Shown: positions 1-64,000, numbered from the stretch's first letter. The stretch is 64,000 bases of DNA from Coleofasciculus sp. B1-GNL1-01 (GCA_040220235.1 JAVJTO010000044.1), one strand, 5' to 3'. Notes: a model not told the origin generated them from the letters alone. Translations and numbers: made by a program.

Positions 1-863
1 ATTATCCCGTGGGGGGAAGTGGCGCACTTGTGGAAGCCTTAGTACGGGGGTTGAAAAAACACGGGGGTCAACTGAGATTAAATGCACATATCGAGCAAGT
101 TTTGGTAGAAAATAATCGGGCGGTTGGGGTGCGATTACGCGGGGGAGAGGAAATCCGGGCGCGTCAGGGGGTGGTGTCCAATGCCTCGGTTTGGGATACG
201 CTGAAATTGATACCCGACGATGCGGTTCCCAAAGCGTTTCGCCAATCTCGACAAGCTACACCCACTTGTGAGAGTTTCATGCATCTGCATCTAGGAATTG
301 ACGCCCAAGGATTACGTTCAGATTTAGCCTGTCACCATATTGTGGTCAATGATTGGGATAAAGGGGTGAGTGCGCCGCAAAATGTGGTGTTGATCTCAAT
401 TCCTTCGATTCTTGACCCCTCCCTCGCGCCACCCGGAAAACATACGATTCATGTATATACACCGGGGAATGAACCTTACGAACTTTGGCAGGGACTTGAT
501 CGCCATAGTGAAGACTATTTACAGCAAAAGCAAGTGCGATCGCAAGTGATGTGGCAAGCCTTGGAAAGAATTATACCCGATGTGCGATCGCGGTGTGATT
601 TAACCTTAGTGGGTACACCGTTAACCCATGAACGGTTTTTGCGACGGTATCGGGGTTCTTATGGACCAGCGATTCCAGCCGGGGTGGGTTTCTTTCCGGG
701 AGTGGGTACACCTTTACCAGGATTATACTGCTGTGGCGATTCCACGTTTCCCGGAATTGGGTTACCCGCAGTGGCGGCGAGTGGGATGATTGCAGCGAAT
801 ACCCTTGCATCGGTACAGAAGCATTTAGATATGCTAAGAGAGATTGGCTGTATTAGAGGATAG
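1..863 (+). CDS. Phytoene desaturase / carotenoid isomerase-family FAD oxidoreductase, C-terminal part (start lies upstream of the window)
   Basis: Frame is open from the window edge (YPVGGSGALV); motifs GTPLTHERF, GSYGP and GLYCCGDSTFPGIGLPAVAASG are typical of the CrtI/CrtH-like C-terminus. Confidence 0.85.
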   Translation, partial: YPVGGSGALVEALVRGLKKHGGQLRLNAHIEQVLVENNRAVGVRLRGGEEIRARQGVVSNASVWDTLKLIPDDAVPKAFRQSRQATPTCESFMHLHLGIDAQGLRSDLACHHIVVNDWDKGVSAPQNVVLISIPSILDPSLAPPGKHTIHVYTPGNEPYELWQGLDRHSEDYLQQKQVRSQVMWQALERIIPDVRSRCDLTLVGTPLTHERFLRRYRGSYGPAIPAGVGFFPGVGTPLPGLYCCGDSTFPGIGLPAVAASGMIAANTLASVQKHLDMLREIGCIRG

Positions 864-901
864 TTGATGGTTCTCGTAATAAGTGAATCAGCGATCGCGG
901 A

Positions 902-2047
902 TTAGTGGGTTTCGATTTGGGCGATCGCCTCTTCTGGTGATGCATCTCCCTGAATCACAGACTTGATTCCCGGTAGATATTGATCCATCATCGCCACGTT
1001 GGTGTCAACCAAGCGCTTCATTTGAGGAAACGTGAGTGTTGACCCTTCAACGTCAATGCTGGTTTTGTAGGCAACTTCTCCTTCAGCAAAGTCCAACTCA
1101 AAATTGCCAATAACCATGCCATAATTGGCTCTAGCGATGAATTCTGCTAACCCTCGACGCTTGGCTTTGGGGACTGTAACTGGGCAAATTGAGTAAAAGA
1201 CGAATTGTTGTTCATTTTCTCTGGCTCTAGCGTAGCAAGTCCATTGACCATTTTTTCCCTGGAATCCCATTTGTAATACAGGTTGTCCTTTTATCTGGTA
1301 AAAAGACCAGTCGTCCTGTTTGAAGAAATTGACCATTTCCGCCAAAATTGGGATGCTGGATGGTTCTGGTTCGGTAATGGTGTTAGGTACTTGCTTTTCT
1401 ATGGCATCCAGACTGACATCAGCTAATTCATCGAAGAAATTGGTTATTCCTTCAAGCATCTGGGAAGTGGTTTTCTGCGTTACTTCAGATAGATTAGCCT
1501 CTGTCCAATCTTTGAAGAAGGTAGTAATTGCTTCTGCAATTTCTTCGCTTGAACCTGAAGTCGTGGCTTGAGCAAGGGCGGCTGGACTAATATAATCCCA
1601 GAGGGTGCGGTAGCCTGTTTCACCTGATTCCTGTTGCTGTTTGACGGATAGGGCTAACCAATTCTCAGTAGAGAGTAACGGGTGATTGGGTTGTTGTTGG
1701 CTGAGATTCAGGATATAGGTGGCAGCTTCGTCAATGGTTGTAGTGTGTCGTGCTAGGCGAGGCAGCAAGTCTGGCTTTAAAATGGTTTCGATTTGGATGT
1801 CGGGTTCGGGTAGGAATTCGACCGCCGAGAGGGGGTTACGCACTTCCGGCTTGAGATTGAATAGTGCTTCTGTGTCGATGCGCTGGTAGAGTTGGGGGTT
1901 GACGTGGAAGGTGAGACGACATTCAATGAGTTCGTTGTCTTGTATGGTTAGGGTTAGGGTTATTGCGTGGATAGGTAGGGGGGATGGAGTGCGATCGCGT
2001 AGGATTAACTCGCTATTTAGGTAACAAGTTTCAGTCTTAGTAGTCAT
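902..2047 (-). CDS. YbjN-domain (type III chaperone-like fold) protein
   Basis: C-terminal LAEFIARANYGMVIGNFELDFAEGEVAYKTSIDV motif; start placed at MTTKT just after the LRR stop. Confidence 0.75.
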   Translation of the reverse strand: MTTKTETCYLNSELILRDRTPSPLPIHAITLTLTIQDNELIECRLTFHVNPQLYQRIDTEALFNLKPEVRNPLSAVEFLPEPDIQIETILKPDLLPRLARHTTTIDEAATYILNLSQQQPNHPLLSTENWLALSVKQQQESGETGYRTLWDYISPAALAQATTSGSSEEIAEAITTFFKDWTEANLSEVTQKTTSQMLEGITNFFDELADVSLDAIEKQVPNTITEPEPSSIPILAEMVNFFKQDDWSFYQIKGQPVLQMGFQGKNGQWTCYARARENEQQFVFYSICPVTVPKAKRRGLAEFIARANYGMVIGNFELDFAEGEVAYKTSIDVEGSTLTFPQMKRLVDTNVAMMDQYLPGIKSVIQGDASPEEAIAQIETH

Positions 2048-2049
2048 GT

Positions 2050-2973
2050 TTAGTCGGGGCGACACCATATTTGATTGTCTAGGCTAAAACCCGCATTTAT
2101 CAAAGCAGCGTTACCTTCACGACCAAAGATATTACCTTGTAAATCCAACTCGACAAGTTTTGAGAGATGAGAGGATTGTGCAAGAGCTACCACACCCTCA
2201 TCCCCAATCTGGGCAAAAGCTAAATAAAGTCCTTCCAAACTGACAAGGTGGGTAGACTGAGCAAGTGCCGCAGCCCCCTCATCTCCAATTAAGTTTTTGG
2301 ACAGATCCAACATAGTCAATTTTGAGAGGTTTGGAGATTGGGCTAATGCGGTTACACCTGTCTTTGTAATTGCGTTATCAAATAACTCCAAGTGGGTAAG
2401 AGTGGTTAAGTAAGGTGATTGCGCCAGTGCAATTGTGCCTTCATCACCCACCTTATTGTTATACAAATTGAGTTTGGCAAGCTTGGAGAAGTTAGTTGAT
2501 TGAGCTAGTGCCTGCATTCCGTTGAAACCAATCTGATTATCAGGCAGTTCCAATTTTTTCAGGTTAGTCAGGTAAGGGGAATGTGCTAGTGCGATCGCAC
2601 CAACATCAGTAATTTGGTTATCTTCCAGAGAGAGTATGGTCAGATTTCTAAGGTAAGGCAATTGGGCAAGCTCTGATACGCCCTCATCACCAATTTTACG
2701 GGCGAACAGACTCAACTCTCGCACAATCTGCAAACGGGGATTAGGCGGCTGAAGAATGTTTTTTCGCCAAGACCAAGGTGCTTTGCGGTAAAAATCAAAC
2801 CAGTTTGTCAACCGTTGCTCTGCATAATCAAGTGCTTCAGCTAATCCCTCATTTTCAGACCAAGTATCCAGCAACTCACATAACTCATTCCAGGTTTTGT
2901 CACTGGGTTCCTGATTTAAAATCCTCTGAAGTTGGGCTAGTCGTTCATCGGTTTTTTGGAACTCATTTGACAT
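2050..2973 (-). CDS. Leucine-rich repeat protein (ribonuclease-inhibitor-like, 28-aa repeats)
   Basis: About 8 repeats of LxxLxLxxNxIGDEGxxALAQS. Confidence 0.9.
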   Translation of the reverse strand: MSNEFQKTDERLAQLQRILNQEPSDKTWNELCELLDTWSENEGLAEALDYAEQRLTNWFDFYRKAPWSWRKNILQPPNPRLQIVRELSLFARKIGDEGVSELAQLPYLRNLTILSLEDNQITDVGAIALAHSPYLTNLKKLELPDNQIGFNGMQALAQSTNFSKLAKLNLYNNKVGDEGTIALAQSPYLTTLTHLELFDNAITKTGVTALAQSPNLSKLTMLDLSKNLIGDEGAAALAQSTHLVSLEGLYLAFAQIGDEGVVALAQSSHLSKLVELDLQGNIFGREGNAALINAGFSLDNQIWCRPD

Positions 2974-3023
2974 AATTTCATCTCCTTGGAAGACATAGAA
3001 GTAGGAACAGGAATCAATTCTGC

Positions 3024-3539
3024 CTACTCAGCCTCATATTCCTTCAGATGCTCTGGATCTGTCGGTGCCTGAAATTTGCGAACTTCAACAAGTTCACCCA
3101 ACTTATCCAATTTGAGACCACCTCGCCAATTCCAACTGATACCGTTACCTGGATCGCTGGAGACATTATACTGGGATACGATTTTCAACCCATTTTCTGT
3201 GTTGGCAAGATAAAAACAAGTAGAATAGGTACTCCGTCCGCGAAGTGTGGAGCTGACATAGCAACGGTAGAGATTCCCGTGGGTGGGATGTTGGTATTTC
3301 TTTACCTGAAAGAATATTCTTGGTTGCGTTTGCTCTAGCTGTTCTTTTCCCTCTTCAAAATAGGACTCATCAACTTGTCGAGGTCGGTATATGTCCGACT
3401 TTAAATCCCCCTCATACAACGTATTAAGTTCTGAGCGCTTGGGTCTGAACACATTATTGTCAGGCTCACTCCAACAGGCAACCCATGTCTCATATTCTTT
3501 ATCAATAAAATTACGTATAAATGTGATTGCTTCTTCCAT
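3024..3539 (-). CDS. Hypothetical protein, candidate immunity protein of the upstream toxin
   Basis: 171-aa ORF starting 11 bp after the toxin stop, same strand; function inferred from position only. Confidence 0.55.
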   Translation of the reverse strand: MEEAITFIRNFIDKEYETWVACWSEPDNNVFRPKRSELNTLYEGDLKSDIYRPRQVDESYFEEGKEQLEQTQPRIFFQVKKYQHPTHGNLYRCYVSSTLRGRSTYSTCFYLANTENGLKIVSQYNVSSDPGNGISWNWRGGLKLDKLGELVEVRKFQAPTDPEHLKEYEAE

Positions 3540-3550
3540 AATTCAATTTC

Positions 3551-6500
3551 CTATGAATGATTTAGTCCGAGCCAAACATCTGCTCCTATGTTTCTACGGA
3601 AGGTTACAGGCTTGTTAGTGACTCCATTTACCACAGTAACTTTATATCTCACATTCATACAACGTTTAAAGTTAGGCTGAACACGATTTACAAAAGCTTG
3701 CACTTCATCCCTGACTTCATCCTTATCCTTTTTGGGTAGTTCCTCAAGAATTTCCTCTATAACCTCCGGAGAGCTTAGTTTACCCCAAGTTACATTTACC
3801 TCCATATCAAACTCAACAGCGTTGTTTTCTTGGACAAACTCTTTAATGGCATCCTCTGCTCCTTTCATAACCACCTGGTTATAGTGGGCACTCGTGGTGA
3901 TCAGGTTTGCACTATCCTTGTATCCTGAACCCAAAAACTGATCAGCAATCAAGTGACTGGCATTAAGATTCTCATTTCTTTCGTATCCAGGTGATCTCGC
4001 AGTATAACCCCGCCCTGTTACTCCAGCATCAGCCTTTAGTTTGAGACTTGTACCCTGAACAGACTTGACCATTTTGTTTGGAGCAAGCTCTACCCGGAAA
4101 TGAGCGCCACCATGGGTATCATACTCGATCGCTGTTGAGCCATCATCACCTACGTCATACCTAGTTAAGTTTTTCGGCTCATACAGATTGTGGGTAGATT
4201 CTTTGCCACTGAGTAGATTACCCAAGAACTCATCTATGAGAATATCTTCAGCTTGGTTCCGTTTGCCCGCGTCAAAGATGTGTTCTTGGAGACGAGTCTT
4301 CGATTGTGGAAAACTCCCTTGGCGATTGTGCAAAGAACCTTTATGATCGCTCACATACCCACCGGGATTGTTTTTTGCTTTCTCCGGCACTGGCTTACCC
4401 TGGCTTTCCACGTCTTCAACCGCTAGTTCGAGAGCTGGAACCGCCATATTGTTATGCCCATAGGTACCGTAATCATGGTCTAAATTCAGCGGACTCTGTA
4501 GCATCTTGCCTGCCTTATTAGAAGTTCCCGATGTCATAAGAGTGTTCTTAACGGCATTCCAGTCTGCATAATCTCCACCAGCTTCTTGCAGTTGTTCTAG
4601 TCCAGTCTGCAAGCCTGCCTTAGCTTGTGGAGCAGCGGCTTGTAGCTGGCTGGAGAAACGTTCGACTAGATTAACACCATCGAGAGTATCACCGAACAAA
4701 TCACATAGCTGCTTGAGTACATCTGCTAGAGTCTCTTGCGCCGCCTCCGTCTGATTATCTGCCTGTTCCGCCTCATTAATAGCCTTCTCATCTGTTGAGT
4801 TTTGCTTCGCCTCCTCCATTTCTTTAGCCGTCTTTTGGGCTTTTTGCTCCGTTGTACCCAGATGCTGACGAGCCTTACCCAGCAATGACTGAGCCTGTGG
4901 GCGCTTCTCTTCTGGCACAGAATCGAGCTTTCCTTGCCACTCATTCAGCTTCGCCTCAACAGGAGTGGGGGTACTGGCAACCATTACAGTAGTTGAGGTT
5001 CCCTGAGTTTTTATCCACAGACGATGACTTTCATCTCCACCACTGAAGTTAACGGTTTTACCAACTTCACTATCCTCAAGCTGCTCACCCTCGTTTTCAC
5101 CTTGCTGCTCACCCTCTTTCTTACCTTTGTTTTTACCCTTACCAAATCCAAGTTTCTTACCAATCTTCTTGGCAAACTTCACCGCTTGAGCAATTAGCCA
5201 ATCAATTGCCTTATCAATCGGCTCTTTCACCTTCTGAATAATTTCCTGAATCTTCTTACTAATACCACCTAAGCCCAACAGACTCGCCATGAAGCTAATC
5301 ACCACAGGTAGCGCCTTAGACAAAGCATTCTCAATCAACTTCGCGGCTCCACCCAGCGCCCCATTCGCAATTGCTTTTACCGACTCCATCACCGCGTTCA
5401 CCAACTCCACAATCTGGCTACCGCGCTCAATGAAGAACATGATGATGTCGTAAATCATCTTACAGGCTTTGGCAAATGCTGAAGCTGGGTTCAACAGGCT
5501 AATTACCCACAGCACACCCTGCTTAATCACACTCTCAATCACAAAATTCTGGATGGTATCAACTACCATCACTTTCAGGTCACCAATCTTATCCTGAATG
5601 AACTGCCACAGACCCGCTAATCCCTCATTCTTCAAGATAACGAAGACTTCAAAGGTCTTTTCTAACCCATTGAACATCTTCTCTCCGTTCTTACCCAGAG
5701 CCTTGATTGTCCGTGACTTAATTGAGTCATACGCTAACCCTAGCACCTGCATCACTAAGGTGAAGATGCCTTTGAGGTCAAAGCTTTCTGGCATTTGAAT
5801 GCCTGCCTTTGCCATCGTACCCGTCAGCCAACCCAACAACCCTTTCTTCAGATGCTCCCAGATATTACCGACAAAGTTTTGGAATCCTTGCTTAATTCCG
5901 GAAACCAAATTCCCTAAGAACTTAATCGGGTCGAGAATAATTTTCTCCACGGCACCAGCGGCTTTTGCCAAGACGCCCATCAGCATATCTTTCAGTTGCA
6001 TGATGGTTTGAACGGTTCCCACAATGGCGTCTTTCGCTTTATCTTTCAGACCCTTATTTGCTTCTTTCCGTTTCTCAATGTCGGCATCAAGCTCTTGCAG
6101 GTTCTCACTGTATTTTTGTGCCAGGGAGTCAATTAACTCATCTTGCTTACTATTAACACTCTCTTCTAATTGCTCAAACTTTCCTTGAATGTTCTGTGCC
6201 GCGTCCTGTCCGACTTTCCGGAGATTTTCCGGCAAACCCGCAACGTGTTCCTGAATTTTCTGCTTGCCTTCAGCAATTTTCTGTTTAGCTTCATTCAGTT
6301 TTTGGGCAACAAAATTAGCAATATCGGTCAGGGTTCCATCCATTGAATCGAGATACTTTTGCCGCCCATCGACAAAGAATTGATTGACCTCCGGTGGCAA
6401 CCCATGCCAACTATCACTAATTCGCTCATCCCATCCAGTTACGTCATACCATTCACCATAGCGCTCATCCTCCCACGCCTCCATTTTCTGGTCAACGTAA

Positions 6501-8257
6501 TTCTCAAATATCTGCTTGGCAGTTGCAGCACCCGCATCAAACTTCTTGGTTACTTCGTCATCTATGTTACTAAGAACGTCTTCAACCTTTTTCTTCGTAT
6601 CTTGGTAGATACCATTAATATGGTTGGCAATTTTAGTCCGTTCCTGGGTATCCTTGCCCTGAGTTTCACTCTGAGCGCCCATCACCTGATTCAACAGTTG
6701 TGAACGCTCACCATGCATTCCCTGGAGCTGAGTTTGGCTCGTCGTTTGTGCCTCAGCTTCAGCCTTATTGATAGTGGCTTTTTCATCCCGACTATAGGTT
6801 TGTGGGGCTTCTTTAGCGTGGGTTTGTGCTTCTTTCTTCGCACTTAGCGCGTCCACAAACTGTGGTTCATTTGATTTTTCCAGTGTCTCTTCCGGGACTT
6901 TCGCCTTGGCTAACTCGTCATCTAGTTCTTGACTATTTGCCTCAAACGGTGCGGATACTTCAGAATCAGGTTTTGGCTTAGGTGCAGCTTTCTCGGCATT
7001 AATATCAGTTGGCGCTGCTCCCGCCTCTGGCGGCTGCATTGGCGTGACGGGTTTCGGTTCAACACCACTGGTATCCGGGGCGGCTTTGGTTTTCTCCTCA
7101 ATCGGACCGGCTGCTTTTTTCTCCTCGTCAGTTACCTGAGAGGAGACATCCTGCTTCACCGCATCAAGCTGATTACTCTCCTTGAATTTTTTAGCGTCTT
7201 CTTCGTTATCAGGAATAATTGCGCCAATTTTTTCCATCAGCTTTGCCTTGAAAGCCTTCGCATTAAAGGTTCCAGGCTGCTGCTGGTTCATTTCCCCAAC
7301 TTGTTTGTCTTGCGCCTTACTCTCTACTTCGTTACCCGGAGGTTCAGCGGCGTCTTGGGCTTCTTTGGATTCAGCTTCGGCGGGGTCATGCTGTTTTTCT
7401 TTCTCAGCCACTCCCTTTGCCTTATCGACCACACCCTGGAATTCTGGGTCTTCTTCTGGGGAACTGGGAGATGTTGCTCCCCCGCCGCCTGGGGTAGCTG
7501 ATGCCCCACCTGATGCTGCACTTTCTGCTGCCGTTTGTTGAGTATCACCTTCTGTTGTTGCTACATTGCCACCCGCTTCTGCCATCTCTGGTGCGGCTGC
7601 TGCACTCCCAGCTTCATTAGCTACCTGGGGAGTGGCTGGAGCGGCGTTACCACCGGATGCTGGCGCGGGTGCGGGTTGTGCTGGTTGGGGTTTATTCTCT
7701 TTTACTGTTTGTTCTTGGGGATTTTCTCGGCGTTGGATTTTCAGTTGTGTCGGAAAACCCGATACCAGGCGTTCTTTTGTCTGTAACTTATTTCCCTTTG
7801 TCCCAACTTGGCTATCGGTTTTCGCCTGAACTTGACTGCCATTTTGCTGAACAACATGAGTTAATTCATGCGCCAATAATTCCTGTCCTGGCTGATTATC
7901 CGGTTGATATTCTCCCTGTTTAAAGAAGATATCTGTACCTGTGGTAAATGCCTTGGCTTGAATTGACTCATTCAGTTTGTTGGACTTACTGTCAGTGTGA
8001 ACCTGAACTTGACTAAAATCCGCCCCAAACGCCTGCTCCATTGGCTGGCGTATTTTATTAGAGATTGGCTGTCCGCTACCTCGTTTTTGTTCAATCTCCT
8101 GTTCTATATTTGGTGCAGCCTCGGCTTCACTGTCGGCTATTTCCTGACGCTGGATAGTACCATCTGATCCGGAACCATCGGAGGCTGCTGCTAGAGAAAT
8201 CTCGTCACGCTCTTGAGTTTCTTCTTGCTCTTGAGTCAGAGGCAGAAGTCCCCCTGT
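3551..8257 (-). CDS. DUF4157 (eCIS-associated) polymorphic toxin with C-terminal DNA/RNA non-specific endonuclease; apparently 5'-truncated
   Basis: GQELLAHELTHVVQQ DUF4157 motif; C-terminal NASHLIADQFLGSG...NLITTSAHYNQ His-Me-finger-like motif. The frame stays open about 72 codons upstream of the ATG at 8041 (...EIEQKRGSGQPISNKIRQPMEQAF) to a stop at 8258-8260, with no ATG in that stretch. Confidence 0.8.
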   Translation of the reverse strand, partial: TGGLLPLTQEQEETQERDEISLAAASDGSGSDGTIQRQEIADSEAEAAPNIEQEIEQKRGSGQPISNKIRQPMEQAFGADFSQVQVHTDSKSNKLNESIQAKAFTTGTDIFFKQGEYQPDNQPGQELLAHELTHVVQQNGSQVQAKTDSQVGTKGNKLQTKERLVSGFPTQLKIQRRENPQEQTVKENKPQPAQPAPAPASGGNAAPATPQVANEAGSAAAAPEMAEAGGNVATTEGDTQQTAAESAASGGASATPGGGGATSPSSPEEDPEFQGVVDKAKGVAEKEKQHDPAEAESKEAQDAAEPPGNEVESKAQDKQVGEMNQQQPGTFNAKAFKAKLMEKIGAIIPDNEEDAKKFKESNQLDAVKQDVSSQVTDEEKKAAGPIEEKTKAAPDTSGVEPKPVTPMQPPEAGAAPTDINAEKAAPKPKPDSEVSAPFEANSQELDDELAKAKVPEETLEKSNEPQFVDALSAKKEAQTHAKEAPQTYSRDEKATINKAEAEAQTTSQTQLQGMHGERSQLLNQVMGAQSETQGKDTQERTKIANHINGIYQDTKKKVEDVLSNIDDEVTKKFDAGAATAKQIFENYVDQKMEAWEDERYGEWYDVTGWDERISDSWHGLPPEVNQFFVDGRQKYLDSMDGTLTDIANFVAQKLNEAKQKIAEGKQKIQEHVAGLPENLRKVGQDAAQNIQGKFEQLEESVNSKQDELIDSLAQKYSENLQELDADIEKRKEANKGLKDKAKDAIVGTVQTIMQLKDMLMGVLAKAAGAVEKIILDPIKFLGNLVSGIKQGFQNFVGNIWEHLKKGLLGWLTGTMAKAGIQMPESFDLKGIFTLVMQVLGLAYDSIKSRTIKALGKNGEKMFNGLEKTFEVFVILKNEGLAGLWQFIQDKIGDLKVMVVDTIQNFVIESVIKQGVLWVISLLNPASAFAKACKMIYDIIMFFIERGSQIVELVNAVMESVKAIANGALGGAAKLIENALSKALPVVISFMASLLGLGGISKKIQEIIQKVKEPIDKAIDWLIAQAVKFAKKIGKKLGFGKGKNKGKKEGEQQGENEGEQLEDSEVGKTVNFSGGDESHRLWIKTQGTSTTVMVASTPTPVEAKLNEWQGKLDSVPEEKRPQAQSLLGKARQHLGTTEQKAQKTAKEMEEAKQNSTDEKAINEAEQADNQTEAAQETLADVLKQLCDLFGDTLDGVNLVERFSSQLQAAAPQAKAGLQTGLEQLQEAGGDYADWNAVKNTLMTSGTSNKAGKMLQSPLNLDHDYGTYGHNNMAVPALELAVEDVESQGKPVPEKAKNNPGGYVSDHKGSLHNRQGSFPQSKTRLQEHIFDAGKRNQAEDILIDEFLGNLLSGKESTHNLYEPKNLTRYDVGDDGSTAIEYDTHGGAHFRVELAPNKMVKSVQGTSLKLKADAGVTGRGYTARSPGYERNENLNASHLIADQFLGSGYKDSANLITTSAHYNQVVMKGAEDAIKEFVQENNAVEFDMEVNVTWGKLSSPEVIEEILEELPKKDKDEVRDEVQAFVNRVQPNFKRCMNVRYKVTVVNGVTNKPVTFRRNIGADVWLGLNHS

Positions 8258-8457
8258 TTAACCCCAGACAAGATAATTGGAGCAATCATTTTATTTGGTC
8301 AGCGGATGGACTATTCATCATCGGTTTAACCCCAGTTGGACGGACTACGGTTACAGCATTAGCCTTAAATCGAGAAAGAGTCATTAATATTCGTGCGGCG
8401 GATAAAGCTGTAGGGCGACATCCACCACCAGGCGATCCAATTCAGTCAGAAAATTGA
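8245..8457 (+). pseudogene. C-terminal fragment of a cyanobacterial HNH endonuclease gene
   Basis: Manual translation EVPLFNPRQDNWSNHFIWSADGLFIIGLTPVGRTTVTALALNRERVINIRAADKAVGRHPP; no start and no N-terminal Cys/His core. Confidence 0.7.
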
Positions 8458-8629
8458 TAGCACTTGCCATCTGAAGCGATCGCGTATTCTAGATTTGCCG
8501 CGTTCGGTTACCGCATAACGAGAATCAGGTTGTTCGCTGCGATCGCGTGAGGCTCCGGTTATCTGTTCGGTCGAATGTTAAGATAGATGTCCGACATCCT
8601 ACAAGATTAGCATCGAGCAGTTCCCTATT

Positions 8630-10180
8630 ATGTCCCCTGAGCAGTCCCCACCCGATCGCCAAAATACTCTGGAAGAAATTCGTGCTACCCGTTTGGAGAA
8701 AGTCCAACAGCTTAAAGCGTTGGGAATTGAGCCGTATGCGTATCACTGGGAGTCTACTCACCAGGCGGCTGAACTGCAAGAGAAGTTCGCGGATCTGGGG
8801 AATGGTGAAGAGGTTGATTTTGAAGTTGCGATCGCAGGTCGTATTTTAGCCCGTCGCGTCTTTGGCAAGTTAGCCTTCTTCAATCTCCAAGACGAAACGG
8901 GAACGATTCAACTGTATCTGGACAAAAAGCGGATTACCGCAACCATGACAGATCTGCCGAATCCGTTCACCCCTCTCAAGCAACTCACGGATATTGGCGA
9001 CATTTTAGGCGTCAAGGGGACAATTAAGCGCACCGATAAAGGGGAACTCTCGGTCTATGTCAGTGAATATGCTATTCTGACCAAATCCCTATTACCTTTA
9101 CCCGATAAGTGGCATGGTCTCACCGATACCGAAAAGCGCTATCGCCAGCGTTATGTTGACTTAATGGTGAATCCCACCGTTCGGGAAACCTTCCGCCGCC
9201 GTGCTAAAATTACTGCCGCCATTCGCCGTTATTTAGAGGATCGTGGCTTTATTGAAATTGAAACCCCTGTCTTTAGTACAGAAGCAGGCGGTGCTGAGGC
9301 GCGTCCTTTTATCACCTATCACAATACCCTAGAGATGGAGTTGTACCTGCGAATTGCCACAGAACTCCACCTGAAACGGTTAATTGTCGGCGGATTTGAA
9401 AAGGTATTTGAGTTGGGGCGAATTTTCCGAAATGAGGGAATTTCCACGCGCCACAATCCCGAATTTACCTCAATTGAGGTGTACCAGGCTTACGCCGACT
9501 ACAACGATATGATGACGTTGACGGAAAATTTAATAACTACCGTCACTCAAGAGAGTTTGACAACTCTGGAAATTACTTATCAAGGTGAAACAATTGATTT
9601 CACACCGCCCTGGCGTCGTATCACCATGCATGAGTTGGTGCAAAAGGTGACAGGGTTAGATTTTAATCAGTTCAAGACATTCGATGACGCCAAAGTTGCG
9701 GCTAAAAAAGTGGGGATTGAAGGGGTAGACGACTGTCCATCCCTAGGGAAACTCCTCAACGAATGCTTCGAGCAAAAATGTGAAGAAACCCTGATTCAGC
9801 CGACATTTATTGTTGATTTCCCGATTGAAATTTCTCCCTTGGCGAAACCCCATCGTTCTAAGCCAGGATTAGTGGAACGCTTTGAGTTATTTATTGCTGG
9901 GCGAGAAACGGCGAATAGCTTTTCTGAATTAACTGATCCGATTGATCAGCGGGAACGTTTAGAAGCGCAAGCAGCCCGGAAAGCGGCTGGAGACTTGGAA
10001 GCCCAAGGGGTTGATGAAGACTTTCTGGCGGCGTTAGAGTATGGAATGCCACCAACTGGAGGGTTAGGAATTGGCATTGACCGCTTGGTGATGTTATTAA
10101 CGGATTCGGCAAGTATTCGGGATGTGATTGCGTTTCCCTTGCTCAAGAGTAGCAGCCGCGATGGTTCTCCTGCACCCTGA
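8630..10180 (+). CDS. lysS: Lysine--tRNA ligase (class II)
   Basis: [51 protein letters not shown]. Confidence 0.98.
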
Positions 10181-10209
10181 GTGAGTGATAAAAACGGAGG
10201 AATAACTGT

Positions 10210-10581
10210 GTGAAGAGATGGCTTGTCTTCAAAACTGAATCCGCCTCATCGCAGGGGTGGAAGGAGCGCAAGTTGCAACCTGCTGGACACTTAACCCGAA
10301 TGCTGGCTGAGTATTTGGATTGTTCTGATAAGATGTTGCCAGAATCAGGCGATCGCCCGCGTGAGTTTGCTCGTTTTGAAGAGTCGGTTGATCCAAACTT
10401 CCCGGATGCTAGCACTCATGTTCGTTGGTCTGACTGGGAAGTGAGTCGGGTTGAGCGATTCAAGTCGGTTGATTCGGCTGAGTATGACGAGATTGTTGTG
10501 TGCTATTGCCGTTATTCACCCATTGAGCCGGAGTGGAAGGAGTTACCTAAGATTGGCGTTTTGCAAGAGGGTAAACTTTAA
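10210..10581 (+). CDS. Hypothetical protein, paralog of 44374-44760
   Basis: Shares WxVxKTE..GW..RxL.PAG, GDR.RE, DW.V and IVVCYCxYxPI motifs with the ORF at 44374. Confidence 0.7.
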   Translation: MKRWLVFKTESASSQGWKERKLQPAGHLTRMLAEYLDCSDKMLPESGDRPREFARFEESVDPNFPDASTHVRWSDWEVSRVERFKSVDSAEYDEIVVCYCRYSPIEPEWKELPKIGVLQEGKL

Positions 10582-10611
10582 CTTTTTGCTATTTGACTGC
10601 TTATTGGTGAG

Positions 10612-11446
10612 TGCGATCGCTCGCAAGGTCGTGCCAACGGCATTTGAAACCTAGTTCCGCAATGCTCTGCTAAAGTTGGGTTATAGCCTACCGAACTAGA
10701 TGCTCCGAAGGGGGCGATCATGACTGTAACGACTAAGAAGCTAACCTTTGAAGAGTATCTGACCTACTCAGACGGGACTGATACCCGCTATGAGTTGGTG
10801 AACGGGGAATTAGTAGCAATGAGTATTGGCACCGGGCAACATGGAGAAATCATTGACTTTCTCTATCGGCAAATCGATGCTGAGATCGGGCGTAGCGGAC
10901 GCGACTGGATTGTTAGACCCGTGGCGATTGGTGTGCGATCGCCTCGTGCTGGCAAGTGGGATACCTCTCGCATTCCCGATTTGACTATTATTCCTAGCCA
11001 GCAGTGGCGCGAATTAAGAACCCGTGAGGCTGTTATTGAACTCAACGAACCCCCTCCGATTTTAATGATAGAAGTCGTTAGCGAATCGACAAAGACCGCA
11101 GATTATCGGGCTAAGCGGGTTGAGTACAACGTTTTAAACATTCCAGAATACTGGGTCATTGACCCACTGACATCAAAGGTGACGATTTTTACCCTGGTTG
11201 AGGAACTGTATGAAGGTATGGAGTTCGTTGGTGCTGAGCAGATTGTTTCAGGCACTTTCCCAGAGTTGAATCTGACAAGTGAGCAGATTATTTGGGCTGG
11301 AGTGATTCCTAGCGCTGAAGAAAACTAATGAGATGCGATCGCTCTTTGGTTGTGCCGACGGCATCTTAAACCAAGTTCCGCAATGCTCTATTGAAGCTAG
11401 GTTACAGCCTACCGAACTAGATGCTCCGAAGGAGGCGATCATGACT
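10612..11446 (+). repeat. Imperfect ~113-bp direct repeat (10612-10725 and 11334-11446) flanking the Uma2 gene
   Basis: Both copies begin at HIP1 and end GCCTACCGAACTAGATGCTCCGAAGG(G/A)GGCGATCATGACT. Confidence 0.9.
10720..11328 (+). CDS. Uma2-family putative endonuclease
   Basis: LTFEEYL..RYELVNGEL, RIPDL, IEVVSES...DYRAKRVEY..IPEYWVIDP. Confidence 0.92.
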   Translation: MTVTTKKLTFEEYLTYSDGTDTRYELVNGELVAMSIGTGQHGEIIDFLYRQIDAEIGRSGRDWIVRPVAIGVRSPRAGKWDTSRIPDLTIIPSQQWRELRTREAVIELNEPPPILMIEVVSESTKTADYRAKRVEYNVLNIPEYWVIDPLTSKVTIFTLVEELYEGMEFVGAEQIVSGTFPELNLTSEQIIWAGVIPSAEEN

Positions 11447-11491
11447 TAGTTAAGGAGAGCGATCACCTTCGGTCGTAACAACGGTAAAGGT

Positions 11492-11601
11492 TATACAGCA
11501 TTTCTCAATCTAGTGAGGTACAGTAACAAGACGAGGTTAGCCTCTGTGAGCGCAAAAGTCTTATTTTCAATGTACCTCGCCAGCATGGAAAACGCTGTAT
11601 A
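11492..11601. mobile_element. MITE-like palindromic element
   Basis: Ends TATACAGCATTT...AAACGCTGTATA with inner GAGGTACA/TGTACCTC inverted pair; TA at both borders. Confidence 0.6.
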
Positions 11602-11616
11602 GGAATTTGGCTTGAG

Positions 11617-11719
11617 TAAGCTGTCATACATTTAAATTGGGAATGGGTAGCGAGCAAGATGCTCGCACTACAAGGATTTCGCCATTATTGACATTAAGGT
11701 TTAAATGCCGAACAGCTTA
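11617..11719. mobile_element. MITE (second copy at 61907-62034)
   Basis: Terminal inverted repeats TAAGCTGT/ACAGCTTA; near-identical copy at 61.9 kb. Confidence 0.8.
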
Positions 11720-11721
11720 AA

Positions 11722-12672
11722 CTAGTCATAGTCGTTTATATACTCGTCCATTAGCTCGTATAAAATTCGTTCGTCAATATAAGTATAGTTAGCACTTTTT
11801 TTGCAGAACTTAGCCGCATTTAAAAGATCCATCCCGGCTAAATCTAAATGTTCAGCTAGGTAAAAATCTCTAAATTCAACATCATCATTTAAGTATAAAT
11901 TTTGCAATCCATATTCCTTAATTAACTTAGACAATAAAGTTCTGTTTAAACCATCACAGTCATTATAATAATCTTTGGCTCTATAGCATTTAGAATTATC
12001 ATATAAATCAAAAAACTTTTTTTCGTTAGAAATTTTCGTGTAAACCTTAAAATCGTCAACAGCGAAGCAATATTCTTGAATCATTGAAAAATCAAGTAAC
12101 GATGCATCGTGATATGTCTCAGATCCCCATGCAATTTCATCAGATATATCTATCAGTTTTTGTGTATACCATAAGTCGTTAAACCAATTCTTGAGTTCTT
12201 TTATTCTTGACTCCTCTTTTATCTTAAGCATTAGTTCCATGTTGCTGGTAAGTCCATTTTTTGTAAAATTACTACTTCCTACATAGGCAGTACGGGAGGT
12301 ATTGAAATCAAAGGCGTACATTTTTGCGTGAATTCTACCTTCGAGGTGGTACTTAACCTGCATTCCTCCTGTTCGTATGGCTTCTTTAAAAGATTTTGCT
12401 AAATTTTTTTCATTGTCATTCTTGGTATTATTGAAAAATTGAATAATTTTTTCTTTTTTTGATTCCATTCCTATGATTAACTTAGCATCCCAGTGTTGAG
12501 AAAATGAATCAGAATCACCGGAAAACAGGTTCTTCAACTTCTCCCATCCCCATAAAGTAAAATATCCAGTACAAATGCAAGCGGATATGCAAGGATTGAA
12601 ATCGTCCGTGAATTGTAAGAATTCAGACTTGATATCATCGTCAAGTTTTGTATTAATGTTATCAATAATCAT
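11722..12672 (-). CDS. Phospholipase D-family (HKD) nuclease-domain protein, AT-rich
   Basis: IHAKMY...AYVGSSNFT...NMEL; CTGYFTLWGW N-terminal motif; AGGAG ribosome-binding site before the ATG at 12672; in frame with an upstream brnA fragment starting at 12762. Confidence 0.8.
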   Translation of the reverse strand: MIIDNINTKLDDDIKSEFLQFTDDFNPCISACICTGYFTLWGWEKLKNLFSGDSDSFSQHWDAKLIIGMESKKEKIIQFFNNTKNDNEKNLAKSFKEAIRTGGMQVKYHLEGRIHAKMYAFDFNTSRTAYVGSSNFTKNGLTSNMELMLKIKEESRIKELKNWFNDLWYTQKLIDISDEIAWGSETYHDASLLDFSMIQEYCFAVDDFKVYTKISNEKKFFDLYDNSKCYRAKDYYNDCDGLNRTLLSKLIKEYGLQNLYLNDDVEFRDFYLAEHLDLAGMDLLNAAKFCKKSANYTYIDERILYELMDEYINDYD

Positions 12673-12690
12673 CGTTATCTCCTGTTTTAG

Positions 12691-12762
12691 GTCAGAGGTA
12701 TCAATATTCTCATCGTTCATAGCATCAACTCTAGTCCAGTCGGTTTTTGAGGTATTGCTCAT
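12691..12762 (-). pseudogene. N-terminal fragment of a BrnA-type antitoxin, fused in frame to the PLD gene
   Basis: MSNTSKTDWTRVDAMNDENIDTSD, overlapping the 3' end of brnT. Confidence 0.7.
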
Positions 12763-13018
12763 AGCGTTTTCGTTCATAAGATAATGCTTTTCGTAGTGAA
12801 ATGATGCAAGTTGTTTTGTCGTCAGGCTCGGTGTATACAATAACTACAACTCGTCCATCCAGTAACCCAATACCAATCTATCGATCTTCGCCATAGTCTT
12901 CTCGGTCATCGAGGGCGATAAGCATTGGTAGATCAAAGACACGAGGGGCATCAGCGAAATCAAAACCATGTTTAGCAATGTTAATCTCGTTCTTGCGCTC
13001 GTCCCACTCGAAATTCAT
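12731..13018 (-). pseudogene. BrnT-family toxin with an internal nonsense codon
   Basis: MNFEWDERKNEINIAKHGFDFADA...DDREDYGEDR*IGIGLLDGRVVVIVYTE...IISLRKA; TAG at 12878-12880. Confidence 0.85.
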
Positions 13019-13206
13019 GGATTCAATTTAACACACGTCATGACTTAGTATCCCCTCTAATCGACAACGAAAGGTTTTAAGCAAAAAATCTCTTAGCTGA
13101 TCGCACTATCCTCCTCAAAGTCCACTTCATCAAAGCCAAAGCAGCAAGAGAAGCGATTGCTTCCCATAAGCTACGATGAACCCAAACACCGTTACACAGA
13201 AAACCC

Positions 13207-13557
13207 ATGTCTGAGCAAGTGCGTTATATTACCAACGAGCAGGGGGAGCGAGTTGGCGTCTTGTTAGATTTGGAAGCCTATAATCGACTAGCGAACCCAT
13301 TAGCTCTAGATGACGAGTGCTTAATTGGCTTAAGCCAAGATGAGCTGCAAGCGTTAGCCGATAGTAAGCTAGCTCCCGCAGCACAGAATCAATTGAACGA
13401 TTTGCTAATTCAGAATGCAGAATCTCAGCTTTCTGCCGACGAAGTTGCAAATCTAGACCGTTTGCTAGCACAAGTCGATCAACTGACAATCCTCAAAACC
13501 AGAGCTAGATATACTCTGCACTGCTTAGAAACCTTGGCAACAGAGGTAGTGGCATGA
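13207..13557 (+). CDS. Hypothetical antitoxin-like protein
   Basis: VRYITNEQGERVGVLLD N-terminus plus helical C-terminus; the overlapping ATGA starts only a 6-codon ORF. Confidence 0.65.
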   Translation: MSEQVRYITNEQGERVGVLLDLEAYNRLANPLALDDECLIGLSQDELQALADSKLAPAAQNQLNDLLIQNAESQLSADEVANLDRLLAQVDQLTILKTRARYTLHCLETLATEVVA

Positions 13558-13750
13558 CCCAGCTAAAATGGTAATGGTGCAATAGGAAATTAGCGCAAAG
13601 CCTTTCCGTAGAAAGAAACAATAGTTAAAAAGCTACAGTTGCGGCTAAGGTAATCTAAGCCCTTAACGGTAGCATGGTATGTTAATACAGCCCTTCCCCC
13701 TGTAAATGGACTATCAACCTAAGGCTGGTTAATGCTGCGGCTTCCCTCTC

Positions 13751-16700
13751 TTAAAAAACAGGTTGCAATACCTCCACCTGCTTCAACTCCAAGCCTTGCT
13801 CAAATATCTGATCAATCGGTAACATTTGATCCTCATCTGTCATAAACTTATGGTCTTTTGTCGCCCGAATCGTAGCACCATCCTCTAACAGATATTCAAA
13901 CACCTCTTGTTCACCGCGATTATGCCATTGTGCAATGGGTTGCGTGTAAACATAACCATTCTCATCCACACTATAAACCGTACACTCAATCTGCTTTTCG
14001 ACAATTTCCCCAATCGCCACAGCACCATATTCAACCGTGAGAATCTGTGTATCATAACTCAAGCAGTATTCAGCAAATAAGATCATCTGCTCGAATAACT
14101 CTTCCGCAATCCGTTTTGCTACACCATTTTTCGCCGCACCATCGATAAAAATCTCTCGATGTTTCTCCATTTCTGCCACTTTCTTTTTACCCATACAGTT
14201 ATGAGCAATAAAATCATTGGCAATCAAGTTATGGGTCTGGGAAATACTTAAGTCGAAAACCTCCTCTTGACCAACATATTCAATCGAGACAATTTCATCC
14301 CAGAATACATCGGATTCCGCAATTGCTATCAGTGCTTTATCCTGCAAAGCCGTGGCAAAATTCTGGACTCGATAAGGACTCTTTGTCGAAAGATGACCAT
14401 CACCTATTAGATAAGCAGTTAGCTTAATTTGAGCATCTGATATATCACTCTCGGTAGTCAGTGGCAATATCTTAGCTAGTCCAATCCGACTACCAACCTT
14501 AAACTGATCCAGAGGCTGCCATCCTAACAGCGAATAGAAACGATGATCCGCCGTCGCTCTAATTTTACGATTGGTTTTCGTGGTAATTTCCCAAACATCT
14601 CGCACCCCGTTTGGATGAATTTCGCTAATCGGTTGCTGAGTAATCTTTTGAGTCACCTGATCCAGAGACAACACCTCTCGTCCCAACCAATACTCAGGTT
14701 TGGATGCAATGTCTTTGAGAGACACTAAACGCCCCGTTTCTGCATCAATAATCTCCGTTGAACCACTCAGACATCGGCGTAGTAAATCCGCTTGACCCAG
14801 AGAATACCCCGCCAAATCCTGAGCCATTTTCATGATCTGCTCTTGATAACAAAGCGTACCATACGTTTCTTTTAAAATTGGCTCTAATAACGGATGTTGA
14901 TATTCAACCTTTTCTTTGCCATGTTTCCGATTAATAAATTTAGGAATCAGACCTGCATCCAAAGGTCCCGGACGATACAATGCCAAAATCGAAGAAATAT
15001 CTTCGATACTCGACGGTTTCAACTCCCGCACCACCTGGCGCATCCCCGATGATTCTAGTTGAAAAATTCCCTCTAACTCGCCTTTCTCTAAAACCGTATA
15101 AGTCTGTTTTATGTCATCGGGTATTTTCTTGATTTCCCCTTTTGCCACAATCTCAAACGCCTTACGTTCATCTAGGGGTAACTGATCCAGATCTAACGTT
15201 ATATTTTGATGTTGGCGAATCAATTCTGCCGTTTTCTGAATCGTGGTTAAATTTTTCAGACCTAGAAAATCCATTTTCAAGAGTCCGAGGGATTCTAAGT
15301 CCTCCATAAAATACTGAGTAATCACCGCCCCCTCATTATTCACCTGCAAGGGAACAATTTCATCTAAAGGTTCAGCAGAAATCACCACCCCCGCCGCGTG
15401 AACGCCAAAGGTTTTGTTGGTTCCCTCAATCCGGATTGCCATATCCAGCCAGCGCTGCACTTCGGGGTTATTTAAGTAAGCATCTCTAAACTCTGGTGTG
15501 GGCGTTTTCTCAGAAATCATTACCTTTAACTTAGTGGGTTTTCCCCGTGAAACCGGAATCATTTTTGCCATCCGATCTGATTCCCCATAGGGAATATTCA
15601 ACACCCTGGCGACATCTTTTAATACCGCCTTTGATGTCATCCGGTTAAATGTAATAATTTGTGCCACCCGATCTGCCCCATATTTGTGGGTGACATATTC
15701 AATTACCTCATCCCGGCGTTCAATACAGAAATCTGTATCAATATCAGGCATAGATTTCCGTTCCGGATTGAGAAAGCGCTCAAATAAAAGCCCATGATGA
15801 ACCGGATCAATATTGGTAATTTTCAGAGAATAGGCAACTAAGGAACCCGCCGCCGAACCCCGCCCTGGACCAACAGGAATCTTCTGATCTCTGGCATATT
15901 TAATATAATCCCATACGACTAAAAAGTAGGTGGAAAATCCCATCTGCTGCATCATTTTCAGCTCATATTCCAGCCGTTCTTTATAGACGAGATCGATGTC
16001 ACTGCGAGAACGACATCCCATGCGCTCCAATAATCCATCCCAAGTAACTTCTTCTAAGTAACTATCAGCACTGTGACCCTTGGGAACGGGATAATTGGGG
16101 ATGCGTGGTTCCCCCATAATGTCGTAGCGTTTGACCTTATCCGCGACTTCTAATGTATTCGCGATCGCCTCTTGGATCACCTCATCGGGCAAATGATCCC
16201 GAAATAGCTGTGCCATCTCCTCGGCGGACTTGAGATACTCGGTTCCGGAGTAGCGCATCCGCTTCTCTTCTGAAATTAATTTCCCTATTTGAATGCAGAG
16301 TAAGGCGTCGTGGGCTTCGACATCGTAACAGGAGATAAAATGAGAATCATTGGTGGCGACGATTTTAATCTCTAACTCACGGGCAATTTTCACAATTTCT
16401 ACGTTAACAATCCGGTCTTCAATTGACCCATGATCTTGAATTTCTAGATAATAATCGTCACCAAAAACCTCTTTATACCATTGGGCAAGCTCTCGTGCCT
16501 TTTGCACGTCACCCTTGAGAATCGCTTGGGGGACTTCTCCGCCCAAACAACCACTGGTGACGATTAATCCATCACGGTACTGTTGGAGGAATTCTTTATT
16601 AATACAAGGACGCTGAAAAATTCCTGTTCCTTGGATTCCTTTCAGATGAGAAATTGTCGTCAGTTTAACTAAATTTTTATAGCCTTGGGTATTTTTCGCC

Positions 16701-16969
16701 AAGACAACTTGATGGTATTTGCGCTGTTTCTTCTTCGTCTTATCTTGAATATCCCCATTAATCACATACATCTCATTGCCGATAATCGGCTTAATCCCTT
16801 TCCCCCGACAAACTTTAATCAACTCGATCGCGCCATACATCACCCCATGATCCGTCAGTGCGATCGCGGGCATACCCAATTCCACCGCCCGATCCACCAG
16901 TTGCGGGAGTTGGGACGCGCCATCAAGTAAGCTATAGTCACTGTGAATATGTAGACCGACGAAGGACAT
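13751..16969 (-). CDS. dnaE: DNA polymerase III alpha subunit, N-terminal half, with a cis intein and a split-intein N-part
   Basis: PHP domain [30 protein letters not shown]; ends AEY/CLSYDT... Confidence 0.97.
13754..14065 (-). other. Split DnaE intein, N-terminal fragment
   Basis: [14 protein letters not shown]...ATKDHKFMT...[16 protein letters not shown] then stop. Confidence 0.95.
14198..14773 (-). other. Cis-splicing mini-intein (192 aa) in DnaE with a vestigial LAGLIDADG block
   Basis: [11 protein letters not shown] ... RATADHRF ... AYLIGDGH ... VFDLS...[13 protein letters not shown]. Confidence 0.92.
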
Positions 16970-17169
16970 AGAACAAAGAGAGATAAGGATTCAGTTAAGG
17001 GGCGCGATCGCTCACCTTCATGGTAAGCTGATCGGTCTAATGGTATTCCCGATTCATCCAGATTGACTCTGGCTACCCCACATATAAGGATACATCATCC
17101 AACTACACCCTATATGTAGTCACACCCCCCATAGGCTTGGTAGGGGCTTGGTAACTAAGCCCCTACGGT

Positions 17170-17763
17170 TTAGGCGATCGCACTCGATAGTTCATGCCAG
17201 CGCTGATGCCACAATTGCTGCATCTTTTGCATAATCTCAGGTAAATCCTGAAACTCCTGACTTTGTTGATTGATTTCCCCGGCTAATCCCTGAAGTCGGT
17301 TAAAATCTCGGCAACAGTAGAGTACCCGTTTCCAAGCCCCATACCAATCCTGTGCAGCTTCCTGATGGGCGCGAATGGGTTTCAGGCGTTCTTCCTCGTT
17401 TCTGAGAGATTCAGCCTGTTTTGCCCACGCTTGACGCCAAGGTTGCACGGCTTCTGGTTGCTCATGCTGATCATACCAGTCACGTTCACGACGGAGGATT
17501 TCGCCTAATTCATCCAACTGGGAACGCGAGGTACAGCGCCCAATCGCTGTTAATCCGGCGTCAATCCACAGGGGCAAGTTGCGATAACTAACAAAGATGG
17601 CGCGGGATTCAACTAGCTTGACCCAGATTTGGTGGTGCCAGCATTCCACGCGATCGATTTGCTGGAGGGGAATGTTAAGAAATGTAGCGACTTGTTGGCG
17701 TACTTCGTCGAGAGAAAATTGGCAAGGATCAACAACTCCAGCCTTGATCAAGTTCCGGGACAT
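17170..17763 (-). CDS. Hypothetical protein
   Basis: 197-aa ORF with AGGAG ribosome-binding site; IDRVECW..IWV...FVSYRNLPLW motif. Confidence 0.7.
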   Translation of the reverse strand: MSRNLIKAGVVDPCQFSLDEVRQQVATFLNIPLQQIDRVECWHHQIWVKLVESRAIFVSYRNLPLWIDAGLTAIGRCTSRSQLDELGEILRRERDWYDQHEQPEAVQPWRQAWAKQAESLRNEEERLKPIRAHQEAAQDWYGAWKRVLYCCRDFNRLQGLAGEINQQSQEFQDLPEIMQKMQQLWHQRWHELSSAIA

Positions 17764-17804
17764 GGTGAATCACTCCTGATTTGGGTATGAGTGGTAGCGT
17801 TGGC

Positions 17805-18045
17805 TTGATTTAGGAGAGTTGATGCTGGATTTGTGGCGATATCGGCTTTTTTGCCAGGAAAACGCCCAAATCCTCAATCCTAAATCAATTGACCCAAAAT
17901 CTTAGCCACCCCGCACAAGTTGCCATAAGAAGTCGGAGTGGCTAGAGGAGTGTTAGTATTTCTTCTAGCTTCCAGACTGGTGCTTCAGTTTGGGGGTTAG
18001 CTGCTCAGAGCTGCGGGAACAGCTTTGAGTGGCGCTAAGAGTTTT
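17805..18045 (+). other. Multi-hairpin structured non-coding element (candidate ncRNA or folded ssDNA signal)
   Basis: Stems 17805-15/17878-88, 17965-79/17986-18000 and 18000-13/18020-33, plus closing pair 17896-906/18034-45; most irregular pairs are G-T on the + strand. Confidence 0.45.
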
Positions 18046-18274
18046 CGGTTTAATTTGGATTATCTTAGCACTTTGAAGGATGGATGCCCCAGCGTCAAGG
18101 CTTTGTTACAAAAGTTTATTAGGCAGTCGTATTTTCATCCAAACTAGGACTTACGTAAATTTACGGCACATACTATATGTGTATGTGGCTCTTCAAAAAG
18201 TCTCGCTTGTGAATGGGATTCAGGACTGCCTACCCGACAACTACAATGAGAGAATGTTGAATTTTAATTTTGCT

Positions 18275-18526
18275 ATGTATGAAATTACACTGTCCATATC
18301 TGAAGAAACAGTACAGGCACTGAAGCTAACTCCTGAAAAACTCGATAGTGAGATCCTTTTAGCCGCCGCCGTTAAGCTTTATGAATTAGGGCGACTTTCT
18401 TCTGGAGCCGCAGCAAATCTAGCCAGAATTCCACGAGTCGTATTTTTATCTAAACTTGCTGAATTCGGTGTTGATACTTTTCGCTTAACTGAATCAGAAC
18501 TAGCGGAAGATTTAGCTAATGCCTGA
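18275..18526 (+). CDS. UPF0175-family antitoxin
   Basis: LAAAVKLYELGRLSSGAAANLA..RVVFL..L. Confidence 0.85.
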   Translation: MYEITLSISEETVQALKLTPEKLDSEILLAAAVKLYELGRLSSGAAANLARIPRVVFLSKLAEFGVDTFRLTESELAEDLANA

Positions 18527-18997
18527 AGTCATTACCGATACGTCACCAATCCAGTATCTTTACCAAACCAATTTACTGAACTTACTCCCTAGTTTATACA
18601 ATCAAATTATCATGCCCCAAGGCGTTGCTGAGGAATTGGCTCAAGGGCGTTCTCTAGGTATAGCACTACCTGAACCTGACTTGCTTTCCTGGATAACCAT
18701 TCGTTCAGCGCAAGAATCACCACTTTTGCCATCCGCCTCTGATCTGGAAGGGAGCGAGAAGCCTTAACCTTAGCACTAGAAGTTCCCGATTCTCTTGTCC
18801 TACTTGATGATGCTCTTGCCAGACGTTGCGCCCGTCAACTAAATATCATTTTTACAGGAACATTGGGTATAATTCTCAAGGCAAAACAGTCTGGATACAT
18901 TGAGGCAATATCACCCATTTTAAATCAGCTTGAGACACTTGGCTTTCGGTGCGATCGGGAAACCCGCGCTGCTGTGTTGAATCTGGCTGGAGAATGA
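18519..18997 (+). pseudogene. DUF3368 / PIN-domain toxin, frameshifted near 18745
   Basis: VITDTSPIQYL...ASDL, continuing in another frame as EREALTLA...LLDDALAR...TGTLGIILKAK...LAGE*. Confidence 0.85.
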
Positions 18998-19092
18998 CCT
19001 TGTGCGATCGCTCAAACTCTTCAAAAAGTCTCGCGATTACCTTCGGCAGTGTGCGAGAACCTACAATAGGAAGAGTCGTGAGGAATTGAGCT

Positions 19093-19359
19093 ATGAGCGT
19101 TGTCGTCCCTGACGAAATTTTAACCATAACTCGCATGACTGAGGCTGAAATGCGTCAAGAGATTGCTGTCATGCTCTTTGAGCGGGAAAAGCTTACTCTT
19201 GCTCAAGCTAGCCGATTTGCCGGGATGCACCGTGTCGCTTTTCAACATCTACTGGCTAGCCGCCAAATCCCAGTTCATTACGGGATGGAGGATTTTGAAC
19301 AGGACATTCAAACCCTGCGGGAGATGGATACCCGATACAGGGCGACCCGATCAGATTAA
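19093..19359 (+). CDS. Orphan UPF0175-family antitoxin, 3' end running into a REP-like element
   Basis: EIAVMLFEREKLTLAQASRFAGMHRVAFQHLLASRQIPVHY; GGGCGACCCG...CGGGTCGCCCCTAC follows and no toxin gene is present. Confidence 0.8.
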   Translation: MSVVVPDEILTITRMTEAEMRQEIAVMLFEREKLTLAQASRFAGMHRVAFQHLLASRQIPVHYGMEDFEQDIQTLREMDTRYRATRSD

Positions 19360-19434
19360 TGGGTGGGTCGTGTTAATTTTGTGCGGCGGGTCGCCCCTAC
19401 GAATGCATCTGCTTCCCCATCTCCCCCATCTCCC

Positions 19435-20118
19435 CTATCTTCCCTGTTTAGACGAGGCGATCGCAACAATACCATATACGGCTATTCCTTGCTGGCGTAA
19501 CACTTCTGTGGCTGAACGGGCGGTTGCGCCTGTGGTGTAAATATCGTCTAAAATCAGTACGGGTGAATGATGTGAACGCTTGCCAAAGCGCTTACCCACA
19601 GCAAACGCTTCCGTGAGATTTTGCGATCGCTCTTTTGCAGATAAGCCAAACTGGGCTTCAGTTTCCCGAACTCGTTCTAAACCGTGGGGTTGATACTGAT
19701 ACCCTGTAAATTGACAAAAACTCTCGGCAAGGAGTTCGGCTTGATTAAATCCCCGTTGTTGGCGCTTACTGGGGTGAATCGGAATGGGTATGACAGTTAA
19801 CTTTTTCCTCTGTCGCGCCGCCGTAGAGTTTAGCCACGCCTCACCCAACCAGAATCCCAAAGGACGAGCTAACTGGGTATGATTCTCATATTTTAGCGCC
19901 GCGATCGCCCGTTTCAATGTGCCGCCATAATGTCCCCAGACAAACACGGGTAACTCTCCTTGCCAAAATTGACTCGGATGCTTCAGTTGACAGCGCTGTA
20001 ACTGACGCTGACAGTATTGACACAATTCAGCATCAGTGGCGCGATCGCATAATGGACAGTTTGACTTGAGGAATAAAGACAGTAAGCTATTTGTCAACTG
20101 TCCGATTCCTAGTTTCAT
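19435..20118 (-). CDS. comF: ComF-family phosphoribosyltransferase-like protein
   Basis: CPLC...CQYC, RGFNQAELLA, ILDDIYTTGAT. Confidence 0.92.
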   Translation of the reverse strand: MKLGIGQLTNSLLSLFLKSNCPLCDRATDAELCQYCQRQLQRCQLKHPSQFWQGELPVFVWGHYGGTLKRAIAALKYENHTQLARPLGFWLGEAWLNSTAARQRKKLTVIPIPIHPSKRQQRGFNQAELLAESFCQFTGYQYQPHGLERVRETEAQFGLSAKERSQNLTEAFAVGKRFGKRSHHSPVLILDDIYTTGATARSATEVLRQQGIAVYGIVAIASSKQGR

Positions 20119-20236
20119 CTCGTCTTGTCTTTAAATAACCTCCATAGAATTATACCTTTAGTTTTTTCCCCAGCTTCCCCAGAGCCCAGACGCGCCATGG
20201 CACGTCTCTACATTGCTTCCCCTGCTCTCTATTTCC

Positions 20237-20662
20237 TCAAGCCACATCCAATAAAAACATCGACAAAAACGCCAAATACAACAGAAGGGCAAGCAAAACC
20301 ACCACAAATGGCGGTGTAAAAATCACCGGAAAACTCGCTTCTTCCAAAAGATTGGGTAAAAACCCTTGATAGCAGATCGTATCGCCACATGTCCCGTAAT
20401 TAAATAGAATGACAAATGTTTGCAGTCCAATAATTTTTGGCAAAAAACTTCCCTTTATTTTTACCTTTGTGCGTCTCTTTGCTGTCCGAGCCGTTGCACT
20501 AAAAAATAAAAATATTGTTGTGGTGATGTAGAACAATCCCGCAAATGCAATGTAGAAAAAAATTGACATCCAGCCCCCCGATGTCATAAAAAAGAGTGGG
20601 ATACTAATTAACGCATAAATCAGGTAAACAGTAAAGACCAGCCAGATATTGGTTGTAATCAT
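20237..20662 (-). CDS. Hypothetical membrane protein
   Basis: About 4 hydrophobic segments; start uncertain. Confidence 0.6.
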   Translation of the reverse strand: MITTNIWLVFTVYLIYALISIPLFFMTSGGWMSIFFYIAFAGLFYITTTIFLFFSATARTAKRRTKVKIKGSFLPKIIGLQTFVILFNYGTCGDTICYQGFLPNLLEEASFPVIFTPPFVVVLLALLLYLAFLSMFLLDVA

Positions 20663-20969
20663 TGAAGTTATAACCCTTACCGATTTACAAACAGTTTTGT
20701 TCCAGCCTCTAGAAAAATTAGAGCTGGATGTAAATAGGTAGAAGCTGAAGCCTGGTTTAGTAATTATTTGTACAAGATGCAATACTCATTTATTTCTTCA
20801 AGAGAGTGATTACAATCGTTTAGCCCATTAGATCTTGCACCATTAGATCATCGTTAGTTCCGCTAGTCTTAAAACCCCCAATACTTCGTCAAGTTAGAGG
20901 GCTTTATGTTTATACCTACTAATAAACGAACCATTATCCGGAATCACCCTTGATGTGGCGGAGTCGAGG

Positions 20970-21043
20970 TGCAGGGGAAGCAGGGGGAGCAGGGGGAGCT
21001 GGGGAAGCTGGGGGAGCAGGGGAAGCTGGGGAAGCTGGGGAAG
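20970..21043. repeat. 9-bp tandem repeat GGGGAAGC(A/T)
   Basis: About 8 degenerate units; shorter versions of the family at about 19410, 53513 and 62080. Confidence 0.85.
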
Positions 21044-21222
21044 TTAACTCAGAATTACAGCTCTTTGCGCTGTAATACAGTAGATCAAAGTCCCCCTTAT
21101 AGTTCCCCCTCCCGTCCCCCTTCAAATGGGGGAAGCCACAGGATGCTTCGCTTTTTTGGCTTATGGGATTGAGGGGGATCGACAATGTTCCGCATAGCAG
21201 AGCAAACTGCTGTATACCTTAC

Positions 21223-21379
21223 CTGATACCTGATAACTGATAACTGATAACTGATAACTGATAACTGATAACTGATAACTGATAACTGATAACTGATAAC
21301 TGATAACTGATACCTGATAACTGATACCTGATAACTGATAACTGATAACTGATAACTGATAACTGATAACTGATAACTG
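21223..21379. repeat. Heptamer tandem repeat (CTGATAA)n, about 22 units (STRR-like)
   Basis: Directly visible, with a few CTGATAC variants. Confidence 0.95.
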
Positions 21380-21385
21380 TTCCCT

Positions 21386-22189
21386 TTAAATCGATACTTC
21401 CTCAATATCAGCTAAATTGGGTAATAAATTATCTTGGCTAACCTCACTTTCTCCCGTTCGTTGACAGCGCACCGCAAAGCTACAGTTTTCACATTTACCC
21501 GCCGATATAGGCACTTGAGGAAAGGGGATATGATCATGTTGATAGCGGTGTAACCATCCAGATAGTCGAGTCAGCAACTCCGTTAAATCCGCTCTCGTTT
21601 TTTCATGTTGGACTCTATCGTAGGGAAACGTCAGACATTGGGGACGAGGTTTAGATTTAACAAACCAGTACGTCATCGAAATCTGTTCGGGTAAATAATC
21701 ACTGGTTTGAAGCAAAACATATCGGTATAAGCGCGTTTGCCAGTCTTTGGCTAACCGATGACGATTTGTCGGTAGAGGATAGGTTTTCCAGTCAAGTATT
21801 TGGGCGCTTTTTTCGTCTTCAATAAATAAGTCGTAAATAACCGTTAGTAAATAGCCTTGCATCGTTACCGTGCGACAATGTTCAGCATCACGAAAGGATT
21901 GAGAATGATGGGCAAATACCTCCGGTGCTGCTTCCATTAGCGCCGTCACCCAATGATTGAGTTGGGGATTATCCTTCAGCAACGAGTCTATCGGTAAGCC
22001 CAGTTCTCGTTGTTGCATTAACAGGTGAAAGTAACTTCCCCATGTCAAACGTTCTTGTTGTTCCGGTGAAACAGGACTTCCGCACTGATCCACATAAATA
22101 TATTGAAATTTACGCGGACAGGTTTCTAATAGATTGAGTTGTCCTTGGGATAAGCGAGTTAGGGAAACCGCCGTAGTTTGAGCATTCAT
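21386..22189 (-). CDS. PD-(D/E)XK nuclease-family protein
   Basis: LSQGQLNLLETCPRKFQ, IYDL...ILDWKT, WQTRLY, C..CSFAVRC. Confidence 0.85.
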   Translation of the reverse strand: MNAQTTAVSLTRLSQGQLNLLETCPRKFQYIYVDQCGSPVSPEQQERLTWGSYFHLLMQQRELGLPIDSLLKDNPQLNHWVTALMEAAPEVFAHHSQSFRDAEHCRTVTMQGYLLTVIYDLFIEDEKSAQILDWKTYPLPTNRHRLAKDWQTRLYRYVLLQTSDYLPEQISMTYWFVKSKPRPQCLTFPYDRVQHEKTRADLTELLTRLSGWLHRYQHDHIPFPQVPISAGKCENCSFAVRCQRTGESEVSQDNLLPNLADIEEVSI

Positions 22190-22785
22190 GGTTTGGTAAG
22201 GACAAATACACTGTCTTTATTCCCGCGTCCAATCCGCAGATTTTCGTCGAGATAAGTAATCTCCAACCAGCCCCGTTGCTCTCGACTTTCAATGTTAAAA
22301 TCAAGCGCCTTAAATTTTTTACCCGTTTCAATTTGCTGGATAAAGTTAGTCGGAGATTTATAATCAATTAAGCGTTGTAATCCGACAACAGACCGATCAA
22401 AATTAACATTAACGCGGCGTTCGGAAACGGGTTCAAACTGCGCTCCAACACTGATAATTCCCTCTAAGTAAGGCAAGCTGGAAACCTCGGCAATGTTATA
22501 AATTTTAGCGTCGGCGGTGCGAACACATTGGTAAATTTGACCCAATTGCCACAGGGGAAACCGACCTAGGTTTAACAAATCGCTACTGGTTGTGTAGAGT
22601 AATCGCCAGTTCCCTTCCAGTAAGTCCTGCGCTTCCAGTGGACGTGGCGTAGGGTTGCGGTCTTCTAATTGGGCAACGGCTGCCAAAATCGCTGTTTTTT
22701 CAGTGTCCGTTGCCAACAACCCCCGATTTTTTCCCGCGATCGCTTCTAATAACGTGGCTTTGCTAACCATCTGTAGTCCTGACAA
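22186..22785 (-). CDS. PAP/fibrillin-family protein
   Basis: LEDRNPTP, LLEGNWRLLYTT, WLEITYLDENLRIGRGN. Confidence 0.92.
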   Translation of the reverse strand: MSGLQMVSKATLLEAIAGKNRGLLATDTEKTAILAAVAQLEDRNPTPRPLEAQDLLEGNWRLLYTTSSDLLNLGRFPLWQLGQIYQCVRTADAKIYNIAEVSSLPYLEGIISVGAQFEPVSERRVNVNFDRSVVGLQRLIDYKSPTNFIQQIETGKKFKALDFNIESREQRGWLEITYLDENLRIGRGNKDSVFVLTKP

Positions 22786-22833
22786 TCCACCGTTAAATAT
22801 GGTATCATTTTTATCGACTTACTGAAATTTATT

Positions 22834-23061
22834 ATGTATAATCCTTCTTTGCGTGAAGAATCTCGTGAGCAACTGGCTCCAGTCATTGCCGTTCAACGTG
22901 AAACCTCAGTTTTAGAGTGGTTAGAATCAACGAATCGTCTGCTGGCGCGTGATCCGAGCGAGAAGGAGAGCGGCGATGATGAAGAGGAAATCACTGAATT
23001 GATGGGTGTCGAGGATAATGACTATGATGACGAGGAAGATGATGATCTAGATGAAGATTAA
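22834..23061 (+). CDS. DUF3134-like small acidic protein
   Basis: YNPSLREE...VLEWLESTNRL with an acidic tail. Confidence 0.7.
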   Translation: MYNPSLREESREQLAPVIAVQRETSVLEWLESTNRLLARDPSEKESGDDEEEITELMGVEDNDYDDEEDDDLDED

Positions 23062-23120
23062 CGGACGGGCTTAGAAGCTGTTGGCGTTATTTCTGCCTTC
23101 TTGTACTAGGGCGCGATCGC

Positions 23121-23897
23121 TTAATTCACAGCCTGCGCCCTGATCCACACAGCTAGCACCATCAAGAAAGCTAACCCCATGACTCCCGCGATCGGGTTAG
23201 AATCGACTCCGGTTATCCAAGGAGATACTTGACCCGAATACTGCACCAGTTGTCCCACATTAATCATGTAATAGCCCCAAACTAACCCCGCATGTAACCC
23301 AATGGGTAAACCCAAACGCCCTTGTCCTCGCTTTGCCCAAACTAAAGTTAATCCCAACAGCACTAATCCTGGAAATCCCGGTAACGTGCGAATAATTTCT
23401 CCGAGGGGTTTGAGAAAATGCAGCGTGGCAAAAATTAGCGCATCTGCCCAAAGAGATAGTTTATGAGAATAGTCTCGCTCCAACTCATCTAATAACCAAC
23501 CCCGAAAGACTAACTCCTCCGCTAAGCCAATACCCAAAGCGCTAACCAATCCTTCTAAAATAATCCGCCCCAATTGTTCTGGAGGAGGTTGAAACGTTAG
23601 CCATCCTAATCCCCCCTCTAACGCAAACAAAGTTAGGGTAAATAATAAACCAATACTTAATCCATTGAGCCAGTCTATTCCATTGCGCCGAGAGATGTAT
23701 AACCCATACTGCTTTAACAGTTGAGGTTCTCCATAAACAAAGCGTCCCCAAACTTGTAGTAGCCCTAAAAATTCCCCAAACAATAACGCCATCGTTAGAA
23801 TAGTGACGAGGTTTGAGTCATCGACTAAAAGGTAGATTGGCGCAGCTAAGGGTAACCAAAATAGCCCTAGGGTAAAAACAAACAAACCCAGCCGCAC
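23121..23897 (-). CDS. CPBP (CAAX/Abi) intramembrane metalloprotease
   Basis: EELVFRG, FATLH and IGLHAG motifs; start may lie slightly upstream. Confidence 0.9.
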   Translation of the reverse strand: MRLGLFVFTLGLFWLPLAAPIYLLVDDSNLVTILTMALLFGEFLGLLQVWGRFVYGEPQLLKQYGLYISRRNGIDWLNGLSIGLLFTLTLFALEGGLGWLTFQPPPEQLGRIILEGLVSALGIGLAEELVFRGWLLDELERDYSHKLSLWADALIFATLHFLKPLGEIIRTLPGFPGLVLLGLTLVWAKRGQGRLGLPIGLHAGLVWGYYMINVGQLVQYSGQVSPWITGVDSNPIAGVMGLAFLMVLAVWIRAQAVN

Positions 23898-23961
23898 AGG
23901 TGCTGGGTATTGAGCTAATTTCGGGAGGTTTTGTCTTAAAATGTTCAGGACTTACGTCTCC

Positions 23962-24249
23962 CTATTCATCCGGTTCAATCGTACTGGTTAAGCCGTGATT
24001 CTTCAACGTTTCACAATAGAACTCTGCATGTTCCAAAGCGCAGGTAATGACTAGAGCAATTCCTGAGTTATGCGCTTCCATCATAATATTGACAGCTTGC
24101 GGCTGAGTCAAACTCGGCACCGTCTGTATCAAGGCTTGCACCACATATTCCATCGGGTTGAAATCATCATTGTGGAGCAAAACACGATAGCGAGGTGCGG
24201 GTTTCCGAACGGTTGATGTTGAACGCTTTTCAATCGTTTCCACAGACAC
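23962..24249 (-). CDS. clpS: ATP-dependent Clp protease adaptor ClpS
   Basis: YRVLLHNDDFNPMEYV...IMMEAH. Confidence 0.95.
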   Translation of the reverse strand: MSVETIEKRSTSTVRKPAPRYRVLLHNDDFNPMEYVVQALIQTVPSLTQPQAVNIMMEAHNSGIALVITCALEHAEFYCETLKNHGLTSTIEPDE

Positions 24250-24510
24250 GGCTAGGCTTCTCCCTCTCGTTCAAGTGTTTACAAAAAAATAGTTGCCGGG
24301 ATACAGTTCCCTATTTTAGCTTTTTCTTTATATTACTCAACAATTATCAGACCAATCACCCGATTTGGCGAGTAGAGATAGCCGAATCTTGACTCGATTC
24401 CACCATCCTTATAGTCTTACTGTGTGACTAAATAACGTAAAGTGACGTATAGTTTATCGTTTAAACTCAAGTTCTCCCAATGCCTCGCTCTTTTTATAAA
24501 GCTTTTTCTC

Positions 24511-24990
24511 TCAAAAATAGGAGTGCTTATCTAACAACTTTTGAAACAAGTTGTCGGAAGCCCAAAAAGATGTATTCTGAAGGCTTTGAACAGCAACAGG
24601 TAGATCGATCAATTTCATCGTTGCTGCTTGATCTAGAATTCCTAAGATACCCGTAATGGCAAACCCTCTTTCTGTCGCGGTACGCCTTGCTTTCATATCA
24701 TCAAGTAACAGTAAATCTGCGTTGATTTCTTGGGCTAGAATAATAGCGGCTCGTTCTCCGGGATCGAGTAGATCAAGAATTGTATCCGAAGGTTGGTTGA
24801 CAGGCTGGATTTTGAGCCAATCAGGTGGAGTGGCAATCCAATTTTGGACAGGTGAGGGCGCAGAGACATCGGACAGTTCGCGGTAGACGGCTTGGGGAAT
24901 AATGATTTGTTGAAATAATTCGGGCAAAAGATGGATGTAACCAATCAAGATGAGGTAGTTGATTGGGGAGGTATTGGAGACAATAATCAT
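24511..24990 (-). CDS. DUF3368 / PIN-domain toxin
   Basis: IVSNTSPINYL, LDPGERAAI, LLLDD..AR, TGILGIL. Confidence 0.88.
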   Translation of the reverse strand: MIIVSNTSPINYLILIGYIHLLPELFQQIIIPQAVYRELSDVSAPSPVQNWIATPPDWLKIQPVNQPSDTILDLLDPGERAAIILAQEINADLLLLDDMKARRTATERGFAITGILGILDQAATMKLIDLPVAVQSLQNTSFWASDNLFQKLLDKHSYF

Positions 24991-25256
24991 TCTTGGGATA
25001 AAACATTGCGAATCGCTTGTGAATCCTGCTCTAGGTCGTCTTCCGTGTAAGGCAAGTAGGCTTTTTCACGCTTTAGAAATTCATAAGTTTCCCACCGGGA
25101 TGAGAAGTTGAGCATCTGGCGCACTTGGGCGGCTCCAATGTGTCCTTTCCGATAGTTATCAGCCACGATAAGTTCTAAAAATCGGCGGGAAATGTTGGCA
25201 GGTTGTAGTTGTAGTTGATTGGCGATGTTGTCGGGAATTTCGAGCGTGATTTGCAT
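24987..25256 (-). CDS. UPF0175-family antitoxin
   Basis: Overlaps the toxin start (ATGA); SRWETYEFLK...YTEDDLEQD. Confidence 0.85.
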   Translation of the reverse strand: MQITLEIPDNIANQLQLQPANISRRFLELIVADNYRKGHIGAAQVRQMLNFSSRWETYEFLKREKAYLPYTEDDLEQDSQAIRNVLSQE

Positions 25257-25366
25257 GATTTATGCTCATTAACTTATATGATATTCGGGAAATAACCCAT
25301 AATAAAAAAGCCTGCGACAATGGTGGTTACAGCATTGCTATTATGGGCAGTTCAGAGGATTTGATA

Positions 25367-28300
25367 TTACGGTTGACCGTAACGTTTTTGCACGACTTCA
25401 TAGAGGCAACGTGCCATTTCAACAGGAATTCCGGCAGGAGGACAGAGAATTTTTAGCCTTTCGATGCCACCTGCTAGGATAAATTTTATAAGGTCAGGAG
25501 TAGATTCAAGCCGCTCTAAGAATTTTTGGATAAAGGTCTGTTGTTGGGGTTCGGATGTAGGGGGATAGGTTTGAGCGAGTTGATTCAGCAGAGCTTGAAT
25601 CTTTTGGGCAGCTTCAGCAAGATCCTGCTCGGAGATGTTGATATTCTGCTTGGCATGTTGAATGAATTTAATATTGCTGCCTTCGCTGGCGACATTAACA
25701 CCGATGCTTGCTCCACGTTGATCGAAATTGTTGGTCATGTTATTAACTATTTTGATGCATTCATTTTCTATTTTATCAGTTATATTGAACTCTGGTGGTG
25801 AGTATTGAGCTATTTCGTAGTTGTAGAATCCGCAGCGTGATTGGATACCAGCGATCGCAGTAAGTAAATTTTCTCGAACTGTAATTTTTGGTTTTAACAG
25901 AAGCTTATTCAGTTGAGGTAACTCTTCAGAGTCCCAAATTTTACCTATTGCCTCAATAACCTTTGGATGAACAACAAGAGGATCAAGAGGGGTTTTAACT
26001 TCAATTGCTTGAAATAAAGCAGGAATTACTTTTTTGCTGCCAATTTCTCCCAATGCCTCAGCAGCACTGGCGCGAATCTGATGATTCTGATTTTCTAAAG
26101 CTTGCAATAGAGCAGGAATTTCATCTTCCCCTCCAACTCTACCTAACGATCTAGCAGCACTGGCGCGAATATTAGGATTTTTATTTTTCAAAGCCTCACA
26201 TAAAGCTGGAATTGCACTCTTGCCAATTTGCCCTAACTCATAAGCGACGATACGACAAACCTCAGTATCTTCATCATCTAATGCTTCAAGCAGAGTAAGA
26301 ATTGCCTCTTGATTACCAATTTGCCTCAAAGCCCTAGCAACCTGATAACAATTCTCGTGGGAGCAATATTTTAAGAATTCTCGAAGAGTAGGGATTGCTT
26401 CTGGGATGCCGAGTTTTCCCAATGCAATAGCAGCACTCCAACGGTCAGTATCTTCCTTTTTTTTCAAGGCGTGAAGCAGAACAGAGACTACTTCAGTATT
26501 TTTATTACCAATTTCTCCTAAAGCAATAGCGATACTCCAGCGAACACAAGGAAAATTATTCTCAAAAGCTGTGAGTAGATAGGGAATTTCTTCCTCACTG
26601 CCAATCTTACCTAATGCCTCGGCAGCTCTAGAACGAATAATACAATTTTCTACCTCCAAAGCGTTAAGCAGAGAAAAAATAGTAACTTGATGATCAATTT
26701 CCTTTAAATTGTCAATGGCTATTCTGCGAAGAAAGGACTCGTTCTGCTCCAAGGCAACTTTAACTAGAGTGAGAACGGCATCTTCAGCCTTAATTTTCGC
26801 TAGAGCAAAAATAGCGCTACTGCTAAACGAGTCATGAATACGAATAATAGGGTTGACATCTGTCTGAGAGTTCCAATCTTCCAGAGCTTGTTGTAGTGTA
26901 GGAATCGCAGCTTCATGACCCATTTTTCCTAGTGCAAGAGCAGCATATTTACGAACTTGGAAGTCTTGATGCTTCAAATGTTGAACCAGAGCCTGAATTA
27001 CTGCTTCACCATTAATTGCTGCTAATGCAGAGGCAGCATTCTTACGCACTTCGAGGTTATCGTCTTCCAGAGCTTGGAGCAGAGCAGGTACAGCCTCTGG
27101 ATTTGCGATTTGACCTAACGCAGAAGCCGCAGCAGCACGAATATGGGAATTTTTACCGACCAAAGCTTTCCTTAAATTAGGAATTGCTTTCTCACTACCT
27201 ATCTTTCCTAAAACTCTAGCAACTGTGGAACCAAGCCAATAATTTTTATGTTCTAAAGCTTTGATGAGAACAGGAATTGTAGACTCGTTACCTACTCTTG
27301 CCAATGCTTCTATAACTCTGTAATGAAGACTAGAATTTTCGCTTACGAGTTCTTGCTCTAAAAGAGGAATTACCTTCTCAGAGCGAGTCATGCCATATAG
27401 ATGAATCTTAAGAGAATGAGGAACATTCAATACATCAATTAAACCAACTGTCTCCTTCTGCCAATCAGGTTTTACTTCCCCTGCCAACCTTGCTCCTAAA
27501 CATAGATCTACCTTCAACGCTAGGTCTATTATTTTTATTGCTTGGTTTTTAGCTGTCTCTTCATTTATTTCTAATAGCCCAAGCATAAGTGCAATTGGCT
27601 CTGTCCATTTCAGGTAGTTGAGATAATGACACTTCAGTTTTTTTACACCTTCCTCATCTCTCAGAAGATCAGGTACATATTCCAGCAAGTATTCCGCCGC
27701 GTAATATTCCTGAATTAGTTGATGGTGAAAACTAACTTCTCTATCAGAGACTCTTTCTAAAAGGTGATACTTAAGCAAGTCTTCAATCCGGGAGGAAGTA
27801 CCATAACGCTCACCAAACCTTTCAGTAAGAACTTTTTCTGCTCGCTCATCAGAGATAATCAAGCCAGGATCGGTTGGCTCCGGATTGTTCAGCATTGTAA
27901 ACGCCAGATGTTCCAACCAACGATTCCAAGCTTGACGACGCTCATCTGTAACGGGTGCGTCTTCCTTATATTTTTTGAAAGACCGGAAAAATTGACGGAA
28001 TGCCTCTCCTAACGTCTCGACAACAGTGTCCTTTTCCTGAAACAATTGATACAGCATCCATAAAACAAATGGCGTGCGGCTCAACTCTCGATTGTCTCGG
28101 CTCAATAATTGCAATATTTGTTCCGCTTGAGCGGGCATACATTCTTGTAAAAAGCGATTGATTTCTGGAGGGCTAAGCGGTTGAACTTCTAACCTTCTTT
28201 TGATGCCCAAATCGCCGCTGCCTAGCTCTCGCGTTGTGCAAATGAATGGTATTTCTGAATCTTGGCACTCCTCTCGAAATGCTTTAAGTTCTGTACGAAC

Positions 28301-28816
28301 TGTGTCTGCTGGCATCTCGTTCAAGCCATCCAAGAGCAGAATCAGCCGTTTCTGAAACAATAGTTCTTCAACTTCGGGAATTTTCAGTTGTAGTTGTGGC
28401 TTAAGAGCATTTCTAATTAAAGTCAATATCCCCGAAGGATCTTCAGAGTTAGAAAAACGGATATTGTACCTTTTCAACGGAACCAGCACAGGAATTCGAG
28501 GTTCTGGTTTTTCAAGCTCCTTTTTTGCCAAACTGACTAAACAACGCAAAAGCGCGGTTGATTTGCCGACACCGGGCGAACCTACCAGTAAAATATGCTC
28601 GGATTCAACATAATTCTGGATTCCTTTAAGTATGGGCAGTGAAACTATCTGTGGCTTCTCTTCTCGTCTCTTCTCTTCAGTTTGCACCATCTGCTCAAAT
28701 GAGAAGGTTGCCTGTTTAGCCGCAATTGTTTCAGTCAACGCATCCACAGCCCACCACTGTTCGTAGCGGTGGCAGATGTTTCTTAGGTAATCCTGAAACT
28801 CGCTAGGGGCAATCAT
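25367..28816 (-). CDS. NACHT NTPase with HEAT (PBS-lyase-like) repeats
   Basis: Walker A GSPGVGKS, Walker B LLLDGLNE, FHHQLIQEYYAA, many R..AA.ALG.IG...AIP.L..AL repeats. Confidence 0.9.
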   Translation of the reverse strand: MIAPSEFQDYLRNICHRYEQWWAVDALTETIAAKQATFSFEQMVQTEEKRREEKPQIVSLPILKGIQNYVESEHILLVGSPGVGKSTALLRCLVSLAKKELEKPEPRIPVLVPLKRYNIRFSNSEDPSGILTLIRNALKPQLQLKIPEVEELLFQKRLILLLDGLNEMPADTVRTELKAFREECQDSEIPFICTTRELGSGDLGIKRRLEVQPLSPPEINRFLQECMPAQAEQILQLLSRDNRELSRTPFVLWMLYQLFQEKDTVVETLGEAFRQFFRSFKKYKEDAPVTDERRQAWNRWLEHLAFTMLNNPEPTDPGLIISDERAEKVLTERFGERYGTSSRIEDLLKYHLLERVSDREVSFHHQLIQEYYAAEYLLEYVPDLLRDEEGVKKLKCHYLNYLKWTEPIALMLGLLEINEETAKNQAIKIIDLALKVDLCLGARLAGEVKPDWQKETVGLIDVLNVPHSLKIHLYGMTRSEKVIPLLEQELVSENSSLHYRVIEALARVGNESTIPVLIKALEHKNYWLGSTVARVLGKIGSEKAIPNLRKALVGKNSHIRAAAASALGQIANPEAVPALLQALEDDNLEVRKNAASALAAINGEAVIQALVQHLKHQDFQVRKYAALALGKMGHEAAIPTLQQALEDWNSQTDVNPIIRIHDSFSSSAIFALAKIKAEDAVLTLVKVALEQNESFLRRIAIDNLKEIDHQVTIFSLLNALEVENCIIRSRAAEALGKIGSEEEIPYLLTAFENNFPCVRWSIAIALGEIGNKNTEVVSVLLHALKKKEDTDRWSAAIALGKLGIPEAIPTLREFLKYCSHENCYQVARALRQIGNQEAILTLLEALDDEDTEVCRIVAYELGQIGKSAIPALCEALKNKNPNIRASAARSLGRVGGEDEIPALLQALENQNHQIRASAAEALGEIGSKKVIPALFQAIEVKTPLDPLVVHPKVIEAIGKIWDSEELPQLNKLLLKPKITVRENLLTAIAGIQSRCGFYNYEIAQYSPPEFNITDKIENECIKIVNNMTNNFDQRGASIGVNVASEGSNIKFIQHAKQNINISEQDLAEAAQKIQALLNQLAQTYPPTSEPQQQTFIQKFLERLESTPDLIKFILAGGIERLKILCPPAGIPVEMARCLYEVVQKRYGQP

Positions 28817-28846
28817 GGGAGAGTGATGTTATATCCATCTTAAGAG

Positions 28847-28941
28847 GAATGGCACGCTCAAATGAGGCTGGTGGGCAATGCCCACCCTACGGTCTATCAA
28901 GGGTTTCGACGATCCGAAAAGGCAAATTTTTAGTGCCATTC
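28847..28941. mobile_element. 95-bp MITE with 9-bp terminal inverted repeats and a 10-bp target duplication
   Basis: GAATGGCAC...GTGCCATTC flanked by ATCTTAAGAG at 28837-46 and 28942-51; inverted relative at 33646-33739. Confidence 0.85.
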
Positions 28942-29182
28942 ATCTTAAGAGAGTCTTCTCTATGATAGGCTAGCTATCTGGCATAATGCCTCGATGATTA
29001 AACTGGAGACAGTTAGGAAACTGTTTGTGATGGTGAATAGCTGTAAAAACCCAAGCCGCAGGGTGTCCCAACCCACAAATTAATCTTACCAAAGTCACCC
29101 CTAACTCTCCTGAGTTGCCCAGTATCCGGTTCATACAGAAGTTTGTGATCGCACGCTTCTAAAGCTACAACGAGGTGAATCT

Positions 29183-29800
29183 ATGATCCAAGCCTTGCAA
29201 CCGCCGATTACGTTTGATGAGTTTATTGAGTGGCTACCAGAAACCGCTGAATGCCGCTATGAGTTACACCATGGGGTAATTGTTGAGATGCCCAAACCGA
29301 GAGGTAAGCATTCAAAGTTGTCAGGGGATTTAGCTTACAACGTAGGCACTGCAATTCGTCAGGCTTCCTTGCCCTATTTTATCCCTAAAGAATGTATTGT
29401 TCGTTCTCTGGATGGTACTTCTGGATATGAACCGGATGTCATTGTCCTAGATGAACCTGCACTGATTGATGAACCGGATTGGGAAAGTGGTTCTATCATC
29501 ACTCTGGGCAAATCGATCAAGATGATTATAGAAGTCGTTTCAAGCAACTGGCGGGATGATTACTTGATTAAGCTGGGAGAGTATGAAGCCTTGGGTATCC
29601 AGGAATATTGGATTGTGGATTATGCCGCATTGGGTGGGCGACGCTTCATTGGCAATCCCAAACAACCTACTTTAACGCTCTGTCAATTGGTAGAGGGGGA
29701 ATACGAGTTACAGCAATTTCGAGCAGGCGATCGCTTGATATCGCCCACTTTACCAAACCTAACGCTGACTATTGATCAGGTTTTGAAAGCAGCCCAGTAG
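29183..29800 (+). CDS. Uma2-family putative endonuclease
   Basis: TFDEFI..RYELH, YEPDVIV, IEVVSSNWRDDY..K..EY..LGIQEYWIVD. Confidence 0.92.
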   Translation: MIQALQPPITFDEFIEWLPETAECRYELHHGVIVEMPKPRGKHSKLSGDLAYNVGTAIRQASLPYFIPKECIVRSLDGTSGYEPDVIVLDEPALIDEPDWESGSIITLGKSIKMIIEVVSSNWRDDYLIKLGEYEALGIQEYWIVDYAALGGRRFIGNPKQPTLTLCQLVEGEYELQQFRAGDRLISPTLPNLTLTIDQVLKAAQ

Positions 29801-29904
29801 AGCGCGATCGCTCTTTTGAATACTTATTAGATTCGTCCGCCCCCATTCCTTAACGCTTACGCTATATTAAGATTAGTTAACGTTACTTAACATTATCGAG
29901 AACC

Positions 29905-30801
29905 ATGCAGGCGACCCCCGTTGCAGCAACGGCTACTATTCCTGGCATCTATTGGCAGTGGCGAGGACAGTCCATTTACTACGTCAAAGCGGGTGAGAAG
30001 CGATCGCATCATCCTCCTCTGTTACTGATCCACGGATTTGGTGCATCGACGGATCACTGGCGCAAGAATATCGCTGAACTCCAACAAGACTTTGAAGTTT
30101 GGGCAATTGACTTATTGGGGTTTGGACGATCCGCTAAACCAGACTGGCAATATAGTGGGGAGTTGTGGCGCGATCAGTTGCATGATTTTATCACTCAGGT
30201 GATTGGTCAGCCTGTGGTATTGGCAGGGAACTCCTTAGGCGGTTATTGTGCGCTATGTGTTGCAGCACAACGTCCTGATTCTGCGGCGGGAGTGGTGTTA
30301 CTCAATAGTGCAGGTCCGTTTACCGAGACGAAAGTTCCAGAGTCCGCGAATTCTGAGCGAAAGGGGTTCAAGAATATGACGCGATCGCTCTTATTGCAAC
30401 CTTGGGCGAGTTTCCTTCTGTTTCAGTACCTGCGGCGACGGGCGATCATTCGCAGAACCCTCAAGCAAGTTTATTTAGATCACAGCGCCATTACCGACCA
30501 ACTGGTAGAGGATATCTATCGCCCCTCCTGCGATCGCGGAGCGCATAAAGTCTTTGCCTCTGTCTTCAAATCGCCCCAAGGGGAAAAAATCGATGTGCTG
30601 CTTTCCCAATTACGCTGTCCCTTATTACTCTTGTGGGGAGAAGGTGATCCCTGGATGAATGCCAAACAACGGGGAGCAAAGTTCCGTCAGTATTATCCTC
30701 AACTGACAGAATACTATCTCCAAGCGGGTCATTGTCCCCATGATGAAGTTCCCGACCAAGTGAATGAACTACTACGGTCATGGGTGATTAAAAATTGCTA
30801 A
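29905..30801 (+). CDS. Alpha/beta-fold hydrolase
   Basis: HGFGAS, DLLGFG, GNSLGG, GHCPHDE. Confidence 0.92.
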   Translation: MQATPVAATATIPGIYWQWRGQSIYYVKAGEKRSHHPPLLLIHGFGASTDHWRKNIAELQQDFEVWAIDLLGFGRSAKPDWQYSGELWRDQLHDFITQVIGQPVVLAGNSLGGYCALCVAAQRPDSAAGVVLLNSAGPFTETKVPESANSERKGFKNMTRSLLLQPWASFLLFQYLRRRAIIRRTLKQVYLDHSAITDQLVEDIYRPSCDRGAHKVFASVFKSPQGEKIDVLLSQLRCPLLLLWGEGDPWMNAKQRGAKFRQYYPQLTEYYLQAGHCPHDEVPDQVNELLRSWVIKNC

Positions 30802-30984
30802 AGATTCGGACATTTTCGTACCACAACGATGTTAGGTGGAATGGCACGCTCCTTAAGCCCTGAACTAAAGTTCTCCTCTTAAAGCTCAAACCCGTTAAAA
30901 CGGGTTAAAAGCCCTTAATGTAGTAAGCTTGAGCTTACTTAAGCTTAAAGAGTGGAAAGACAAATAGCCTAGCACCGATGAGCC

Positions 30985-32058
30985 ATGATCACATCCGAAA
31001 ACCCACCCCCCCAGAATCCACCACCGCCTATTGTCACCGATCCTGGCATTCTCCAAAAAACCCTGTTTGACGATTTTATTCAATCGGTGTTGGCAAATGG
31101 CGAAATGGTCATGCCTTGTATCCCAGCATTAACCGAGTATTACATCTGGCGGATAGGGGCGCTGTTTCAGGCGATTGATTCTCGTTTTAGCCAGGAACAA
31201 TTGCAGCAAGTGGGTCAAATGATTGCCAAGAATCTGGTCGAGGGATTTCGGATTTCTCCCCATAGCAGATTGCGTCTGAAATACGAACCCTCCCAACCCA
31301 CGAATGAGGGATACAAGTTCAAAACATCAATACTGGCTGCATCAGTTGTCGAGGAGTATCAGAAATGGGTTGACTCCCGACAGCCTTTGTTGTTTGGATC
31401 TGAGCCAAATGCGAAAGTGATGCAAGTAGCGGCACAGTTTGAAGATCCGACAACGGTAACGGTGTTAGATGTCGGTGCGGGAATAGGTCGCCATACCTTG
31501 GCTTTAGCCAGACAGGGTTATTCAGTCGATGCGTTAGAGTTATCCCCAACCTTTGTTGAACGGTTAAAAAATGCCGCCTCAACTGGACAAATTAACGTTA
31601 CCGTGGGTGATATCCTTGATCCACTGGTGAGAATGCCTCTGGCGCATTATCGTTTCGCGATCGGTGTAGAAGTCATTGCTGCTCATTGTCGAGATGTTGA
31701 GCAACTGCGATTATTTTTAGTCAAAATGTGCGATGTTCTCTGTTCAGAAGGACTATTACTCTTTGCTATTTTTCTATGTCAAGACGATTACGAACCTGAT
31801 CCGTTAACTCGACAGATTTCTCAACTCCACTGGACTTCTTTCTTTACACCGCAAGACTTAGCCAGTGCTATGGAAGGATTACCCCTTCAGCTCATTTCTA
31901 ATGAATCCTTTTTAGAGTACGAACGTGAACATCAATTGTCGGAAACAGGAACATTAACCGAGCAATTCTGCAACTGGGCAACAGGGGGGAATATATTAGT
32001 TCCTTCAGTGGAAAAACCTGTGGTGGAACTGCGATGGATTCTGGGTAAACGGATTTGA
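30985..32058 (+). CDS. Class I SAM-dependent methyltransferase
   Basis: VLDVGAGIGR motif I, VDALE. Confidence 0.85.
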   Translation: MITSENPPPQNPPPPIVTDPGILQKTLFDDFIQSVLANGEMVMPCIPALTEYYIWRIGALFQAIDSRFSQEQLQQVGQMIAKNLVEGFRISPHSRLRLKYEPSQPTNEGYKFKTSILAASVVEEYQKWVDSRQPLLFGSEPNAKVMQVAAQFEDPTTVTVLDVGAGIGRHTLALARQGYSVDALELSPTFVERLKNAASTGQINVTVGDILDPLVRMPLAHYRFAIGVEVIAAHCRDVEQLRLFLVKMCDVLCSEGLLLFAIFLCQDDYEPDPLTRQISQLHWTSFFTPQDLASAMEGLPLQLISNESFLEYEREHQLSETGTLTEQFCNWATGGNILVPSVEKPVVELRWILGKRI

Positions 32059-32182
32059 TTCAGGGCGTAAAATGCTTCAATATGATGTTTTCAGATACAC
32101 AAAAACTGTAGGGGCGCACTGACGTGCGCCCGCTTGAATTTAGTCCTGATTTTTGCGCTTGAGTATTTCTTGGTCGATATAG

Positions 32183-33592
32183 TCATCTAGATGGGGAATA
32201 TATTGCATGGCTTCCGCTTGGAGAACCTGATTGAGGCGGCAGATAATAACTGGCAATAATTGCCACCATCAACCACCATACTGTACTCACCTGAGGACGA
32301 TACCAAACTGTGTCCACTAAACCATGAGACAACATTCCCGCCATGGTAGCGATCGCGGCAATTAACCAGAAGCCTTGAGGATTTCGCAGGGTGCGGAGTC
32401 GGTTGATCAGTTGTACACCACGATTTACCGTAACCACAAGTAACCAGAGAAAGCAAAACAAGCCAATAAAACCTGTTTCTACCGCCACTTCCAAAAAGAT
32501 AGAATAGGCACTCAACGCGGTATATTTAGGACGTTGGTACAAGGGATAAATCTTATTAAACGCATCATTTCCCGAACCAATACCAATAATCGGGCGATCG
32601 CGAATCATATCAATCACCGCCGCCCACACATTCATCCGGAAATTATTACTACTATCTTCCCGCCCCGCAAAAATACTTGCCACTCGCACTCGCACCGGTT
32701 CAACAAATAGCACCGCCAGAATAATTACCGCCGCACAACTCCCCAGCATCGCAGGCATTGCCCAAGAACGCCATTTTTCTGGTAATTGGATACTATACCA
32801 ATACACGACCAGAACGGAGAAGATAAACAGACAGGCGACAAACCCAATCCAGCCGCCGCGACTAAACGTAAGAACCAGACAAGCGGAATTCACCACAAAC
32901 ATGGTTAAAGCTAACGCTTTTGGAAGCCATCTCGTCCAAGCAAACACCGCCGCTAAACTCAACGCCACAGCCGGAATCAAATAACCCGCTAATAGATTCG
33001 GATTCCCCAAATAGCTATAAACCCGCGTCAAATCCGCCGCCGCCGAATTAGTATCAGTCCAGGTTGCCAACGCTTCTGCGCCGAAAAACCACTGTCGTAT
33101 CCCGTAAACGCTAACAATTAACGAAATATGCAGGAAAACGCCGATTACCCACGAACGCAGACGGGTTGATCGGAGTACCCGTGCCATTAGCGCAAAGAGT
33201 AATAAGTATAGCGTTAGTTTCACCAACCCCTGACGGGCTGCCACTTTCACCGGGGACATGGCTGTGGCAACAGTGGCAATTGACCAATACAGTAACACCA
33301 ACAGATGAATCGGTGTCACCTGGGGGCGTTCTCTCTCATCCGAGACAGTCAGCAGTAGCCAAAACCCTGCACAAGCAATTAACAACACGCCGATGAGGGC
33401 GGTAGAGACAAAGGGCGCAAGCGCAAACACAATCGCCACAAGCAACGCGCCCAAGGGTTCCGCCCACTGAAGCAGCCAACTTCCCCGCCGCCAAGCTTGC
33501 AGCAATCCCACGACGCGATATAAATAGCTAGCGCCGCGCCACTGATAGAAACGTAAGTTCGATAGAGTAACCTGTTGCCACACTGAATTCAT
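32183..33592 (-). CDS. ictB: IctB-family membrane protein (O-antigen ligase-like)
   Basis: RVYSYLGNPNLLAGY, TFSRGGW, REDSSNNFRMNVW, ALSAYS. Confidence 0.93.
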   Translation of the reverse strand: MNSVWQQVTLSNLRFYQWRGASYLYRVVGLLQAWRRGSWLLQWAEPLGALLVAIVFALAPFVSTALIGVLLIACAGFWLLLTVSDERERPQVTPIHLLVLLYWSIATVATAMSPVKVAARQGLVKLTLYLLLFALMARVLRSTRLRSWVIGVFLHISLIVSVYGIRQWFFGAEALATWTDTNSAAADLTRVYSYLGNPNLLAGYLIPAVALSLAAVFAWTRWLPKALALTMFVVNSACLVLTFSRGGWIGFVACLFIFSVLVVYWYSIQLPEKWRSWAMPAMLGSCAAVIILAVLFVEPVRVRVASIFAGREDSSNNFRMNVWAAVIDMIRDRPIIGIGSGNDAFNKIYPLYQRPKYTALSAYSIFLEVAVETGFIGLFCFLWLLVVTVNRGVQLINRLRTLRNPQGFWLIAAIATMAGMLSHGLVDTVWYRPQVSTVWWLMVAIIASYYLPPQSGSPSGSHAIYSPSR

Positions 33593-33645
33593 AGATTGGT
33601 GATTGGTTGATTGTTTCCGATTTAGCCCACGATCGCACCTAAAAG

Positions 33646-33739
33646 CGATGGCACTGAAAATTTACATTTGGGAATCGCCGAAACCCCTGATATACCGTAG
33701 GGTGGGCATTGCCCACCAGCCTTAATGAGCCTGCCATTC
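33646..33739. mobile_element. MITE of the same family as 28847-28941, inverted
   Basis: Reverse-complement similarity including GTAGGGTGGGCATTGCCCACCAGCC. Confidence 0.75.
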
Positions 33740-34206
33740 CACCAAGCGAGCGATGCGTAGTTAAAATCCTGAGTAAGACATTATTCAATCAGCTTACTCC
33801 AGATGAAGTTAATCGACTTCAGGATAAGTTTTGGCAAGAGGCGGTGAAGCCCTGGAATGGTGCAAGATTTCAGGAGATATCACATCTGAACGTAGGGGCG
33901 CATAGACATGCGCCCTGATTGATGACGCCGCTGTGCGCCCTGATTCAATCAACCCTATATCAGGAAAACATCTAACTCTCAAGCAACACTTTCTAAGACA
34001 AAGGGTTGAGTAAAGGGCGACCCGATCAAAGTGAGTGGACGCCGTTGTTCATTTGGGCAAGCGGGTCGCCCCTACAGGAAAACTTATACTCGATCATGAT
34101 GCGATCGCGGATTCTAGATTCTCTGCCTTATCTCCCTGAATCCGGTTACTATAGGCAGATTATATTGATTCGGTAGGGACACGATACTATCGTGCCCTAA
34201 TCTCAT

Positions 34207-36741
34207 CTAATGTCTGACTCGTTCTAATAGCAACGCCTGAGTATCTCGCAACTCAAACGATCGCAGATCACTCACCTCCAATCCCGGAGAGGCGATCGCA
34301 ATCTGCCATTCGTCCAAATCCAGTTGCAGCCAGTCTCCCAGCGTCACGGTAACTGGATCACCACCCATGTGAGACACCATCGCCATCTGATACGGCTGAT
34401 CACTCGCCCCCTCCTCTGTCGGTTGTGTGCGTAAGCCATAGAAAAGGGTATAGTTATCCTCACTAATTCGATTAAACCGATCCAACCCCGATAAATTATG
34501 CCGCAGCCAGGGATGATCATGACGGAAACGCCGCAGGGTTAAATTAAACGCCGCTAATTCTGGCACCAAATACTCCTCATAATTCCATACATTACAAGCT
34601 TGGTGCATATCTTCCATAAACGCCCTAGCAAATACCTTCAGTTTCCCGACATCTAACTCAGTTAATACCTGGGATTTTTCTGGTACATTTAGCTTCTGTA
34701 ATTGTGCCGCTGATTTCCGCTGGGTTGCTTCCTGTTTAACGTCTTCTTTCTCTGACTCCGCCCCCAGATAACGCTGACATAAACTTGCCACTTCTTCTAA
34801 ATCATAATTCGTTTCTTCAATGGCGTCATAAAGTCCCCGCATAAACTGACGTAATTCATCAATCTTGCGGAACCCCATTTGCTTCAGCCGGGGGAAAATA
34901 GTGTCTTGGTCATTGTAAACATATTTTTCCACCTGCCAATCCAAAAATCCGGCTTCTTCCGCCGCCACTTTTACCCCATAGCGATCATCGGTATTGCGGA
35001 AAAAGCCCCAGGCGGATTCCAGGGTACAGTTAATAAAGTCCATCGGTAAACCGGGACTAAACCCATACACCCATAACGTCACCGCCGGATTATTATACGC
35101 CGTATTCAACACTTCCGGTAAACTTTTCCCCAAATTCCAATTAATCGGTAATCCGGGTTCTACCTGAGTTCCTCGGCGTAAGGTGTCATGGTTTCCACAG
35201 CCAGTAATCCAGTTTTCGCCAACCTGCATCACATCACAGACGCGACGCCATTTCTTATCCCAAAACTTCTGCAAACCGGGGGTATTATGGGCAAAGATTA
35301 ACGGACCCCACTGAAATGCATCGGGCATAAATTCAACAATATCCCGATAGGTGGAAATCTCTTCCCACCCTTCAGCGGGCCAGGGGCGTCCATCTTCAAA
35401 AATAGCAAACAGTCGCCGCTGATGTGAGCCAATGTCTTGCACCACTTCGCCCATATCTTTGAGGTAGGCGTCATCATATTCGACTCGCCCGGATAAGGGG
35501 TTAAAAAACTTGAAATCTTGGGCACCATCTACGCGAATCCCATCAACGCCAAAATTATTTTTCCGCCGCTGCATTTCTAATAAGATAGCCCGCACAACTG
35601 GATTTTGATGGTTTACATCTTGACCGTACATATTCGGTCCCTTGAGGAAGCGCCCATTCAGGACATCTAACGCCTGGTTATCTGCATGACCATACACAAT
35701 ATCAAAGATGACTTGGATTGGACCCGTGGGGAAGGTGTGCAGGGTACTAATAAACTCCACTAATTCATCCGGGCGCAAGGTTTCCAGGACAGAGGGATTG
35801 GTCGCTGAAGACCCAAAAATAACGATATCATAACCCCAGTTTTGGATATCCGGTTTTTTCAGAGTGATTTTAATGTCCTCAGTTTCGTAATCTACCTGTT
35901 CAGTTTCCGGGTCGATTTCATCCAAGTCATCTTCATTGAAGATAAAAAAACCTTGTCCCAACTCATGTTCCATCCGATATTCTACCGTGGGTTCAATCGG
36001 GAGAAGTTGCACCGCGTCATAGCCGATGTAACATTGTTCGGCTGGGGTTAAAGCGTCATTGGCGTTAATTTTTTCCGCAATCCGTTGATAGATACGGGTT
36101 AATCCGGCTAGCGTTCCTTCTTTAGCGGCGGTGGTAATATGAATTTGTAAAATATTACGCGGTGGATGAACGCGAATAATCCCGGATTCATCGGCGTCCC
36201 CTTGACCTAAATACTCCAAGTCGCTACGTTTTTCTTGCAACTGATTCAGGTCATAGACTTCGGCGGGGGCGTAAACACCGTAAGGTAAGGAATAGGCTAA
36301 AACATCGCCAATGGTTTGGATTTCATTCTGGAAATCTAAGTATTTTAGCCAATAGAAGGAACCCATCTGGTCTTTGGTTCCCGGACGCATTCCAGAAACG
36401 ACGCCCCAGAAATATTCGCCGTGTTTTTCTAGTTGCAGGTGTTCCCGATGAACTTTGACCTTTTGGTTGGGTAAGGTGGGGTCAATTTTGTTCAGGGGGG
36501 TGAGAACTTCTAGATAAATGTTCTTGGGTTGGAACATATCTGCCCCTAATTCCGGTGCCCAGAAGCCTATTTCGGTAAGTCCATCGGCACGATAATGGGC
36601 ACCGAGACGGGTGGCTAATGTTTTGGCTTTGTGAAATATGGTGTCGTTGGATTGTTGAACGCTATCTGCCCAATCGAGGAGTTTTTGGGTTTCGTCGGCG
36701 ATTAAGGTGATGGGTGTTCTTTTGGTTGCAGTTTTTGTCAT
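34207..36741 (-). CDS. gghA: Glucosylglycerol hydrolase (Slr1670-like)
   Basis: LATRLGAHY..DGLTEIGFW, GYDAVQLLPIEPT, RVDGAQDF, EDGRPWP, GCGNHDT. Confidence 0.85.
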   Translation of the reverse strand: MTKTATKRTPITLIADETQKLLDWADSVQQSNDTIFHKAKTLATRLGAHYRADGLTEIGFWAPELGADMFQPKNIYLEVLTPLNKIDPTLPNQKVKVHREHLQLEKHGEYFWGVVSGMRPGTKDQMGSFYWLKYLDFQNEIQTIGDVLAYSLPYGVYAPAEVYDLNQLQEKRSDLEYLGQGDADESGIIRVHPPRNILQIHITTAAKEGTLAGLTRIYQRIAEKINANDALTPAEQCYIGYDAVQLLPIEPTVEYRMEHELGQGFFIFNEDDLDEIDPETEQVDYETEDIKITLKKPDIQNWGYDIVIFGSSATNPSVLETLRPDELVEFISTLHTFPTGPIQVIFDIVYGHADNQALDVLNGRFLKGPNMYGQDVNHQNPVVRAILLEMQRRKNNFGVDGIRVDGAQDFKFFNPLSGRVEYDDAYLKDMGEVVQDIGSHQRRLFAIFEDGRPWPAEGWEEISTYRDIVEFMPDAFQWGPLIFAHNTPGLQKFWDKKWRRVCDVMQVGENWITGCGNHDTLRRGTQVEPGLPINWNLGKSLPEVLNTAYNNPAVTLWVYGFSPGLPMDFINCTLESAWGFFRNTDDRYGVKVAAEEAGFLDWQVEKYVYNDQDTIFPRLKQMGFRKIDELRQFMRGLYDAIEETNYDLEEVASLCQRYLGAESEKEDVKQEATQRKSAAQLQKLNVPEKSQVLTELDVGKLKVFARAFMEDMHQACNVWNYEEYLVPELAAFNLTLRRFRHDHPWLRHNLSGLDRFNRISEDNYTLFYGLRTQPTEEGASDQPYQMAMVSHMGGDPVTVTLGDWLQLDLDEWQIAIASPGLEVSDLRSFELRDTQALLLERVRH

Positions 36742-36937
36742 GTTTCCCTGGTTATTGATTAACAAAAGATTCGTTTTTATCCTGTAAGCGGTGGCAGGAT
36801 TTTTCAACGCAGAGGTTCGCAGAGGTTCGCGCAGAGGGGCGCAGAGGGTTTTTGGGTAAGGCTACATGACCGTGCGCCTACTGTCCAGTTAAACCTTTAC
36901 AAAGGACAAATGACTAATGACTAATGACTCTCTCCGA

Positions 36938-39202
36938 CTACTTATTCCGATCTAATTTCAGAATTAAAACGCCTAAGGGTGGCAAGCACAAGTCAATATA
37001 ATAAGACCAGCGAGGATGAGACCATTCCCCTGTCCATCGACCCCCCATATTCCCCATATTGCTACCGCCGTAATCTTCAGCATCGCTGTTCAAGACTTCC
37101 GCATAGAAACCGGGTTCGGGGACACCCACCCAATAGTCGGGATGAGGTTGAGGGGTAAAGTTACAGACGGTGACGATAAAGTCATCCGAGTCTTTTGCTT
37201 TGCGAATAAATGAGACGACGCTATTGTCGGCATCGTTACAGTCAATCCACTCAAACCCTTGATGGGAAAAGTCTTGGCTATAGAGGGCGGGTTCACTTTT
37301 ATATAGGTGATTTAAATCCGCCATAAATCGCTTCAGTTGTTGGTGGGGTTCATGTTGCAACGCGCCCCAATCTAAGTCTGCCCAAGCATTCCACTCATTC
37401 CGTTGTCCAAATTCCATGCCCATAAATAGGGTTTTCTTACCGGGATGGGTGTACATGTAGGCATATAAACAGCGGAGATTGGCAAATTTCTGCCAGTCAT
37501 CTCCTGGCATTTTACTCAATAGGTTGCCTTTTCCGTGGACGACTTCATCATGAGATAGCGCCAGCATAAAGTTTTCACTGAAGGCATACATGATGCTGAA
37601 CGTGACATTATTTTGGTGGTAGGGACGATACAGGGGATCTTTGGCAAAATAATCCAACATATCGTGCATCCAGCCCATATTCCACTTGAAGCTGAAGCCT
37701 AAGCCGCCCAAATAGGTGGGACGAGAGACGAGGGGCCAAGCGGTGGATTCTTCAGCAATGGAGAGGATACCGGGATAATAGCCGAATATCTGATAATTCA
37801 GATAGCGCAAAAAGTCGGCGGCTTCTAGGTTTTCGTTACCCCCATACTGATTCGGTACCCATTCCCCATCTTTGCGATCGTAGTCCAGGTATAACATGGA
37901 CGCCACCGCATCCACGCGAATCCCGTCAATATGATAGCGGTCAAACCAGAACAGGGCATTGGCAACCAAAAAGTTGCGAACTTCATTCCGGGCGTAGTTG
38001 AAGACTAAGGTTCCCCATTCCTTATGTTCCCCTTTGCGGGGATCAGCATGTTCGTAAAGATGCGTACCATCAAAGAAGGCTAACCCGTGAGTATCTTTGG
38101 GAAAATGACCCGGAACCCAATCCACAATCACGCCAATATCATTTTGGTGACATTGGTCGATGAAATACATCAAGTCTTGAGGCGTGCCATACCGGGAGGT
38201 GCAGGTGTAGTATCCGGCAACCTGATACCCCCAAGACCCATCATAAGGGTGTTCGGCAACGGGGAGAAGTTCGACGTGGGTGAATCCCAGTTCTTTGACA
38301 TAAGGAATTAGGCGATCGGCTAATTCCCGATAGGTGAGGAAGCGTCCTTCGGGTTTCTGGGAGACTTTCACCACGGGGCGAGTTTCCCCATCCGGGAATT
38401 CGGGCGGCGTCTCGGCACTCTCATGCAACCATGAACCCAAGTGAACCTCATAAACAGAAATGGGTTGTTCTTGGGGGTCAGTATGGCGACGCCGTTCTAG
38501 CCAGTCTTCGTCGTGCCAAGTGTAGTCTAGGCTATTGACAATTGACGCGGTTTGGGGTCTAATCTCCTGTTCAAAGCCGTAGGGGTCGGATTTGTGATAA
38601 ATATGTCCGACGTGGTTTTTCACTTCATACTTATAGTGTTCTCCGACACCAATTTCCGGGATAAACAGTTGCCAAATCCCGTTCCCCAGTTGGCGCATCT
38701 GATGTTCGCGTCCATCCCAGTTATTGAAATCACCGATAACGGAAACATTACGGGCGTTGGGTGCCCAGACGGCAAAGTGAACCCCTTGGACGCCATTAAA
38801 TTCTGTAGGGTGAGCACCCAATTTTTCGTAAATGCGATGATGATTGCCTTCGGCAAATAGGTGAATATCAAAATCTGTCAAACGCGGTGAACGAAAGGCG
38901 TAGGGGTCATAGATGACTCGTTCATGTTCGCCTTCTTTAATCCGCAGTTGGTAGTTGGCTAATTCCGGTATCTCAATCTCACATTCAAATAAATGAGGAT
39001 GACTGACAGCCTGCATCGGGTATTCTTCCCGTTCCGTGGGACGAATCACCCAAGCGGCGTCGGCTTTCGGCAGGTAAGCCCGCACAACCCAGCTTGTTTT
39101 ACCCTCCCGTTCAACGGGATGAGACCCAAGAATTTCAAAGGGATCATGGTGTCGATTACTCACAATCCGATCGATTTGATCTGGGGAGATGGTTATTGTC
39201 AT
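36938..39202 (-). CDS. glgB: 1,4-alpha-glucan branching enzyme
   Basis: FAVWAPNA, SWGYQ, RVDAVASM, AEESTAW, LSHDEVVHGK. Confidence 0.97.
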   Translation of the reverse strand: MTITISPDQIDRIVSNRHHDPFEILGSHPVEREGKTSWVVRAYLPKADAAWVIRPTEREEYPMQAVSHPHLFECEIEIPELANYQLRIKEGEHERVIYDPYAFRSPRLTDFDIHLFAEGNHHRIYEKLGAHPTEFNGVQGVHFAVWAPNARNVSVIGDFNNWDGREHQMRQLGNGIWQLFIPEIGVGEHYKYEVKNHVGHIYHKSDPYGFEQEIRPQTASIVNSLDYTWHDEDWLERRRHTDPQEQPISVYEVHLGSWLHESAETPPEFPDGETRPVVKVSQKPEGRFLTYRELADRLIPYVKELGFTHVELLPVAEHPYDGSWGYQVAGYYTCTSRYGTPQDLMYFIDQCHQNDIGVIVDWVPGHFPKDTHGLAFFDGTHLYEHADPRKGEHKEWGTLVFNYARNEVRNFLVANALFWFDRYHIDGIRVDAVASMLYLDYDRKDGEWVPNQYGGNENLEAADFLRYLNYQIFGYYPGILSIAEESTAWPLVSRPTYLGGLGFSFKWNMGWMHDMLDYFAKDPLYRPYHQNNVTFSIMYAFSENFMLALSHDEVVHGKGNLLSKMPGDDWQKFANLRCLYAYMYTHPGKKTLFMGMEFGQRNEWNAWADLDWGALQHEPHQQLKRFMADLNHLYKSEPALYSQDFSHQGFEWIDCNDADNSVVSFIRKAKDSDDFIVTVCNFTPQPHPDYWVGVPEPGFYAEVLNSDAEDYGGSNMGNMGGRWTGEWSHPRWSYYIDLCLPPLGVLILKLDRNK

Positions 39203-39401
39203 GGCGTTACCTTGTTTAACTTCCCAGACTTAATAGTAATCAAGATTTCTCCACTGGTACAATTTTGGGGGATTGGGGAAGGTGAGAGAATTATACCAAA
39301 TCCGAGGACAGAAACCCCCCTTATCCCTTGGCGGCTCTTGCCTGTTGCCTGTTACCTGTTGCCTGATAAAATCAGATAAAACACCATTTCCCAGGTCAAC
39401 A

Positions 39402-39749
39402 TTGAAACAACTCGTTGAATTTTCCCTAGACGATGACTCTACGTTCTTAGTCGAGGTAGATGAACCCGAAACGACGGCGGTTGAACGAGTCGCGTTACCC
39501 TCAGGACGTTTAGCCCTCAAAGCCCAACGTTCCTTTGATCAAGCACTAGATACGATTAAGCCTGTCGCCTCTAAAATTATTTCTAAACTAAACGATCTCA
39601 ACACGCCCGCCGATGAAGTGGAAGTCAAATTTGGACTAAAGTTAACCGCTGATGCAGGGGCAGTCTTTACCTCAGTCGGCGGCGAAGTCAGCTATGAAAT
39701 TACATTGAAGTGGAATCAGTCTCAGTCAAGGAAACGCGATGGCAGATAA
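39402..39749 (+). CDS. Trypsin-co-occurring domain protein (Trypco1 / CU044_2847-like)
   Basis: LVEFSLDD..FLVEV...ADEVEVKFGLKL...GEVSYEITLKW; overlaps the trypsin gene; TTG start assumed. Confidence 0.8.
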   Translation: MKQLVEFSLDDDSTFLVEVDEPETTAVERVALPSGRLALKAQRSFDQALDTIKPVASKIISKLNDLNTPADEVEVKFGLKLTADAGAVFTSVGGEVSYEITLKWNQSQSRKRDGR

Positions 39750-40605
39750 CTCCGCTTACCTAAATGCCTTTAAAACCGGGATTATTCGCATATCCCACGC
39801 CAATGGAGTTGTGGTTGGGGCAGGGTTTCTGGTATTTCCTAATTATGTGCTAACCTGCGCCCATCTGGTAGCTCAAGCGCTGACAATTCCCCCAAATACT
39901 CCCGATATGCCAACGGGTTTGATTGATCTAGATTTTCCTTTAATTGCACCGGGAAAGAAAATTAAAGCAAGGGTAGAGTTTTGGCAACCCGTGAATCCTG
40001 CGGTAGCTGGAGAAGATATTGCCGGATTAAAGTTGGAGGATAAATGTCCGCCGGGAGTGCAACCTGTGCGATTGGTTACAGCAGACGATGTTTGGCAACA
40101 TTCAGTACGGGTGTTTGGCTTTCCCAGTGGACATCCTGATGGCGTTTGGGCGACAGGGGTACTGCGCGGGGAATTAGGCAATGGATGGATACAAATGGAA
40201 GCGGTTAATGTCCCCGGTTATCGAGTAGAACCGGGCTTTAGTGGTGCGCCCGTGTGGGATGAAACCTTGTCGGGAGTTGTCGGGATGGCGGTGGCGGCGG
40301 AACGACAACGGGATGGGGTTAAGGCAGCGTTTATGATTCCCACAAAGGTGTTGAGTCAAGCTTGGTCGATGCTCGGTCAATTTGTTCACACGGCAATGAA
40401 ACCTAAACCCGCATTGAGTTTAGTTCAGCAAGCAAAAGCTAGAACTCGACAGAAAACTTTGGAAAGTTTAATAGCTGATTATGAAAATACTTATAATCAA
40501 TTGAATTATACATCAAATGCCGCTGAGCGCAACATGATTAAACGACAGTGTGATGTTCTTGAGCAGGAAATGACCGAAGTCGCCAACGTACTTGATGCAT
40601 TATGA
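39739..40605 (+). CDS. Trypsin-like serine peptidase with C-terminal effector-associated (EAD9-like) helical domain
   Basis: Catalytic triad LTCAH / EDIA / GFSGAPV; C-terminal LIADYE..YNQLNYT..AERN.IKRQ. Confidence 0.88.
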   Translation: MADNSAYLNAFKTGIIRISHANGVVVGAGFLVFPNYVLTCAHLVAQALTIPPNTPDMPTGLIDLDFPLIAPGKKIKARVEFWQPVNPAVAGEDIAGLKLEDKCPPGVQPVRLVTADDVWQHSVRVFGFPSGHPDGVWATGVLRGELGNGWIQMEAVNVPGYRVEPGFSGAPVWDETLSGVVGMAVAAERQRDGVKAAFMIPTKVLSQAWSMLGQFVHTAMKPKPALSLVQQAKARTRQKTLESLIADYENTYNQLNYTSNAAERNMIKRQCDVLEQEMTEVANVLDAL

Positions 40606-40728
40606 ATCATGAATTAAAATTTTCTATTCCCTGTATTTCGACCAGCCTGTTGGTAGAGACGTTGCAGGCAACGTCTCTACAATCTAGGAAAAAATGGTTC
40701 TATAATAATGTCAGATTGGGTATGATCA

Positions 40729-41739
40729 ATGACCAATGCCATAAGCACTAAGAAAAAGATGCTTCAGGCTCGGCTTGACCAATTAATAGTGGATTATGAG
40801 AGTCTATATCAGCAATTAAATTACACCCAAAATCAAGCCGATCGCAATCAGCTTAAGCGACAAGCAGAGGATGTATTTCATGAGATGGAAAGGGTGGAAG
40901 CCCAACTGAATCAATGTCAGTCATCTAATACAACTTACAACGACAATTATAAGAACTGGGAAAACCATTTACCTAAGATTAATTATTCTCAAGCCAGTAA
41001 ACTGTTTAATCGCATTTTTGACCACTTTGGCGAAAAAGGGGGCGCTGTCTTTTTCTTACTCCAGAATTGTCATCCCATGGGTGGAAAGTGGTGCATGGAA
41101 AAGATTAAAACTTCTCTCAAGGATAAAGGGGTGTGGAGTCCCCGTGCGGTCGGCTTTGCCGCCTGGGAACAGCCGAATCCCACAGATTTTATCCAGCGCT
41201 TGGGGGCTAGCTTTAACCTGGAAGATAATACCAGTCCGGTAGAAGTCGCGACTCAACGCCTAATCGATAAAATTTATAACTCTTTGCAAATTGACAGCAC
41301 CGTATTTCTGGAGATTCGACTCTTCTCCCTGGATAGCCAATCTGACTTTTTAGCCTGGTTAATTCCTCAATTCTGGATTCCTTTAATCAGCCGCTTACCA
41401 TTAATTCGCCAAGACCTTCCCTTGGTTAAATTTGTTACCGTTATGGTGGTGGAGACGAAAATTCCTCAAACTTGTCGGTCTCCCGCTCTATTTTGTCAAG
41501 GGGGTAAGTTGAGTAGCAAGAAGATTATTGAACTAAAATTAGGCAACTGGACGGAGAAAGAAATCAGAACTTGGTTATATCGATACTCCGGTTTGGCGAC
41601 GCCTAATATAGGGCGGACGCCAAGGGAAATTGAGCAGATGTCTCGTATGGTTTACCAAGTGAGCCAAGGTAGACCGATTGATGTTTATAGTTACCTTATG
41701 AACGAGTTGACTCGGGCTTTCGGAGTTGGAGGGAATTGA
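40729..41739 (+). CDS. EAD9-like domain plus inactive-STAND (iSTAND)-like protein
   Basis: N-terminal LIVDYESLYQQLNYTQNQADRNQLKRQ matches the trypsin C-terminus; no intact Walker A; lies directly before MoxR. Confidence 0.7.
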   Translation: MTNAISTKKKMLQARLDQLIVDYESLYQQLNYTQNQADRNQLKRQAEDVFHEMERVEAQLNQCQSSNTTYNDNYKNWENHLPKINYSQASKLFNRIFDHFGEKGGAVFFLLQNCHPMGGKWCMEKIKTSLKDKGVWSPRAVGFAAWEQPNPTDFIQRLGASFNLEDNTSPVEVATQRLIDKIYNSLQIDSTVFLEIRLFSLDSQSDFLAWLIPQFWIPLISRLPLIRQDLPLVKFVTVMVVETKIPQTCRSPALFCQGGKLSSKKIIELKLGNWTEKEIRTWLYRYSGLATPNIGRTPREIEQMSRMVYQVSQGRPIDVYSYLMNELTRAFGVGGN

Positions 41740-41743
41740 TGTC

Positions 41744-42676
41744 ATGAATTCGACCACTGAATATAAGTTTCAAGGGAATCCTAACGCTCGACCGAAATCA
41801 GCTCATCCGGATTCTCCCCAAACCCCTGAACCGTATATTGCCCCGGATGAATTGATTCAGGCGGTAAATTTGGCAATTTATTTGCGGCGACCGTTATTAT
41901 TAGAAGGAGAAGCCGGGTGTGGGAAAACGCGATTGGCTCGTGCGGTAGCCTATGAATTAGGATTACCATTTTATCGTTGGGATGTGCGTTCGACGAGTAA
42001 AGCTCAAGAGGGTCTTTATCACTATGATGCTATTTTACGTTTGCATGATGTCCAGATTCAGCAGTTAGAGACGCTGGACAAGAGTGACCAAAGCCGCAAT
42101 CCCAGTAATCCCAAATACTATCGCAAATTGGGCGCATTGGGGAAAGCGTTTATTCTGAAATCCTGTCCGGCGGTGGTTTTAATTGATGAAATTGATAAGG
42201 CAGATATTGATTTTCCCAATGATTTGCTTGCGGTTTTAGATGAGCCGTGGGAATTTACGATTCCGGAGACAAGGGAAAAAGTTCAGGCTGATTATCCGCC
42301 TATTGTGATGATTACCAGTAATAAGGAAAAGGGGAATTTACCTGCACCGTTTTTACGCCGTTGTTTATATTATTTTGTTGAATTTCCCAGTCAAGAGCGC
42401 TTAAAAGAAATTGTCGCGATTCACTACCAGATGCAGCAAATGACGGCTCCGGCGAGGGAATTAGTGGAGACGGCAACAGAACGATTTATTCAAGTGCGTC
42501 AGGAGGGAGGGTTGTTCAAGCTTCCCGGAACGAGTGAATTTTTAGATTGGTTGAAAGCACTGCAAACCTTTGAAAAGACGCCCTATAAGGCGGAAAAATT
42601 AGCCAAGGAGAAGCGGCTTCCTTATCGGGAATTGTTATTTAAGCTGCGGGCAGATTGGCAAAACTATGCTGTGTAG
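41744..42676 (+). CDS. MoxR-family AAA+ ATPase
   Basis: RPLLLEGEAGCGKT, VVLIDEIDKADIDFPNDLL, LPAPFLRRC. Confidence 0.93.
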   Translation: MNSTTEYKFQGNPNARPKSAHPDSPQTPEPYIAPDELIQAVNLAIYLRRPLLLEGEAGCGKTRLARAVAYELGLPFYRWDVRSTSKAQEGLYHYDAILRLHDVQIQQLETLDKSDQSRNPSNPKYYRKLGALGKAFILKSCPAVVLIDEIDKADIDFPNDLLAVLDEPWEFTIPETREKVQADYPPIVMITSNKEKGNLPAPFLRRCLYYFVEFPSQERLKEIVAIHYQMQQMTAPARELVETATERFIQVRQEGGLFKLPGTSEFLDWLKALQTFEKTPYKAEKLAKEKRLPYRELLFKLRADWQNYAV

Positions 42677-42988
42677 GGTCATTTATCTTATGTCATGTAT
42701 ACGCAAAATCGTAGGGTGCGTTAGCGTTCGCGCAGCGTTCCCGAAGGGTAGCGTAACGCACCATTTTTCTAAAAACGATAGGTAAAAATCAACCCTGTAG
42801 GGGCGACCCGTTGCATCAATTAACAACACCAATCCACTCAATAGGCTTGGGTCGCCCTCTCTTCTCGCAATGGGTAGCGAGCAAGATGCAAAGCCTGCGG
42901 CATGGCTTCGCTTAACGCACTACAATGAAACGGGTAAACTCACCCCGACAATTGACGACAGACGTGCCATGGTACGTCTCTACATGAT

Positions 42989-44053
42989 GTGAAAAACGAT
43001 ACCATTCAGCCCATCCTATCTCGCCTATTTAACCGCTTACGCCAAAGCGGATTCAACTTGGGTGTGGGTGAATATCGGGCAGCGCTAGAGGCAATTGAAG
43101 GGGGCTATGGGTCAAGTAGCTTAGAAGAACTCGAACGGGTGTTAACATTACTCTGGTGTCATTCCCGCGCCGAACAAAGCCAGTTTCAGTTCATTTGGGA
43201 ATCGGTAATCGCAGACACCTCAACGGTGGAACCGAAACCACCACGCCGCACCTCTAAACCGGAACCCTCACCAGAACCCCAAGATAAACCGCTAGCCGCT
43301 CCCTCACCTCAACCTGTAGAATCCGTGCAACCCCAACCCGCTCTAGAGTTAGCGCCGTTGCCGATTCGCGCTCCCTTTACCCCGGTTGAAACGGAAGATA
43401 CCCCCCAACTACAAACCGATAGACCCATTTCCCGCCGTGCGATGGTGTATAGTTGGCGTTATCTGCGCCGTCCGATTCTAGATGGTCCAGAGGATGTTGT
43501 GGATGAGCGGGCGACAGTGGAAACCGTGGCGCGTCAGGGATTTTTTCTCACCCCGGTTTATCGGCGTCGGGAACGGAATGCGGCTCATTTGCTGTTGTTA
43601 ATCGACCAAGATGGGTCAATGACACCCTTCCATCGCTTTACCCGTGACTTGGTGGAAACGGCGCAATATGAAAGTTCGATTGGGCAAGTGGATGTTAGCT
43701 ATTTTCACAATATTCCGGCAAAAAGCGTCTATCATGACCCCTATTTGACCCAACCTGTCCTGTTGGAGCGGGTGTTAGCCACCTGTGATAATAACACCAG
43801 TGTTTTCATCGTCAGCGATGCAGGGGCGGCGCGGGGATATCGGCGGTTAGAGCGAATTCGAGCCACGACGGAGGTATTATTTCAAATTAAGCAACAGACC
43901 AATCTGATAGCCTGGTTAAATCCCATGCCCCAAGAGCGTTGGGGGAGTACCTCAGCTCAACTCATTGCCCATCTTGTGCCAATGTATCCCATGGATAACG
44001 ATGGATTAAGTCATGCGATCGATATTGTACGCGGACAGCCGTTGTCACCGTAG
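42989..44053 (+). CDS. vWA-domain protein (MoxR partner)
   Basis: LLIDQDGSM MIDAS-like motif, IVSDAGAARG, AWLNPMP..RW; Pro-rich linker. Confidence 0.85.
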   Translation: MKNDTIQPILSRLFNRLRQSGFNLGVGEYRAALEAIEGGYGSSSLEELERVLTLLWCHSRAEQSQFQFIWESVIADTSTVEPKPPRRTSKPEPSPEPQDKPLAAPSPQPVESVQPQPALELAPLPIRAPFTPVETEDTPQLQTDRPISRRAMVYSWRYLRRPILDGPEDVVDERATVETVARQGFFLTPVYRRRERNAAHLLLLIDQDGSMTPFHRFTRDLVETAQYESSIGQVDVSYFHNIPAKSVYHDPYLTQPVLLERVLATCDNNTSVFIVSDAGAARGYRRLERIRATTEVLFQIKQQTNLIAWLNPMPQERWGSTSAQLIAHLVPMYPMDNDGLSHAIDIVRGQPLSP

Positions 44054-44171
44054 GGGCGCACCGACGTGCGCCCTTTACCGACGTGCGCCCTTTGCTGACG
44101 TGCGCCCTTGTACCCATTACCATGCCGCTATGGTGTGTTACCGTTTGCGAGCCAGTAGGATAAGGAAAACA

Positions 44172-44381
44172 ATGATTAAATCAGGAACGGGTGACTCCTT
44201 GGATTATGACCCAACTAAAGAAAACGTTCACGCAGCAACTGATCCAGATAAATGTAGGGACATGGAACGCAGAAATGGGTGGAGATTAAAGAAAATCAAG
44301 CCAACACGCGATCCGACATTGAAAGTTGATTGCGTATTCTATGGTGAACAAACAACATTTGAAGATGAACGCTATGACTAA
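44172..44381 (+). CDS. Small hypothetical protein (69 aa)
   Basis: AAGGA ribosome-binding site before the ATG; stop overlaps the next start. Confidence 0.55.
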   Translation: MIKSGTGDSLDYDPTKENVHAATDPDKCRDMERRNGWRLKKIKPTRDPTLKVDCVFYGEQTTFEDERYD

Positions 44382-44760
44382 AGTTAAAGCTGAAACCTGG
44401 ATTGTTTACAAAACCGAGACAATGAGCGCTCCCGGATGGGAAAATCGTCAACTGCTACCAGCCGGATCGATGACCGACATAATCAGCGAAGAATGGGATA
44501 GTTCCGGTCATCTCCCCAAAATAGGCGATCGCATCCGCGAGTATACAAATTTAGACAATCCAGAACAAGGCGGAATTACCCATAGTCGGGATGGAGACTG
44601 GGTTGTCACCACGATTCACCAGTTTTCTTCCCCCGACACTCCTACTCATATTGTTGTTTGTTACTGTTCTTACCAACCCATCACACCTAACTGGGTCAAA
44701 CTCAAGCGCGGGAAACCGGTAAATGACATGCTCGAAACGGTTAGCACTGGGGTTGAGTGA
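44374..44760 (+). CDS. Hypothetical protein, paralog of 10210-10581
   Basis: WIVYKTE...GWENRQLLPAG...IGDRIRE...GDWVV...IVVCYCSYQPI. Confidence 0.7.
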   Translation: MTKVKAETWIVYKTETMSAPGWENRQLLPAGSMTDIISEEWDSSGHLPKIGDRIREYTNLDNPEQGGITHSRDGDWVVTTIHQFSSPDTPTHIVVCYCSYQPITPNWVKLKRGKPVNDMLETVSTGVE

Positions 44761-44860
44761 ACTATCACAAGAGAGCATGTCAAGGAAAGCAGATAATGTT
44801 TAGGCGTTGGGTGATTCACCTAAGAAGGCTGACGCTGCTTACGTCGCGATCGCGCTATAT

Positions 44861-44990
44861 AGTTGTAGGTTGGGTTGACGCTTGTTACCCAACAGAATCT
44901 AGGGCTAAAGCCCTGACTACGAACGAGTTGTAGGTTGGGTTGACGCTTGTTACCCAACGGAATTTAGGGCTAAAGCCCTGACTACGAACG
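44861..44990. repeat. 65-bp tandem duplication of a REP-like composite unit
   Basis: Two near-identical copies of AGTTGTAGGTTGGGTTGACGCTTGTTACCCAAC...AGGGCTAAAGCCCTGACTACGAACG ending 3 bp before the FGE start. Confidence 0.9.
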
Positions 44991-44993
44991 AAC

Positions 44994-46583
44994 ATGAATA
45001 CCGCCACTGTAGCTAACCGAGATAAGGAAATTGCCAGACAACGGGTGAACCAATTTGTCCGGCGATTTGAGGAATCTTATCGGCTTTTGGCGTATCATGC
45101 GGCACTTCCTTTGGTGCTAACCCCGGAACTGCTCAATTATCTGCGGAATCAATTTCTGCGCGGACAAGTGCCTTGGCTGGCGGAAGTGGATTTGTTGCTG
45201 TCGGATTTGTGTAGTCCGGTGGGGTACGAACTCTATGCTATGGATACCGCCGTTCGTGCCTATTTGCTGGAGGAAATGCATAATGATGCGGCACTCTCCA
45301 GCCAACGGATGCAGGAGGTGGCTCGATTATTATTGGGGTATGTTCGCCATCTGGCACAGACGAATCCGTTTATTAGTAAACAGGAATTAGAGGCGCAACA
45401 GTGGGCGGCAATGGTGTACCTTGATAACCAGCGAGAAAATGCTGTGCGTCAGATTGTGCAAGCGTTTCAAGAGAGTCGGGCAATCGGGGGAAGTCGCTGG
45501 CAAACTGAAATGGCGCGTTTGTCCCGAATTACGCAGGAACTTGCCCCTCAATTAAGGGCTTACCCAAATCTGTTGGAGTATGCTGAGTTAATTACTCGCT
45601 TTGTGGCTGAACCTGAATCAGTGAATCCCGAAGCTGGGACGCATTCCTACTCAGTTCTAGGGGAAAATCTGGACATCCCGGAGGAATGGATTGCTGAAGG
45701 TACGGGTTCATTTCCTCCCTTGCAGGTGTTTGAGTTTGAGGTGGTGACGGTTGATAAACAGGGTAATATCATTGACAAAACTCAGGAGCAAGGGCAATAT
45801 TTTCGGGAAGATTTGGGCAATGGTGTCACCTTGGATATGGTGGCGATTCCAGGAGGGTCATTTCTGATGGGTTCTCCCGATACGGAAGCAGGACACAGAG
45901 ATAGTGAAAGTCCCCAGCATTCGGTAACGGTTCAACCCTTTTTCATGGGGAAATACCCGGTAACTCAGGCACAATGGCAGGCGATTGCTAATCTACCTCA
46001 AGTCGATAAAGAACTTGACCCTGACCCGTCTAATTTTAAAGGATCAGATCGACCCGTTGAGCAAGTATCGTGGTATGATTGTGTAGAGTTTTGTGCGCGG
46101 TTATCGCAGTACACAGGACGAGACTACCGACTTCCTAGTGAAGCCGAGTGGGAATATGCCTGTCGTGCGGGAACAACAACGCCGTTTCATTTTGGTGAAA
46201 CGATTACTACGGATTTAGCCAATTACGACGGCAATTATACTTATGGTGAAGGTCATAAGGGTAAGTATCTTAAAAAGACTACCCCGGTCGGGAGTTTTCA
46301 GGTAGCGAACCCCTTTGGCTTATTTGATCTGCATGGAAATGTGTGGGAATGGTGTGCTGACCATTGGCATGATAGTTATGAAGGTGCGCCGCCGGATGGT
46401 CAAGCTTGGTTATTGGATGAGGATGAGGATGAAAATGATAATCATTCTCGGCTGTTGCGCGGTGGTTCGTGGATCCTCAATCCCAGGTACTGTCGTTGTG
46501 CTAGTCGCGACAGGGATACCCCTGTCATCAGGTTCAACTACTTCGGGTTTCGGGTTGTCTGTGGTGCGGCGTGGACTCCTTAG
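44994..46583 (+). CDS. FGE-sulfatase (C-type lectin fold) domain protein; probable DGR target
   Basis: [46 protein letters not shown]...GFRVVC. Confidence 0.92.
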   Translation: MNTATVANRDKEIARQRVNQFVRRFEESYRLLAYHAALPLVLTPELLNYLRNQFLRGQVPWLAEVDLLLSDLCSPVGYELYAMDTAVRAYLLEEMHNDAALSSQRMQEVARLLLGYVRHLAQTNPFISKQELEAQQWAAMVYLDNQRENAVRQIVQAFQESRAIGGSRWQTEMARLSRITQELAPQLRAYPNLLEYAELITRFVAEPESVNPEAGTHSYSVLGENLDIPEEWIAEGTGSFPPLQVFEFEVVTVDKQGNIIDKTQEQGQYFREDLGNGVTLDMVAIPGGSFLMGSPDTEAGHRDSESPQHSVTVQPFFMGKYPVTQAQWQAIANLPQVDKELDPDPSNFKGSDRPVEQVSWYDCVEFCARLSQYTGRDYRLPSEAEWEYACRAGTTTPFHFGETITTDLANYDGNYTYGEGHKGKYLKKTTPVGSFQVANPFGLFDLHGNVWEWCADHWHDSYEGAPPDGQAWLLDEDEDENDNHSRLLRGGSWILNPRYCRCASRDRDTPVIRFNYFGFRVVCGAAWTP

Positions 46584-46649
46584 CCCTTGACACTTTTGCC
46601 CTTTTCCCCTCTGTCCTTTATTCTTTTCCCTTTTCCCGCCTGCGGCGGG
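46452..46649 (+). other. Putative DGR variable region plus downstream GC hairpin
   Basis: Codons at the variable lectin positions all end in C/T (ATC CTC, TAC, AGT, GAC, GAT ACC, GTC ATC, TTC AAC TAC TTC); hairpin CCCGCC-TGC-GGCGGG at 46635-46649; avd follows. Confidence 0.7.
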
Positions 46650-46739
46650 TCGATTTTTTTTTTTGAGATTTATACGCAAGGGTGGCAATAATCGTCTGCC
46701 AGAATACCTCCTGTAACTTTTTAATGTACGATTGAGTCT

Positions 46740-46872
46740 GTGAGCGATTTACCGATTATCCAGAAAACCTACGATTTAATTCGCTGGTACATCCCGATTC
46801 TTAACCGCCTGCCGCGAAATCATAAATTTCTGTTAGGTACTCGGGTCATTAGCAGATTGTATGATCTCTTAG
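46740..46872 (+). pseudogene. avd: Truncated DGR accessory variability determinant (four-helix bundle)
   Basis: [44 protein letters not shown], then the sequence runs into repeat DNA; only about 44 aa resemble Avd. Confidence 0.78.
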
Positions 46873-46942
46873 ACAGACCGAGCATAAATTATAGCACGGT
46901 AATTTGTAAGGGTATGGCAATGCTGTACCCCTACCATTGGTA

Positions 46943-47153
46943 ATACCAAACCGCCTTTGATATCATGTCCGGTCAAACACCCCTAATAAAAACGCCTGAA
47001 ACCCCTGTTATTGCAGCATTGCAATTATGGGCAATCGTTAGGACATGATATGAAACCCCCTTTTTGCCTTGGCGACTGGAAGTCGCAGCTACACAAGCAA
47101 AGTCCGCCTGCGCGGACTAGATTATAAAGGGGGCGGCTAACCCGGATTTGGTA
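46943..47153. mobile_element. MITE-like element with a nested palindromic element (46961-47050)
   Basis: Outer ATACCAAA...TTTGGTAT, inner TATCATGTCC...GGACATGATA; right half recurs inverted at 49906-50005. Confidence 0.7.
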
Positions 47154-47435
47154 TTAGATATCGGGGTATTTTCTCGCGTTATGAAGAACACGGAGGATAT
47201 GTACCTGATTGTTTTTAACTCGGTAGACCACAAAATAGGGTGTCTTTGAGATAACCAACTCCCTTGTCCCTTCAACGCGCCCGGTTCTTCCCATATATGG
47301 GAATTTTGCTAACTGCTCAACCGCTGCTTGTATTTTTAAAACAGTATTTGTTGCAGCGTCTGGGTTATCTTCGCAAATGTAGGCATGAAGCTGCTCAAGG
47401 TTGCGTAGTGCTTTGCGTAACCATCTAACTTTCAT
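47154..47435 (-). CDS. RelE/ParE-family toxin
   Basis: VRWLRKALRNL...YI...FPYMGR.GRVEGTRELV...PYFVVYRV...ILRVLH. Confidence 0.9.
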   Translation of the reverse strand: MKVRWLRKALRNLEQLHAYICEDNPDAATNTVLKIQAAVEQLAKFPYMGRTGRVEGTRELVISKTPYFVVYRVKNNQVHILRVLHNARKYPDI

Positions 47436-47667
47436 GGGTCAACCGAGCAAAGACGGCGGTTACCTCGTCTTCACTGGCAAAATCCCCAGCATCAGCTTCA
47501 GCGATACCCTGCTGAATCTCTTTGAGTTGCCACTGATGCATTTCCAGGTAAGTATTAATTGCCTGATTCAATACGTAGGTTAAATTACGATCCATACCAG
47601 CAGCAATAGCATCCAGTGCAGCTCTTTTATCAGGATCAAGTCGAAAGGTTACATTTTCCTTGCTCAT
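47425..47667 (-). CDS. CopG/RHH antitoxin
   Basis: NVTFRLD...LDAIA..MDRN..YVLNQAI...IQQGIAEADAGDFAS. Confidence 0.88.
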   Translation of the reverse strand: MSKENVTFRLDPDKRAALDAIAAGMDRNLTYVLNQAINTYLEMHQWQLKEIQQGIAEADAGDFASEDEVTAVFARLTHES

Positions 47668-47883
47668 CAGACAGGTCCTTCGTTGAGGGTTGGTTGAAAT
47701 GCAGCGGCACTCTTTTATCATGCACTGTATTGCATTGCATTGCAAGAAGAACGTTACCTGACTGGATTCGGGTACGAACCGAACACCTGCGCCGCGCCAG
47801 ACGTCGCATCCGCTTACAAAGGGACTGCAATCAGGGTAACTTGAGAGGGCGCAGGTCCTTGCGCCCCTACCCAAGATACGATG

Positions 47884-48366
47884 TCACTCTTGAACGGTAG
47901 AAGTCACCGCATCCGCATCAAAAACTACCTCGAACTGTGCATCAGGTATCCACTTTGCCAGAAAGCGCTGGTGATTTTGGGCTTCTGTGCGACTGTAGAA
48001 GCGAGCAACCGTATAATGTTGAGCATTCGGCAAAAGCCTCACCAGTGTCCAAGGATAATACTGTTGACTCCAAAAGCTGTGGTTAGACTTGGGTGATGGT
48101 TCGGCTGTGCGCCCACATCCCCGATGCTCCAAAATAGAACGAATCATCGCTAAAAGTCGCTCTCGCTGTGGCGTTCCATCATTGGGTAACAAACTCCACT
48201 CGTTGATTGGTGTGGGTAGCCAAGTCAAGCGATAGGTCATCGAATCTTTGCGAATATGCCAAGACAGGCGGCGTGGCTGTTTGCGACAGTTGAACCCATC
48301 GGCGCGAAAAGACGCAACAATCCTGTCGCCTTCAGCTTGCAGGCGAAGCCATTGAGAATGTTTCAT
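47884..48366 (-). CDS. Hypothetical protein
   Basis: C-terminal PWTLVRLLPNAQHYTVARF.SR.EA....L...IPDAQFEVVFD resembles a small cyanobacterial domain. Confidence 0.6.
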   Translation of the reverse strand: MKHSQWLRLQAEGDRIVASFRADGFNCRKQPRRLSWHIRKDSMTYRLTWLPTPINEWSLLPNDGTPQRERLLAMIRSILEHRGCGRTAEPSPKSNHSFWSQQYYPWTLVRLLPNAQHYTVARFYSRTEAQNHQRFLAKWIPDAQFEVVFDADAVTSTVQE

Positions 48367-48656
48367 TGTTATGATGATTGTGATTGTTTTTTGAGAAAGG
48401 GCGATCAGGCACAAAACATAAGCGATCGCCCCTTATCTATGGAAGGCTTTCTCAAAACTTACACACGAGGCGATTGAAATCGCAGCTACACATAACATAA
48501 GTTTGTATAGCTCCATGATGGAACATGAGAGCAACGTGCTTCGTGTGAGAAACTACACCATAGAGAGACAGGGAAACAAGAAGTATCGGGACTTCTAATA
48601 GCGTTTCCCCCGTCAGTTTTTTGCTGTTAATGCACCACTGTGGTGCATTGCTAAGT

Positions 48657-48905
48657 ATGATAATAGACGATCAGAATCCAGATTTCAACCCCAATGTGCC
48701 AACTCTCAAACAAGTTCGTGAACGCTTAGGTATGACCCAAGAGCAGTTTGCAGATGCACTAGGATTATCGCGAAACACGATTAATCGGTACGAACGCGGT
48801 ATACACCAGCGCATTGCTCTTTCTGTGGGTCAGATCAAACGACTTGTCGAACTCATGAAGCAAGCAGGATTATCAATAGAAGACTTACCCGACGATATCG
48901 AATGA
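48657..48905 (+). CDS. XRE-family HTH regulator (copy 1)
   Basis: LKQVRERLGMTQEQFADALGLSRNTINRYERG. Confidence 0.88.
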   Translation: MIIDDQNPDFNPNVPTLKQVRERLGMTQEQFADALGLSRNTINRYERGIHQRIALSVGQIKRLVELMKQAGLSIEDLPDDIE

Positions 48906-49092
48906 GTTAGCATCAGCTAGAGGCTTGAACTATAACTCGTTGTCTTTCCCATCACCTCCTAGTCTTGGCGTCGTGTGAGAAACTTACCCATAGACAGATA
49001 GGGAAACAGGAAGTATGGGGACTTCCCCAAACGTTTCCCCATCCTTTTTGTTTTGTTGTCCAATTAGGACAAGTTGTCCTTTGCTGATTAAA

Positions 49093-49335
49093 ATGGTAGA
49101 CGATACAGATTGGAATAGCAACCCTCACTTGCCAACTCTTAGACAAGTTCGTGAACGCCTGAATATGACTCAGGAAGAATTTGCGCGTGAACTGGGGACA
49201 ACAACCAGAACCATTGGACGTCACGAACGAGGGGAACACAAGCTGAGGCTGACTTTAGGGCAAATCAAACGTTTGAAAGAACTTCTCGAACAAGCAGGAA
49301 TGTCAATCGACGACTTACCCGACGATATAGATTGA
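49093..49335 (+). CDS. XRE-family HTH regulator (copy 2)
   Basis: LRQVRERLNMTQEEFARELGTTTRTIGRHERG; offset 430 bp from copy 1, including upstream DNA. Confidence 0.88.
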   Translation: MVDDTDWNSNPHLPTLRQVRERLNMTQEEFARELGTTTRTIGRHERGEHKLRLTLGQIKRLKELLEQAGMSIDDLPDDID

Positions 49336-49468
49336 GACAATATCAGTTCATCCGGTGTCTCAAGACTAGGCAGAAACAGGGATAGAGCAAGACTGAGAGA
49401 CGGTATGCGATCGCGTGTTTTGGGGTGGAGAATGCGATCGCACATCCAGCCTTCCCTCGTTTAAGTGT

Positions 49469-49494
49469 GACAGATAGTCCGTAGACTGATCGTC
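49469..49494 (+). promoter_or_regulatory. C-box-like double operator
   Basis: GACAGATAGTC-CGTA-GACTGATCGTC, 23 bp upstream of the C-protein-like ATG. Confidence 0.65.
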
Positions 49495-49517
49495 AACTTT
49501 AGATGATCATAATTTTT

Positions 49518-49766
49518 ATGAAAGACTCTAAAGTAAAAATCTTGAAAGCTTTGGGATTATTGATTAGACAGCACAGGGCATCTATGGGAATTTCTCAGGA
49601 AGAGTTGGGATTACGTTGCCATCTTGATCGAACATATATATCAGGATTGGAGCGTGGTGTGAGAAATCCTTCTCTGACTGCACTTGTTACTCTTGCCAAC
49701 GGTTTGAACATGACCGTCGCTCAACTTTTAGAAAATATAGAAGTAGAAGCAAGGAATATCCAGTGA
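49518..49766 (+). CDS. XRE-family regulator resembling restriction-modification controller (C) proteins
   Basis: IRQHRASMGISQEELG.RCHLDRTYISGLERGVRNPSL. Confidence 0.85.
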   Translation: MKDSKVKILKALGLLIRQHRASMGISQEELGLRCHLDRTYISGLERGVRNPSLTALVTLANGLNMTVAQLLENIEVEARNIQ

Positions 49767-50461
49767 ATCCAGAGTCAGCGGAGAACTTCAGAGCAAAGTT
49801 AAAAGTATGTAGGGTGGGCAAGAATGATAAATAGGGAAAGGTTTATATTATCATTTATTGCTTTTGCCCACCTCACGGGAACCGAAAATTATCCCCCGTC
49901 ATTTTATACCAAATCCGGGGAACGCTACCCCCGTTAAAACCCAGTCCGCGCAGGCGGACTTTGTTTGTGTAGCAGCGATTTCAATCGCCATGGCAAAAGG
50001 GGGTTCCTTTATTTATCTCATATTGGCAGAAGTTGATAGATGAATAAGTTTTTTTAAGATTCTCAATACATCACCTAAACCATTTTTGCGATTGCCAATT
50101 CCAAACAAATCAGACATGGCATACATAGGGGTAGCGGCTTTGACTAATTTGAGGAATAGAAAACTCCCCTCAGGCAGAGAGAAGTCTAGAGAAAATCTGC
50201 TGTACAATGTGCCTATGATTCAACAGGCGATCGCACTCCTTAATCGGCTTCTGTGGGCGCACGTCGGTTATGGGTGTCAAGTTAAGCTACAGCCGCCACG
50301 CCTATGCCTGTTTCCCAAGGGTGACAGAGGAGGGCAATAGGGCAGACGTAGCCTCATTCTCAGGTTTGAGAAGGGAATGAATCGCCGCCAAATCATTGCA
50401 TTTGTTTGCCTGGTAATTTTAAGCTTACAATAAACCCAGAAAGCCGTTCTATGAGCAGAAT

Positions 50462-50650
50462 ATGGAAGCCATCAATATAAAAGAAGAGGCACGACGATTG
50501 ATTGATAGATTGCCAGAGAATGCGACATGGGATGACTTAATGTATGAAATTTATGTCAGAGTCGCGATAGAAGCGGGACTTGCTGATAGTCAGGCGGGTA
50601 GAATAACCTCTGTGGAAACAGTGCGTCAGCAATTCGGATTACCAACGTGA
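50462..50650 (+). CDS. Small antitoxin-like protein
   Basis: KEEARRLIDRLPENATWDDLMYEIYVR.AIEAGLADS.AGR; GTGA overlap with the toxin. Confidence 0.8.
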   Translation: MEAINIKEEARRLIDRLPENATWDDLMYEIYVRVAIEAGLADSQAGRITSVETVRQQFGLPT

Positions 50651-50953
50651 AGGTTTTTTGGACAGACACAGCCGTCAAGCATCTTTCCGGGATTTATGCC
50701 TACATCGCCCAAAATTCACCTCAATATGGGCGTCGAATGGTTGATCGTCTGACGAGACGAGACGTTTGAACAGATTGCTGCGTTTCCGGCTTCAGGTCGA
50801 ATGGTGCCAGAGTTTGAGAGGGAAGAAATTCGTGAAATGATTGAGGGGTCTTATCGGATGATTTATTACATTAAACCTGAGCAAATCGATGTACTTGCTG
50901 TGATCCATGGTTCACAACAAATCACTGAAGATTATCGCCCATCATCGGAGTAA
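50647..50953 (+). pseudogene. RelE/ParE toxin, frameshifted at a GAGAC duplication (about 50755-50765)
   Basis: VKVFWTDTA...YIAQNSP...VDRLTRR, continuing in another frame as EQIAAFPASGRMVPEF...YRMIYYI...VLAVIHG. Confidence 0.85.
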
Positions 50954-50962
50954 AATATTCTG

Positions 50963-51372
50963 ATGATTCAACAGGCGATCGCACTCCTCAATCAGGTTGG
51001 CTTAGAACTTACGGCAGAAGAGATGCGCGGTTATCGCAGTACACAGGACGAGACTACCGACTTCCTAGTGAAGCGGAGTGGGAATATGCCTGTCGTGCTC
51101 GAACAACAAAACCGTTTCATTTTGGCGAAACGATTACTACGGATTTAGCCAATTACAACGGCAACTCTACTTTTGGTGAAGGTCATAAGGGTGAGTATCG
51201 TGAACAGACTACCCCAGTTGGGAGTTTTCAGGTAGCGAACGCCTTTGGCTTATTCGATATGCATGGAAATGTGTGGGAATGGTGTGCTGATCATTGGCAT
51301 GATAGTTATGAAGGTGCGGCGTGGACTCCTTAGCCCTTGACACTTTTGCCCTTTTGCTCTCTGCCCTTTATT
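50963..51372 (+). pseudogene. Collapsed paralog of the FGE/DGR target gene
   Basis: 51024-51318 aligns to 46094-46388 (about 20 mismatches); 51319-51372 aligns to 46569-46622; 5' piece [20 protein letters not shown] is out of frame. Confidence 0.9.
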
Positions 51373-51865
51373 GTTTTCCTTAAAACTGATAGTTTAGCAT
51401 ACGCTTGTCCGGAAGACCCAAAGTTAGTCGTCACGCATAAGTCAAAAGGAACAAGTCAAAAGATGGAAGATTTAATATCTAAGTGTTATTGGTTTTGGAG
51501 AATTGCAGCGGATGATTCGATTACTGGGCTGGTGTTCTAGTTCCTCCGCGTACCTCTGCGCCACCCTCTGCGTCCTCTGCGTTAAAAAATATAATTCTGA
51601 TACCAACAGATTTGATATCACCTAATGTGTGGATGAGCAAAACCTAGGAAAAGGGCGGGTTTTGTTGAAAAGTTATCAGTGATATGTTTATTGAATCCCT
51701 AAACCCGCCCCTACAGTATTTCTAAACTAATAAACCCTGGCAATACTTCCTCCACTGAGTCTGGCAATTCCAGATGACTACTTTAGCAATTAAGCTGGCT
51801 TCTCGGATACCATCTTCTCCACCAAAATGCCAAACCGCTTATTGTTTACACTCCCCCACAACTAA

Positions 51866-53356
51866 CTACGAATCTAACTTAGGCAAACTGATGATATAAC
51901 GATCGCCTGATTCCGACAAACCCTGTACCGACAGTTTCCCGTGGTGGAGTTCGGCTAAATGACAACTGAGAAATAAGCCCAAACTTTCACGCGAATCGGT
52001 TTTCAGTAGCATTTCCCTCCCATTCACCATCAAGGTTTTGGACATGGAGACACTGGACAGAATGGGCGTTTTCAATGTCGCTGCACCGGGGGACTCAGCC
52101 TTACCGTTTTGCTTGTGCTTCTCGCTGTCTCGCCCCATTAAGGATACATCAGTTAATTCCTCATACACGGTGGGAACGCCTTCTCCTAGCCATGGATGAG
52201 ACACCCAAACCGCAATATTGAGCCTGTTTATTTTACGAGAAACATGAAGGCGAATTTCTCCTCCCGCTTCCGCCGAATAAATAACGCTGAGGATGACGTA
52301 GTACAGCATTTGCTGGGCTTTTTCCTTATCCAGCACCCAAAGCCGAGTTCCTGGTTCTATGGTCAAACGAATCTGTTGCTGATTTTGCTCAGCGGTTTCA
52401 ACCAGAGAATGAATTGCCTTTTGACAAAGCATTTCGATATCGACTGGACTCAAATTCAGATACGGTGGATTATTAATTTCATCGAACACATCCAGAGCCA
52501 TAATTTCCTCAACCAGGGAAACCAGATGCTGACCACTTTGATGGATAATTTCTAAATATTCTTTTTGTTTATCCGTTAGTTCACCATAAATTTGGCGATT
52601 GAGAACACTCGCCATGCCCATAATTGAGGTTAATGGTGTGCGGAGTTCTTGGGTTAGATGGGTGAGCAGTTGCAGCTTGATTGAGTGAGTTGAGCAGAAA
52701 GGAACAGAGGATTCGCTAACCCTACTCTGAGGGAAATTGGACTCATTGGGGGTTAGGGATTCACTCGAATGAGGAAAATCAGGTAGAATCGGGGTGTGCG
52801 ATCGCAACATCTTATTTCGCTCAAATTCACTCAGACACCATCGAGCAGTCATTGCCAGAAACTCACTATCTCTAGGGGTAAAAGAGCGAGGGACTAAATC
52901 CATCACCGCCAACGTCCCCAAGCACAATCCATCGGCTGTGAATAAAGGCGCTCCTAAATAAGCGCGGATACCGTAGTAACCCACAAGCAAACTTTGGGCA
53001 AAAACCGGATTACTTGCTGTATCGTGAATCGCTAAAACCTGCTGACTCTCGACAACATAGGTACAAAAACTTTCCTGACGTAACAATTGACGAGATTGGG
53101 CAAGGGGATTCATCAAACCCACCCTCGATAAACCCACGGCGGATTGAATTAAAAGTTGATCACTTGTCAGAAAACCCAACCAACCGATAGGAACCTCTAA
53201 AAATCGCACCGCCGTCTGAGTCGCTTCCTGGAAAACGGCGATCCCTTCAGCTTCCAGTAAACCGAGTTCGTGGAGAGTCGCAAGCCGTTTCTGGTCTTGT
53301 GCGGTTGAGTTCAAACCATTCAGATGACAACCAAGTCTCGTTTCCAACTCTGCCAT
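51866..53356 (-). CDS. GAF-domain histidine-kinase-like protein with a degenerate H-box
   Basis: SFCTYV...YLGAPL....LGTLAVMD GAF domain; TQELRTPLTSIMG in place of SHELRTPL. Confidence 0.85.
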   Translation of the reverse strand: MAELETRLGCHLNGLNSTAQDQKRLATLHELGLLEAEGIAVFQEATQTAVRFLEVPIGWLGFLTSDQLLIQSAVGLSRVGLMNPLAQSRQLLRQESFCTYVVESQQVLAIHDTASNPVFAQSLLVGYYGIRAYLGAPLFTADGLCLGTLAVMDLVPRSFTPRDSEFLAMTARWCLSEFERNKMLRSHTPILPDFPHSSESLTPNESNFPQSRVSESSVPFCSTHSIKLQLLTHLTQELRTPLTSIMGMASVLNRQIYGELTDKQKEYLEIIHQSGQHLVSLVEEIMALDVFDEINNPPYLNLSPVDIEMLCQKAIHSLVETAEQNQQQIRLTIEPGTRLWVLDKEKAQQMLYYVILSVIYSAEAGGEIRLHVSRKINRLNIAVWVSHPWLGEGVPTVYEELTDVSLMGRDSEKHKQNGKAESPGAATLKTPILSSVSMSKTLMVNGREMLLKTDSRESLGLFLSCHLAELHHGKLSVQGLSESGDRYIISLPKLDS

Positions 53357-53688
53357 AACTCCCCTTTGCCTATAGACTCTAGAAATAGACCAATTCAACG
53401 TATCTAAGCCAACCCCTAGTGTTACGCTTCATACATAAGGTTCCCCTGTGAGGTAGAAAAACCAACATAATTTGTAAAAGCATGTAGAGACGTGCCATGG
53501 CACGTCTGGGGACAGGGGAAGCGGGGGAAGCGGGGGGAGTAGGCGAAGATAAGGGAGAGGGAGATAGGTAATATGAGGGCGCTAACTCAAAACCAAGAAG
53601 CGAAAAGTCAAAACCAGGTTCCCTTGAGCCAAGCGAAGGGTCAAAACTCAAAACTTCCCCAATCCCCTTAAATGGCAAACTGGAAATA

Positions 53689-55431
53689 ATGCAAGTCCAG
53701 AACTTTCTCACTCGTTATCGCCAAGGAGACCGTGATTTTGCCCAGGTTGACCTGAGTGGTGTTAACCTGAAGGGGGCAGATTTGCGGACGATTAACTTAA
53801 GTGGGGCTAACCTGACGAATGCGAACCTCAGTTGGGCATCCCTTGACTACGCGAATCTCAGTGGTGCTTGTCTGCATCAGACAGATTTACATAACGCGAT
53901 CCTAAAACATAGTAATCTTAACCAAGCCATCTTGACCCGTGCAAATCTCAGCAAGGTGGATGGGCAATCCGCTAGTCTTTGCCAAGCCAATTTAAGTTGG
54001 GTAGAAGCCCCCTATTGTAACTTGAGTGGTGCAAACCTCCAGGCAGCCCAGTTGAATCATAGTAATCTTACAGAGGCTACCCTGGATAAAACTCAGCTAA
54101 TTAGCACACAGTTAATGGCGGCTAACCTCTACCAAGCCAGTCTCATTGCTGCCAATCTTACCACAGCCAACCTGCGGGAAGTTCTACTAGAGAGAGCCAA
54201 TTTACGAGACGCGATATTAGTCGGTGCGACATTAACCGAAGCGAACCTGCGTCAGGCTTGTTTGCGCTGTGCCAACCTGACTCAGGCAGAACTCTATCGA
54301 GCTATTTTAACCGATGCCGATCTCAGTGAAGTCACAGGCGATCGCGTAAATTTGAGTCGGGCAAATCTGATGGGGGCGTATTTACTCAGAGCCAGCTTAG
54401 TGAACGCTAATTTGCGACGCACGGTTCTCCAAAATGTTTATTGTTTACAGACGAATTTGACATCGGCTAATCTGCAAGGGGCGGATTTACGACAGGCTGA
54501 TTTAAGTGGGGCTTATTTAAATGAAACGATTTTAACCGAGGCAAATTTAACCGATGCCTATTTGATTGGTAGTTATTTAATTCGCCCCCAACTTGAGCAA
54601 GCCCAACTCACTGGATGCTGTATCCACAACTGGCATTTAGAAGAGGTAGATTTGACAAACGTGAATTGTCGTTACCTCTTTACCCAGTTTAATTGGGAAA
54701 CGAAAACCCCGAATAAACGCTATCCGCCTACAGGTGATTTGATACCGGGACAACTGAGTCAAGAGAAAACGACTGATTTGCTCTTAATCGAGGTTCCTTT
54801 CTTAGAAATGCCAAATAGAGAGGTATTGGTATTTACTCTCGCCCAAGTGGAGCAGGAATATCCTGATCTAAAACTGTCGCTGAAAGCCTTGAGTAGAGAA
54901 TTCGATCACTATATTCTTCACCTATCGGCAAAACAGGGAGTCAATCCCCAAGCGGTGAACCAACGCATCCTGCAAGTTTATCCCCAGATGTACCAACGTT
55001 TTGCCCATCACCGTCACAGAATTTGGCAATTACTAGAGATAGATAAGTCAGGAGCCTCCCAGGTCAACTCGTCGTTAAATTCGGCTACTTCACCCAATCC
55101 AACTCAAGTTTTAGCCAATAATCGCCGCCGTATCTATAAGGAAGTTATTCATCAAATCCAACAAATTATTCTATTCCAGCCGCCTGATAAATGCGCCGAA
55201 GGTATACAGCGACTGTTAGATTTTTTACGTCAACAGAATATTCCCACCCAAGATATTGTGCAAAAAATCATTCGTCAAGCCATGCTCAGGCGGGCGAAAC
55301 GCGATCCTTTATTTCAAACCCAGTTATTAGCATGGGAAAAAACGGCGGATCAATCGGCTCGTCTGTCTTTAACCGGGCAAGCCATGCATAGTGCGATCGC
55401 GCTGATCCTGTCTCAAGTCCAGCCCCCTTAG
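53689..55431 (+). CDS. Pentapeptide-repeat protein
   Basis: Long A(N/D)Lxx array after FL.RY.QGDRDF; helical C-terminal domain. Confidence 0.93.
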   Translation: MQVQNFLTRYRQGDRDFAQVDLSGVNLKGADLRTINLSGANLTNANLSWASLDYANLSGACLHQTDLHNAILKHSNLNQAILTRANLSKVDGQSASLCQANLSWVEAPYCNLSGANLQAAQLNHSNLTEATLDKTQLISTQLMAANLYQASLIAANLTTANLREVLLERANLRDAILVGATLTEANLRQACLRCANLTQAELYRAILTDADLSEVTGDRVNLSRANLMGAYLLRASLVNANLRRTVLQNVYCLQTNLTSANLQGADLRQADLSGAYLNETILTEANLTDAYLIGSYLIRPQLEQAQLTGCCIHNWHLEEVDLTNVNCRYLFTQFNWETKTPNKRYPPTGDLIPGQLSQEKTTDLLLIEVPFLEMPNREVLVFTLAQVEQEYPDLKLSLKALSREFDHYILHLSAKQGVNPQAVNQRILQVYPQMYQRFAHHRHRIWQLLEIDKSGASQVNSSLNSATSPNPTQVLANNRRRIYKEVIHQIQQIILFQPPDKCAEGIQRLLDFLRQQNIPTQDIVQKIIRQAMLRRAKRDPLFQTQLLAWEKTADQSARLSLTGQAMHSAIALILSQVQPP

Positions 55432-55519
55432 ACAACCATCCCTGACTTAATTACGAATTAGGGCTTGTTGCCAAAACCGGAAAAAAAAGCATTTGTCTAA
55501 GGAAAAGCTTAACTAACAC

Positions 55520-55548
55520 TTGACAAATAAGCGAATTTTCAGTATAAG
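55520..55548 (+). promoter_or_regulatory. Sigma70-type promoter
   Basis: TTGACA-17 bp-TATAAG. Confidence 0.55.
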
Positions 55549-55704
55549 AATGATCAGTCTTAGGTGAGAGAGGCGGTAAAGTTTTTTTAACATTCAACAG
55601 TTCTGGATGGAGAATAGAGCAAATTCTGTTAAAGTTCTGTGATCAGTGGGTAATCCCCTCTCTGTATCGTGTATGATAACAAGCTACAACCCTCAGGAAC
55701 TATC

Positions 55705-57260
55705 AAAACCGAGGCTGAGAACCCCCGTGTTTTAACCGGGGGATGAAAGCCTCGACAAGGTTTTAACCTTGCGTCTCCTGTGGCTTTCCTTGTGCAGATT
55801 CCTATTTTATAGGAAATAATAAAGGGGGTGATTAAACTGTATAGAACCATTCCAATTAAAGCCAAGTTTACTGATGAAGAGAAAGCGTACCATCTAGACC
55901 AATGCCAGAATGCTAATAGCTTAATTAATTGTGCAATTTATCACACCAGGCAGACTCATTATCAGTGGAGAGAGGAGCAATCTAACGCTTTTTCTGTCTA
56001 TTGGCGGGGTGATGAGTTGCGTTGTGGGTGGAAGCTGTACAAATGTCGTACAACTTACCCAGAGTTAGATAAGGCGCTTAAACTTAACCCACATTACAAA
56101 GCGTTAGCCGCCCAAGCTGCACAGCAAACATTAAAGTCTGTAGGTGAATCAATCAAAAGCTACAACAGCTTGGTTGACGCCTATTACCAGGGGGAGGTTA
56201 ACCGCCCATCGTTACCTGGCTACAGAAAGAAAGGTGGCTTGGCTGCGGTAACTTTTCCCAGGCAGGCTCTAACTTACAAAGATGGGTGTTTTAGCCCGTC
56301 CATTAGCCGAGAAACTAAGCCTGAACTAATCACTCAGATTGAGTTACCATTGCCAGAGTTTATTGACTCAGATTGGGTTAAAGAGGTAACGATTCGTCCT
56401 TGCTTAGGTGAGCTTTGGATTGATTGGATAATAGATGACGGGAAGGAACCCATCAAGGTCAACCCTAACTTGGATTACTCTCAAGCCTGGGGATTTGACC
56501 ACGGTGGCACTAATTGGTTAACCGGAGTATCAACCCACGGGGAAAGTCTGATCATTGACGGGCGTAAGCTCAAGTCGATGAATCAAGGGTATTGCCGCTT
56601 AGTTGCCAAGTATAAGCATGGCAAGTCCGAATTTTACTGGGATACCAATTTAGACCGAGTGCAACGTAAGCGAAATAACCAGATGAGGGATGCCATTAAC
56701 AAGGCAGCTAGATTTATCGTTAATCGGTGTTTGGTTGACGGCATTGGTAATCTGGTTATCGGCTGGAATGAGGGACAAAAAAACGGTTCCCAGATTGGGA
56801 AACGGGGAAACCAAAACTTTATGCCCATTCCCACGGGGAGGTTAATTGAACGCCTCAAACAGCTTTGTACAGAGTATGGGATTGTGTTGACCCTGACAGA
56901 AGAAGCATATACCAGCCAAGCATCATTCTTAGATGGTGATTCGTTACCGAAACACGGTGAGAAACCCCAAAGGTGGACACCATCGGGGAAAAGAGTGAAA
57001 CGTGGACTGTATAAAGCATCTGGCAATCAGCTAGTTAACGCTGATTGCAATGGGGCGGGGAATATACTCAGAAAAGTAGCCACACAGCTAGGGTTAAATC
57101 TAGCCAAGGTGGGTAGAGGTAGCTTGACACTGCCAAAACGGTATGACTTGTTTTCTAAGCTAAAACGATCATATCGTGAGAAATGTGAAGCGACAGTCTT
57201 TCAAGCTGTCGCGTAGCATCAACTCAGAATCCACTCTCTTTTAAGGAGTGGAGATGTCAA
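55705..57260 (+). mobile_element. IS200/IS605-family element with TnpB only (IS1341-like); left boundary approximate
   Basis: Left hairpin CCCCCG..CGGGGG (55722-42); right hairpin TCCACTC..GAGTGGA ending GTCAA at 57260; no tnpA. Confidence 0.8.
55828..57216 (+). CDS. tnpB: RNA-guided endonuclease TnpB
   Basis: AQAAQQTL, RuvC-I GFDHG, EEAYTSQASFLD, GKRVKRGLY, NADCNGAGNILRK. Confidence 0.92.
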   Translation: MIKLYRTIPIKAKFTDEEKAYHLDQCQNANSLINCAIYHTRQTHYQWREEQSNAFSVYWRGDELRCGWKLYKCRTTYPELDKALKLNPHYKALAAQAAQQTLKSVGESIKSYNSLVDAYYQGEVNRPSLPGYRKKGGLAAVTFPRQALTYKDGCFSPSISRETKPELITQIELPLPEFIDSDWVKEVTIRPCLGELWIDWIIDDGKEPIKVNPNLDYSQAWGFDHGGTNWLTGVSTHGESLIIDGRKLKSMNQGYCRLVAKYKHGKSEFYWDTNLDRVQRKRNNQMRDAINKAARFIVNRCLVDGIGNLVIGWNEGQKNGSQIGKRGNQNFMPIPTGRLIERLKQLCTEYGIVLTLTEEAYTSQASFLDGDSLPKHGEKPQRWTPSGKRVKRGLYKASGNQLVNADCNGAGNILRKVATQLGLNLAKVGRGSLTLPKRYDLFSKLKRSYREKCEATVFQAVA

Positions 57261-57310
57261 CCTAAACCCTTAATTCAGTGTAGCTGCCGTTTCTTAAGGA
57301 GATTAGTCCA

Positions 57311-58567
57311 TTGCCTCGTCGCTACCTATTCACGTCTGAATCGGTTACAGAAGGTCATCCCGATAAAATCTGTGATCAGATTTCCGATACGATCTTAGAT
57401 GCTCTACTCACCCAAGACAACCGCAGCCGTGTTGCCGCAGAAGTGGTAGTTAATACCGGATTGGTCTTGATTACGGGTGAAATTACCTCCCAAGCCAATG
57501 TAAATTACGTTGATATAGCCCGCAAAAAAATTGCCGAAATCGGCTATACCGACGCAGATAACGGCTTCTCAGCCAATAGCTGTTCTGTCTTAGTCGCCCT
57601 GGATGAACAATCTCCAGATATTTCCCAAGGTGTCACCACCGCCCAGGAAACGCGAGAAAAGTTGAGTGACGATGAACTCGATGCGATTGGTGCCGGGGAT
57701 CAAGGGTTGATGTTTGGTTTTGCCTGCAACGAAACCCCCGAACTTATGCCCATGCCCCTGAGTCTGGCACATCGCTTGTCTCGGCAGTTAACCGCTGTCC
57801 GTAAGTCAGGACAGTTGCCTTACCTGCGTCCCGATGGCAAAACCCAAGTGACGGTACTCTACGAAGATGGCAAACCCATCGGTATTGATACCATCTTAAT
57901 CTCGACCCAACACACCGCCACCATTGGTGAGATTACCAGTGAAGCGGCTGTCCGAGACAAAATTAAAGAGGATCTCTGGTCAGCAGTGGTTGAACCCGCG
58001 TTTGGAGATATTGAGATTAAGCCCGATAATAATACCCGTTTCTTAGTCAACCCCACCGGGAAATTTGTGATTGGTGGACCTCAAGGGGATTCAGGTCTCA
58101 CGGGGCGAAAAATCATTATTGATACCTACGGTGGCTATTCCCGTCACGGCGGCGGCGCATTTTCGGGCAAAGACCCCACCAAGGTAGACCGTTCGGCAGC
58201 CTATGCTTGTCGTTATGTTGCCAAAAATATTGTGGCAGCCGGTTTAGCCGAAAAGTGCGAAGTTCAACTCAGTTATGCCATTGGTGTTGCCCACCCTGTC
58301 AGTATTATGGTGGAAACCTTTGGTACGGGTAAAGTTGAAGAAGAAAAATTGCTAGAACTGGTACAACAGCATTTTGAACTGCGTCCAGCCGGGATTATTC
58401 AAGCCTTTAATCTGCTGGAACTCCCTAAATTAAGAGGGGGTCGCTTCTATCAAGATGTCGCGGCTTATGGTCATTTTGGACGTCCTAATTTGGATTTGCC
58501 TTGGGAACATACCGATAAAGCGGAACTCCTTAAAGAAGCCCTCAAACCATCGTTAGCCAGCGTGTAA
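57311..58567 (+). CDS. metK: S-adenosylmethionine synthetase
   Basis: [35 protein letters not shown]. Confidence 0.98.
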
Positions 58568-58586
58568 GCCGATTAATTTAATAGTT

Positions 58587-58618
58587 AGATCCCCGATTCT
58601 TGAAGAAGTCGGGGATCT
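58587..58618 (+). terminator. Hairpin after metK (terminator or REP-like)
   Basis: AGATCCCCGA-TTCTTGAAGAAG-TCGGGGATCT. Confidence 0.55.
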
Positions 58619-58762
58619 GAAGAAGTTGGGGATATGTGCAAGAGTAGGAATTGATTTTTTAGGCTCTATCAGAAAAGATTTCCATCTATTGATAGATGCG
58701 TCTTCGCAACGTTTCAACTAGCTTGAGAGTGAGAATTAAAGAAAAGAAGGACAAGTTAAAGT

Positions 58763-59017
58763 ATGGCAGCTTCAAATCCGCTCAAAGGCACTGATTTAGT
58801 TGATTGTGCTAAAGCGAACGCCAAGCAAGGACCCGAAACAGCAGCGAAACTCTGTGGCTACGGAGACGATATCTCAACCTTTACAGCGGAACTCAAGAAA
58901 GCCTGTGAGGGTATGGGTATCGAAATTGATCAAGTCAGCGATTTAATGACTGAGCAGCAGGCTCGAATTAAAGGTGACACTGAAGTTATTGCTCCGGAAA
59001 CACCAACCAACCTTTAA
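58763..59017 (+). CDS. Small hypothetical protein
   Basis: PLKGTDLVDCAKANAKQG...CGYG; clean ORF. Confidence 0.7.
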   Translation: MAASNPLKGTDLVDCAKANAKQGPETAAKLCGYGDDISTFTAELKKACEGMGIEIDQVSDLMTEQQARIKGDTEVIAPETPTNL

Positions 59018-59258
59018 GAGTGGGAGAGTGGGAGAGTGGGTGCATAGTGTAGATTTTTTACTGTATGGCGGCGACGCTTACTTAGTGGACAAGATGACTT
59101 GCTGGCGAAAAACGTACAAAAGTCGGGGGAAGGTGACAAAAATATAAATGGAAGCTTAGTTGTTCCCGAAAAATCTTCCTAGTCTACTTTCCTTGTTTGT
59201 CTCATGCTTATCCCTCTCACCCCATCACCCCATCACCCCCTCACCCCATCTCTAAACC

Positions 59259-60446
59259 TTAAACCTTCGCCGTTTCTGCAAAGCGAATCTTGAGATAATC
59301 TTCCTCAATCTTGGCACCAGCAGGTTTCAGTGCAGCTAAGGCTTGCGGGAGGACAAGATTGCGGCGGTGATTGCCAATCCGTACATTTAGCTCATCGCCT
59401 GTTTTATTCAATTGGATATGGTCTTTCGGTATACCGGGTAGATACAGTTCTAAACTATACTCGTTTTCGTTTTGAACAACCCGAATTGTGTTTTCCTGGT
59501 AGTAAACCTGAGTTGGGTCTTCGTCTGCATACAAGGTTTGCTTGAGTCGTTCTAGCGCCTCAAGTCCGCACATCTCTTCCGCAAAGAGGGGAACTTCTTT
59601 AACCGGAAGCGGACTAAAGTTTTGGTGGATTTCCTGGCGATATTCTTGCTGATGTTCTTTCCAATGTTGGAAGAAGGGGTCGGTTACTTGGTCGGGGATA
59701 ATCCGATTGGCAACGACTAAATCGGTGGAAACATTGTACAAGCTGAGGTAGGCGTGGGCGCGGAGGGATTCTTTAATCACCATTTTTTCCGGATTGGTGA
59801 TTAAGCGGACTGAGGTTTTGGTGTTATCAGTAAGAACCTTTTCAAGCTGTTCAATTTGCTCGTAGAATTCATAAGGAGCATCCATTACCTCATTATCAGG
59901 TAACGAAAATCCCGCGATGGGTTTGAACAGGGGTTCAACCAGGGGTCTCAACGCCACGGACATTTTTTGCAGGGGTTTATAAAAGCGACGCATATACCAC
60001 CCTCCCACTTCCGGTAAGCTGAGAAGCCGCAGTGCGGTTCCCGTGGGTGCTGAATCAATAATTAGCACCTCGTACTCCCCTTCGTCATAGTGACGCTTCA
60101 TCCGCACCAGACCGAAAATTTCATCCATTCCCGGAAGAATCGCTAATTCTTCCGCCTGAACCCCTTCTAGTCCCCGTGCTTGCAGTACCTGGGTAATATA
60201 GCGCTTCACCGCCCCCCAGTTTCCTTCCAATTCCATCAGCGCATCCAGTTCCGCCCCCCAAAGGTTAGGATGAACGAGTCGGGGTTCGTGACTGAGTTCC
60301 AGGTCGAAACTATCAGCGAGGGAATGAGCGGGATCTGTACTCAGCACTAAGGTTTTATAACCCAATTCGGCACAACGCAGACCTGTGGCTGCGGCTACGG
60401 AGGTTTTACCGACTCCGCCTTTGCCTGTCATCAAAATTACTCGCAT
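59259..60446 (-). CDS. ArsA/GET3-family ATPase with an HSP20-like C-terminus
   Basis: [22 protein letters not shown]. Confidence 0.93.
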
Positions 60447-60499
60447 AGATAATTTCGCTCACCTGAGAAACCTTTACATTTATTTACTGTATCGGGTTT

Positions 60500-60883
60500 T
60501 CACCGAAACAGTTGCTTGAGAACATTCAAGCGGGGGATATCCCAATAATCGATATGGGAAGAAATTAGTCCATCTGCATTTAGACGTAATTCGCTCCAAC
60601 CGGGGATAGAAATTCGTGGTTTCCAGGGGAGGGGTGTTGTCCAGCTTAAAGTCCAGCGCGTTTTGATGGTATCGCCGGATTGGGAAATGTCGTGTAGGTC
60701 GAGTTGGGGATTGATGAACCAGGTTTGGATGAATCCCAGCATTTGTTTGTAGCGATCAAGTCCCCGGAACTCGTTGAGGGGGTCTTTGAAAAAGACATTG
60801 TTGGCGTAGATGCTGTAGGTTTGGTCAACGGGAAAGCGTTGATAGTCCTGTTTGAGGATTTCAATAATGTCTCTATTTGTCAT
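60500..60883 (-). CDS. DUF2358 (SnoaL-like) protein
   Basis: IYANNVFFKDP..EFRG...LPWKP....HIDYW. Confidence 0.85.
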   Translation of the reverse strand: MTNRDIIEILKQDYQRFPVDQTYSIYANNVFFKDPLNEFRGLDRYKQMLGFIQTWFINPQLDLHDISQSGDTIKTRWTLSWTTPLPWKPRISIPGWSELRLNADGLISSHIDYWDIPRLNVLKQLFR

Positions 60884-60961
60884 TTATTATCGCTGAGATG
60901 TTATTTTTTTTACGATACCATACGTAGTCGGACACAATTCAACTTAAGCGTGAGGACAAGA

Positions 60962-60993
60962 GAACAGGGAATAGGGAATAGGGAATAGGGAAC
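60962..60993. repeat. Heptamer tandem repeat (GGGAATA)n, STRR-like
   Basis: About 4 units, directly visible. Confidence 0.8.
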
Positions 60994-61113
60994 AGTTAGG
61001 ATTTGCTCTTAGTCCAGCGCACCGAATGCATATCCAGATAATTCCGATAATAGTAAACTCATCCCACTGAGTCTTTGATGTGGAATGAGTTTAAAAGTTG
61101 ACTAAAGGTTTAT

Positions 61114-61533
61114 TTAGGGGGTCGTGCCAAAAATTTGTTCCTTGAAAGACTTCACTTGTAAAGCTAAGTCTTCACGGTGGGCAGCATTGAGCAAATAGCG
61201 GCAAATAAACCAACTTACATAAGCAATGCCAATTATCTCTAGGAATAAGCCTAAGAAGGGAATCGTATTAATCGCATTCAGGACAGCCAGACTTAGCTTG
61301 AGACTGGTTAGGGCAGCTATAATCCAAGCAACCGCGATAAAAATTTGCTTGGTGTTCGTAACTCGGTCGTTTAGGTGATCAGAGAGAGTCTCTATCGTCT
61401 CGATCAAGGTGGAAATGAGTTGAACCCAAGGCTGTTTTTTTTCTTCTGTGAGAATTTCGCTGGTGATTTCCGGATGGCAGGTTTCCGAGTTGGAGTTAAC
61501 TGGCTGTTCAGGGATTGCCATTTTAGCAGTCAT
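61114..61533 (-). CDS. CAAD-domain (CURT1-like) membrane protein
   Basis: AVLNAINTIPFL...LEIIGIAY.SWF..RYLL...R. Confidence 0.88.
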   Translation of the reverse strand: MTAKMAIPEQPVNSNSETCHPEITSEILTEEKKQPWVQLISTLIETIETLSDHLNDRVTNTKQIFIAVAWIIAALTSLKLSLAVLNAINTIPFLGLFLEIIGIAYVSWFICRYLLNAAHREDLALQVKSFKEQIFGTTP

Positions 61534-61906
61534 TTTTTTATTTGGAGAACGACAATGCGCGAATGATGGAAGTGAGGGAATGTCGAGAACAAGGAGAGCG
61601 TCTTAAAGTTAAGACTTAAACTCTGATTTTGCTCAATCTATTACTTTACCCCTCGCTTTTCTTTAGTGTATTTATGAGAAGTGGTACGGGTCAATATTAT
61701 TGCTAAATCAACATAAAAGCTTAGCTATTTATTTATCATTACTTCAAAGTATTATGCTGCAATTTAATCTCTCTTGAATGGTTATAAGTAGTCGGACAAA
61801 ATTTATGTCCAGGTACTTACTCAGATCTTGTGTCCTTGGCGTTAAGTTGTTGGGTTTCGTCCCTCAACCCAACCTACAACGTTGACATGTACCCTGTAGG
61901 AGGGCT

Positions 61907-62034
61907 TAAGCTGTCATGCATTTAAATTGGGAATGGGTAGCGAGCAAGATGCAAAGCCTGCGGCATGGCTTCGCTAAACGCACTACACGGCTTTCGCCAT
62001 TATTGACATTAAGGTTTAAATGCCGAACAGCTTA
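61907..62034. mobile_element. MITE (family of 11617-11719) carrying an extra nested ~26-bp unit
   Basis: Same ends and body as the 11.6 kb copy, plus AAAGCCTGCGGCATGGCTTCGCTAAA. Confidence 0.8.
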
Positions 62035-62297
62035 GTCTTCTACAATGTCTAAGTATTGAATAGTCTTGTGGGGGGGTAAGGAGCAGGGGAAGCTGAGGGA
62101 GCTTCGTCCCTTCCTTCACTAGGATTAACGCTACGTCTGGTGTCAAGTTACTTACACAAATCTTAATGGAAAAACCTAGCTGTCAATCATGGCGATCGCG
62201 AATCGCTATCATCGATTAGTTCTGCTACTGCAAGTCATCATAGCCATAATAATCAAAAACCGAATAACATACCATTAGTCATTCCCACTTCTCAACT

Positions 62298-63179
62298 ATG
62301 ACGTTCTATCGCTGGCTGCCTATCCTTTCCACCGTGATTTGCCTGGTTGCCCCAATCTCCAATCCAGCAACGGCACAATCATCCTCACCGTCTGAAAATA
62401 CCTGTCCAGCACCTGCCCTTTCGCGCTTGCAGAAACACAAAGTCGCGCCGGGTGAAACATTAGATAGTATTGCTGAACGATACAGTCTAATCCCAGAAAC
62501 CTTAGCAGAACTCAATCCTAGCTTGTCAGGGAAATCCATGCCCGTGGGTCGAGAGATTCTGATTCCTCCCTTTAATGGAATTCAGGTGCAAGTTCCGGCG
62601 GGGGCTAGCTGGCAAGACTTAGCTGGGGCTTATGGTATCCGTGCTGATATTTTATTTGAGGTCAATGGCTGTGTGCTACAACCACCAGGAGTTGTTTTTG
62701 TCTCAGGGGTGAATTGGGTACTGGCAAATCGCAAGCCTGTGGAAAACTATACTGGATTTTCTGGTTATCCCTTGCCCCAGTTAGCGCCCATGGGGTTTAA
62801 TTACGGTTGGCATCAAAATGGCGATGGACAAACTCAGTTTCACAGTGGTATTGATCTATTGGCAGACCCTGGAACCACGGTGTTAGCGGTAGATTCCGGT
62901 ACAGTTGCCTTTGCGGGTCAACAAGGAACCTATGGTAATTTAGTTGTGATCAATCACCAAGGTGGACGCCAAACCCGGTATGCTCATTTAAGTCGTCTTT
63001 CGGTGAGAACGGGTCAACGGATCAAACCGGGAACACCCTTAGGGGCGGTGGGTACTACAGGAAGTCCAGACATTGACCAACCTCATTTGCATTTTGAAGT
63101 TCGCTTCAACGCGCCTGCGGGTTGGGTAGCCCAAGACCCGGAGTTACATTTGACGGCAAGACCGATAAATGACGAATGA
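62298..63179 (+). CDS. LysM / M23-family peptidase
   Basis: HKVAPGETL..IA..Y LysM; HSGIDL, YGNLVVI.H, YAHL, PHLHFEVR. Confidence 0.93.
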   Translation: MTFYRWLPILSTVICLVAPISNPATAQSSSPSENTCPAPALSRLQKHKVAPGETLDSIAERYSLIPETLAELNPSLSGKSMPVGREILIPPFNGIQVQVPAGASWQDLAGAYGIRADILFEVNGCVLQPPGVVFVSGVNWVLANRKPVENYTGFSGYPLPQLAPMGFNYGWHQNGDGQTQFHSGIDLLADPGTTVLAVDSGTVAFAGQQGTYGNLVVINHQGGRQTRYAHLSRLSVRTGQRIKPGTPLGAVGTTGSPDIDQPHLHFEVRFNAPAGWVAQDPELHLTARPINDE

Positions 63180-64000
63180 CGAACTTTATCATATCATTAC
63201 GTCGCAGCGGAGCATTGTTGCTGTCAGTGGGTACGGTCAGCTTCTTGTGTGGTATGGGTTATGGTGTTGTCCAAAGCTATCCTGAACCCCCAGCAGAACC
63301 AATCATTCAACCTCAATCGGATATCCCCACAGAACCCCCGCCGCCGAATGTGACGGTTCAGATTAAAGCCGTGGGGGATATTATTCCGGGTACGAATTAT
63401 CCTCAGAATAAACTGCATCCCAATAAAGCGGTTCTTTTCCAAGCCGTTCAACCCAGCCTGCAAGGTGCTGATTTATTATTTGGTAATTATGAGAGTACTT
63501 TAACGAATTATCCCTATTCTGCTAAGTCGATAGGGGGATTAATTATCGCCTTTCGCACGCCGCCTGATTATGCCTCTTTGTTAAAAGAGGTGGGCTTTGA
63601 TATTATGAGCGTTGCCAACAACCATTCTTATGATTTCTCACGTCAAGGATTTGCAGATACTATTAATAATTTGGAACAGGCTGGAGTTAAAGCATTAGGC
63701 GAAAAGAATCAGATTTTATATGCTAACATTAATGATCTATGGATTGCTTGGATTGGTTTTAGTTATTTTAATTATCACAATTCGTTGAATGATTTGCCTG
63801 CCGCTATAGCATTAGTGGAAGAAGCCAGTCAAAATGCTCATATCGTGATTATTTCCGTTCATGCAGGGGCAGAAGGTACTGGGGCAATGCACGTTCGCAA
63901 TCAAACGGAGTATTTTTTTGGCGAAAATCGTGGCAATCTGGTTAAGTTTTCCCGGACGATGATTGACCATGGCGCTGATTTAATTCTCGGACATGGACCT
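63176..64000 (+). CDS. CapA (PGA_cap) family protein, runs off the window
   Basis: Manual translation MTNFIISLRR...IKAVGDIIPGTNYP...GNYES...SVANNH...SVHAGAE...LILGHGP. Confidence 0.88.
   Translation, partial: MTNFIISLRRSGALLLSVGTVSFLCGMGYGVVQSYPEPPAEPIIQPQSDIPTEPPPPNVTVQIKAVGDIIPGTNYPQNKLHPNKAVLFQAVQPSLQGADLLFGNYESTLTNYPYSAKSIGGLIIAFRTPPDYASLLKEVGFDIMSVANNHSYDFSRQGFADTINNLEQAGVKALGEKNQILYANINDLWIAWIGFSYFNYHNSLNDLPAAIALVEEASQNAHIVIISVHAGAEGTGAMHVRNQTEYFFGENRGNLVKFSRTMIDHGADLILGHGP

Follow-up and report, generated by a model that had tools for sequence, protein, structure and literature searches.

Ternary systems that combine a MoxR ATPase and a vWA protein with an iSTAND component were described by Kaur, Burroughs, Iyer and Aravind (2020; PMC7159879) and by Kaur et al. 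(2021; PMC8195603). In the passages of these papers on iSTAND systems, an EAD stands at the iSTAND N-terminus, followed by MoxR and a CoxE-type vWA, and a second EAD copy is found on an adjacent trypsin-like peptidase with Trypco1 beside it, as at the locus described here. EAD9 is named there as a recruiter of signalling components, FGS/FGE is the commonest effector (about 22%), and in a minority of the iSTAND systems vWA-L plus effector are placed on a separate gene, which again resembles our locus. Unlike here, the link to diversity-generating retroelements (DGRs) is quantified, in the relevant part of PMC7159879, for VMAP systems and not for iSTAND.

Doré et al. (2024; PMC10907252), in their account of clade 5 (5E, cyanobacterial) DGRs, likewise report a CLec/FGE target whose neighbours are MoxR, vWA, trypsin and Trypco1, and also degenerate loci, diversification in trans of loci without a reverse transcriptase (RT), and coexisting intact and broken variants. 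They present such targets as putative antigen sensors and propose adaptive immunity, a proposal that, in the same account, still awaits a test. The adaptive-immunity circuit drawn for this DNA in the earlier note is a hypothesis already published in these accounts (Kaur 2021; Doré 2024), not a new inference, and the operon adds one example to an architecture and an immunity hypothesis already in print. In the passages concerned, Vallota-Eastman et al. (2020; PMC7517822) describe dispersed kinase-CLec and other targets and suggest that, after selection of a variant, the parts needed for diversification are discarded; they differ from the present account in their signalling reading, and these passages hold no cross-species test of common lesions. 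A search for experimental tests of such systems, with most subscription journals outside its range, returned only computational papers.

The iSTAND cluster, its lectin target and its EAD9 domains

We analysed a stretch of 64,000 nucleotides (the window) from Coleofasciculus sp. B1-GNL1-01 (genome G000). The cluster, entirely on the plus strand, begins with a Trypco1 gene (39402..39749; 115 aa, TTG start; PF19493, E 2e-25; NF041216), which overlaps by 11 nt the gene of a trypsin-like serine protease (39739..40605; PF13365, Trypsin_2, E 1e-13) with a C-terminal EAD9 at aa 227-287 (PF19962, E 5.6e-16). It continues with an EAD9 (aa 4-63; PF19962, E 4e-20) fused to iSTAND (40729..41739; PF19995, E 1.4e-13), a MoxR AAA+ ATPase starting 4 nt behind it (41744..42676; AAA/AAA_5), a CoxE-type vWA without fused effector (42989..44053; PF05762, VWA_CoxE, E 4.7e-10) and the FGE/C-type-lectin gene that is the DGR target (44994..46583; PF03781, FGE-sulfatase, E 2.3e-59). 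These six co-oriented genes had been named in the earlier note, and all have Pfam matches above the cut-off; the profile searches that it had called for succeeded with Trypco1, EAD9, iSTAND and FGE and failed with Avd, which stayed below the cut-off. The trypsin triad (H42, D93, S168), rightly called intact, is invariant in 27/27 aligned homologues. MoxR has intact Walker A (GEAGCGKT at 55) and Walker B (VLIDE at 145) motifs, and the vWA protein has a MIDAS-like motif (DQDGSM at 206). iSTAND, which scores 52 bits against PF19995 (cut-off 24), provides the third component of the ternary system, and no Walker A consensus is visible at aa 86-130 of this protein, which points to an inactive STAND. 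Based on these domains and motifs, the cluster is almost certainly an iSTAND-type MoxR-vWA ternary system, and the family assignment made previously was correct.

No VMAP-M/VMAP-C third component was matched among the window proteins, and a VMAP ternary system was ruled out as the identity of the cluster because that component is absent from them. A VMAP gene was found in a neighbouring system of G001, which G000 has lost.

The core genes are all under purifying selection. Indeed, dN/dS against G001 and G003 is 0.05-0.07 for MoxR, 0.10-0.16 for vWA, 0.08-0.14 for the catalytic part of the protease, 0.25 for the iSTAND core and 0.06-0.16 for the N-terminus of the lectin target. The whole chain is present in 3/9 genus genomes. 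A promoter scan gave 19 sites for 13.2 expected, and PADLOC left 6/8 proteins without a match, the other two matching as generic protease and P-loop stretches.

Repeats occupy gaps of 312 and 233 nt in the cluster, and two small unnamed genes (44172..44760, plus strand; ~69 and ~128 aa, without Pfam or NCBIfam match) are inserted ahead of the target. This pair is present in G003 and missing from G001, has paralogues elsewhere on the same contig and probably consists of passengers; in the ESM Atlas, the 129-aa protein matched unnamed cyanobacterial clusters only. The separation of the vWA gene from its target by these two genes and the destroyed cassette set the locus apart from the published iSTAND systems compared here.

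The lectin target is composed of an all-helical N-terminal domain (aa ~6-235) and an FGE/C-type-lectin fold (aa 281-522), in a structure model with a pLDDT of 84. By Foldseek it matches Treponema denticola TvpA (PDB 2y3c, E 1.4e-14), whose C-lectin fold is likewise of the FGE type and whose variable repeat also lies at the 3' end; however, TvpA is described as an outer-membrane lipoprotein, whereas the target here begins with the helical domain and lies within an ATPase-protease operon. We assigned the helical domain to the vWA-L linker of Kaur et al. (2021) by its position and the wording of the corresponding passage, not by a profile. The effector slot of the vWA protein is occupied by a lectin on an adjacent, separate gene; in G013, in G017 and at two further G000 loci, vWA likewise has this N-terminal domain behind it. 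In the ESM Atlas the domain matched unnamed cyanobacterial clusters only; among the 120 matches listed, it carries elsewhere a C-terminal caspase, CHAT, TIR or GUN4-family (PF05419) domain. No vWA was fused to it in the three internal-match proteins scanned (of 150 listed), and it was not found in the local fused vWA-FGE proteins.

An EAD adaptor had been suggested for this operon, and the idea gains support, since the EAD9s on the protease and on the core protein co-vary across 8 loci. The mean identity of such pairs is 0.56 within a locus and 0.26 between loci (permutation p 1.5e-4), or 0.64 versus 0.24 at 6 loci when three orthologues are collapsed (p 0.0014). In G004 the protease domain is retained (94% identical) and both EAD9s have been replaced together, and in G013 and G017 a further EAD9-tailed gene, TIR-like by eye, belongs to the same iSTAND-MoxR-vWA-target chain. 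At the focal locus, identity between the two EAD9s is just 40%, and they are at least as close to the EAD9 of the VMAP system lost by G000 as to one another. The complex prediction for the two domains scored 0.20 (mark 0.32), which speaks neither for nor against their pairing.

The variable repeat and the remains of the DGR cassette

The variable repeat (VR), which had been placed at 46450-46570, was located at 46449..46573 on the plus strand, with 17 variable codons (aa 494-517). Compared with a template that comes from another organism (L095, a metagenome sequence), it is changed at 15/30 adenines and at 0/95 other bases (Fisher p 1.7e-11), and column entropy at the repeat is 3.05 versus 1.05 bits. 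This adenine-only pattern marks the lectin tip as a genuine DGR variable repeat, and the receptor was once DGR-diversified, in agreement with the earlier note. A constant GC-rich 3' end and a hairpin behind the target have a role in DGR homing. Both hallmarks are present here, the hairpin (6-bp GC stem, 3-nt loop, T run) at 46635..46649 on the plus strand; related targets have this loop in one or the other orientation.

An intact template cassette was found on L095/L096, two contigs identical over 4741 nt and counted as one sequence. The constant-3'-end pattern matched 2 contigs (one sequence) in metagenome_contigs and had 0 matches in viral_contigs; with the template pattern, 1 locus was recovered from genome_contigs, namely L098, which belongs to a Pleurocapsa MAG and is a DGR of its own. 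The L095/L096 locus shares 92-93% identity with G008:C97 and about 87-90% with G004:C152, neither of which has the cassette. In G017, the same chain is accompanied by an intact avd-RT-TR, and 14/14 VR/TR mismatches are at adenine. In addition, the L095 template has also diversified Ser/Thr kinase-FGE genes.

In the window, what had been listed as an avd gene (46740..46901, plus strand) is a frameshifted, truncated pseudogene, in which the first 45-49 codons and a 7-nt insertion precede a break at a palindromic repeat; it matches 43/104 profile positions, below the cut-off. Sequence comparison revealed an 86-nt remnant of a DGR reverse transcriptase (47754..47839, plus strand; about aa 283-312 of 352). 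Between the two remnants, on the minus strand (47154..47667), sit a ParE toxin gene (47154-47435; PF05016, E 1.8e-20) and an RHH antitoxin gene (47425-47667; RHH_1, weak, E 0.014); the pair is common to G003 and its RHH part to G001. We detected no template repeat, no full Avd above the cut-off and no DGR-type RT in the 172-contig assembly of G000, and none of the 9 genus genomes (G000 and 8 congeners; completeness 96-100%) contains a template, a DGR RT or a full-length Avd. In the passages of Doré et al. (2024) on this point, by contrast, each DGR class retains one complete locus per genome. In a family survey a full RT was present in 3/52 genomes versus VR-like motifs in 32/52, and in the phage collection 3 records matched, with RT matches of 111 nt only. 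The other 8 RVT_1 matches in the genome were rejected as DGR RT by their length and their identity (≤31%) to DGR RT.

We conclude that the DGR cassette is very probably dead in this genome. The wiring of the operon to a DGR, as claimed previously, is not confirmed, and the lectin is not currently made hypervariable from this locus. Since the cassette is destroyed, one allele is predicted at 46450-46570 in this strain, unless a cassette hides in unassembled DNA, and clonal deep sequencing would probably come out blank.

Common lesions and different tips

The avd and RT lesions are common to three species (G000, G001 and G003), the avd junction is also found in G008, and the lesions were also seen in contigs of 3/3 DNA runs. 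The orthologous VRs of the three species differ at 19-20 of the 30 A sites, like unrelated VRs (14-21), in genes that are 95-97% identical; as a control, a paralogous VR differs at 2/125 nt between G000 and G007. Because species with common lesions carry different tips, while the paralogous tip is near-constant across species, the tip was probably rewritten after the local cassette had died, in trans or by recombination. Compared with the loci in the relevant part of Doré et al. (2024), the same lesion here spans several species with different tips. With this pattern, the activity of a DGR can be dated relative to its loss. It also suggests that diversified receptors are counted too low in genome surveys that take the RT as their starting point.

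At least 11 natural tip alleles were counted. With six genes, catalytic motifs all intact and natural EAD9 swaps in addition, the system makes a compact test case. P0135, P0259 and P0261 all have the G003 allele without change, in spite of differences at up to 13 residues elsewhere. In the G001 comparison, differences at third positions were 1/40 versus 20/147, a modest effect (p 0.035).

Most simply, the rewriting would have been done in trans: a second cassette, sharing the template and located elsewhere behind a kinase-FGE gene, would have acted on the tip and would have been lost later, lineage by lineage. Against this, the glucosidase locus of G000 has neither a kinase-FGE gene nor a cassette scar. 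It is somewhat unlikely, in our opinion, that new tips arrive instead by homologous recombination or gene conversion, from cassette-holding strains or from paralogues. The target does share 95-99% identity with G003 in its N-terminal half and 83-93% over the FGE domain, and part of the ruined system downstream (51024-51322) has 98% identity with a paralogue in G004 versus 93% with the neighbouring target. The G003 VR has 8/95 non-adenine mismatches to the template, so part of its change may stem from another template or from tandem-paralogue gene conversion, and these changes resemble paralogues of G003. However, such mismatches number 0 in the VR of the window and 1 in that of G001, and P0263 (the G001 orthologue) and P0264 differ by 1 change in the first 496 residues, at 16/17 VR sites and by a short C-terminal insertion, which is the footprint of retrohoming. 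An active cassette missing from the assembly (in a gap, on a plasmid or in minority cells) appears highly improbable: none of the 9 genus genomes has one, and an RT gene, being unique DNA, should assemble. It would nevertheless agree with an assembly in 172 contigs, with related cassettes on cyanobacterial plasmids (7 records, 67-70% identity), with the 0/40 third-position non-adenine differences between the window and L095 VRs, and with the passage of Doré et al. (2024) on intact beside degraded variants in one population.

Proposed working of the system

We favour, with a probability of about 0.6, an iSTAND-type MoxR-vWA conflict system with a frozen DGR-made receptor. The lectin tip would bind a foreign ligand in the cytoplasm, and the helical domain of the same protein would dock on the separately encoded vWA. 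MoxR, via vWA, would remodel the complex and set an ATP-dependent threshold, while the iSTAND scaffold would hold the protease by EAD9-EAD9 pairing. The protease, with Trypco1 as a partner, would then cut a host target, and the cell would be stopped or killed; one fixed tip would now be carried per lineage. An anti-invader function with a protease output has about even odds.

The opposite wiring, in which iSTAND does the sensing, the protease is switched on by MoxR and then cleaves or releases a lectin that binds or traps invader molecules as the effector, is in our view unlikely. Randomisation at 17 codons is better suited to a recognition domain than to an unvarying output, and the iSTAND core is conserved; on the other side, iSTAND is predicted to be the invader sensor in the passage of Kaur et al. 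(2021) concerned, both wirings are presented in that of Doré et al. (2024), and the varied C-terminal domains found on the target N-terminal domain, among the 120 matches listed, fit an effector slot. We consider it slightly less likely still that the filament uses the system for signalling, cell-cell recognition or differentiation instead of defence. Cyanobacterial DGR targets are viewed as regulatory ligand-binding modules in the passages of Vallota-Eastman et al. (2020), the kinase-FGE genes share the template, and no PADLOC model fits any of the 8 proteins beyond the generic stretches; however, among close relatives the system is gained and lost like an island and exchanges its effectors, with the whole chain in only a third of the genus genomes, which, like the adjoining toxin-antitoxin genes, fits conflict systems.

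We tentatively suggest that the DGR machinery of the genus might be a rare transient mutator, with many write-once tips, no enzyme in most lineages, and tips refreshed only when a cassette-bearing segment or a minority strain passes through. This speculative reading is based on the 0/9 genus genomes with a cassette, on the survey counts for RT and VR-like motifs, on the common lesions with unrelated tips and on the P0263/P0264 pair. If it is true, fixed receptors for a protease-armed death circuit would be kept in stock by populations as a library, with the diversity generated in few cells and preserved in many.

Four features of the window were absent from the earlier note: the small gene pair, the ParE/RHH pair, the RT scrap and, at 50950..51379 (plus strand), what is left of a second system of the VMAP type. 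In this ruin, the start of its vWA gene is joined to an FGE fragment, from which the whole variable repeat has been deleted between two 6-nt direct repeats.

Gene content of the operon and the proposed circuit

Six long open frames lie on the + strand at 39402-46583, in the order given by the earlier note, and their products all match Pfam profiles above the cut-off: Trypco1, a trypsin-like protease with a C-terminal EAD9 domain, an iSTAND protein with an N-terminal EAD9 domain, an AAA+ ATPase (MoxR), a CoxE-type vWA protein and the lectin target, a 529-aa protein with an FGE-sulfatase domain at residues 281-522. The Trypco1 and protease genes overlap, MoxR starts 4 nt after the end of iSTAND, and the remaining intergenic gaps are occupied by repeats. 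The catalytic triad said to be intact, H42/D93/S168, is indeed invariant in all 27 aligned homologues, which were picked among 120 listed of 375 matches. MoxR keeps its Walker A and B motifs and the vWA protein its DxDGSM motif. The closest named homologues, among the matches listed, are labelled Coleofasciculus, a filamentous cyanobacterium. In a structure model of the lectin target (mean pLDDT 84) the N-terminal domain is all-helical, and the C-terminal fold resembles PvdO, formylglycine-generating enzymes and the DGR target TvpA. Two small unnamed genes between the vWA and lectin genes are present in the genus genome G003 and absent from another, G001.

Compared with the G001 and G003 orthologues, all core genes show purifying selection (dN/dS 0.05-0.27), which is much weaker on the EAD9 domains (0.18-0.88). 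The operon belongs to the iSTAND ternary family and is not decaying. Its two EAD9 copies are just 40% identical to each other, and the EAD9 pair co-varies over eight loci (0.56 within a locus versus 0.26 between loci). In the genus genome G004 the protease is kept and both EAD9 copies are exchanged; in G013 and G017, two further genomes with the same chain, the matching EAD9 sits on a different enzyme, TIR-like by eye.

According to Kaur et al. (2020, PMC7159879), who defined the iSTAND systems, FGS is their commonest effector, Trypco1 is paired with trypsin, and EAD9 is a recruiter of signalling peptidases via homotypic pairing. Kaur et al. (2021, PMC8195603) describe a minority of these systems in which the vWA-L-effector is on a separate gene, and they propose that DGR-linked FGS domains are counterparts of adaptive immune receptors. 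Sensor-first wiring is proposed by Doré et al., who state that the function is untested (2024, PMC10907252). The circuit advanced in the earlier note is not new but the standing published hypothesis. In the probable working of the system the lectin tip would be the sensor and the helical linker of the target would dock on vWA; MoxR could act as a threshold driven by ATP, iSTAND as a scaffold recruiting the protease, and the output would be proteolysis leading to cell arrest or death. The gene parts, motifs, selection and EAD9 co-variation are observed; the working of the circuit we infer. The reversed wiring, as in Kaur et al., and a role in signalling are less probable alternatives.

The lectin tip and the remains of the DGR cassette

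The lectin tip, whose variable repeat (VR) spans 46449-46573, was written by a DGR. This VR agrees with the VR of a kinase-FGE gene (contig C100) at every constant position except one, and the two differ mostly at codon positions 1 and 2; a single skeleton underlies ten VRs taken from five genomes of the genus. When metagenome contigs were searched for the constant 3' end, two proved to carry a kinase-FGE target together with a template and complete avd and RT genes; they are identical over 4741 nt and were counted as one observation. Against this template the window VR is changed at 15 of 30 adenines and at 0 of 95 other bases (p 1.7e-11), and twelve other VRs at 12-20 and 0-8, respectively. 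The coding potential of this template is about 5.6e16 peptides, none of them interrupted by a stop. The iSTAND-MoxR-vWA-target chain of G017, a family member, retains avd, RT and template; there, all 14 mismatches fall on adenines, and the locus shows what this type looked like ancestrally.

The DGR-diversified lectin announced earlier stands as regards the tip, but the DGR itself is gone. The avd, listed as a gene in an otherwise mostly right observation, is a pseudogene: its match spans 43 of the 104 profile positions, and relative to intact avd it carries 7 inserted nt near codon 48 and ends at 46901, running into a palindromic repeat. Located 3' of it, on the - strand, are a ParE toxin and an RHH antitoxin, followed by 86 nt of the RT 3' part (47754-47839). 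The assembly of this organism, G000 (172 contigs, 100% complete by markers), contains no template, no Avd above the cut-off and eight RVT_1 matches, 0 of DGR type; nine of nine genus genomes likewise lack template, Avd and DGR-type RT. Among 52 family genomes, a full DGR RT is found in 3 and the VR-like motif in 32 (control, 0). The DGR part of the locus is a ruin; the locus works like a DGR target and is no longer a DGR.

At the expected site of the RT end and template, 47837-49440 holds an unnamed gene (159-176 aa) and one or two XRE-HTH genes. An 83% identical module lies behind the kinase-FGE gene of G004:C152, at the missing cassette, with copies on G000 contigs C120, C62 and C18; it is possibly a small mobile unit. 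The loop of a hairpin behind the target (46635-46649, and ten related loci) reads TGC in five loci, its reverse complement GCA in four and GTA in one, and is degenerate in G003. Either orientation seems to be tolerated, which would fit a DNA cruciform better than an RNA terminator. G000 also encodes a 650-aa reverse transcriptase (C51:165430-167388; RVT_1 E 8.7e-17), unlike the group II intron-type ones. Two template-like repeat copies occur in G052 (C9:8966 and C89:19464), a genome without a full DGR RT match, and at L106 (G060:C51:4510-11300) an FGE target is followed by intact avd-RT among genes that look contractile-injection/tail-like by eye.

Shared lesions and different tips

G000, G001 and G003 each represent a separate species. 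In all three, avd shows the same insertion and break, the same toxin-antitoxin insert is present, and the RT scrap has the same left end. The template-removing deletion is common to G001 and G003, a fragment with the same avd junction is retained in the genus genome G008, and the avd-to-parE joint of G003 type was found on contigs from three of three DNA runs. If the tip had been frozen when the lesion arose, it should be nearly identical across the three species. A paralogous VR does behave as a frozen tip (G000:C55 and the genus genome G007 differ there at 2 of 125 nt). The focal VRs, however, are as unlike each other as unrelated VRs, with changes at 19-20 of 30 adenine sites, in orthologous loci where most of the genes show 95-97% identity and where 12-14 of 144 nt distinguish the avd remnants. 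A VR is recognisable in 16 of 18 members of the target cluster, with 11 distinct alleles. P0263, the G001 orthologue, and P0264 show 1 difference in the first 496 residues and 16 at 17 VR sites; P0264 and the other metagenome members were compared at the protein level. Two findings speak against continuous rewriting: P0135, P0259 and P0261 carry one and the same allele, and the G003 VR has 8 non-adenine changes.

The intact cassette lies in a glucosidase/kinase-FGE/transporter locus that shares 92-93% identity with G008:C97 and has a counterpart in G004:C152; these two lack the cassette, each differently, and at that locus G000 has the glucosidase and no kinase-FGE. The simplest history we infer is that of two cassettes with one template: the operon-side cassette would have died first, and the other would have rewritten both targets in trans before being lost lineage by lineage. 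The main rival is that tips were renewed through recombination with cassette-bearing strains; local drops in identity over the FGE domain show that paralogues do undergo conversion. That the machinery is in this genus a rare, passing mutator and not a resident gene set we consider rather unlikely. Doré et al. (2024, PMC10907252) reported loci that have degenerated, activity in trans and intact variants that coexist with broken ones; Vallota-Eastman et al. (2020, PMC7517822) reported targets remote from the DGR and the removal of its parts. A search of largely open-access literature revealed neither an experimental test nor any mention of a lesion shared across species.

Second system and neighbouring genes

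A remnant of a second system lies at 50950-51379. In G001 and G003 a VMAP-MoxR-vWA-FGE cluster comes after the first system; the window keeps just the start of its vWA gene, fused to an FGE fragment whose VR was lost by deletion between 6-nt direct repeats. At 50463-50953 there is a second toxin-antitoxin-like pair, whose ParE/RelE-like gene (by eye) is frameshifted here and intact in G001. Behind the VMAP system of G003, which is without DGR machinery, about seven stand-alone FGE genes with differing VRs stand in tandem (C51:348800-357200, L031/L032), some interrupted by transposases.

The two small genes between vWA and the lectin gene form an unnamed unit (a CxxME-type small protein and a 123-129 aa protein), inserted in the operon at 44172-44760; it has no Pfam match, and Atlas gives unnamed cyanobacterial clusters. 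Its paralogues, at G000:C44:122699-123493 and at about 10210-10581 of the window, have unrelated genes as neighbours. G000 has three further MoxR-vWA clusters (contigs C97, C151 and C82). In one of them vWA and FGE are fused in a protein of 1030 aa; in the other two the same helical-linker gene again stands separately, with different C-terminal parts. Finally, 3551-8041 (- strand) encodes a 1496-aa protein, whose repeated start we take to be DUF4157-like, followed by small genes that resemble immunity genes by eye.
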